In this document: piece after piece, positions 1-31,452 of the stretch
Layout: each line of letters begins with the position of its first letter
Position numbering within the stretch: the stretch's first letter is position 1
IMG/VR virus record: IMGVR_UViG_2713896902_000003
Coordinates: 1 to 31,452 of that record
DNA: 31,452 nt
Strand: one strand, 5' to 3'
DNA from: a virus
Lineage: Duplodnaviria > Heunggongvirae > Uroviricota > Caudoviricetes
Notes under the pieces: model-generated
Databases searched by the model: none
What the model saw: only the letters and a program-made list of their open reading frames with translations
What the model was told of the DNA's origin: nothing
Translations under genes and position numbers: made by a program

Positions 1-1131
1 TCAAACGACCAGTTTTTTCCACTCCTTACCGCGTGCGTCGTTGTAAATATCGGTCATTTTTTGATTTGAATGGCCCAGCAAAATTTTGGTATCAATTCCC
101 TGTTCTCTGAACAATCGCTCTGATAAAGATCTCTGCTCATGGAAAGAGGGTGGGGTACCATTGGCACACCAGTTGTAATCTACAGAATCCCGGGCCTTTT
201 TAAATGCAACAGTTAATGTTGCTGGTTTAACCATTCCGCCGCGCTTAGCTGTCCCTTTCGCGTGATGGTGGTGCAATAACCACGGACTAAGAATGCAATC
301 GCGACAGGATGACACCACATCATCCAGGGTAAGATTTAATTTATCGCAACGCAGAGCCAGAGGGATGGCAATCCGGGCTCCCGTTTTTTGCTGTTCAACA
401 TGAAGATAGCTATCCCGGATATCCGAAAACTGCATTTTGCAAATATCCGAAAGACGTTGCCCTGTCATCAGCGCAAGCAACATGCCACGCTGTAAAAAGT
501 AACCATCTTTTTCCGCTGCGTTATAAATCATCATCCACTCATCAAAGGTCAGTCGTTGCCTTGATACCCGTACCTGCGGTTTTTTTGCCGACTCTGCCGG
601 GTTAAAGCCTGACGGGACATCGCCCGTTTGCTGAGCTTCCCTGAAAACATCGATCAATACCTTCCTGAAAATTTGTCCCATTCTGTTATGCCCTCTTGCC
701 TTGTATTCTTCCAGCACCGATACAATATCTTTTACGGTTATGGCATCTAATTGCCTGGCTCCAAAACGTTCATCAAATACCCTGAGAGGGGCCGCTTTCT
801 GTTTCAGCGTGTTGAGTTTGATCTCTCCGTTTTCATATCTTTCCTGTTGAATTTTTCTGTAACTATTCAGAAAAATGGAAACGGTTGATGAACCGCCGGT
901 ATCACTAATAATTTTTTCCTGCAGACTGAACATTTGTTCCATTTGTTGTCTGGCAAGACGGCTGTTCGCTTCTGCTGCAATGGTTTCCGCCAGTTTCTGG
1001 TCAATACTACCGAGTCCGTGATTTTTGCCTGTGATGGGATGCCTGTACCGCCAGTAAATTTTGTTATTTCTTTTGTCAAAATACGGAGATAATCCCGGAA
1101 CATCAGTTTTATATTTTCGAGGGCGAGCCAT
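1..1131 (-). CDS. int: Tyrosine-type site-specific integrase (phage integrase), 376 aa
   Basis: Complete reverse-strand ORF from the track; C-terminal region has the His/Arg/Tyr-containing pattern typical of tyrosine recombinases (HHHAKGTAKRGG, LLGHSNQKMTDIYNDARG); located at the prophage end directly downstream of an excisionase-like gene. Confidence 0.9.
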   Translation of the reverse strand: MARPRKYKTDVPGLSPYFDKRNNKIYWRYRHPITGKNHGLGSIDQKLAETIAAEANSRLARQQMEQMFSLQEKIISDTGGSSTVSIFLNSYRKIQQERYENGEIKLNTLKQKAAPLRVFDERFGARQLDAITVKDIVSVLEEYKARGHNRMGQIFRKVLIDVFREAQQTGDVPSGFNPAESAKKPQVRVSRQRLTFDEWMMIYNAAEKDGYFLQRGMLLALMTGQRLSDICKMQFSDIRDSYLHVEQQKTGARIAIPLALRCDKLNLTLDDVVSSCRDCILSPWLLHHHHAKGTAKRGGMVKPATLTVAFKKARDSVDYNWCANGTPPSFHEQRSLSERLFREQGIDTKILLGHSNQKMTDIYNDARGKEWKKLVV

Positions 1132-1357
1132 CTTCCAGTATCCTCTTTAAAGCCGGGTGATCTGTGGCGATCACTTCAGGCTTGCCTACCATTCCGACAA
1201 AGCGAGCCCGTGGATCCACTCGCCAGTGTCTTCCAACTTTTTTGGGGAGAGGAAATATCATTCCGGCTTTAGCATATTTACTTAATGTACCTGGAGTAGG
1301 GACCGGTTCACTGAATTCCTCTTTTGCCCACTCAGTGAGCAGAATAAGTCTTGCCAT
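1109..1357 (-). CDS. xis: Excisionase (Xis-like), 82 aa
   Basis: Small basic ORF overlapping the integrase start by 23 nt; N-terminal LTEWA motif and IFPLP...GRHWR segment resemble lambda Xis-type winged-helix excisionases (resemblance by memory). Confidence 0.7.
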   Translation of the reverse strand: MARLILLTEWAKEEFSEPVPTPGTLSKYAKAGMIFPLPKKVGRHWRVDPRARFVGMVGKPEVIATDHPALKRILEDGSPSKI

Positions 1358-1421
1358 GAGCGTCGTTCGCTAATCATGGTCGCCGCCACTATAGTTGGTG
1401 GGTGACGACCGGGGTTGAACA

Positions 1422-3755
1422 TTAAAAATCAGCCGGATTCGGGATCAGTTTTTGCCAGATTGCTGAAACTTGTTTTGCTTGGTGACGGGCGTCATCCAGT
1501 GCATTGTGGGGCACACCTTCGAATGGAATAGCCATTCTGACATCAAAGCCAATGGAATTTCCCAGTTCAACAATTGTGCGTACATCGCGATCGTTGCAGT
1601 AACGCCACGGGCAGGGGAGTCCCTGTCGTTCATATGAACGGCGTAAAATCACGTTGTCGAAATTGGCTCCATTTCCCCAGACCTGAACAAAAAATTCGCA
1701 GGAGTTTTCCGCAATAAATTCCCGCAATTGCAGCAGAGCATCATCTAACGGGATTTCATCGGTCAGAATGGCAGATTGCGCTTCGCGTGATTGTTTCAGC
1801 CACCACTTTATTGTTTGTCTGTCGATGATTCCGCCAGCAGTTTCCAGATCGATAGCTTTACTGAATTCAGGCCCCATATCTCCGGTCTGCGGATCGAAAA
1901 ATATTGCGCCTATTGAGATAATCGTGGCGTCGGGATTTTTTCCCATTGTTTCCAGGTCGATCATCAGGTGGCGCTGCATTTTGCTGGTGGATGTATTAAT
2001 TTGATGGTCGTTCACCTTAATTATGGAATTTGCCGTTTCGCCAGTTTTATGAGCGCTATCGTGGTGCTGAGCGCTGCCAGCGTTCTCCTTGTGCAGATGT
2101 TCAGCGCCTTCCATTTCCTCCGGATCTTTTTCCTGAGATTCATCCAGATTTTCTTCATCGAATGTTTCCTGGTATGTTGCGTTGCCCATCACTGGGCCAC
2201 AATCAGGGCAGTTGCCGCCGCCAGTCTGACCGCAGGCGGTGCAGGTTTTTTCTGATTCCTGTCGTGTCTCTGACTCGTTTTGTCGCGCATTTTGACTGTT
2301 TTGTTCAGCTTTTTGCTGGCTCTGGTAAACTGAATCGCAAGTCTGGATCCCATCAACCCATTTCGGATCATTCGGGTCGCTAATCCCTTCAACAAATTCT
2401 CCGCGACAGGCAGCCAGCACTTTGTCTGCATCGACAGAATTTTTGGGCGGAATGTTTTTCCGTGCTTCATGGAGTTCTGCCCGTAGTTCCTGATATTTCG
2501 CATCAACAGAATTTACCTGTGGCTGAGCATCCATCGACTGCGTGTCCTGATGATGTTCAGTTGTATCCGGTTCCGCTGTTTCAGGCGTTGCCTGTTTATC
2601 TTCCAGGATATCTTTTTCCGGTGTATGTCGTGCAGCAGCAAGAGTTTCCTTGCTGGGGTTCTCGTGATCAGTCTCCGTTAAGTGGGCGTTGATATACTCC
2701 TGAAGGCGTCCCGGGTAGAGATAAAGTTCAGGGTGAGCACTTCGGATAAGTGCAAAATTCGCGGCGCGGGAATAATCCAGAATACCCGGGGTTGCGCGAA
2801 GTGCTGCGGACCATTCTTTGAACGGACTTTCTTTCTTCCGGACGACTTCTTTTGCGCGACGATAAACGCTGCCCGGGATTTCATAAATATTAAAATCAAT
2901 CGGAAGTGTGGCCGCTGCAATCTCCACATCCAGTGTATCGAGGGTGTGTACTAAATTCGGATTGCGATCGGTTTTGTTCCCACCGCCAGCATTAGCACCG
3001 GAAGCCGTGCGGGTGATGCGTGAAACACGATTTCCTTTCATCCACTCTTTTGTCAGCAGACCACGATCGGTGTAGTCGGCGCCCAGGTATGCTTCGAAAA
3101 AAGCAGTTATCAGTCCCAGATCTGAATTACCAGGATTAGGGAAAACTTTGTCAGTGTCACGAACCAGTTTGTGGAGATCGCGAATCTCCAGCGGTTTGAG
3201 TTGCGCTGCTTTATTTGAGATGGCCAGCGCTGTAACTGCGGGGAGTTTTTCATCCTGTGTGTTATGTAATGCGCGCAGTTCTTCCCGTGAAACGTGCGTT
3301 ATCGGTTTTTCGCTGCTGTGCTGTGCCAGCCAGCGAACAGGCAGAATCTGACCTGAAATCGGGAGTAGCATATTCTCCTCAATCTCAGTCATATCTTCGC
3401 CGTTGACGTTGGTATTGTCAGTGCTGGCTGGTTTATCCTGAACAGAGGGGGAAGGGGCGATAAATACCATTGTGATGCCATCTTCCCCGCCTTTTTCATA
3501 GCGGTTGCAGAATTCAGTATCAAACACGCCTTCTGGCGGAAGGTCGTCAACAACGGGCAAATTGACGCGGACGGGTTTTTTAAAGTCGTCCTCATCATAA
3601 TTGTTATCATCCATTGCGGTAATACAGCGGGAGACAGCAACAGATAATTTTTTTGCTGTAGTCCAGAAAAAACCGCCTTTGATGCCGAGACGTTTTCTGA
3701 CTTTGTCATTTTTTGCTTCGCAATATAGTGCAAATTCTTCTTTATCAGTGCTCAT
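1422..3755 (-). CDS. Putative exonuclease, 777 aa; C-terminal DnaQ-like (DEDD) 3'-5' exonuclease domain, N-terminal two-thirds uncharacterized
   Basis: Long ORF; C-terminal ~190 aa carry exonuclease motifs (MIDLETMG Exo I-like D-x-E, later HNALDDA with His/Asp); a four-Cys cluster [16 protein letters not shown] lies upstream of the nuclease domain. Sits where lambda exo or Rac recE lies; related prophage proteins are often annotated exodeoxyribonuclease VIII. Confidence 0.6.
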
Positions 3756-3832
3756 TGATAAACCTCATAACCATTTTCAGGGTGAACAAATCCCTGCCAT
3801 TGCTGGCATATAAAAATAAAACCGGATATTAA

Positions 3833-4036
3833 TTACGGCGCTGTTTTAAGTCCTGCCGGGACTTCGTTATTATCCATGCGAATAACTTTATCGACCGGAT
3901 AGCAGTTGCCGGGAATTTTTTGCTCTGCTGCGGCAGCCATGCATTCTTTCATTGAGCCGTAAATGTCAATAACCAGGTCAACAGGTTCGCCGGTATTAAG
4001 AAAAACTGTCAGAACGAGTGCAAATGCTGCATTCAT
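3833..4036 (-). CDS. Small hypothetical protein, 67 aa, hydrophobic N-terminus (possibly DUF1482-like)
   Basis: ORF from track; start overlaps the stop of the upstream gene by 4 nt (translational coupling); hydrophobic N-terminal stretch AFALVLTVFL. Family name is a guess. Confidence 0.5.
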   Translation of the reverse strand: MNAAFALVLTVFLNTGEPVDLVIDIYGSMKECMAAAAEQKIPGNCYPVDKVIRMDNNEVPAGLKTAP

Positions 4037-4221
4037 TGCCAGTATCCTTTTTGCATCAGACGTAAACGGGCCATCATTGAGGCAATGCGTATCTCATTTA
4101 ATGATTCAGGCCTGTGCTTTATCTGGTTAATGGCATCCTCAATAAAAGTTTTATCACCAGTGATAACGCCAATTTCAAAACGAGTTTCAGGCGTAGTGGA
4201 ATTGAGTAATAACATTTCCAT
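4033..4221 (-). CDS. Kil-like host cell-division inhibitor candidate, 62 aa
   Basis: Small ORF in the leftward early operon at the position of kil/kilR; segment FEIGVITGDKTFIEDAINQIK resembles the lambda Kil motif as I recall it. Low confidence, memory-based. Confidence 0.35.
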   Translation of the reverse strand: MEMLLLNSTTPETRFEIGVITGDKTFIEDAINQIKHRPESLNEIRIASMMARLRLMQKGYWQ

Positions 4222-4237
4222 TATCGCGTCCTCAACA

Positions 4238-4380
4238 GTGAATTTTGTGATGTGGTGCCTTCAGGTGACGTTAACCAGTTAACAATTAACGCCGGATACA
4301 GAGAATCCACCCGTAACACTGTTTTTAGCTTTAACTGTTCCGCGTGTGCTGAGCCGCATTCACCGCATCACAAAATTCAC
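4238..4380. repeat. 20-bp inverted repeat pair (GTGAATTTTGTGATGTGGTG at 4238-4257; CACCGCATCACAAAATTCAC at 4361-4380) flanking a 103-bp spacer
   Basis: Read directly: the arms are reverse complements with one mismatch; located immediately upstream (in the transcription direction) of the kil-like start codon. Confidence 0.7.
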
Positions 4381-4788
4381 TTTAAAAAGGGCGGACATCA
4401 GCCGGACTTCAAGAAAAAACTGATGCCGCCAAAGGCTCCGTCGTTAACACCCGACATGGATATGTTGTGGCGGGGTTGTCACTTAAGCGTATGGTCAGCC
4501 TGACAACCCGGTGTCCTCAACGGGGAAGGAGTAGCCCCGCCATACTTACCGCCGCGCCATTTCGCGGATTACCACAACCGGAAGCGCACGGTCGACGAAA
4601 ATTTAACGACAGACCATTTATGAACTAACAGCCTCGTCGTGCGCTTTCGCGTTATGCCCTGACTTTTCAGGGAAAATTAACCAGTGGTAAACTGGTGCTG
4701 CCGGATGCTCACCCGTGTCCGGCGCATGCCCTCCACCTCCCCCGTGGAGAAATCCTTAATTACCAACCTTAGCTTCGTTGGTTAGCTA

Positions 4789-5007
4789 TTAACGCGGGTA
4801 TGTAATCATTCTGGCGATACTTAATGCCACTGCTTTTTCCAGATTGGTAATATCTTTTTCCAGAGCAGACAGATTTTCGGCCTGCTTAGCCCTGGCTTCA
4901 TTGGCCCATTTTAGGTCTTGCGCTGCCTTAATTTTCTGGCACATCCACTCATAAAGTTCATCATCGGTATAGTCTGGCGCGATGATGACGGGTTCTGGTT
5001 TTTGCAT
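4789..5007 (-). CDS. Hypothetical protein, 72 aa; first gene of the leftward early (PL-like) operon
   Basis: ORF from track, about 190 nt downstream of the OL-like operators; no arginine-rich N-like motif, so not called an N antiterminator. Confidence 0.5.
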   Translation of the reverse strand: MQKPEPVIIAPDYTDDELYEWMCQKIKAAQDLKWANEARAKQAENLSALEKDITNLEKAVALSIARMITYPR

Positions 5008-5194
5008 ACTGATTCCTCGCAGTGCTGTTTCCCCTTAACGCCGGGGTGGCGGAACAAAAACCTGCTGCATAGTTAAAGTTGAACCCCGCCGTCATGTTCA
5101 TATGCCTCGGGCTGGCTACTTAACCCCTGACCACTGCTTGGTAACTCGAAGTATTGCCCGGCGTTCTGTGGGGCGGGGTGGGTTGGTATGAAAT

Positions 5195-5245
5195 AAAGAA
5201 TACCCACGGGTATCTAAAAAGTAAATACCCATGGGTAACTTTTTG
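5195..5245 (-). promoter_or_regulatory. OL-like operator pair (TACCCACGGGTA 5201-5212; TACCCATGGGTA 5226-5237) overlapping a candidate leftward PL promoter
   Basis: Two 12-bp palindromes of form TACCC-N2-GGGTA, 25 bp centre to centre, just downstream of the repressor gene 3' end; on the reverse strand TTACCC and TAGATA hexamers with a 16-nt spacer overlap them. Confidence 0.55.
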
Positions 5246-5278
5246 GGTGTCTTAACTGGTGACTGGTTGTTTGGTGAG

Positions 5279-5698
5279 TTATGATGCGTTTTGTGTTTTC
5301 TTTTTACGGATTTCTTCGTAGATCATATTGTAATACTGTTTTTTCTCTTCAAGAGTTTTTAGTAAGTTATCCGCTTCACTTTCTGGCAGTTCGTCTAAGA
5401 GATCTAAAAAAATACGTTGTCGTGGCGTTAGAACCCTTGTTTCATAATTGGAGGCTGCGTTCGTTGATGATGAAACGATACCATCCATCCATCCTCGGGG
5501 TAACCCAAAGGACTCTTCGATAATCTCCACCATATCATCAGCGATCCGTTTTTTTCCTTTTTTCCCCTCTGGATACAACATTCTTGATACATAAGAAGGC
5601 TCGCGACCGATCTTTCTGGCCACGTTAACCGCTTTACCATCGCATTTCTCATCACGAATTTTGATGAGTTGCTGTCGTCTAAATTCATATTTGTCCAT
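5279..5698 (-). CDS. Prophage repressor, DicA/RacR-like (HTH, no LexA-type peptidase domain), 139 aa
   Basis: Divergent from a Cro-like gene with operator palindromes on both sides; N-terminal HTH-like segment (AVNVARKIGREPSYVSRML); C-terminal LTPRQRIFLDLLDELPESEADNLL resembles the DicA C-terminus as recalled; too short for an S24 autopeptidase domain. Confidence 0.65.
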   Translation of the reverse strand: MDKYEFRRQQLIKIRDEKCDGKAVNVARKIGREPSYVSRMLYPEGKKGKKRIADDMVEIIEESFGLPRGWMDGIVSSSTNAASNYETRVLTPRQRIFLDLLDELPESEADNLLKTLEEKKQYYNMIYEEIRKKKTQNAS

Positions 5699-5733
5699 AG
5701 GTAAATAATAGATGCGATTACCGCAAGGTAAAC

Positions 5734-5774
5734 AACCCGTGGGTATTGACTTTTGTTTACCTATGGGTATTCTT
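5734..5774. promoter_or_regulatory. OR-like operator pair (AACCCGTGGGTAT 5734-5746; TACCTATGGGTA 5758-5769) with candidate rightward PR promoter (TTGACT 5746-5751, TATTCT 5768-5773)
   Basis: Same TACCC/GGGTA half-sites as the OL pair, in the 101-bp gap between repressor and cro-like genes; -35 and -10 hexamers with 16-nt spacing overlap the operators about 27 nt upstream of the cro-like ATG. Confidence 0.55.
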
Positions 5775-5799
5775 TTGCCGTGTTTACTAAGGAGTAGCT

Positions 5800-6081
5800 A
5801 TGGAAGAATTAAGAATGTTTCTCAATTCTCTTTCGTCAGATGAACAGCGTATGTTTGCATGTGAGTGTAGTACTAGCATCGGTTATCTAAGAAAGGCATT
5901 GAGTAAAGGTCAAGTGTTAGGGGCATCGTTATGTGTCCTTATTGAGCGAGCCAGTAATGGTGAAGTTACACGTCAGCAACTAAGGCCTTTTGATTGGATG
6001 AATATTTGGCCCGAGCTGGAAGACACCAAAACGTTAACACAACCACTTTCTAGGAGCTTGATTCATGAAAATCAAGCATGA
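5800..6081 (+). CDS. Cro/YdaS-like HTH transcriptional regulator, 93 aa
   Basis: Small ORF divergent from the repressor; RBS GGAG upstream; HTH-like segment FACECSTSIGYLRKALSKGQ; followed by a YdaT-like gene as in Rac-type prophages. Confidence 0.6.
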   Translation: MEELRMFLNSLSSDEQRMFACECSTSIGYLRKALSKGQVLGASLCVLIERASNGEVTRQQLRPFDWMNIWPELEDTKTLTQPLSRSLIHENQA

Positions 6082-6490
6082 GCACATCCGCATGGCGATG
6101 AATGCCTGGGCGCGTCCTGATGGCGAAAAAGTTCCGGCAGCTGGAATAACCCGGGCTTATTTTGAGTTGGGTATGACGTTTCCTGAACTGTATGACGACA
6201 GCCATCCGGAAGCCCTGGCTCGCAATACCCAGAAAATTTTCCGCTGGGTAGAGAAAGACACCCCTGATGCTGTTGAAAAAATTCAGGCGCTGTTACCAGC
6301 GATCGAAAAGGCAATGCCACCTCTGCTGGTGGCCCGAATGCGCAGCCACAGTTCAGCCTGGTTTCGGGAGCTGGTAGAGACGCGGGAACGACTGGTGAGA
6401 GACGCTGATGATTTTGTCGCAGTGGCGATCGCAGGTTTCAACCAGATGAATCGTGGTGGCCCGGCAGGAAATGCCGTGGCGGTACATTGA
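6065..6490 (+). CDS. YdaT-like protein, 141 aa
   Basis: Overlaps the upstream cro-like gene; N-terminus MKIKHEHI matches my recollection of E. coli Rac YdaT; the YdaS-YdaT pairing is consistent. Confidence 0.55.
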   Translation: MKIKHEHIRMAMNAWARPDGEKVPAAGITRAYFELGMTFPELYDDSHPEALARNTQKIFRWVEKDTPDAVEKIQALLPAIEKAMPPLLVARMRSHSSAWFRELVETRERLVRDADDFVAVAIAGFNQMNRGGPAGNAVAVH

Positions 6491-6561
6491 CTGACAATAT
6501 TCATACCGGATCGCTTCCGGCAACTCGTGAGTAAAAAGATTCGGTATCAGAAGAGGTGAGT

Positions 6562-7653
6562 ATGGCTAACGCCTGGCTCAGATTATGGCATGACATGCCA
6601 AATGACCCTAAGTGGCGAACAATTTCAAGGGTGTCAGGACAGCCAATCGCAACGGTGATGGCGGTGTATATCCACCTTCTGGTTAGCGCGTCACGAAATG
6701 TCACGACATGTCACGGTGTGTCACTACGTGGTCACATTGATGTCACGACGGAAGATTTAGCAAGTGCACTTGATGTAACGGAAGAGGTAATTGATTCAAT
6801 TTTGCAGGCAATGCAGGGGCGGGTGCTTGATGGAGATTTAATCACTGGATGGGAAAAACGCCAAGTACTGAAAGAGGACAACGGCAATATTTCGCAAACC
6901 GCAAAATCTCCGGCAGAGCGCAAGAGGGCGCAGAGAGAGAGGGAAAGAAAGCGGGAACAAAATGGCGATTGTCACGGAGCGTCACGAAATGTCACGCACA
7001 TGTCACGACGAGTCACGACAGATAAAGATACAGATAAAGATACAGATCAAGAAGATCAAAACACTATGGTCCATGGCGTAAAAAACGCCACGAACCAGGC
7101 AGGGGATGTTCAGACCGTCAATCCTGGTCAGCCAGCAGGCACGACACCGGAAGCCGATTCAGCGTATGCGCTGAAAGCCGATTCGGGCGCTGTGCAGCAT
7201 GCGATGACCGCAAGGCCGGAACAATCACACCAACTGCAGCAACCTGAAGCCGATTCCGCCATTCAGCGGGAAGCCGATCGGGTAGTCCCGGAAAACACCG
7301 GGCAGCCTGTGGGACGAGTGGATTATCCGGATGTGTTCGAACAGGTCTGGCTGGAATACCCGTTGCGTGCCGGGGCAAACCCGAAGAAATCCGCTTTCAG
7401 TGCCTGGAAGGCCAGATTACGCGAGGGGGTGCCACCAGAGGTCATGCTGGATGGAGTGAGGCGTTACGCAAGATACCTGGCGGCTACCGGGAAAACAGGA
7501 ACGGAGTTTGTTCAGCGAGCGACGACGTTTTTCGGCCCTGACCGGAATTTTGAAAACCCCTGGTTGCTCCCGGTAAGCGGCACGAACAACCAGCGTTGTG
7601 TGAATCATATTTCTGAACCGGACACTGAAATCCCGCCGGGATTCAGGGGGTGA
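6562..7653 (+). CDS. Replication initiation protein candidate (YdaU/DUF1376-like N-terminus), about 363 aa, with origin-like iterons inside the gene
   Basis: Track ORF 6556..7653; ATG at 6562 preferred (RBS AGAGGTGAG upstream). N-terminal WLRLWHDMPNDPKW motif is typical of DUF1376 replication-associated phage proteins as recalled; lies where lambda O lies; contains iteron clusters. Confidence 0.6.
   Translation: MANAWLRLWHDMPNDPKWRTISRVSGQPIATVMAVYIHLLVSASRNVTTCHGVSLRGHIDVTTEDLASALDVTEEVIDSILQAMQGRVLDGDLITGWEKRQVLKEDNGNISQTAKSPAERKRAQRERERKREQNGDCHGASRNVTHMSRRVTTDKDTDKDTDQEDQNTMVHGVKNATNQAGDVQTVNPGQPAGTTPEADSAYALKADSGAVQHAMTARPEQSHQLQQPEADSAIQREADRVVPENTGQPVGRVDYPDVFEQVWLEYPLRAGANPKKSAFSAWKARLREGVPPEVMLDGVRRYARYLAATGKTGTEFVQRATTFFGPDRNFENPWLLPVSGTNNQRCVNHISEPDTEIPPGFRG
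6690..6750 (+). repeat. Iteron cluster 1: six GTCAC(G/T)-containing direct repeats at 10-11 bp spacing
   Basis: Read directly: gtcacgaaatgtcacgacatgtcacggtgtgtcactacgtggtcacattgatgtcacgacg, inside the replication gene. Confidence 0.7.
6971..7044 (+). repeat. Iteron cluster 2 (five GTCACG repeats at 10-bp spacing, 6971-7017) followed by AT-rich tandem repeat gataaagataca x2 (7021-7044)
   Basis: Read directly: gtcacggagcgtcacgaaatgtcacgcacatgtcacgacgagtcacgaca then gataaagatacagataaagataca; the arrangement resembles lambda ori (iterons plus AT-rich region inside gene O). Confidence 0.65.
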
Positions 7654-7674
7654 GAATTGCTTCTGTGGAGTCTG

Positions 7675-7788
7675 ATGGAGGATTTATGGCGAGAATTTTT
7701 ATGTCAGAGGTTCGCAGAGGAACTGAAGAATCGTATTGTTGAGCTTGTGCGTAAAAATGAGTGTATACCAATTTTTCAATTGGTATGA
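7675..7788 (+). CDS. Possible small ORF, 37 aa (MEDLWREFLCQRFAEELKNRIVELVRKNECIPIFQLV)
   Basis: Below the track's 60-aa cutoff; ATG 7675 is 4 nt after GGAG and 22 nt after the replication-gene stop; translation reads like an amphipathic helix. Speculative. Confidence 0.2.
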   Translation: MEDLWREFLCQRFAEELKNRIVELVRKNECIPIFQLV

Positions 7789-7914
7789 CGCAACATGCAG
7801 CAGGCGTATAAAGTTATGCAAAGAGAGAACAGACGGTGCAGTTAATTATCAGGAGTTGTGTAATTGTAGCAAAAAGTAAAAGATATTGTGGATTCTGGAA
7901 ATGAGGGAGGGGCG

Positions 7915-8115
7915 ATGTGCGAAATTGTGGTGTTAATTAAAATAGCGTTAACGATTGGTTGTATTGCTGCTGTTGTCTTTGGATTGATTGCATGTGTCAC
8001 TAGAAAAAATCCTTTATGTTTCATTAATTCATTGTCTGTAATGAAGTTTTTGGTGGCACTAATAGCCTACATATGGTTTCTTTGTTTTCTTTTACCACCA
8101 TGGGAGTGTTCATGA
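7915..8115 (+). CDS. Small membrane protein, 66 aa, two predicted transmembrane helices
   Basis: Track ORF 7888..8115; ATG at 7915 preferred because of the strong RBS GAGGGAGGGG 3 nt upstream; two hydrophobic stretches (IVVLIKIALTIGCIAAVVFGLIA and FLVALIAYIWFLCFLL); in an AT-rich moron. Confidence 0.5.
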   Translation: MCEIVVLIKIALTIGCIAAVVFGLIACVTRKNPLCFINSLSVMKFLVALIAYIWFLCFLLPPWECS

Positions 8116-8198
8116 TAAGGGGCATTAGTTATCAGATATTGCATAAGGGACTGTTGCTGAAGAGCTTGTGAGCTTTCCTTAATATTGCCGGTATTTTG

Positions 8199-8204
8199 TA
8201 TAAT
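8199..8204 (+). promoter_or_regulatory. Candidate -10 element (TATAAT preceded by TG) for the 164-aa moron gene
   Basis: tttgTATAATaatg read directly, about 38 nt upstream of ATG 8242; no convincing -35 identified. Confidence 0.35.
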
Positions 8205-8241
8205 AATGAAATGGGTCTGTGGGGTGGAAGGATGAAAGTTA

Positions 8242-8736
8242 ATGAGCGCTTTTACCAAAGAGCAACTAATCGAGTACGCAAGGGCTTACATTGAGCATGA
8301 TACATTGTTGAAAACGAGGTTTGGTAAAAGTTACAAGACGTCTGCATATATAGAATTGGTTCGTATTGCGTTGATTTCGCTTGAAACAGGGACGCCTTAT
8401 ATGAATCAATTTACCAGAAAAACATTTACGCTGGATGCGCAACCAGATGCTGATAGAGAGTCTGATGCACATGAACCTTCTTATGCATTTCAATTGCCAT
8501 CAGTAGCTCCGGAGATGGCTGAAGATGCTATTAAATGTATTCGCAGCATCGCTCCCCACCTTAATGAAGGTACTCCCTCTTCGACATCTGACAGGCAGGT
8601 CCACGAGCTAGCTATATGGGTTAAGCGTCTAGCCTATTCCTTAAAAGGTGTCAATAAATCAAGCAAGTTACCAGATAAGGCGATGGACTATCTGGAGGTT
8701 AACGGGATGATAAATAAGGAGAATATCTTGCGGTGA
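8242..8736 (+). CDS. Hypothetical protein, 164 aa (moron cargo, function unknown)
   Basis: Clean ORF in a visibly AT-rich segment between the replication and DUF968 genes; own promoter-like -10; no recognizable motif. Confidence 0.6.
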   Translation: MSAFTKEQLIEYARAYIEHDTLLKTRFGKSYKTSAYIELVRIALISLETGTPYMNQFTRKTFTLDAQPDADRESDAHEPSYAFQLPSVAPEMAEDAIKCIRSIAPHLNEGTPSSTSDRQVHELAIWVKRLAYSLKGVNKSSKLPDKAMDYLEVNGMINKENILR

Positions 8737-9315
8737 GTAAAATTTATGCAATTGAGTAATCGTGTTTTTCTGAGTACTCATGTCGGGGTTTACTGTCAAG
8801 AATAAAAACAATTTGCAGGCAAAAGAAACTTGAGTAAAATTGATACAGGATGCCTGAGGTTGTCAGCCCGGGCATAAACGTCAAGAGGCAGACAGAGAAA
8901 AACTTCGTTGTATTTGCGACCAGTCAATCGAAGTTTGCTCATGCCAGACATATTTACTCTGAGCTCCTTCCATACTGAACGGCAGGGAAAGTGCAGATTA
9001 TGAAGTGTAAACAGTGTTAATACTCTGAGTGTCATTTGTATCGCGGTCACTGTGACAGAATCAGGGAAATCTCTGTCAAGCACGAACCAGAATCGGTCCG
9101 TCGGGAATTGCTTCATGGTTTGCGAATCTGAGTGAGGAGTAAGAAAAGTCGGTGGGGGTATGCTTCTCCACCTCTTTTTTTCTGGTGCATCTGGCATCCT
9201 CTGGGCATCCACACTTAATTTTCTTAAGTAGATTTTGTATTTTCTACGCATTTTGGTTTACAATTTGCGCGCCAACCTGAACAATTGGTACCTGCTGCGT
9301 CAATAGAGAAAATAA

Positions 9316-9594
9316 ATGACGCACAATACTAAACCTCGCAATTCTGATAATATCGCCGTCTTTGCCAACAGGCACGGGCGGCATTCACATGCATTCAAAT
9401 CTGACTGGTTCCAGCATGACCCATGCACTGAGGAACAGGCCGAATGGCTGATTCAGAATTACCGCAGACGTGGGTACGAGTTTCAGAAAGACCTCAGTCT
9501 TGATTTCCGACACTGGATAATTTCCGTCAGGCTTCCTTATTCCGAACGCCCACCGCGTCCGTCCCGCACATTCCAGCAACGGATCTGGAGGTAA
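9316..9594 (+). CDS. Hypothetical protein, 92 aa
   Basis: ORF from track; stop TAA is 1 nt before the GTG start of the downstream DUF968-like gene, which has its RBS GGAGG inside this ORF (translational coupling). Confidence 0.5.
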   Translation: MTHNTKPRNSDNIAVFANRHGRHSHAFKSDWFQHDPCTEEQAEWLIQNYRRRGYEFQKDLSLDFRHWIISVRLPYSERPPRPSRTFQQRIWR

Positions 9595-9595
9595 C

Positions 9596-10654
9596 GTGCG
9601 GGTATTACTTAGACCTGTTCTGGTACCGGAACTTGGGCTGGTGGTCCTTAAGCCAGGCCGTGAATCCATGCAGGTATTTCATAATGCCCGGGTGCTGGTG
9701 GAGCCGGAACCGAAAAGCATGCGCGGCCTGCCGTCCGGAGTCGTCCCCGCTGTTCGTCAGCCGCTGGTGGAAGATAAATCATTATTGCCATTTTTCAGCG
9801 ATGAGCGGGTTATTCGTGCTGCTGGTGGCGCTGGCGCATTGTCTGACTGGCTCCTGCGTCATGTTAAATCCTGCCAGTGGCCTCATGGTGATTACCATCA
9901 CAGCGAAACCGTCATACATCGTTATGGTACCGGCGCCATGGTGTTGTGCTGGCACTGCGACAACCAGCTGCGTGACCAGACCTCCGAATCACTTGAGCAA
10001 CTTGCTCGTCAAAATCTGGCAGCCTGGATGATTGACGTCATCCGCCACGCAATAAGCGGTACACAGGAACGGGAATTATCGCTGGCTGAATTATCCTGGT
10101 GGGCAGTCCGCAATCAGGTGGCGGACGCACTACCTGAGGCGGTATCGCGTCGTTCGCTGGGATTACCGGTGGAAAAAATCCGTTCAGTATACCGCGAAAG
10201 CGACATCATACCGGGAGAGCAGACAGCCACCAGCATACTGAAGCTGCGCACAAAAAATCTTGCGCGGTTGCCTCACGCCCACCAGCAACAAAAACCACCA
10301 CAGGAAAAGACGGTAGTAAGCATCGCCGTTGATCCGGAGTCTCCGGCTCAGTATCTCCAGCGCCAGAAACCACAACGGGAAGAGATGCCCGTATACACGC
10401 GCTGGGTAAAAACACAGAAATGCATGACGTGTGGCAATCAGGCAGATGATCCGCATCACATCATTGGTCATGGACTGGGAGGGATGGGAACAAAGGCTGA
10501 CGATTTGTTTGTTATTCCGCTGTGCCGTAGATGCCATAACGAACTGCACGCCGGGGTAAAAGATTTTGAAGAAAAACACGGCAGCCAGCTGTTGTTGCTG
10601 ATTCGTTTTTTAATGCACGCGAGAAATTCGGGTGTTCTGAAGTGGAAAGCATGA
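9596..10654 (+). CDS. DUF968-like prophage protein with C-terminal HNH-like zinc-binding nuclease motif, 352 aa
   Basis: Size and position (between replication and rusA/Q) match the DUF968/YdfU-type proteins of lambdoid prophages; C-terminus has CMTCGNQADDPHHIIGHGLGG...CRRCHNELH, i.e. paired Cys motifs with conserved His typical of the HNH fold. Confidence 0.65.
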   Translation: MRVLLRPVLVPELGLVVLKPGRESMQVFHNARVLVEPEPKSMRGLPSGVVPAVRQPLVEDKSLLPFFSDERVIRAAGGAGALSDWLLRHVKSCQWPHGDYHHSETVIHRYGTGAMVLCWHCDNQLRDQTSESLEQLARQNLAAWMIDVIRHAISGTQERELSLAELSWWAVRNQVADALPEAVSRRSLGLPVEKIRSVYRESDIIPGEQTATSILKLRTKNLARLPHAHQQQKPPQEKTVVSIAVDPESPAQYLQRQKPQREEMPVYTRWVKTQKCMTCGNQADDPHHIIGHGLGGMGTKADDLFVIPLCRRCHNELHAGVKDFEEKHGSQLLLLIRFLMHARNSGVLKWKA

Positions 10655-11032
10655 ATGACTGAACGCATAGAATTTGTTTTGCCTTATCCGCCTACGGTGA
10701 ACACCTACTGGCGCCGCCGTGGTGGCACATATTTTGTATCAAAATCCGGAGAACGTTATCGCCGTGATGTGGCGCTGATTGTTCGTCAGCAACGGCTGAA
10801 ATTAAACCTGTCCGGAAGGCTGGCAATCAGGATTATTGCAGAGCCACCGGATAAGCGCCGCCGCGACCTGGACAATATCCTGAAGGCACCACTGGATGCA
10901 CTGACACATGCAGGACTGCTTATCGACGATGAGCAGTTTGACGAAATCAATATAGTGCGCGGTCAGCTCGTTCCTGGTGGTCGGCTGGGTGTGAAGATTT
11001 ACGAAATTACAGGTGATAACGATGGCGCGTGA
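10655..11032 (+). CDS. rusA: Crossover junction endodeoxyribonuclease RusA (Holliday junction resolvase), 125 aa
   Basis: Matches RusA by recall: N-terminal [16 protein letters not shown] and the catalytic-region motif [27 protein letters not shown]; usual position just upstream of Q. Confidence 0.9.
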
Positions 11033-11408
11033 TATTCAGCAGGTTATGGAGCGGTGGGGGGCATGGGCTGCAAACAATCATGAAGATGTGTCCTGGGCAT
11101 CAATCGCTGCTGGTTTTAAAGGATTAATTCCGTCGAAAGTGAAATCACGCCCTCAGTGTTCTGATGATGATGCAATGATAATTTGTGGCTGTATGGCCCG
11201 GTTGAACAAGAAAAATCAGGATTTGCACGATTTGTTGGTGGATTATTACATAGGTGGAATGACTTTTATGGGGCTGGCACGAAAGCATGGGTGTTCGGAT
11301 ACCTGTATTGGCAAGCGCCTGCAGAAAGCTGAAGGGGTTATTGATGGCATGTTGATGATGCTTGATATCCGACTGGAGATGGACAGATACGTAGAACGAA
11401 TCATGTAG
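11022..11408 (+). CDS. Late-gene antitermination protein Q-like, about 128 aa
   Basis: Track ORF 11013..11408; ATG at 11022 preferred. Located immediately upstream of a promoter plus intrinsic terminator (PR'/tR' arrangement) and downstream of rusA; Cys/His-containing middle region ([12 protein letters not shown]...HGCSDTC). Confidence 0.7.
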
Positions 11409-11412
11409 GAGC

Positions 11413-11442
11413 TTGACCAGACACATTGTCCGGGGCTATATT
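11413..11442 (+). promoter_or_regulatory. Candidate late promoter PR' (TTGACC 11413-11418; TATATT 11437-11442)
   Basis: Near-consensus -35 and -10 hexamers with an 18-nt spacer, 5 nt after the Q stop codon and about 60 nt upstream of an intrinsic terminator. Confidence 0.5.
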
Positions 11443-11504
11443 CCTCACGCGCCAGCAAAATCTGGCGTCGGGATTAGGAACCCCGGATAGAGACCGCGAC
11501 AGAC

Positions 11505-11526
11505 ACACGCCGCGAGCGTGTTTTTT
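11505..11526 (+). terminator. Intrinsic terminator tR' candidate (ACACGC-CGCGA-GCGTGT plus T6)
   Basis: 6-bp GC-rich stem, 5-nt loop, followed by TTTTTTATT; read directly. Confidence 0.6.
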
Positions 11527-11689
11527 ATTGTCGTATGCACGCGCACATCTGAATTATGGTGGGGCGTATGGGGGAGCTGAAAAGCTCGCCGGTTGGTTTC
11601 CCGGTAGTTCCTAACCCTGTACGTCTCACCACCCGATGATTAGGAACCTGACGGTGGTGATGGTTTAGAAACCACCAGAGGGCGTCATT

Positions 11690-12277
11690 ATGACAACTCA
11701 AATTTCTGTTGAAACTCTCTCCCCGATCACCCATAACCAGATTCCTGTTATTACCACCGAACTTTTGGCGCAGTTGTACGGTGCTGAAGTTAAGAACATT
11801 CAAAATAACTACGCCAGAAATGCTGAGCGCTTTATTGAAGGAAAGCATTTTTTCAAAGTGGCTGGCGATGCCCTGAAAAATTTGCGGGTAGCTTTAAACT
11901 ACTCACAAAATTTGCAACCATCTTTAAGAGGGTTACAAATTTCCCCGAAAGCCCGCTCGCTCATACTCTGGACAGAACGCGGCGCAGCCCGCCACGCAAA
12001 AATGCTCGAAACCGATCAGGCGTGGGAAGTATTCGAAAAACTGGAAGACTGTTATTTCAGCCAGAAACAGCCACTAGCAACACAAAACTCACCCACCGAA
12101 AATGATGGATGCGCATTACTGATCCACTTCGATAAACACGGTCAGGTCGACTTTACGGAAAAAGTACCCGCCGATGCGATGGTATGCACTCTGGAACGGT
12201 TCAAATTTTATCTGGAACAACGCGGCTGGATCGTTGCCCGTAAAGAGCAACTGGTGGAACGATTGATGAGGCTTTAA
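11690..12277 (+). CDS. ORF6N-like (phage antirepressor N-terminal DNA-binding domain) protein, 195 aa
   Basis: First ORF downstream of PR'/tR'; RBS AGAGGG; N-terminal region (IPVITTELLAQLYGAEVKNIQNNYARNAERFIEGKHFF...ILWTERGAARHAKML) resembles ORF6N/Bro-N type domains as recalled. Confidence 0.5.
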   Translation: MTTQISVETLSPITHNQIPVITTELLAQLYGAEVKNIQNNYARNAERFIEGKHFFKVAGDALKNLRVALNYSQNLQPSLRGLQISPKARSLILWTERGAARHAKMLETDQAWEVFEKLEDCYFSQKQPLATQNSPTENDGCALLIHFDKHGQVDFTEKVPADAMVCTLERFKFYLEQRGWIVARKEQLVERLMRL

Positions 12278-12355
12278 AAATTTTCCCCGAACGCTTTACG
12301 ATCGTAAAAAGTTGAATATCCTGTTAAGAGTGGTTACTACGCCACACAGCTTAAA

Positions 12356-12377
12356 CCCGCCGATGAGCGGGTTTTTT
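12356..12377 (+). terminator. Intrinsic terminator after the ORF6N-like gene (CCCGC-CGATGA-GCGGG plus T6)
   Basis: Read directly, about 80 nt after the stop codon. Confidence 0.6.
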
Positions 12378-12683
12378 ATGCCCGAAAAGTGGCACAGGAC
12401 GTTAAACGCGCTGGTGGTTGCGAATACTGGTCTTCAGCTTGCTGGCTTTTTTGGCCAGGAGTTATTGGTGTTACATGTCTGACAGTTGTCTGTAACTGGT
12501 TCCGGGATTTTTACACCTGTACAGCGGAAGGGACATGAACCTTTGTTGCTGGCAGGGTTAAGCTAACCAAATCTGAAAGTGGTGTGACTGTCATTGCCGG
12601 AGAGAGATTCATGAGTCTACGCTAATCAATGCGGAGTAATTTTTCTTCGTAACGAGTATCCGACTGTTGTTTTGTCTTTATTG

Positions 12684-12708
12684 CCAGCCCATAAGGGTTG
12701 GTTTTTTT
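12684..12708 (+). terminator. Intrinsic terminator candidate (CCAGCCC-ATAA-GGGTTGG plus T7)
   Basis: 7-bp stem with one G-U pair, then TTTTTTT; read directly. Confidence 0.45.
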
Positions 12709-13084
12709 ACAGAAAATTGCCTGTAAGACAGGTGGTTCAGTAATAGCTTGGATATTGGGATATATAAAAATTGTTATATGTATCCGGGATGTTGTGCGTG
12801 CATGTGGAATACAACCGTTACTGCCTTGTTATTATTTTGAAAACTGGTCGCTGTGTATTCTTGTTCTTTCCGGATAATGTGATGTAGATCTATTACATTA
12901 CCAGGCAGCGTATTTTAACCTTTCAGAGATTCTGAGGTGTTCCCCAGTGCGGGGGTGACGGATGTGGTTGTTTAGCGGGAAGTCACAGTATGCTGTTTTG
13001 GGACTGACAGCAATATACTTCGGGAGGCACCCGACGCTTCGGATCATATCAATAATAATTATATCTTCTTTTGACCATCCTTTT

Positions 13085-13108
13085 ACCGCCTGACAAGGCG
13101 GTTTTTTG
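13085..13108 (+). terminator. Intrinsic terminator candidate (ACCGCC-TGACAA-GGCGGT plus T6), nested in a longer inverted repeat CGCCTGACAA/TTGTCAGGCG (13087-13134)
   Basis: Read directly; the outer 10-bp repeat is also followed by TTTTT (13135-13139). Confidence 0.5.
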
Positions 13109-13226
13109 TTTCTGTAAACAGCATTTGTCAGGCGTTTTTCGATATATCAAAGTATCGCTATGTAGTTTAAATGCAGAGCTGAAGAGTATTGCTGGTGCTG
13201 GCATCAAGATGAGGAAAGTTTTAGTG

Positions 13227-13253
13227 AAAAAAAACGGCTCATAAAGAGCCGTT
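13227..13253 (-). terminator. Reverse-strand intrinsic terminator module 1a (stem AACGGCTC/GAGCCGTT, U-tract from plus-strand A8)
   Basis: Plus strand reads A8-hairpin-TTAAAAA; on the minus strand the hairpin is followed by T8. Confidence 0.5.
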
Positions 13254-13377
13254 AAAAATGTGATAGTTATGCATCTATAGAGTAATTCAGTATTTTCCTG
13301 TTTTTATTGTGCAATTCCTTGATGTGGATCATGTTTGTTGTAATGACCTCAAGAGTTGAACAAACTTTATTTAGTCT

Positions 13378-13404
13378 AAAAAAAATACCCTCCAGCGGAG
13401 GGTA
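13378..13404 (-). terminator. Reverse-strand intrinsic terminator module 2a (stem TACCCTCC/GGAGGGTA, loop AGC)
   Basis: 8-bp GC-rich stem with A8 immediately 5' on the plus strand, i.e. T8 3' of the hairpin on the minus strand. Confidence 0.55.
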
Positions 13405-13526
13405 TAAAATGTGTTAACTAAGCATTCATTATGTTGTAAGTGTCATATGTGATTTTCATTTTATGAGTTTTGACGTGACTTTTTGTGATGTGATTCTTAT
13501 TTTTGAATAATAAAGTTACGTAAAGA

Positions 13527-13557
13527 AATAAAAAAGCGACCCATTTGAAGAGTCGCT
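13527..13557 (-). terminator. Reverse-strand intrinsic terminator module 3a (stem AGCGAC/GTCGCT)
   Basis: Hairpin preceded on the plus strand by AATAAAAAA (U-tract on minus strand). Confidence 0.45.
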
Positions 13558-13671
13558 TGTGAATAAAGGCGGTATGTGAGTAGTAACGTACGGAGTGAAT
13601 TTTACTGCACCAGATGTGTGGTAGATATTGATTCTGGTCAATTCATCTGTAATGAGTGGTTGTTTAACGGC

Positions 13672-13698
13672 AAAAAAATAGCTCCCCGGAAGAGGAGC
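13672..13698 (-). terminator. Reverse-strand intrinsic terminator module 4a (stem GCTCC/GGAGC)
   Basis: Hairpin preceded on the plus strand by AAAAAAATA. Confidence 0.4.
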
Positions 13699-14189
13699 CC
13701 GTGAAAATTCATGGTGAGAAGAACAAGTCTTTACAAAAGACTCCGACAGACAAAGAACCATAAATATGATATGGGGGGGATAGTGGTTCTGTGGTGATTT
13801 ATATCAAAATTTTGATGTTTTCTTGAATGCTTGATGGCTAATTATAATAGTACATATTAAATGTTTATTATTATTTTCATATTGGAATAAGTAGCATCCT
13901 TGATATATCGCCCTGTAACTAGGCGAATGCCGGAAGCAGAACCGGCTCACCAAATACATACGGGCGTCATCACCACCAGCTAACAGCACAACCATAAATG
14001 AAAGTCATAGTTATTGGGGGATCCAGACCTTTCGGTTAACTGGTTTTTCTACAGAAAATTACCAGTCTGGCTGGTGGTTCCGGGAACCGCATCAATTATG
14101 GGGTTTGAATGTAGCGGAAAGTATATTATTGATGTTGCCGGGACTGACAGCAAGGTGAATGAAAAATGGACGTTGGAAAGCTTCTGTGC

Positions 14190-14217
14190 AAAAAAACGGC
14201 ACTGAGAAAGTGCCGTT
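14190..14217 (-). terminator. Reverse-strand intrinsic terminator module 1b (stem AACGGCACT/AGTGCCGTT)
   Basis: Counterpart of 1a with compensatory stem changes; A7 on the plus-strand 5' side. Confidence 0.5.
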
Positions 14218-14338
14218 AAAAAGTAACATGTATGATATATAAGGTCTTGTTAGTATTTTCTGTATTGCGATTCGTTTTCTTTGATTTCAGTCAACATTGA
14301 TGCGCAGTAATTAGTAATGGATTGAAATTTATGCAGAC

Positions 14339-14365
14339 AAAAAAAGTACCCTCCTGACGAGGGTA
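14339..14365 (-). terminator. Reverse-strand intrinsic terminator module 2b (stem GTACCCTC/GAGGGTAC, loop CTGAC)
   Basis: Counterpart of 2a; stem register shifted and loop changed but pairing kept. Confidence 0.55.
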
Positions 14366-14507
14366 CAGGTACGAAAACATGTGAAGAAGTATTTATTGCT
14401 AGTGTTATGTAGAGCTCTGAATCCTACGCGTTCTGATCTTACAAATTTCATATTTTTTTTATGTGATGCAGTTCCTGTTTTTATTTTTTTGTCGGTGATG
14501 GTCTGAT

Positions 14508-14534
14508 AAAAAGCGACCTTTTTACAGGTCGCTT
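14508..14534 (-). terminator. Reverse-strand intrinsic terminator module 3b (stem AAGCGACC/GGTCGCTT)
   Basis: Counterpart of 3a with compensatory change (gaccc...gagtc versus gacct...aggtc). Confidence 0.45.
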
Positions 14535-14647
14535 GTGAACGAAGGAAGTATATGAGTAGTAGTGTACGTACTCTATTTTACTGCTCCAGATGTGTGATGG
14601 ATGTTGATGCAGGTCAACTTTCTGTAATAAATAGTTTTTTAACAAAT

Positions 14648-14673
14648 AAAAAATGGCTCCCGAAAGAGGAGCC
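14648..14673 (-). terminator. Reverse-strand intrinsic terminator module 4b (stem GGCTCC/GGAGCC)
   Basis: Counterpart of 4a; A-rich tract on the plus-strand 5' side. Confidence 0.4.
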
Positions 14674-14942
14674 AATAATGGAAAAGCCTGGAATCTCATA
14701 TATGTAATTGTATACATCTGTATTTTATTTATCGTGTAATAGTTTGTAGTGATTTATATCAATGTTTTGATAGTATTTCTGAATGTCTGGATGCTAATTA
14801 TAATAATGCATATCGCAGGCTTATTATTATTTACGCATTAAAATAAATAGCATCCTTGATATATCATTCTGACTCTGTTGTCTGGTAGTGAGGAATTAAA
14901 ACGGGGAGGAATATACAGATATTCCTGCCTGATATTGTCAAT

Positions 14943-14964
14943 GGGCCGCTGGTGGCCCTTTTTT
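14943..14964 (+). terminator. Intrinsic terminator 18 nt upstream of the holin RBS (GGGCC-GCTGGT-GGCCC plus T6)
   Basis: Read directly: atgggccgctggtggcccttttttatttacaggagaaaaagtATG. Confidence 0.6.
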
Positions 14965-14982
14965 ATTTACAGGAGAAAAAGT

Positions 14983-15375
14983 ATGTCTGAACCCTTATCC
15001 GGTTCCGGCACGGCTGCGGCGCTGGGGGGAGCGACGGTCTTCGGGCTGTTTACCGGGACGGATTTCGGGATTGTGTTTGGTGCATTTGCGGGGGCATTGT
15101 TTGTGGCAACGGTGCCACAGGCACTTTCAGCCTGGCGTGTGGCGGCGCATTTTCTGGTGTCGTTTATCGTCGGCGTACTGGGAGCGCGCGTGCTGTCAGC
15201 ATGGGTTATATCAAAAACAGGGTATGACGCCACGTCTGTGGATGCGCTGTGTGCAGTACTGGTATCAGTGGTGTCGGTGAAGATTCTCTCGTTCATCCAC
15301 CAGCAGGATATTGCATCGCTGGTGTCCGGCCTGTTTTCCCGCCTGCGGGGCGGAGGAGGCGGTAATGTTAAATAA
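14983..15375 (+). CDS. Putative holin, 130 aa, multiple transmembrane segments
   Basis: Track ORF 14878..15375; ATG 14983 preferred (RBS AGGAG, 9-nt spacer). Gly/Ala-rich hydrophobic segments and charged C-terminus; first gene of the lysis cassette upstream of the endolysin. Confidence 0.6.
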   Translation: MSEPLSGSGTAAALGGATVFGLFTGTDFGIVFGAFAGALFVATVPQALSAWRVAAHFLVSFIVGVLGARVLSAWVISKTGYDATSVDALCAVLVSVVSVKILSFIHQQDIASLVSGLFSRLRGGGGGNVK

Positions 15376-15643
15376 CCTTCCCGGATTGCTGAATGTGGCG
15401 TTATGCACGGTTATCGTGCTGACGCTCTTTTTTTATCGTCGTCGTGATTCCAGACATAAACCGCTGATGTCATGGCTGGCCTGGCTGCTGATGCTGCTGT
15501 ATGCCTTTGCGCCACTCAGTTATCTGTGTGGCCGCCCGTTAGCAGCGAACTGGCTGGCAGTGGGGCTTAATCTGCTGTTCTGCGTGCTGGTGATACGTGC
15601 CCGCGGGAATGTTTCGAAAATCCTTGTATTACGAAGGCGCTGA
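15365..15643 (+). CDS. Second lysis-cassette membrane protein (holin or antiholin-like), about 92 aa
   Basis: Track ORF 15311..15643; ATG 15365 preferred (RBS GGAGG upstream, overlaps the holin stop); two hydrophobic helices and an Arg-rich C-terminus. Confidence 0.5.
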   Translation: MLNNLPGLLNVALCTVIVLTLFFYRRRDSRHKPLMSWLAWLLMLLYAFAPLSYLCGRPLAANWLAVGLNLLFCVLVIRARGNVSKILVLRRR

Positions 15644-15644
15644 T

Positions 15645-16190
15645 ATGAAGTCGAAAGATGAAATTTTTGACGAAATTCTGGGCAAGGAAGGCGGTTACGT
15701 CAGTCACCCGGATGATAAGGGGGGCCCGACAAAATGGGGTATTACGGAAAAAGTCGCCCGCGCTCACGGATATCAGGGCGATATGCGTGACCTGACACGC
15801 GAACAGGCACTGGAAATCCTTGAGGCGGATTACTGGTTCGGACCACGCTTTGACCAGGTGGCAACGCTGTCGCCGGATATTGCCGCAGAGCTGTGCGATA
15901 CGGGCGTCAACATGGGGCCAGCCGTGGCGTCAAAAATGCTTCAGCGCTGGCTGAATGTGTTTAATCTGCGCGGCAGGCTGTACCCGGATATGGACGCAGA
16001 CGGGCGCATCGGACCTCGTACCATCAGTGCATTGCGCGTATTCCTGAATAATCGCGGTCAGGATGGCGAACGGGTAATGCTGACAGCCCTGAACTGTACG
16101 CAGGGTGACCGCTATCTGGAGCTGGCAGAGAAGCGTGAAGCCAACGAGTCGTTTGTCTACGGCTGGATGAAAGAGCGCGTGGTGGTTTAA
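15645..16190 (+). CDS. Endolysin, GH108-type N-terminal lysozyme domain with C-terminal peptidoglycan-binding domain, about 181 aa
   Basis: Track ORF 15597..16190; ATG 15645 preferred (follows the upstream stop by 1 nt). Contains the GKEGGYVSHPDDKGGPTKWGIT signature (EGGY catalytic motif of GH108) as recalled. Confidence 0.8.
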   Translation: MKSKDEIFDEILGKEGGYVSHPDDKGGPTKWGITEKVARAHGYQGDMRDLTREQALEILEADYWFGPRFDQVATLSPDIAAELCDTGVNMGPAVASKMLQRWLNVFNLRGRLYPDMDADGRIGPRTISALRVFLNNRGQDGERVMLTALNCTQGDRYLELAEKREANESFVYGWMKERVVV

Positions 16191-16350
16191 AAACTAATAC
16201 TGAAGTGCTGAACACCCTCAACTCATGCAGGCTCTTTTCTGGAGTTACGATGAGCGAAAGTAAGGGGTATGGCATCAGATAGCAAAAACCCCGGCTGCGG
16301 TAACAGTCCGGGGATTCCTGTCTCTGGCCCTGGGTAAGGCAAAGGAGAGT

Positions 16351-16533
16351 ATGAGGAAGTATAAACTAATTCTGTTGAGGTTGACTATGAAAAACGGCCT
16401 TGAATTGAAAGCGCCTGTAACTGATGACATCAGCAGAGCGGTGGCTTTTGCCATTAAGTGGGTGGCGGTTGGTATCGCTGTATCTCCGATGCTGTATGGG
16501 CTGGCAAAACTGGTCATTGCGGTGAAATCGTAA
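16351..16533 (+). CDS. Small membrane protein, 60 aa (48 aa if ATG 16387)
   Basis: ORF with RBS AGGAG upstream; C-terminal hydrophobic helix VAVGIAVSPMLYGLAKLVIAV; function unknown. Confidence 0.4.
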   Translation: MRKYKLILLRLTMKNGLELKAPVTDDISRAVAFAIKWVAVGIAVSPMLYGLAKLVIAVKS

Positions 16534-16550
16534 GTGGGGCGGGGGTAAAT

Positions 16551-16685
16551 ATGTCAGACAGCATCGTAAAACTGGTGAGGATTCTCAGTGTGGTTGTTGG
16601 CCTTTCATTTTCAGCAATGTTGGTTGCCATTTTCATTGCTACAGCCTGGCGAGTCTTGAGCTTATCCGGATTGATTGGTGGTTAG
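16551..16685 (+). CDS. Small membrane protein, 44 aa
   Basis: Track ORF 16458..16685; ATG 16551 preferred (RBS GGGGG, 5-nt spacer, 18 nt after upstream stop); one transmembrane helix. Confidence 0.4.
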   Translation: MSDSIVKLVRILSVVVGLSFSAMLVAIFIATAWRVLSLSGLIGG

Positions 16686-16690
16686 CCGGG

Positions 16691-16909
16691 ATGAAGCGGA
16701 AGCACTGGACACACAGAATGCCTCGGGCGGCAGCGAAAAGGGCACTGGTGGCGATACTGGTGCCTTTTTTATTGGTGGGATGCGTCAGCCTGGATAAAGC
16801 GCGCCAGCTTTTCGATACAGCTTCTCAGGTCTGTGAAATTGTCGACGGTGTTCGGCAGTGTCTGCAGAACAGAATGCCTGTAAGAGCAGAATATTTTGCT
16901 GAAAAATGA
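16691..16909 (+). CDS. Putative lipoprotein (possible o-spanin-like), 72 aa (63 aa if ATG 16718)
   Basis: Signal peptide with lipobox LLVG-C; mature part has three more Cys; last small gene of the lysis cassette. Not Pro-rich, so the spanin assignment is weak. Confidence 0.4.
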   Translation: MKRKHWTHRMPRAAAKRALVAILVPFLLVGCVSLDKARQLFDTASQVCEIVDGVRQCLQNRMPVRAEYFAEK

Positions 16910-17043
16910 AGGATGCGCAGCGTCCGGAAAGCATGAAATTCTGTGTTTGTGGCTGCTCAATAAAATAAATTCTTTCTGTCGCCGCGAATACTCAAATGTT
17001 GATCAGTGCCCGGTGCGGCGACGGGCTTCGATATCAGGAGACG

Positions 17044-17184
17044 ATGATGGAAAAAACAGAAAACAAACCGATAGTAATTGGTGCTGATGCTGCTCCGTTT
17101 AAGTTTGAGTTGCCGTTGCCTGGTGGTTCAACAATCGGTCGATCCGATGATGTGCTGGTGGCTTTCCGGCCGTTGATTAAGTAG
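17044..17184 (+). CDS. Small hypothetical protein, 46 aa
   Basis: Track ORF 16996..17184; ATG 17044 preferred (RBS AGGAG, 3-nt spacer); no motif recognized. Confidence 0.3.
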   Translation: MMEKTENKPIVIGADAAPFKFELPLPGGSTIGRSDDVLVAFRPLIK

Positions 17185-17200
17185 TGTGTAGGAGGCGCAG

Positions 17201-17920
17201 GTGGCTGACAGAATTGAGCTAAAGATGGATTTTTCTTCTCAGGATATTCAACGACAACTCCGGCGCCTTGAAGAACGCGAATTGCCGTTCGCAATGGCGC
17301 TTACGGCAACCAGAACGGCAAAGGCTTCTCAGGCTGCGATTAAGGATGAAATTAATCGGGTATTTGACAGGCCCACGCCGTGGATTCAGAACTCTACTTA
17401 CGTTTTAGCCGCAAAGAAGAGTGCTCCTACAGCCATTGTGTATGCTCGTGAATGGGGGGGAACGCCAGCCCCCGTAACGTTGACTCCGCAAATCGAGGGC
17501 GGCCAACGACAGTACAAACGTTCAGAAGGGGCGCTAAGGTCTGGTGGATATTTGCCTGACGGCTGGCAGCTTGCTCCTGGTCCCGGCGCAAAGCTGGACA
17601 AATACGGGAATATTTCGCGGGGGCAACTACAGCAGGTCTTATCTGGCCTGAGAGTTCAGCGAGATGCGCATCAAAATCGCCGTCAGGGAAAGCCTACGGA
17701 GTTTTTTGTTGTTCGACCTGGTACAAGTAACCCGCTTCAACCAGGCGTCTGGCAGCGCGTTGGGCGGCGTCCTGCGTTGATCCTTACGTTTATCCAGCAA
17801 CCTAACTATTCGCAGCGTCTTGACTGGTATGGCGTGGCGCTGCGTGCTGGTGAGGATGCGTTTGCTGATGAGGTCACAAAGGCTATTGATGACATCCTTT
17901 CTAAGACGTTCTCTCGTTAA
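17201..17920 (+). CDS. Hypothetical protein, 239 aa
   Basis: GC-rich ORF with RBS GGAGG between the lysis cassette and an AT-rich non-coding region upstream of the packaging genes; no motif recognized. Confidence 0.6.
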   Translation: MADRIELKMDFSSQDIQRQLRRLEERELPFAMALTATRTAKASQAAIKDEINRVFDRPTPWIQNSTYVLAAKKSAPTAIVYAREWGGTPAPVTLTPQIEGGQRQYKRSEGALRSGGYLPDGWQLAPGPGAKLDKYGNISRGQLQQVLSGLRVQRDAHQNRRQGKPTEFFVVRPGTSNPLQPGVWQRVGRRPALILTFIQQPNYSQRLDWYGVALRAGEDAFADEVTKAIDDILSKTFSR

Positions 17921-18477
17921 TCATCGTGTGGTTGATGGTGTTGTTATGCAGGGTGTATTCACTGTGTTCTGTAGCGTCGCTCGCTGGCTGTCTGTGGGGG
18001 AGCACGAGCATCGTTTCATCGTCCGGCAGAATTGGGTCCTTCTGGCCAAAAGCGTTGGATGCGGGTCATTCGAACCCCGATGTTCGGCTAGCTAAACGTG
18101 AAAAAAGTTAGGTTAAAAGTTGCGGTAAAAGAAATTTACTCATCTTATTGAAAAATATCGGGAAAACGTGATTTTTTGCTGTATTTGTGCTGGTAAAAAG
18201 AAAGTAGAAAATTTTCTTTTAGATCATCAAGATACGCGCAGATCTTTAACCAATGTGAGGTTGTTCTGGTAAAAATCGTTATAAATCATGTAAATACATC
18301 CAATCTTTTAACCAAAACACCATCGCAAGATCCTTTTTACTTATAAAAACTTAATAAAATCAGATAATTATGCTGGTTTGTGTGATTTTTTATGAGTAAA
18401 AAGATCGTCATTTTTCTCTTTTAGTATCAATAAGTTAAACAGTTTTCTTTAACCTGTTGTGTTATGGCGGTTAAAAA

Positions 18478-19068
18478 ATGGCTCTAAAAATCGAATATTT
18501 ACCAGTCGGTAAGCTGCTCAGATACGCCAAAAATTCACGGACTCATTCAGATGAGCAAGTTGATCAGTTGGTGAACAGTATCCGTGAGTTCGGTTTCACT
18601 AATCCTGTGCTGATCGATGAAAAGAATGAACTGATTGCGGGGCATGGGCGGCTTGCAGCAGCCGAAATACTGGAAATGGATAAAGTTCCGGCGATTCGGT
18701 TGAGTAACCTTTCTGAAAAACAGAAGAAGGCTTACAGGATTGCAGATAACAAGCTGGCCTTAAATGCTGGCTGGGATATGCAGCTTCTGGCCGAAGAAGT
18801 CAAAGAGTTAATGGATGACGATTTCGATATTGATCTGCTTGGGTTTAATGATGCGGAGCTTGACGAAATGTTAAGCGATGAACAGCCGCAGGAAGAAGAC
18901 GATAATTCTTCTCCTGTTGTTCAAATTAAGTACCTGGCTATTGATAAAGAACGTATTCCCGCGACGGATATGGAAATTGCATTGTTGCTGGATGTTTATC
19001 GTCAGTACCACGACGCGCATGAAACGCATGAGGGATTTGTTCAGTATCTTGCTAATGGTTGCAAGTAA
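18478..19068 (+). CDS. ParB-like nuclease domain protein, 196 aa
   Basis: N-terminal ParB/sulfiredoxin-type motif (ELIAGHGRLAAAE); acidic C-terminus; common immediately upstream of terminase genes. Confidence 0.7.
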   Translation: MALKIEYLPVGKLLRYAKNSRTHSDEQVDQLVNSIREFGFTNPVLIDEKNELIAGHGRLAAAEILEMDKVPAIRLSNLSEKQKKAYRIADNKLALNAGWDMQLLAEEVKELMDDDFDIDLLGFNDAELDEMLSDEQPQEEDDNSSPVVQIKYLAIDKERIPATDMEIALLLDVYRQYHDAHETHEGFVQYLANGCK

Positions 19069-19628
19069 TGGCCATCGTCAGTAAGTCAGAGTTTGCTCGC
19101 CGGAAAGGTATTTCTCCGGCAATGGTTACGAAGCTCTGTCGTTCCGGTCGCATTCCAGTGCTGAAAAGCGGCAAGCTGGATTTTGATAAAGCCAGTGCGG
19201 CTTATGCAGCGAGCCGACAGGTTGGTCGTGAGGTATCTGCTGAAAATGGAAAAAGAGGGCATGGGATATCTTCGGAACAACCAGAGTTACCTGCTGATGA
19301 TGCCGGATTAGCTGGTGGTACTTCCGGTGTTGCGGTGCAATTCAACAAGGCTAAGACCGCAGAAAAAATTTATCAGGCAAAGCTGAAACGCCTTGAATTT
19401 GAAGAAAAGGAAGGCTCTCTCATCGCTAAAGATGCGGTCAGGGATGATGCATTTCTGGCAGCTAATGAATTGCGTAGCCGCTTATTTAGTATTGCTCCAA
19501 GAGCAGCTCCCCGTTGTGAAGGCAAAACAGCCAGGGAGATCGAACGCATTATTGAAGACGAGATTAACTTTGCGCTTCAGGCGCTCCAGGAATCCAGATT
19601 TATTAAGCAGGAAGAGCAGGAAAAATAA
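19068..19628 (+). CDS. Terminase small subunit (Nu1-like), about 186 aa
   Basis: Track ORF 19059..19628; ATG 19068 overlaps the ParB-like stop. N-terminal HTH (SKSEFARRKGISPAMVTKL), directly upstream of the large terminase gene. Confidence 0.7.
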   Translation: MAIVSKSEFARRKGISPAMVTKLCRSGRIPVLKSGKLDFDKASAAYAASRQVGREVSAENGKRGHGISSEQPELPADDAGLAGGTSGVAVQFNKAKTAEKIYQAKLKRLEFEEKEGSLIAKDAVRDDAFLAANELRSRLFSIAPRAAPRCEGKTAREIERIIEDEINFALQALQESRFIKQEEQEK

Positions 19629-19633
19629 ACCTC

Positions 19634-21490
19634 ATGGGCGAAACAGTCTGGAGCACCGCTTTTTTCCGTGCGCTTCGCCCTAAATCACGGCTAACTGTTT
19701 CCGAATGGGCTGATAAGTATCGCCATGTAGCGCCGGGAACGTCTCCAGAGCCGGGGCCGTGGCGTACAAGCCGGGTGCCATATTTGCGTGAGCCAATGGA
19801 TGTTATTGGTGACGCTGATACAGAAACAGTAGTGATGCAATGTAGCTCGCAAATTGGTAAATCTGAATTACAGCTAAATGTTATGGGCTACTTTGCAGAT
19901 CAGGAGCCATCTCCTCAGTTGATGATTTATCCAACGGTAGAGGCGGCTGAGGCTTTTTCAAAGGAACGTATTGATCCGACGTTCAAATATTCCCCTGGTT
20001 TGAAACACAAGCTGCATGAAGGGAAAGAGGGGCGCGGCGCAGCCAAAAAGTCCAGCACGACTATACGTATGAAGCATTACGCTGGTGGATATATAGCACT
20101 TGTTGGTGCTAATTCCCCAGCAGGTCTTGCATCCAGGCCAATTCGAATACTGTTAGCTGATGAGATTGATCGTTACGGTGTAACGCAGGAGGGCGACCCA
20201 CTAAAACTAGGTATTCAGCGTACTACCAACTTTCATAATCGTAAGAAAGTTTTTGTTTCTACTCCTGTTTTGGAGGAAACGAGCAAAATCCACAAGTGGT
20301 TTAAGCTCTCAGATCAGCGTTACTACCATGTTCCTTGCCCATGTTGTGGGGCCATGCAGGTGATGAAATGGTCGCAGGTCAGATGGGATAAGAGTGATTC
20401 AGGTGAGGCGTTACCGGAAACGGCCAGATATGAGTGCTGTGAGTGCGGCGGGATTATGCGCGGATCTGGTAAACCAGACGTTGATTGGTTGGCGAAGGGG
20501 ATATGGATAGCTGAATATCCTGGAGTTAAAGGTATTGTTGGTTTTCATATTAACAGTCTTTACTCCCCGTGGGTTGCATTGTCAGAGCTGGTTGAAGAAT
20601 TTACGGAAGCAACCAGAAACCGTGATAAAAATGGATTAATGGAGTTTATTAACCTTAAGCTGGGTGAGCCATGGAAAGAGGATGCTAAGGACGATATCGA
20701 TCCTGAATACTTGTTGCAACGCAGAATAAGGTTTGAAGAGTTTTTACCAGATGATGTTTTATTGTTAAGTGCTGGTGTTGATGTACAGGACACATATTTA
20801 GTTTGTGAATTGGTCGGTTGGGGAAAAGGTAAGGAATCATGGGGGATAGAATATAAAATATTTCCGGGCGATCCCGCACAAGATGTTGTCTGGAAACAAC
20901 TTGATGAATACCTACTCCGTAGCTGGTCATTCCGTGACGGTCGAAAATTACAGATTTCTTCCGTTTGTATTGACTCTGGTGGGCATTTTACAACAGAGGT
21001 ATATCGATTTACTAAGCCGCGGGAATCAAGGCGAATATACTCTATCAGAGGTCGTGGTGGGGTAGGTTTACCATTTATAGGAAAGCCAGGTAATAATAAC
21101 CGTGTGGGTGCTATGTTGTTTAATTTGGGGGTTGATGATGGTAAAGGGACCATCATGGCACGAATTAAGATACATGATCCTGGTCCTGGTTATATGCATT
21201 TTCCATTAGATTCTGACAGAGGATATGATACCGAATACTTTAAAGGGCTATTATCTGAGAAAAAAATATTTGAATATAAAAATGGTCAGACAAAAGAAAA
21301 GTGGGTGAAAGTCTACGAGCGTAACGAGCCTCTTGATTGCCGTAACTATGCAACTGCTGCGATGGAAATTCTGAACCCTAATTTTAACTGGCTTGCCGAA
21401 CAGGAAATGCGAGGTAATGTGTATGTGCAGAACTCGTCAGGTATACGTAGAAGACGCCGTAGAGTTATAAGTAAAGGCGTAACCATATAG
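19634..21490 (+). CDS. Terminase large subunit (lambda gpA-like), 618 aa
   Basis: Size, position and N-terminal region (WADKYRHVAPGTSPEPGPWRTSRVPYLREPMD; Walker A-like SSQIGKSE) consistent with the gpA family. Confidence 0.85.
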   Translation: MGETVWSTAFFRALRPKSRLTVSEWADKYRHVAPGTSPEPGPWRTSRVPYLREPMDVIGDADTETVVMQCSSQIGKSELQLNVMGYFADQEPSPQLMIYPTVEAAEAFSKERIDPTFKYSPGLKHKLHEGKEGRGAAKKSSTTIRMKHYAGGYIALVGANSPAGLASRPIRILLADEIDRYGVTQEGDPLKLGIQRTTNFHNRKKVFVSTPVLEETSKIHKWFKLSDQRYYHVPCPCCGAMQVMKWSQVRWDKSDSGEALPETARYECCECGGIMRGSGKPDVDWLAKGIWIAEYPGVKGIVGFHINSLYSPWVALSELVEEFTEATRNRDKNGLMEFINLKLGEPWKEDAKDDIDPEYLLQRRIRFEEFLPDDVLLLSAGVDVQDTYLVCELVGWGKGKESWGIEYKIFPGDPAQDVVWKQLDEYLLRSWSFRDGRKLQISSVCIDSGGHFTTEVYRFTKPRESRRIYSIRGRGGVGLPFIGKPGNNNRVGAMLFNLGVDDGKGTIMARIKIHDPGPGYMHFPLDSDRGYDTEYFKGLLSEKKIFEYKNGQTKEKWVKVYERNEPLDCRNYATAAMEILNPNFNWLAEQEMRGNVYVQNSSGIRRRRRRVISKGVTI

Positions 21491-21501
21491 AGGAAATATA
21501 A

Positions 21502-21741
21502 ATGAACAATGAAGCATTTTCTCTGACTGAAGCCAGAGAGATGTTATCTGTCTGGCGGGAAGCATATCGCGCTATTGCTATTGGCGGTCAGTCATATAAA
21601 TTTGGCACGCGGCAGTTAACTCGTGCGGATTTGTCAGAAGTCAGAAAAGAGATGGATTACTGGCGTAATGAAGTAGAAAGATTATCAGCAGGTATACGCC
21701 GAGGCCCACGAATTAAACGAGTGGTGATAAGAGATTTATGA
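21502..21741 (+). CDS. Head-tail joining protein, gpW-like, 79 aa
   Basis: Small ORF between terminase and portal, as in lambda; RBS AGAGGA. Confidence 0.55.
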   Translation: MNNEAFSLTEAREMLSVWREAYRAIAIGGQSYKFGTRQLTRADLSEVRKEMDYWRNEVERLSAGIRRGPRIKRVVIRDL

Positions 21742-23312
21742 ATATTCTTGATCGAGTTATTGCGCCGTTTTCACCTCAGAGGGCATTAAATCGAGCTTTG
21801 GCAAGAAAACGGTTAGAAACACTTGAAAGTATTAATAACCTTGGATATTCACGTCATGGTGCAAGCACTCATAAAAAATCATTAAGGGGTTGGTTTAGTA
21901 AAGCTGGTTCTCCTGATGATGATATTGTTAAAAATATAGATAAATTGCGTGAGCGTTCTCGTGATCTCTTCATGGGAAACCCGCTATCGGTTGGCGCAAT
22001 AAAAACTATCAGGACAAACGTTGTTGGCTCCGGTTTAAAACTAAATGCGAACATTGATGCCGATTTTTTGGGGATGACGCAGGAAGAAGCGCGAGCATGG
22101 GAAAAACATGTTGAGCGTGAGTTTAGATTATGGGCTGATTCTCCAGATTGTGATGCATCAAGAATGTGTACTTTTGGACAATTGCAATCATTGGTCCAGA
22201 TATCTGCGTTAACATCTGGCGATATATTTGCTGCGCTACCAGTTATTAAGCGAAAGGGTGTTATCTATGATTTATGCGTCTATTTAATTGAAGGTGATCG
22301 TGTTTGTAATCCAGAGGATCGTTTTATACCAAATCTTTACGGTGGCGTAGAGGTTGGTGAATTTAGCGAGCCTGTGGCGTACTGGGTTGCAAAACATCAC
22401 CCAGCTGGGACTTCTGGTTTTGTAACCCGCAAGTGGGAACGTATTCCCGCATATGGGAGTAAAACAGGAAGAAGAAATATTCTGCATGTCATGCAGGATT
22501 TTGAAAGGCCTGGGCAACGTCGTGGCGTTCCTGTCCTTGCTCCTGTAATTGAAGCATTGAAGCAGTTAGGACGATACACCGATGCTGAATTGGTTGCTGC
22601 GGTTGTGTCAGGGATGTTTACAGTTTTTATTAAAACAGACGCGCCTGATGGACCAGTAGGCGGATCGGGTATCCCTCAGTACGAGCAGATCGATAATCAT
22701 GATGATAACACCCAGGAAATGGGGAATGGCTCCATAGTAAGTTTGGGCGAAGGTGAGTCGATAGATACAGCAAATCCCGGGCGACCAAATACGGCATTTG
22801 ATGGTTTTGTTGTCGCCATATGCCGTCAAATTGGGGCGGCTTTAGAACTCCCTTACGAACTCTTGGTAAAACATTTTACAGCAAGTTATAGCGCGAGTAG
22901 GGCCGCATTACTTGAGGCCTGGAAAATGTTCCGTATGCGACGTGACTGGATGGTTCAGTCATTCTGTCAACCGATCTATGAGGAATGGTTGGCCGAAGCT
23001 GTTGCCAAAGGTCGTGTTATTGCTCCTGGTTTTTTTTATGGTCCTGAATATCGCGCGGCATGGAGTGGCGCCCAATGGTATGGGCCATCACAAGGCCAAT
23101 TAGACCCTCTTAAAGAGGTTAAAGCTGCAAAAATGCGTGTTGAAGAAACATTCTCTACCCGTGAAAAAGAAGCGGCTGAAATGTCAGGTCTTAACTGGGA
23201 AGAAACCGCACAAATTTGTGGCAGGGAGGAGAGAGCTCGCCGTGAATTGGGGCTGATTACGCCTCCTGTTTCTGAGGTAAATGAACAAAATATGGAGACA
23301 GATGATGCCTGA
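21738..23312 (+). CDS. Portal protein (lambda gpB-like), 524 aa
   Basis: Size and position after terminase and gpW, before the prohead protease. Confidence 0.8.
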   Translation: MNILDRVIAPFSPQRALNRALARKRLETLESINNLGYSRHGASTHKKSLRGWFSKAGSPDDDIVKNIDKLRERSRDLFMGNPLSVGAIKTIRTNVVGSGLKLNANIDADFLGMTQEEARAWEKHVEREFRLWADSPDCDASRMCTFGQLQSLVQISALTSGDIFAALPVIKRKGVIYDLCVYLIEGDRVCNPEDRFIPNLYGGVEVGEFSEPVAYWVAKHHPAGTSGFVTRKWERIPAYGSKTGRRNILHVMQDFERPGQRRGVPVLAPVIEALKQLGRYTDAELVAAVVSGMFTVFIKTDAPDGPVGGSGIPQYEQIDNHDDNTQEMGNGSIVSLGEGESIDTANPGRPNTAFDGFVVAICRQIGAALELPYELLVKHFTASYSASRAALLEAWKMFRMRRDWMVQSFCQPIYEEWLAEAVAKGRVIAPGFFYGPEYRAAWSGAQWYGPSQGQLDPLKEVKAAKMRVEETFSTREKEAAEMSGLNWEETAQICGREERARRELGLITPPVSEVNEQNMETDDA

Positions 23313-24369
23313 TTGGTGGGAAATAAAAAATAGCACGGGTGAAGATGACTCTCCGGCTGAACTTTTAATTTACGGATATATTGGTGAATTTGATGAGGTT
23401 TCTTCTTCTGATATAGTGAATAAGCTAAAGGATATTTCATCAAATACTATCAACGTAAAAATTAATAGTTATGGCGGTTCTGTTTTTACTGCTCAAGCTA
23501 TTCTTTCATCATTAAAGCGCCATAAGGCAAATATTACTGTTTATATTGACGGTATTGCTGCATCTGCTGCAACTATTATTGCAATGGCGGGTGATAAAAT
23601 TATTATCCCATCTAATGCTATGATGATGATCCATAATCCGTGGACATGGGCAATGGGGGATGCGGATGAATTGCGTGATATTGCTGAGATGATGGATAAA
23701 ATACGAAACAGTATTTTATCTGCATATAAGGAGAAAACAGGGCTTTCTGAAGATAAGTTAATTGAACTGATGGATCAGGAAACCTGGCTAAATGCAGAAG
23801 AAGCTGTTGAGCTTGGGTTTGCTGACGAGGTTGAAAAACCAATACGGCTATCTGCTTCCATAAAGGAAGGGATGCTTTCGCTCAATGGAATAACTTTTGA
23901 AGCATCAAGGTTTTCAAAATTACCTGATTCGCTCGCAAAGCTGCCGCAAAATAAAAATGAATTATCTACTGAATCAAATGAACAAAATGAGGATGATGTT
24001 GTGACTCTTGATGAATTAAAAAATAAACATCCAGAATTATACAATCAGGTTTTTAATGCTGGTAAAGATGAGGGCGTTAAATCAGAACGCGAGCGCATTG
24101 AAACAATTGAGAATAGCGTGATTCCAGGTCATGACGACCTGGTTAAGAATGCAAAATTCAAAACGGGAGTTTCTGCTGCTGAACTTGCTTTGGAAATTAT
24201 GAATGCAGAGCGAGCGCGTAACAAAAACTTTCTTAATCAACGGCAAGAAGACGCAAATGAGGTGAATGATTCAGTTGATGTTAATCAACCAGAAAACAAC
24301 GGCAACAAACAGGCTGAAGCAGTAAAAAATATTATTGGGTCAGTATTTAAAAACCGCGATAAAAATTAA
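23281..24369 (+). CDS. Prohead protease, ClpP/S49-like, with C-terminal scaffold-like region, 362 aa
   Basis: ClpP-like segment SYGGSVFTAQAI...IDGIAASAATIIAMAGDKIIIPSNAMMMIHNPW; charged, coiled-coil-like C-terminal half. Confidence 0.75.
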   Translation: MNKIWRQMMPDWWEIKNSTGEDDSPAELLIYGYIGEFDEVSSSDIVNKLKDISSNTINVKINSYGGSVFTAQAILSSLKRHKANITVYIDGIAASAATIIAMAGDKIIIPSNAMMMIHNPWTWAMGDADELRDIAEMMDKIRNSILSAYKEKTGLSEDKLIELMDQETWLNAEEAVELGFADEVEKPIRLSASIKEGMLSLNGITFEASRFSKLPDSLAKLPQNKNELSTESNEQNEDDVVTLDELKNKHPELYNQVFNAGKDEGVKSERERIETIENSVIPGHDDLVKNAKFKTGVSAAELALEIMNAERARNKNFLNQRQEDANEVNDSVDVNQPENNGNKQAEAVKNIIGSVFKNRDKN

Positions 24370-24378
24370 GGTGAGTTT

Positions 24379-24762
24379 ATGCGAGAGTCTTTTTCATTTG
24401 AACCAGATAATCTGATTATTTCTGGTGGTATGCCAGCAATTCCAACAAGTATTAAACTTGCCAGCGGTAAAGTAAAACGGGGTGAGTTACTTGCTTTTGT
24501 CAGTATTGATCAGACAACAAATGTTGTCACTGTGGCGCCAATAAACCTCTCTGGTGAAGGGGAGGCAAAAGAACCGTATTGTATCGCTCAACACAGTATT
24601 GATGCGACTGATTCAGCGCAAGTCGGGACAGCATGGTTGACCGGAATGTTCAATGCACATGCGGTTATCCTTCCTGAATCAGCAAAGGTTGCCGATGTAT
24701 ATTTAGCTTGCCGGAAGGTTGGGATATTCCTTAATACCGCACAACAAAATCCATCTGCATAA
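24379..24762 (+). CDS. Head decoration protein candidate (gpD-like), 127 aa
   Basis: Small ORF between protease and major capsid gene, the lambda D position. Confidence 0.5.
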   Translation: MRESFSFEPDNLIISGGMPAIPTSIKLASGKVKRGELLAFVSIDQTTNVVTVAPINLSGEGEAKEPYCIAQHSIDATDSAQVGTAWLTGMFNAHAVILPESAKVADVYLACRKVGIFLNTAQQNPSA

Positions 24763-24781
24763 TATAAAGAGGTAATATTTT

Positions 24782-25819
24782 ATGGTTGATATTTTTGAAC
24801 GACGTACAATGCTTGAGCCTGTTATTCAGAATTTCAAGGCTCGTCGTTTTCTTCTCCGTACTTTTTTTCCTGGTATTCAGACCTTTAATTCAAAGAAAGT
24901 TGATCTGGATTTTGTTCGCGGTGGCCGTACTATGGCTCCATTTGTTGGTAAACGTTTTGGCTCTAAAACCGTTGAGCGACGCGGCTTTGTAACGAGAACG
25001 CTGGAGCCACCACTGATTGCGCCTGATTTGGTAACAACGGCAGAGCTTCTTTTAAACAGGCTTCCTGGGGAAACTATTTACAATGCGAAATCGCCCGCAG
25101 AACGAGCTGCCGAGCAATTAGGCAAGGATTTGCTTGAGCTTGATGAAATGGTTAACCGCCGTGAAGAATGGATGTGTGCACAGGTCTTGTTTACGGGGCA
25201 GGTTGATATTGTTGGTGAAGGAGTGGATGACACAGTTTATTTTTGGCCTGAAGAGGAAGGAGATAAACCATATCTTGAACTGACAGGTGATGATTTATGG
25301 AGTGCAGCAAAATCAGATCCGTTGGTCAATGTTCGCAACTGGAAACGTCGTGTATCACTAACTTCAGGTTTTACTCCTCGTGTTGCCGTAATGGGGGCAA
25401 AAGTTGTTGATGCATTCGTTAAAAATGAAGCTGTAAGTAAATATCTTGATAATCGCCGAAAAGAGTTTGGGTATATTAAGCCAGAGGACTTAGAAGAAGG
25501 CGTAACTCATTATGGTAATGTTGAGGGACTCGATTTTTATGGTTACGACGAGCTTATTCTCAGTGATAAAACAGGAAAGCCAGAACCATTAGTACCGGAA
25601 GATAAGATTCTCCTTGGCTCTCCGGGGCGGGGAACGATGCTGTATGGTGCTGTAGAGCTTGTAGATGACGCCGAAAAGACCCTAACGATTGTTGAGTCAC
25701 CACGAGTTCCAGACACCTGGGTAACTCGTAAGCCGGCTGGCCGTTATGTTGCCATGAAGTCATCTCCACTGCCTAATCCTGGTGTGGCTGATGCCTATCT
25801 GGTGGCTAAGGTGGTTTAA
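24782..25819 (+). CDS. Major capsid protein (lambda gpE-like), 345 aa
   Basis: Length and position; N-terminal FLLRTFF motif parallels FLRLFF of lambda gpE as recalled. Confidence 0.8.
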   Translation: MVDIFERRTMLEPVIQNFKARRFLLRTFFPGIQTFNSKKVDLDFVRGGRTMAPFVGKRFGSKTVERRGFVTRTLEPPLIAPDLVTTAELLLNRLPGETIYNAKSPAERAAEQLGKDLLELDEMVNRREEWMCAQVLFTGQVDIVGEGVDDTVYFWPEEEGDKPYLELTGDDLWSAAKSDPLVNVRNWKRRVSLTSGFTPRVAVMGAKVVDAFVKNEAVSKYLDNRRKEFGYIKPEDLEEGVTHYGNVEGLDFYGYDELILSDKTGKPEPLVPEDKILLGSPGRGTMLYGAVELVDDAEKTLTIVESPRVPDTWVTRKPAGRYVAMKSSPLPNPGVADAYLVAKVV

Positions 25820-26212
25820 ATGGCCAGACTGATTAAAAATATTGATACGATAAGCCACGGCTCGCTAAAAGCGGGCCGTTTGCTTAATGGGCTAATGGAT
25901 AACTCCAGGATTGCCGAACTGATTGCGTCAGGACATGCTATTGCCACCGAAGAGGATGGTGATTTGGCATCGGCTGGGGGCTATGATGCTGCTAAGTTAG
26001 CTTTTGAGCATGGATACGCATCTGCTGTTAATGATGCTGTGGACGCGGGGTTGATTACGCGAACGGAGGCGGGTAGCTGTGTATTCGAGGTTGAGTTTGA
26101 GGATGATGGCGGCAATGAGGAAACAGTTGCTGATGATTCATCTGAATCTGTAGCTACTTCTGATGCCAGTAATGCGAAAAAATCAACGCAAAAAAAAGGT
26201 AATAAGAAGTAA
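25820..26212 (+). CDS. Hypothetical head-associated protein with acidic C-terminus, 130 aa
   Basis: ORF from track directly after the capsid gene. Confidence 0.5.
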   Translation: MARLIKNIDTISHGSLKAGRLLNGLMDNSRIAELIASGHAIATEEDGDLASAGGYDAAKLAFEHGYASAVNDAVDAGLITRTEAGSCVFEVEFEDDGGNEETVADDSSESVATSDASNAKKSTQKKGNKK

Positions 26213-26556
26213 TGAACTCCTTCAAAGAGGTTATAGCGCAAGATATTTCTGCAATATTCCTCAATGAAAAAGAGTTTGCCGATACATATAACATAGACGG
26301 CAAGGATATCCTTGCCGTTATTGATACAGACCTTATTCATGAGCGGAATAAACGTTCATATGCTGAGTTTGCAGAGGGAATAAATCAGGGGCAAATAATA
26401 TTATTTGTTTCAAGAAAAGATTTTCCTGTTCTCCCTGTCAAAGACCAGTCAATGAAAATCAACGGTAAAAATTATATTGTTGATGAAGTGTCAGATAATG
26501 TTGGTGTATTGGAAATAACTCTTACTATTAATACTAACAGAGGAATGCCAATTTGA
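26212..26556 (+). CDS. Head-tail connector/adaptor protein candidate, 114 aa
   Basis: Position between head and tail modules; overlapping start and stop with neighbours. Confidence 0.45.
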   Translation: MNSFKEVIAQDISAIFLNEKEFADTYNIDGKDILAVIDTDLIHERNKRSYAEFAEGINQGQIILFVSRKDFPVLPVKDQSMKINGKNYIVDEVSDNVGVLEITLTINTNRGMPI

Positions 26557-27038
26557 TTAATCTTTTGATAGATGCAATAAAAAATCGGTTGGAACATGAG
26601 GTTTTCCATGATTTATTAGTGCAGGGACCTCCTTATGATGAAACAGATAGTGATATTAAATTGCTTGTTCCAACAATATTTAAAGGGTACTTGCCTCCTA
26701 AATCACAACCATCTCCAGATAAACCGCATGAATTTCCTCATGTGATTATCAGGCCAACGGAAGGAGGAACGCAGCCTGAAACGGATGAAGTTAAGGTTAA
26801 GTTTCTTCTAGGTGGTTTTTGTGAAGACCATACTGGGTATGAATGGGTAATGGCTCTTCTTGAAAGGATGATGTTTAATTTTCAGGAGAAGCCTTTACTT
26901 GAAGAGAAATTTCTCTTTCAGGGTGATATCAGGTGGCGAATGTTTGATGATCAACCATATCCATATTGGATAACGGAAGCAACTGGAACGTGGCTGGTAT
27001 TAAAACCTCAGAATATTCAGTCTCAGGAGTTTATATAA
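26553..27038 (+). CDS. Tail completion or tail terminator protein candidate, 161 aa
   Basis: Position directly upstream of the sheath gene, as Mu gpK. Confidence 0.4.
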   Translation: MINLLIDAIKNRLEHEVFHDLLVQGPPYDETDSDIKLLVPTIFKGYLPPKSQPSPDKPHEFPHVIIRPTEGGTQPETDEVKVKFLLGGFCEDHTGYEWVMALLERMMFNFQEKPLLEEKFLFQGDIRWRMFDDQPYPYWITEATGTWLVLKPQNIQSQEFI

Positions 27039-27329
27039 ATGGCTAATAAGAAAATTAGTAAAGAAGATACAGACAAGAAGGAAAATGTTGATCAAACATT
27101 TGTGTATATAGGCCCAACAATCCCTCAAATCTCACTTTTGAAGCATAAACTATTTAAGAATGGTTTATCTCCAGAGTGTGAAAAATTAATTTCATGTATT
27201 CCTGGTGCAAAGTGTTTGTTTGTTGCAACCAGTGATTTTGCAGATGCAGAAAAAAGACTTTCTGATAAAACCAGCGTTGAGTATGTAATGTACTCTCGAG
27301 TTTCTTCTTCTGTTATGGAGATTAAATAA
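27039..27329 (+). CDS. Hypothetical protein, 96 aa
   Basis: ORF from track; stop overlaps the sheath start. Confidence 0.45.
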   Translation: MANKKISKEDTDKKENVDQTFVYIGPTIPQISLLKHKLFKNGLSPECEKLISCIPGAKCLFVATSDFADAEKRLSDKTSVEYVMYSRVSSSVMEIK

Positions 27330-28792
27330 TGGGATATCGCCACGGTATTTATATATCTGAGCTGGCTACATCTATAACTCCTCCAGTGCAAGTTAGTGCC
27401 GGGTTGATTGTTGCATTTGGTACGGCTCCTGTTAATCAGTTAGAAGACCCAGCATCAGCAGTAAATAAGCCTGTCATTGCGTATACCTACGCAGAGGCTG
27501 TATCTAAAATAGGATATAGCACAAATTTCGAGAAATATACTTTAAGTGAAGTAATTAAAGTAGCATTTGGAATATATGGTGTTGCACCAGTTGTATTTAT
27601 CAATGTGCTTGATCCGACAAAACATAAGAAAGACGTTAATGATGAGGTCGTGAAACTTTCTGGCGGGAAAGGCACCCTCTCTAATGACGGCGTCTTATAT
27701 AAATCTGTTGTTGTGAAAAAAGCAGATGGCGATTCGCCAGGGTTAACGGTTGATACAGATTATGTGCTGGCGCTAGATGATAATGGCTATACGGTCATTA
27801 CCGCTATTAGCGGAGGAAAAATTACTGAAAAAGACGCCACTCTTAAGGTTAGTTATACGCATCTTGATCCCGGGGCTGTAACTAAAAACGATATTATTGG
27901 TGGTGTGGATTCCAACACTAAAGCGAATACGGGGCTTGAGTTACTGTCGGATGTTTATCCCCGCTTCAAACTAGTTCCAGGACAAGTGATTGCTCCTGGA
28001 TTTAGTTCTGATAGTGAAGTTGGTCAGCTAATGGCGGCTAAAGCTGCGCTGATTAGTGAATTGTTCAAAGCAGAAGCTATCACCGATGCGCCGACTGATA
28101 AATCTACTATCAGTGATTATTCTGCTGTTCCTGAATGGAAGCAGAACAATAATCATATGGCAGCTAACCAGACAGTGTGCTGGCCGATGGTAAAACTTGG
28201 CGATAATATTTACCATCACTCAACCCATTTAGCGGCAGCAACATGTTTGCTGGATAGTCAGAATGGAGATATCCCATCACGTTCGCCGTCAAATATAAAA
28301 CTACAGATGGACGGCGCTGTACGTAAAGATGGCAGTGAAGTATGGATTAATATTAGCCAGGCAAACTACTTGAATGGACAGGGGATCGTAACAAGCCTTA
28401 ATTTTGATGGCTGGAAATCATGGGGAAACCGTAATGCTATTTATCCAACATCTACGGATCCCAAAGACACATTTCGTGTTTGCCGACGTATGTTTAACTG
28501 GGTGGGTAATACGTTAATTCTTTCGCATTGGTCAAAAATAGACAATCCTGCAAATCGTCGATTAATTGAATCTATTGTTACAAGCGCGAATATTTGGTTT
28601 AACGGCCTCACAGGTAATCAGGATATTGCAGGTGGTGTTGTTACCTTTGATCAGTCTGAAAACACGATTACGTCATTGATGGACGGGATTGTTAAATTCC
28701 ATGTGAAAATGACACCATTCTCACCTGCCAGAGATATAGAGTTCGTCATGGAATATAATCCTGATTATCTGCTGAACTTGTTTTCTGAATAA
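27329..28792 (+). CDS. Contractile tail sheath protein, 487 aa
   Basis: N-terminus (YRHGIYISE...NKPVIAYTYAEAVSKIG) parallels the P2 FI/Mu L sheath N-terminus as recalled; followed by tube, chaperone and tape-measure genes. Confidence 0.8.
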   Translation: MGYRHGIYISELATSITPPVQVSAGLIVAFGTAPVNQLEDPASAVNKPVIAYTYAEAVSKIGYSTNFEKYTLSEVIKVAFGIYGVAPVVFINVLDPTKHKKDVNDEVVKLSGGKGTLSNDGVLYKSVVVKKADGDSPGLTVDTDYVLALDDNGYTVITAISGGKITEKDATLKVSYTHLDPGAVTKNDIIGGVDSNTKANTGLELLSDVYPRFKLVPGQVIAPGFSSDSEVGQLMAAKAALISELFKAEAITDAPTDKSTISDYSAVPEWKQNNNHMAANQTVCWPMVKLGDNIYHHSTHLAAATCLLDSQNGDIPSRSPSNIKLQMDGAVRKDGSEVWINISQANYLNGQGIVTSLNFDGWKSWGNRNAIYPTSTDPKDTFRVCRRMFNWVGNTLILSHWSKIDNPANRRLIESIVTSANIWFNGLTGNQDIAGGVVTFDQSENTITSLMDGIVKFHVKMTPFSPARDIEFVMEYNPDYLLNLFSE

Positions 28793-28808
28793 ATAATAGG
28801 AGGTTGCT

Positions 28809-29330
28809 TTGAGCAATCAAATTCCTGAGAGACTTATTAACTTTACAGTATACGGTGAGGGAAACCGTATTATCGGTGTTGCTGACGCAAAGCTGCCATC
28901 AATTGAGATGATGACAGAAACAGTCAGTGGTGCAGGTATTGCTGGAGAGCTTGAGAGCGGAACGCTGGGGCATTTCAAACCAATGACTGTCTCTCTTAAA
29001 TGGCGAACCCTGACCCCTGCTGGTACAAAATTATTTCTATCCTCATCGCATCAGGTAGATTTTCGTGGTAGCCAACAGGTTTATGATGCCGGAACAGGAA
29101 AATATAAAACGGTTCCTGTTCGGGCTTCAATGAAGCTAAACCCTAAAAAACTGGATTTAGGCTCGCTACAGGTAGCAAAGGCTACTGATTCAGAGAATGA
29201 ATTTGAAGTTCTCTATATCAAATTATTTATTGATGGAAAAGAAGTCCTGGAACTTGATAAGTTGAACTTTATTTGTATCTTTGACGGTGAAGATATATTA
29301 AAAAGCGTTCGTGATGATTTAGGTTTATAA
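28809..29330 (+). CDS. Tail tube protein, 173 aa
   Basis: Size and position immediately after the sheath gene; RBS AGGAGG. Confidence 0.75.
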   Translation: MSNQIPERLINFTVYGEGNRIIGVADAKLPSIEMMTETVSGAGIAGELESGTLGHFKPMTVSLKWRTLTPAGTKLFLSSSHQVDFRGSQQVYDAGTGKYKTVPVRASMKLNPKKLDLGSLQVAKATDSENEFEVLYIKLFIDGKEVLELDKLNFICIFDGEDILKSVRDDLGL

Positions 29331-29339
29331 GGTGACGAA

Positions 29340-29621
29340 ATGGAAACTGTTAAATTAAGTAAAGAATATCGTTTTGAAGACTTTGAACCAGTAACTGAAC
29401 TTAACCTCGATTTAGACTGCTTAAAAGGCAGTGATATTTTAGAGGTATCGGACCTGCTGCAATCTCAGGGGCATGTTTCAGTTCAGACATCACTTGATCA
29501 TAAAGTCCATGTTGCTCTGGCTGCCCGTTGTATTGGCCGTCCGATAGAGTATCTGAATGGATTGCCAGCGAAAGACTTTGTTAAAGTTTGCCAAAAGGTA
29601 CAGAGTTTTTTGCTCTCGTAG
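29340..29621 (+). CDS. Tail assembly chaperone (P2 gpE / lambda gpG analogue), 93 aa
   Basis: Small acidic ORF between tube and tape-measure genes, ending just after a TTTTTTG slippery heptamer. Confidence 0.75.
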   Translation: METVKLSKEYRFEDFEPVTELNLDLDCLKGSDILEVSDLLQSQGHVSVQTSLDHKVHVALAARCIGRPIEYLNGLPAKDFVKVCQKVQSFLLS

Positions 29622-29770
29622 GTTTTGATGAAAAAAAACCTATAGATAAGCAAATAATGAGGGCTGCGAGTTCTCTGTCTCAATCAGCTCAATCAACACC
29701 TGTATCCTACTGGCTGTCGCTTCGGTTGAGGCGAATCGTCGCATGGATTGACGTGTTTAATGAGGATTAA
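29340..29770 (+). CDS. Frameshift-extended tail assembly chaperone (E+E' or GT-like), -1 slip at 29606-29612
   Basis: Heptamer T-TTT-TTG is in X-XXY-YYZ register in the zero frame; a -1 shift continues into the overlapping frame of track ORF 29588..29770, which ends 6 nt before the tape-measure start. Confidence 0.65.
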
Positions 29771-29775
29771 TACTA

Positions 29776-31452
29776 ATGGCCAGCAATAAAAACTTTAAGC
29801 TGGCTTTTGAAATTGGCGGCAAAGTTGCCGCCTCTCTCCCCAAAAGTTTTACTACAGCTAATCAGGCTGTTGCTAAATTAAATGCTGAACTGGCTGGATT
29901 AACGAAAGAACATGGGGAAATTCAAAAGCTACAATCTGTAAAAGTAAAGGTTGGACAGACCGCCCTGGAATATCATAAAGCTGCCGCTCGCGTTGAAGAG
30001 TTACAGAGGCAAATAAAAAACACGGCCAATCCAGCCAGAGCGATGCTTCGTGACTTTGAGAAGGCAAAAACACATTCATCGAATTTACGTGCATCACTAC
30101 GTTCCCAGCGTGAAGAACTGGCCGCTTTAAAGTCTGCTTATCAGGGCGCTGATACATCTGCCAGAGCGTTGGCCTCAAGAGAGAAAGAGCTTAAAGCCAG
30201 CATTGATCGTAATCGTGAGGCTCAGGCCCGTAGCGTTGAGCAGGTTAACCGCTACAGAACGGCTTTGGCTTTAGCCAGAGCAAATGTTCAGCAAGTGAAA
30301 AAGCAGCAGGAGGAACTTAACCGGGCATTAGAAAAACAACGTATTGATAAAATTAACAGCTATAAAAAAGCGCTGGCTGAAGCACGGAAAAATGTTCTTG
30401 CAGTAAAACGGGCTCAGGAGGAGTTAAACCGCGCGCTGGAAAGGCAACGCGAATTAAAACGAGAGCGTCTTGGTGAGGCGAAGAGCCAACTTGTAAGGAC
30501 CGGGTTACAAACTGGTGCTGTTGCGGCTGGTGCATTTGCGGCTGCTAATAATGCGGCAAATTTCAATCGTGAAAACAAGAGGATTGGTTTTACGGCAGAC
30601 ATGAAGCCGGAAGAGGTTCAGGCGATGGGACGAGCAATGCTTGTTACCGGGACGGCTACCAACCAGTTTGCATCTGATATTCAGGCCGCTCAGGGTTTTC
30701 TCGTTGCTGCCGGGCAGGATTATAAAGAGGCTCAGGCGAATCTGCTGACTATTGGGCGAACGGCTACAGCTACTGGCTCTGATATCCTCGATGTCTCGAA
30801 GGCATCATTTACATTAAGTGACTCATTGAAGATTGATCCATCTCAAATGAAGTCTGCAATGGGAATTCTGGTTCAGGCAGGGAAAGAGGGGAACTTTGAA
30901 TTTAAAGATATGGCCAAAAATCTTCCTGTGCTTGGTGCTCAGTTCCGGGCATTAAAAATGGGAGGTAAAGAAGCCGCCGCGACGATGGGGGCAGCTTTGC
31001 AGATAGCTCGCAAAGGTGCTGCAAATTCGGATGAGGCTGCTAATAATATGAACAACTTTTTGGCGAAAATACTTTCCCCTGAAACACTAAAAAAAGCAAA
31101 GAAAAATTTTGGTGTAGATTTATATAAAATTGTCACAACAGCGCAGAAAAAAGGGAAGAATCCATTCGAAGCGGCCATGCATTCTGTCATGAAAATGACC
31201 AGGAGCGGAGATCAGAAGTTACTTGGTGAACTATTTGGCGATATGCAGGTTCAGAGCTTTGTTCGTCCGATGATTCAGAACTGGCAGGAATACCAGAGAA
31301 TCAAAGCAACATCTCTTGGAGCTGGAAGTGCCGTTATTGACCGCGATTTTGCCAGCATAACAAAAGACAATGCGGAGCGATTGAAACAATTACGTATTCA
31401 GGCCAGCAATGCATCATTAAGTTTTGGTCAGGCCTTTGAAGTGGCACACTGA
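29776..31452 (+). CDS. Tail tape measure protein, 558 aa (ORF ends at the window edge; may be only the first part of a longer or split gene)
   Basis: Position after the frameshifted chaperone; long Ala/Lys/Gln/Arg-rich helical sequence with repeated segments (QEELNRALEKQR..., QEELNRALERQR...). Confidence 0.75.
   Translation: MASNKNFKLAFEIGGKVAASLPKSFTTANQAVAKLNAELAGLTKEHGEIQKLQSVKVKVGQTALEYHKAAARVEELQRQIKNTANPARAMLRDFEKAKTHSSNLRASLRSQREELAALKSAYQGADTSARALASREKELKASIDRNREAQARSVEQVNRYRTALALARANVQQVKKQQEELNRALEKQRIDKINSYKKALAEARKNVLAVKRAQEELNRALERQRELKRERLGEAKSQLVRTGLQTGAVAAGAFAAANNAANFNRENKRIGFTADMKPEEVQAMGRAMLVTGTATNQFASDIQAAQGFLVAAGQDYKEAQANLLTIGRTATATGSDILDVSKASFTLSDSLKIDPSQMKSAMGILVQAGKEGNFEFKDMAKNLPVLGAQFRALKMGGKEAAATMGAALQIARKGAANSDEAANNMNNFLAKILSPETLKKAKKNFGVDLYKIVTTAQKKGKNPFEAAMHSVMKMTRSGDQKLLGELFGDMQVQSFVRPMIQNWQEYQRIKATSLGAGSAVIDRDFASITKDNAERLKQLRIQASNASLSFGQAFEVAH

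Follow-up and report, generated by a model that had tools for sequence, protein, structure and literature searches.

The window analysed here, a stretch of 31,452 nucleotides, belongs to a prophage whose host is Escherichia albertii. It contains a non-coding repeat region with a late promoter upstream and lysis genes downstream. The promoter lies at 12295..12322 on the plus strand (TTTACG, 16 nt, TATCCT) and aligns with the sequence found directly after Q in Sakai Sp5, where the counterpart (L002, 2312-2339; TTTACG-16-TATCAT) is promoter-like. From this homology we infer that it functions as a PR'-like late promoter, and that 12380-14982 is therefore the leader of the late operon. The repeat region is thus situated downstream of a PR'-like promoter that has its homologue in Sp5, which agrees with the late-operon location given in an earlier note on this sequence. 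A tR'-like terminator follows at 12683..12709 (plus strand); it was detected by a terminator scan and by the direct repeat D3, and it resembles the terminator of StxS in Sp5 (GCCAGCC...GGCTGGCTTTTTT). StxS is the short transcript between PR' and tR' (PMC7547250), and the layout of Sp5 PR'/StxS is shared by window positions 12295-12709. StxS differs from the elements described below in that it is a plus-strand by-product of the late promoter and lies outside the repeated four-module unit; the StxS-like part here is the upstream neighbour of the repeat and a unit boundary. At the other end, the holin gene (PF16931) starts at 14983, with its ribosome-binding site ACAGGAGAAAAAGT just upstream; this site and the last plus-strand terminator (14943-14958 plus a T-run, from the terminator scan) together span 14943..14982. 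No tRNA or tmRNA was found.

The repeat consists of two diverged tandem copies, as had been described before. The units at ~13190-13909 and ~14150-14865 have a mean column identity of 74% in a pairwise alignment, and the direct-repeat families D1, D2, D5, D7-D9 and D11 are spaced 955-977 nt apart. The copy number of the unit varies among related prophages. Using nhmmer, we found the module order d-c-b-a-box twice. The palindrome ATTATAAT is present at 13841-13848 and 14797-14804 and nowhere else in the whole window. It lies in an A/T-rich conserved block, delimited from the repeat and variant alignments (box 1, 13808..13909; box 2, 14763..14865; neither assigned to a strand), and this block ends in the 18-mer TAGCATCCTTGATATATC (13892-13909 and 14848-14865; repeat D2), which closes the two copies at 13909 and 14865. 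A self-alignment confirmed that the similarity is not a matter of low-complexity A/T sequence, since orthologous modules reach z = 5-42 in local alignments and non-orthologous modules ~0. Modules a-d are also mutually dissimilar within a unit (z ~0); they thus have no internal paralogy, and we ruled out that the unit is a 4 x 150-nt repeat.

The partial third copy that had been proposed at 12693-13010 did not hold up. This region contains only a 40-nt and a 14-nt match to the inter-unit spacer, and no module HMM matches there. We read these matches (D3, 12699-12738 versus 14041-14080, 83%; D12, 13000-13013, identical to 14140-14153) as the heads of two longer units, not as a third four-hairpin copy. 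The longer units begin at 12703 and 14051, in both cases right after a plus-strand terminator and with a T-run followed by ACAG(A/G)A(A/G)AA. The first of these junctions, a T-run with ACAGAAAATT after the terminator at 12683..12709, is the start of long unit A. At the second (14023..14060, plus strand), an imperfect terminator-like hairpin precedes the T-run and ACAGAAAATT and separates long unit A from unit B; it was recognised by direct reading of the sequence and by repeat D3, and was missed by the terminator scan because its stem is bulged. The T-run and ACAG(A/G)A(A/G)AA junction occurs again at 14965 and there serves as the holin ribosome-binding site. Most of 12739-13190 is missing from the second unit.

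On the minus strand, the two units contain eight intrinsic terminators, four per unit, which are spaced ~150 nt apart and are in register. The terminator scan of 12000-15300 returned 15 terminator-like sites, compared to 2.3 expected. Four hairpins per copy had been noticed earlier and their number was correct; they are, however, not neutral with respect to strand, as all of them are minus-strand terminators and the T-runs adjoining them occur on the minus strand only. Furthermore, read as minus-strand RNA the hairpins include 26 G.U pairs, which could not form in plus-strand RNA, and only 3 mismatches, and 22 of the 32 hairpins compared are more stable as minus-strand RNA. All four minus-strand terminators are kept in every related unit, with stems that are mostly conserved and show little covariation. 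A G+C-rich hairpin with a tail of 5-6 or more U, as is characteristic of Hfq-type 3' ends, was found for eight of eight terminators in the window, where the tail of b2 is weaker, and in all units of the relatives.

To describe what lies upstream of the terminators, we compared eight variants of the unit, taken from prophages of E. albertii and E. coli. Read on the minus strand, a module consists of a TTGAT-N4-ATCAA-type palindrome (reduced to a half-site in module c), 20-23 nt, a conserved -10-like hexamer of the form nAnnAT, 55-90 nt, and a terminator with a U-tail. Each module of the window is a candidate sRNA gene on the minus strand. In the first copy, d1 (13225..13332) has the box ATGATCCACATCAA at 13319-13332, GAAAAT at 13292-13297 and a terminator at 13253-13233 plus U-tail, and c1 (13377..13498) has a half-site box AAGAATCACATCAC at 13485-13498, TAAAAT at 13458-13463 and a terminator at 13405-13385. 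They are followed by b1 (13528..13641; box TTGACCAGAATCAA at 13628-13641, TAAAAT at 13599-13604, terminator at 13558-13534), which also bears a C/U-rich anti-RBS motif, and by a1 (13672..13807; box TTGATATAAATCAC at 13794-13807, TATCAT at 13766-13771, terminator at 13699-13680). The second copy contains d2 (14188..14294; box TTGACTGAAATCAA at 14281-14294, GAAAAT at 14255-14260, terminator at 14217-14195), c2 (14339..14476; half-site box AGGAACTGCATCAC at 14463-14476, TAAGAT at 14436-14441, terminator at 14366-14346), b2 (14507..14617; box TTGACCTGCATCAA at 14604-14617, TAAAAT at 14575-14580, terminator at 14533-14512 with the weaker U-tail) and a2 (14646..14762; box TTGATATAAATCAC at 14749-14762, TAAAAT at 14722-14727, terminator at 14674-14654). 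The RNA bodies of a1 and a2 are unrelated.

In all eight variants, which are related and mosaic and thus not independent samples, the boxes of modules a, b and d differ from TTGATNNNNATCAA at 0-2 positions. The half-sites are kept and the central four bases are free; in module b, for instance, these are CAGA, CTGC, CTAC, ATGA, TAAA, ATAA and CAAA. The box of module a is invariant including its spacer, so that a constraint other than FNR is possible. Module c keeps the half-site ATCAC, followed by 21 or 22 nt and TA(A/G)(A/G)AT. The hexamers vary at inner positions only (TAAAAT, TAGAAT, TATAAT, TACAAT, TATCAT, GAAAAT), those of module d being weak (GAAAAT, GAGTAT, AAAGAT), and the terminators end 65-100 nt downstream of the hexamers. 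Within 13190-14870, six boxes with at most one mismatch were found, compared to 0.19 expected from shuffling. The composite of box, spacer and hexamer occurs six times, compared to 0.03 expected; all six are on the minus strand and none is on the plus strand. A divergent unit (L071) that was discovered after the model had been framed served as a blind test and conforms to it.

No feature of the locus is better conserved or less ambiguous than the terminators, and it can be asked whether the region is only a terminator array that blocks transcription running antisense or reading in from the lysis side, or that is left over from repeated moron insertions; functional RNAs would then be missing, and box and -10 would be incidental. 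This would be in line with RNA bodies that are only 50-70% identical between alleles and that do not match known sRNA families. However, four to eight serial terminators at a 150-nt pitch are far more than insulation requires, and a pure array would have no need for dyad half-sites and positions A2 and T6 of the hexamer that are kept at fixed distances in eight diverged variants. We thus consider such an array unlikely.

A scan for sigma-70 consensus promoters gave fewer matches than expected by chance and no -35 hexamer at 17 nt, and we therefore adopted the reading of the palindromes as activator boxes. If transcription starts 7 nt after the -10-like hexamer, the dyad centres lie at about -39.5 to -42.5. 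Class II FNR sites are centred at -41.5 +/- 4 (PMC3688515), and in E. coli fnrS, TTGAGCGAAGTCAA is followed by 22 nt, CAATAT, 7 nt and the start site, with the box centre at -42.5. The predicted promoters are laid out like class II FNR-activated promoters, of which fnrS is an example. Palindromes arise easily in A/T-rich DNA. CI/Cro operators were tried as a source of the dyads and rejected, because the repeats of the immunity region are of the TACC...GGTA type.

The same minus-strand sRNA genes might be real and yet respond to a regulator other than FNR, i.e. CRP, another protein of the CRP/FNR family or a dimeric protein encoded by the phage. TGA-N6-TCA is common to CRP and FNR sites; one half of the module a box is of the CRP-like GTGA type, and module c has a GTGAT half only. 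On the other hand, the boxes of modules b and d have TTGA...TCAA in both halves in nearly all variants, which is the form that discriminates FNR, and the boxes do not resemble the prophage's own operators with their TACC...GGTA pattern. FNR thus remains our preferred regulator, and a different one seems improbable.

The earlier note had described the ATTATAAT palindrome as usable as a -10 on either strand. As a promoter of the modules it is not the best candidate: each module has its own box and -10, and the L007-type allele retains the modules without it. In this common allele, the unit 1 ATTATAAT block (13830-13924) is absent and all four modules are kept; the box is dispensable there. The conserved box is not accounted for by minus-strand sRNA genes. 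In the window, box 1 and the a1 box together are bounded by inverted TTGATATA repeats. We tried a structured RNA at the ATTATAAT box and rejected it, as only these flanking repeats pair and the z-scores are inconsistent.

The functional strand could nevertheless be the plus strand, which is closest to the picture of the earlier note, where the duplication expands a plus-strand promoter or leader element. The palindrome would then be the -10 of plus-strand RNAs of ~190 nt ending at 14023-14050 and of ~150 nt ending at 14943-14964, or the leader would contain mini-ORFs with Shine-Dalgarno sequences in hairpin arms. Indeed, ATTATAAT is a perfect -10 on either strand and is highly conserved, as is TAGCATCCTTGATAT downstream of it; each unit is closed by a plus-strand terminator; the box of E. 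coli C8 sits upstream of a 76-aa CDS; and pairs of Shine-Dalgarno and ATG/GTG occur on the plus strand in modules a, b and c. But no acceptable -35 or activator box lies at the proper distance, and the composite pattern is missing from this strand. Furthermore, the box of unit 2 in L048 reads GTTATAAT on the minus strand, so that TATAAT is kept on the minus strand and TATAAC is found on the plus strand, L007-type prophages have lost box 1, and the mini-ORFs (1-51 aa) are not conserved in frame, length or sequence. Plus-strand RNAs would be compatible with minus-strand sRNA genes, but they leave eight minus-strand terminators unexplained. We regard a plus-strand function as a minor possibility; we read the candidate genes from the minus strand, in antisense orientation to the late operon.

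Coding potential was considered for both strands. Type I toxin-antitoxin-like pairs or genes for small proteins would be suggested by a plus-strand ORF of 42/51 aa in module b, which has a good Shine-Dalgarno sequence in both window copies, and by a hydrophobic 30-aa ORF at 14749-14841. The module b ORF is, however, broken in five of the seven other variants (ATA start, ATG-TAG or early stop), and between its two copies in the window there are frameshifts and substitutions that are mostly non-synonymous; the 30-aa ORF shrinks to 10 aa in copy 1 and in C8. No ORF on either strand of the units is conserved among the variants. For want of such conservation, this reading appears largely refuted, and we give it very little weight. 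Minus-strand ORFs of 81 and 78 aa were rejected as genes, as they run through terminators and are dissimilar to each other.

The explanation that we consider probable, though far from certain, is that four separate candidate sRNA genes, each antisense to the late operon and probably dependent on FNR, form a cassette that has been tandemly duplicated in E. albertii. The earlier proposal of an expanded non-coding element with a promoter and sRNA genes in a late-operon leader fits in its core idea. Three details differ: ATTATAAT is not the best candidate for a promoter, the genes are read on the minus strand, and a third copy is missing. Under the cassette model, a ~0.7-kb cassette with four different sRNA genes (a, b, c, d) would have been duplicated in tandem in the 'moron' slot, which is flanked by PR'/tR' and the holin gene, and all of its genes would give minus-strand RNAs antisense to the late transcript that depends on Q. 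Each gene would have its own promoter without a -35 hexamer but with a TTGAT-N4-ATCAA-type dyad 20-23 nt upstream of the -10-like hexamer, an RNA body of 55-90 nt that varies strongly between alleles, and a G+C-rich intrinsic terminator whose long U-tail would be the usual Hfq-type 3' end.

In the lysogen, transcripts from PR' would be halted at tR'. When FNR is active, i.e. at low oxygen such as in the gut, host RNA polymerase would transcribe the cassette genes, resulting in up to eight short RNAs. Several of these would contain C/U-rich stretches complementary to the Shine-Dalgarno sequence and start codon, and thus the RNAs are probably trans-acting translational repressors or sponges. In addition, every one of them would pair perfectly with the leader of the late operon and could in this way dampen leaky late transcription. 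That the candidate sRNAs are transcribed, depend on FNR, bind Hfq and have targets is what we infer from the DNA. With two copies of four FNR-type candidate genes, the prophage may supply its host with eight extra regulators for anaerobic life. A bolder version, which we put forward tentatively and find rather doubtful in its entirety, is that eight FNR-driven sRNAs, made at low oxygen only, rewire host translation via anti-RBS seeds and couple the leakiness of the lysis genes to oxygen, and that they stem from a mobile, modular and recombining cassette, similar to an sRNA operon, whose RNA bodies diversify on kept promoter and terminator scaffolds.

The cassette is rare and mainly found in E. 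albertii. Of 5426 complete E. coli genomes searched with BLAST, 6 contain it; it is absent from the E. coli prophages L053-L065, whose holins are related. Among viral contigs, only four C8-type UViGs matched. A search of the INPHARED phage collection in distant mode gave no match, so that no phage deposited there has the cassette; GTDB species representatives yielded only chance matches in unrelated taxa, and two scans of metagenomes with two motifs gave no match. No Rfam family matched the repeat, whether gathering thresholds or a cut-off of E <= 10 were applied. AgvB (RF02702), AsxR (RF02703), FnrS (RF01796) and Esr41 were not detected in 12200-15000 even with E <= 10, and none of them reached the gathering threshold in the window, L001, L007 or L048. 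Upstream of the units, a plus-strand element at 12901-13111 has a mere resemblance to STnc100 (RF02076)/PasD (21.7 bits, E = 0.067, below the gathering threshold of 47 bits). In the literature, we found no description of the cassette or of FNR-driven prophage sRNAs.

Short sRNA genes that are convergent or antisense and lie 3' of PR' have been documented in lambdoid prophages (PMC4104026), and we class the cassette as a variant of these known 'moron-site' sRNAs. The EHEC anti-sRNAs AsxR and AgvB (EcOnc01-03; Tree et al. 2014, PMC4104026) are encoded at this position as well, between the Q-antiterminated PR' and the lysis genes. They are also short RNAs with intrinsic terminators, convergent or antisense to the late transcript, with a conserved 3' part and a variable 5' part. 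In contrast to AsxR and AgvB, to which it has no sequence or covariance-model similarity, the cassette combines four unrelated genes, each with an FNR-type box, is tandemly duplicated and occurs mainly in E. albertii. PasA/PasC/PasD (bioRxiv 10.64898/2026.05.13.724894) and HnrS (PMC13502914) are likewise sRNAs of prophage late regions that are present in several diverged copies per genome, with variant seeds that are probably non-redundant. Their copies reside in separate prophages and are stated not to result from tandem duplication (bioRxiv 10.64898/2026.05.13.724894, PMC13502914), whereas the copies described here are adjacent inside one prophage. As the cassette is present in only the six E. 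coli genomes, it is not the Pas or HnrS locus. PrrF1/PrrF2 and OmrA/OmrB are pairs of neighbouring sRNA paralogues with a common promoter type and terminator but diverged bodies; there, single genes were duplicated in the core genome, whereas here a four-gene cassette was duplicated within a mobile element.

Prophage sRNAs downstream of PR' (AsxR, AgvB, StxS, HnrS, Pas) are an emerging class of lysogenic-conversion factors. Their regulation is very poorly understood, and multiple copies have so far been ascribed to multiple prophages and not to duplication in place. If our model is true, the locus adds a compact cassette in which four unrelated sRNA genes follow one promoter logic, and FNR and low oxygen would be a clear regulatory input to prophage sRNAs in an emerging enteric pathogen. 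It would also add direct evidence for cassette duplication, module shuffling and collapse through recombination. The model yields precise predictions of promoter, start and end for eight RNAs; the starts, predicted from the -10-like hexamers, would fall near 13285 (d1), 13451 (c1), 13592 (b1), 13759 (a1), 14248 (d2), 14429 (c2), 14568 (b2) and 14715 (a2), each +/- 3 nt.

Lastly, we compared the modules to FnrS of E. coli (RF01796), which has the succession predicted for the modules (FNR dyad, 22 nt and -10 hexamer, with the box centre of fnrS at -42.5), an intrinsic terminator with U-tail and a C/U-rich anti-Shine-Dalgarno stretch. FnrS differs in being a single-copy RNA of 122 nt from the core genome, and its Rfam model has no match at the cassette. 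The 10-mer UACUUCCUUU is present in FnrS and in most alleles of module b, which may reflect convergence on an anti-RBS sequence.

The window is a lambdoid prophage whose nearest relatives are found in Escherichia albertii; E. albertii proteins match its holin (14983-15375, PF16931) at 98-99% identity, and 12278-14983 is 100% identical in assembly GCA_001514725.1 (L008). Before the late region, the gene order is DUF968, RusA, then Q (11013-11408, PF06530). Between Q and an antirepressor-like ORF6N protein gene (11690-12277), Rfam places isrK, C4 antisense RNA and c4-a1b1 target elements at 11436-11636 (+), each with a score above gathering. The arrangement is a P1/Gifsy-1-type RNA switch that immediately precedes the region of the late promoter. 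The ORF6N gene is followed by 2.7 kb without called genes and then by holin, holin and endolysin. The start of this gap (12295-12378) aligns with the DNA directly 3' of Q in the Sakai Stx2 phage Sp5, where a promoter-like TTTACG-16-TATCAT precedes two + strand terminators, the second of which lies ~258 nt downstream, a distance that fits the published PR'/StxS transcript (PMC7547250). By homology to Sp5, we placed a PR'-like promoter (12295-12322) followed by two terminators, the first at 12355-12378 and the second, tR'-like, at 12683-12709 (all +); given this placement, 12380-14982 would be the late-operon leader, in agreement with the earlier note. The layout of 12295-12709 (+) reproduces that of Sp5 PR'/StxS, and the region may yield a processed sRNA of the StxS or PasA type.

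This putative leader contains two tandem repeat copies (~13190-13909 and ~14150-14865) that are 74% identical in a pairwise alignment and share seven direct-repeat families at spacings of 955-977 nt. Both copies end in TAGCATCCTTGATATATC, and the window contains exactly two instances of ATTATAAT, at 13841-13848 and 14797-14804 as first reported. The similarity is not low-complexity: in module-by-module local alignments, corresponding modules of the copies align with z = 5-42 whereas non-corresponding modules do not. The partial third copy that had been proposed was a misreading, as only a 40-mer (12699-12738) and a 14-mer (13000-13013) match the inter-copy spacer. These matches indicate where two longer units begin, each of them opening after a + strand terminator, a T-run and ACAG(A/G)A(A/G)AA (unit A at 12703, unit B at 14051); most of unit A's 12739-13190 interval is lost from unit B. 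The T-run and ACAG(A/G)A(A/G)AA junction occurs a third time at 14965, where it is the ribosome-binding site of the holin gene. The duplication is confirmed with corrections, and the suggestion that it expanded sRNA genes is broadly right, although strand, promoters and the third copy had been wrongly assigned.

The four hairpins of each copy are minus-strand intrinsic terminators. A terminator scan detected 15 terminator-like sites in 3.3 kb compared to 2.3 expected, and T-runs follow the stems on the minus strand only. Across eight unit variants, the 32 hairpins read as minus-strand RNA include 26 G.U pairs and 3 mismatches, and 22 of them fold more stably on the minus strand than on the + strand.

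When the eight variants were aligned in minus-strand orientation, an identical plan emerged in every module (a to d, four dissimilar candidate sRNA genes per unit): a dyad, a spacer, a -10-like hexamer and a terminator. Modules a, b and d open with a 14-bp dyad, namely TTGATATAAATCA(C/T) in a, TTGA(C/T)-N4-ATCAA in b and TTGA(C/T)-N4-(A/G)TCAA in d, differing at 0-2 positions from TTGATNNNNATCAA. The b and d dyads combine preserved half-sites with four freely varying central bases, as expected for the footprint of a protein that binds DNA as a dimer. The hexamer lies 20-23 nt after the dyad and keeps A2, A5 and T6 with variable inner positions (TAAAAT, TAGAAT, TATAAT, TACAAT and TATCAT in a, b and c; GAAAAT, GAGTAT and AAAGAT in d), and the terminator follows 55-90 nt beyond it. 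Module c has only an ATCAC half-site, 21-22 nt from TA(A/G)(A/G)AT. No -35 hexamer is present 17 nt from any of the module hexamers. Six of the window's nine dyads with at most one mismatch fall inside the 1.7-kb repeat, where 0.19 are expected. On the repeat's minus strand, six composites of dyad, spacer and hexamer are present (0.03 expected); its + strand has none. The only other composite in the window (30833-30846, minus strand) is antisense within a late structural gene and is most likely a chance match.

The FNR consensus is TTGAT-N4-ATCAA, centred at -41.5 +/- 4 in most FNR-activated promoters (PMC3688515). If transcription starts ~7 nt past the hexamer, the dyad centres would lie at -39.5 to -42.5 relative to the predicted starts. 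The E. coli fnrS promoter (K-12 record) consists of TTGAGCGAAGTCAA, 22 nt, CAATAT, 7 nt and the start, with its centre at -42.5. Judged by this geometry, each unit resembles a set of four FNR-type class II promoters, with a short terminated RNA predicted downstream of each. The dyads might instead be operators of the phage's own repressor; we rejected this reading as they differ from this phage's repressor operators. We consider minus-strand sRNA genes likely, and the full model of a duplicated minus-strand cassette with four FNR-type sRNA genes moderately probable; for FNR specifically, the case is evenly balanced. A unit retrieved after the model was formulated, from the E. albertii prophage L071, fits it, and the model yields eight precise predictions that are testable by transcript mapping.

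In the RNAs predicted for modules a, b and c, some stretches are complementary to a Shine-Dalgarno sequence and start codon; b, for instance, has CAUAUACUUCCUU, and the terminator arms of a and c have CCUCC or CUCCUC. Such anti-RBS stretches are carried by translational-repressor sRNAs. Most module b alleles and FnrS have the 10-mer UACUUCCUUU in common, which may be convergence. The Rfam models of AgvB, AsxR, Esr41 and FnrS gave no score in the cassette, and the modules are therefore not members of these families. The EHEC prophage moron-site sRNAs (PMC4104026) are alike in location, orientation, size and terminators. Copies of the multicopy prophage sRNAs PasA, PasD and HnrS have been reported from several prophages, explicitly not as tandem duplication; those copies are in separate prophages, whereas the cassette copies are adjacent.

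The cassette appears to have no coding potential. On the + strand, the hairpin arms of a, b and c show a strong Shine-Dalgarno sequence with ATG/GTG at 4-12 nt (13576-13704, 13701-13763, 14552-14707, 14679-14708 and equivalents in relatives); the mini-ORFs there encode 1-51 aa, include ATG-TAG start-stop pairs and are not conserved in sequence. We rejected the + strand ORF of module b as a conserved gene: it is frameshifted between the window copies, between which it looks conserved, and five other variants have lost it through ATA, ATG-TAG or a premature stop. Minus-strand ORFs were likewise rejected, as they run through terminators. Sub-threshold Rfam matches were observed at 12715-12805 (+; STnc490, 25 bits) and 12901-13111 (+), where the resemblance to STnc100/PasD is weak (21.7 bits against a threshold of 47). 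The latter element has a + strand terminator at its end (13085-13102) and runs convergent to module d1; E. coli C8 conserves it (3330-3570 of locus L001).

The best-conserved non-terminator segment is the ~100-nt A/T-rich box upstream of module a, with ATTATAAT inside and TAGCATCCTTGATATATC at its end. Inverted TTGATATA repeats delimit the box plus the neighbouring module a dyad (13794-13909 and 14749-14865); they read TTGATATAAATC on the minus strand and TTGATATATC on the + strand. Both intervals also include an overlapping inverse dyad, ATCAA-N4-TTGAT. The box could be a second minus-strand promoter producing a longer a-transcript; in unit 2 of the E. albertii prophage L048, the substitution GTTATAAT keeps TATAAT on the minus strand only. 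It could also be a + strand promoter for the downstream element: in C8 a 76-aa CDS, in E. albertii a predicted RNA of 150-190 nt with a terminator. In L007-type prophages, the unit-1 box is deleted and module a's own dyad and hexamer stay. The loss, seen in at least 12 such E. albertii assemblies or contigs, takes out the ATTATAAT box of unit 1 together with its TAGCATCC... block; in L007, the deletion site is 8165-8169 (window 13830-13924 missing), and all four modules are kept.

The E. albertii relatives were identified through exact matches to the flanking ORF6N and holin proteins. The two-unit arrangement occurs in E. albertii prophages as three allele pairs (window/L008, L007 and L048 types), and L071 has a single unit. 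In E. coli C8, five other strains and four IMG/VR contigs, one unit separates a DUF1133 Q-like gene from the lysis genes. Module HMMs recovered the order d-c-b-a-box in every case. The cassette is rare: it was present in 6 of 5426 complete E. coli genomes, without a match in deposited phages, in 185,579 species representatives (one motif searched) or in metagenome contigs (two motifs searched). Related E. albertii prophages also carry hok/sok loci in the early-right region (L007 2753-2928, L048 544-717; Rfam sok ~119-120 bits, Pfam HOK_GEF); Rfam reported no sok in the window itself.

The units of one prophage are ~74% identical to each other, and unit-1 and unit-2 alleles often have their nearer relatives in other prophages rather than in the neighbouring unit. 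For instance, module a of the window's unit 2 is 98% identical to that of L007 unit 2 and 53% identical to that of the window's unit 1. This indicates an old duplication of which both copies are retained. Modules are mosaic between prophages, and RNA bodies diverge to 50-70% identity whereas dyads, hexamers and terminators persist. The leader (12278-14982 compared to L007 6589-9204) is 77-84% identical where ORF6N is 100% and flanking DNA 89-93% identical; it either recombines unusually often or evolves fast. The single L071 unit (3680-4420, E. albertii CP117575.1) is chimeric, with d and c 82-85% identical to L007 unit 1 and b and a closest to unit-2 alleles, and looks like the product expected of unequal crossing-over between two copies.

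Follow-up and report, generated by a model that had tools for sequence, protein, structure and literature searches.

A contractile-tailed Escherichia albertii prophage with a tape-measure gene very probably interrupted by an IS911-like insertion sequence

The tape-measure gene and its intact relatives

Inactivation of prophage genes by insertion sequences (IS) is an already known and familiar phenomenon, and prophages inactivated in this way have been described among the defective ones of E. coli O157 Sakai. The locus described here resembles those prophages in that a lambdoid prophage that otherwise looks intact very probably carries an IS within one of its late structural genes, and it differs from them in the species (E. 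albertii), in the IS (IS911-like) and in the target gene, which codes for the tail tape measure. In tape measures of the lambda gpH type, internal in-frame deletions shorten the tail, and the ends of the protein are needed to start tail assembly. Among contractile-tailed phages, T4 gp29 has about 590 aa and P2 gpT about 815 aa, so the idea that myovirus tape measures are usually longer than 558 aa, put forward when the gene was noticed, is only loosely true; it is by comparison with the gene's own close relatives, at 930 aa, that we judge the open reading frame (ORF) short.

We found about 20 collinear relatives, and all of them carry a tape measure of 930 aa. They are E. albertii prophages, E. 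coli plasmids of ~48 kb and Yersinia and Escherichia phages, and comprise two annotated phages, in both of whose records the tape-measure CDS measures 2793 nt (930 aa), the loci L008 and L009, six E. albertii contigs (the complete chromosome CP117606.1 among them) and ten further places. Intact proteins are represented by ENL7331983.1 (the E. albertii allele, L008) and that of CP117606.1, by the protein of the ATCC 25922 plasmid (NZ_CP009073.1), and by WOZ55870.1 and URE76657.1 of phages vB_YpM_41 and vB_EcoM-473R2. At the DNA level, the window (the whole stretch of 31,452 nucleotides that we analyzed) is, from position 28800 to its end, 95.2-95.5% identical to three Yersinia phages (vB_YpM_39/41/44) and two Escherichia phages, and the same part matches 71 complete E. 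coli genomes, with 76 of 76 places on plasmids, mostly of ~48 kb. Downstream of the 930-aa tape measure, the relatives have a block of genes that in the phages reads, in order, a 72-aa tail protein X, a gpD-like hub, V, a gpU-like protein, W/gp25, J, I and a tail fibre.

Queried against a database, the 930-aa protein falls into a well-populated family. Close homologues have 930 aa, with one cluster of this length containing 1315 members, and others range from 894 to 940 aa. The more distant homologues measure 814-835 aa; Salmonella is their main source, and a few are from Citrobacter, Klebsiella, Hafnia and Yersinia. Most of the shorter entries are marked 'partial' by their source. The search returned no native full-length homologue of about 558 aa; the sole cluster of that length (P0090) is a Salmonella entry that is marked 'partial' and aligns elsewhere on the query. 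The 558-aa protein of the window is a truncated member of this family. Scanning species-representative genomes with the 930-aa protein gave two distant relatives only, in Flavobacterium and Ramlibacter metagenome-assembled genomes (MAGs). Among the intact relatives (L009, L008, L017, L001), the C-terminal 377 residues are far more divergent than the 553 before them: when L009 is compared with L017 or L001, 38-40 positions differ in the former part and 9-14 in the latter. Such uneven divergence suggests, from the sequences compared, either recombination within the tape-measure gene or differing constraints on its two parts.

The original prediction of a 558-aa tape-measure ORF that ends at the window edge is borne out by our analysis (Table 1). 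The ORF scores 76.8 bits against the Pfam family PF10145 (PhageMin_Tail; cut-off 33.2), and the domain lies at identical coordinates in the intact 930-aa protein P0001. The genes for the tail tube and the tail assembly chaperone lie directly upstream of the ORF. The chaperone scores 25.3 bits against PF10109 (cut-off 25), and chaperones protein-identical to that of the window precede the 930-aa tape-measure genes of L008 and L009. This is the order of the P2 genes FII - E/E+E' - T. The likeness to P2 extends to the PF10109 chaperone and to a T_TTT_TTG heptamer with a predicted -1 extension before the tape-measure start, a kind of slippery site that P2 uses as well. A -1 shift modelled at the heptamer gives a 143-aa fusion ending at 29770, and the same site and the same fusion length are found in L001, L008, L017 and L021, which include E. 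albertii, E. coli and Yersinia-phage relatives; the chaperone gene is predicted to undergo -1 frameshifting. Past the tape measure, the single block from X to the fibre gene in the relatives departs from the P2 arrangement.

Table 1. Coordinates of the tail-region features in the window
Feature	Position	Strand	Description
Tail tube gene	28809-29330		Pfam PF04985
Tail assembly chaperone gene	29340..29621	+	P2 gpE-like, 93 aa; Pfam PF10109 (Phage_TAC_7), E 1.6e-5
T_TTT_TTG slippery heptamer	29606..29612	+	Read from sequence; predicted -1 frameshift, E+E'-like chaperone
Predicted -1 frame chaperone extension (E'-like)	29612..29770	+	Within ORF 29588..29770; ends 5 nt before the tape-measure start codon
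Tape-measure ORF	29776..31452	+	ATG start, 558 codons; TGA at 31450-31452, the last three bases of the window
PhageMin_Tail domain (PF10145)	30643..31239	+	aa 290-488 of the 558-aa ORF
Native tape-measure part	29776..31436	+	Codons 1-553 and the first 2 nt of codon 554 of the 930-codon gene
Tip of the IS left terminal inverted repeat	31437..31452	+	16 nt, TGAAGTGGCACACTGA; last base of codon 554, codons 555-558 and TGA

That the stop codon coincides with the window edge is a product of trimming at gene boundaries, which affected both ends, as position 1 of the window is a stop codon too, that of a 376-aa integrase ORF on the minus strand. Internal tandem repeats were considered as a source of length change and rejected, since the only one found is a trivial repeat of 15 nt and 2.2 copies. 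The 558-codon ORF is genuine tape-measure sequence up to 31436 and is not a complete short tape measure: a full-length protein would be collinear with its relatives, carry their hydrophobic C-terminal part and be followed by baseplate and hub genes, and the window's copy leaves them at residue 553 of 930.

The breakpoint and the insertion sequence

The native part of the gene aligns without gaps to the 2793-nt genes of the relatives, with 2 mismatches in 1661 nt against L009 (99.88%), 5 against L008 (99.70%) and, ungapped, 71-72 against vB_YpM_41 and vB_EcoM-473R2. Over the last 16 nt of the ORF, 12-13 positions mismatch, which is what random sequence gives. Homology to all relatives ends at 31436, or in BLAST at 31434 where a mismatch adjoins the end. 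In the protein, residues 1-553 are collinear with the intact lineage (nucleotide identity 95.7-99.9%) and differ from it by one to three amino acids in the two closest alleles and by 15 in the phages, and the sheath, tube and chaperone genes upstream are alike. Residues 554-558 read FEVAH in the window and LQPAL in the relatives, where 372 more residues follow. The window copy thus differs from the intact lineage in lacking residues 554-930, in ending with five IS-encoded residues, and in that the X/D/V/U/W/J/I genes are absent from the visible sequence after it.

A look-up of the exact 558-aa product led to its source contig, BBVM01000006.1 of E. albertii (GCA_001514725.1, 247,119 bp), which runs 72 nt past the tape-measure stop codon and then ends, that is, 88 nt into the IS. 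The same product is found on three contigs, Logan assemblies included, is listed in RefSeq as WP_237762369.1 [Escherichia albertii], and falls into a 90% cluster of three members, the other two being 930-aa proteins. From window position 31437 onward the contig reads TGAAGTGGCACACTGAATTTGGCCACCTGAACAGAGGTGATATGCTCACCTCAGAACAACACAGGTGCTCCAATGAAAAAAAGAAATT; past the window it continues TGAAGTGGCACACTGAATTTGGCCACC...ATGAAAAAAAGAAAT, with the start of an ORF beginning MKKRN. The 16-mer that ends the tape-measure ORF occurs once in the window, at 31437, with no second copy elsewhere in it that would mark another IS end and hint at an inversion.

These 88 nt are 100% identical to E. coli loci annotated 'IS3 family transposase', which occur in 4021 of 5426 genomes and in up to 24 places per genome, and they match the curated 'insertion sequence:IS911A' of E. 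coli K-12 (NC_000913.3 270206-270540) at 81 of 88 positions. The two elements share the first base, the TGAAGTGG terminus and the spacing to an orfA beginning MKKRN, which starts 72 nt into the element in the same direction as the tape-measure gene (the K-12 insN ORF begins MKKRNFSAEFKRESAQ); they differ by seven mismatches in the first 88 nt, so that the window element may be a variant or a sister element. One and the same T of TGAAGTGG forms the boundary of the element in four contexts unrelated to each other, namely the tape-measure gene of the window, a GDP-mannose dehydratase pseudogene (gmd), a hypothetical gene and the perR side in K-12. The terminal repeat starts 5'-TG and its boundary is reproduced between independent insertions, as expected of an IS3-family element, and the likeness to IS911 holds over the first 88 nt, the part visible. 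On these sequence comparisons, we identify the 88 nt as the left end of an IS911-like element of the IS3 family, which may be IS911 or a close relative of it (92% to K-12 IS911A). Of the E. coli copies that match the 88 nt at 100%, those we examined (L004 2001-3270, L005 2501-3556 and L016 1707-3691) are remnants, broken by IS30 after about 330 nt, as is IS911A::IS30A in the CP4-6 prophage of K-12.

The breakpoint, the identity of the IS, the 930-aa norm and the near-identical uninterrupted alleles are demonstrated, and they make us highly confident that a contractile-tailed E. albertii prophage has had its tape-measure gene interrupted by an IS911-like element. The IS would have entered after nucleotide 1661 of the 930-codon gene (1661/1662, window 31436/31437), with its left inverted repeat facing the tape-measure gene and its orfA co-directional with it. 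Translation would then enter the IS for 16 nt, replace Leu-Gln-Pro-Ala-Leu by Phe-Glu-Val-Ala-His and stop at a TGA in the terminal repeat. Short-read assemblers typically break contigs at multi-copy repeats, and the IS, being such a repeat, explains why the draft contig stops after 88 nt of its sequence; a few foreign codons at the end of an ORF that runs to a contig or window edge typically betray a repeat element at an assembly break. Hence, of what was originally predicted, the proposal that the ORF is the N-terminal part of a longer gene stands (codons 1-553 of 930), with an IS insertion in place of the split or frameshift suggested as its cause, and the option of a complete short version is refuted by an ORF end made of IS sequence and by close homologues of 930 aa. 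Downstream of 31452, where a continuation of the gene was to be sought, the 72 nt available are IS sequence with no in-frame or shifted continuation; neither the baseplate genes nor the homologues of similar length that would have spoken for a complete short gene were encountered.

Consequences of the interruption and alternative explanations

The truncated product would retain the N-terminal coiled-coil region and the PF10145 domain. It would lack 377 residues at the C-terminus; in intact relatives, this part comprises the hydrophobic helices (three long stretches, about aa 555-640), a threefold repeat (about aa 683-790) and the C-terminal end. A tape measure without its C-terminal end should not nucleate tube assembly, and tail formation should therefore be abolished; by analogy with tape measures such as lambda gpH, we infer that the prophage is unable to build tails and hence defective. 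The other visible late genes match the lengths of their intact relatives (345, 130, 114, 161, 96, 487, 173 and 93 aa) and the N-terminal part of the tape measure is 99.9% identical to an intact allele, so the insertion looks recent.

A simple insertion, with codons 554-930 and the baseplate genes lying beyond the IS, is probable as far as the sequence can tell. The IS might instead mark a deletion or rearrangement, with codons 554-930 gone or elsewhere together with part or all of the baseplate and fibre genes and the prophage a truncated remnant, which we regard as unlikely, though with appreciable weight. It would fit the absence of a C-terminal fragment from the three-member 90% cluster of the 558-aa protein; it would also fit the abundance of the IS, since recombination is favoured by many copies (up to 24 places per E. 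coli genome). Residues 554-930, used as a protein query, gave nine matches with no close short one among them; this search missed the identical P0001 (100%) and the ~94% identical P0002 as well and is therefore uninformative. Ten guessed C-terminal ORFs, five start codons each for the L009 and L008 sequences, had no exact match in the collection, a look-up that required both the exact sequence and the exact start. The downstream proteins W (P0172) and X (P0127) were not seen in the source assembly among the places listed, which are a part of the total, as one look-up had 13 of 21 contigs grouped as 'similar' and the other covered 24 of 393 blocks. All these negatives are weak, and the intact state of the remaining late operon and the near-identity of the N-terminal part to an intact allele suggest a recent event and argue for simple insertion.

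That the junction is an assembly artefact, with IS reads wrongly joined at the contig end and the tape-measure gene intact in the strain, is very improbable. The junction does lie 88 nt from the end of a draft contig and the IS is a high-copy repeat; yet the first base of the IS terminal repeat is precisely where the break lies, the same base as in three other unrelated insertions. Transposition should leave such an exact boundary, and a random chimera should not. Moreover, the exact 558-aa product, comprising the junction and 16 nt of the IS, is present on three contigs, including Logan assemblies made independently of the NCBI assembly, and real repeat boundaries normally show up as contigs that run briefly into a repeat and then stop.

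We give hardly any credence to the notion that the 558-aa tape measure is kept in use, whether as a ruler for shorter tail-like particles or in a dominant-negative role against related superinfecting or co-resident phages. Nothing supports it; were the truncated product in use, the IS insertion would be a step in prophage domestication. The reading of the ORF as a naturally short but complete tape measure, one that would set a shorter tail, is practically out of the question: 558 aa lies inside the range of some myovirus tape measures and the ORF has a proper start and stop, but the collinear relatives uniformly have the longer protein, the final 16 nt with the stop codon belong to the IS, and the X and D genes, present after the tape measure in every relative, do not follow; the only cluster of this length is the 'partial' entry already described. 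Equally negligible is a programmed frameshift or read-through by which a full-length product would still be made from downstream sequence. The -1 frameshifting predicted 170 nt upstream, in the chaperone gene, speaks for it, but after the stop codon all frames hold IS sequence with the IS orfA among it, and the relatives read through the breakpoint in one frame with no shift.

The lambdoid contractile-tailed prophage beside ompW is, on our analysis, probably defective for tail assembly. Its product WP_237762369.1, annotated in RefSeq as 'phage tail tape measure protein', is better read as the product of an IS-truncated pseudogene and is unsuited to comparisons of tape-measure length with tail length. 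Beyond correct annotation, the significance is slight. A literature search on tape measures and insertion sequences returned nothing specific.

Mosaic structure of the prophage

The window is a mosaic. No tRNA genes were found anywhere in it. Its left ~17 kb (1-17100) are lambdoid, at 87-91% to Stx-converting and other lambdoid phages, and encode an integrase beside the chromosomal ompW, Exc, an exonuclease VIII-like protein, DicB, YdaT, RusA and a Q-like antiterminator. The right ~14 kb (17100-31436) carry a ParB-like nuclease, the terminase, and head and contractile-tail genes, with matches of 95-98% to a module that, in complete E. coli genomes, is confined to ~48-kb plasmids (76 places, none of them chromosomal); in E. 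albertii it is chromosomal, for example in CP117606.1. The head genes are lambda-type, with a GpA_ATPase terminase, Phage_portal_2, a ClpP-type protease (CLP_protease) and Phage_cap_E. Membership in the P2 family (Peduoviridae-type) was considered and rejected in view of these head genes and the lambdoid early region; matches to that family are limited to individual tail components (FII, GpU, Tail_P2_I and Phage_tail_X).

In the left part, Rfam models above their gathering scores delineate an immunity set of the P1/P7 type, with c4-a1b1 targets at 11436-11489, isrK at 11449-11526 and the C4 antisense RNA at 11552-11636. A 195-aa ORF (11690-12277) follows the C4 RNA and may, by its position, encode an antirepressor. 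Next to it, ~2.6 kb (12300-14880) are free of ORFs of at least 90 aa and are AT-rich (GC 0.35-0.42, against 0.47-0.57 on the flanks). The Q/antirepressor region borders this segment on one side; on the other are hydrophobic ORFs (14878-15643) that may be lysis genes.
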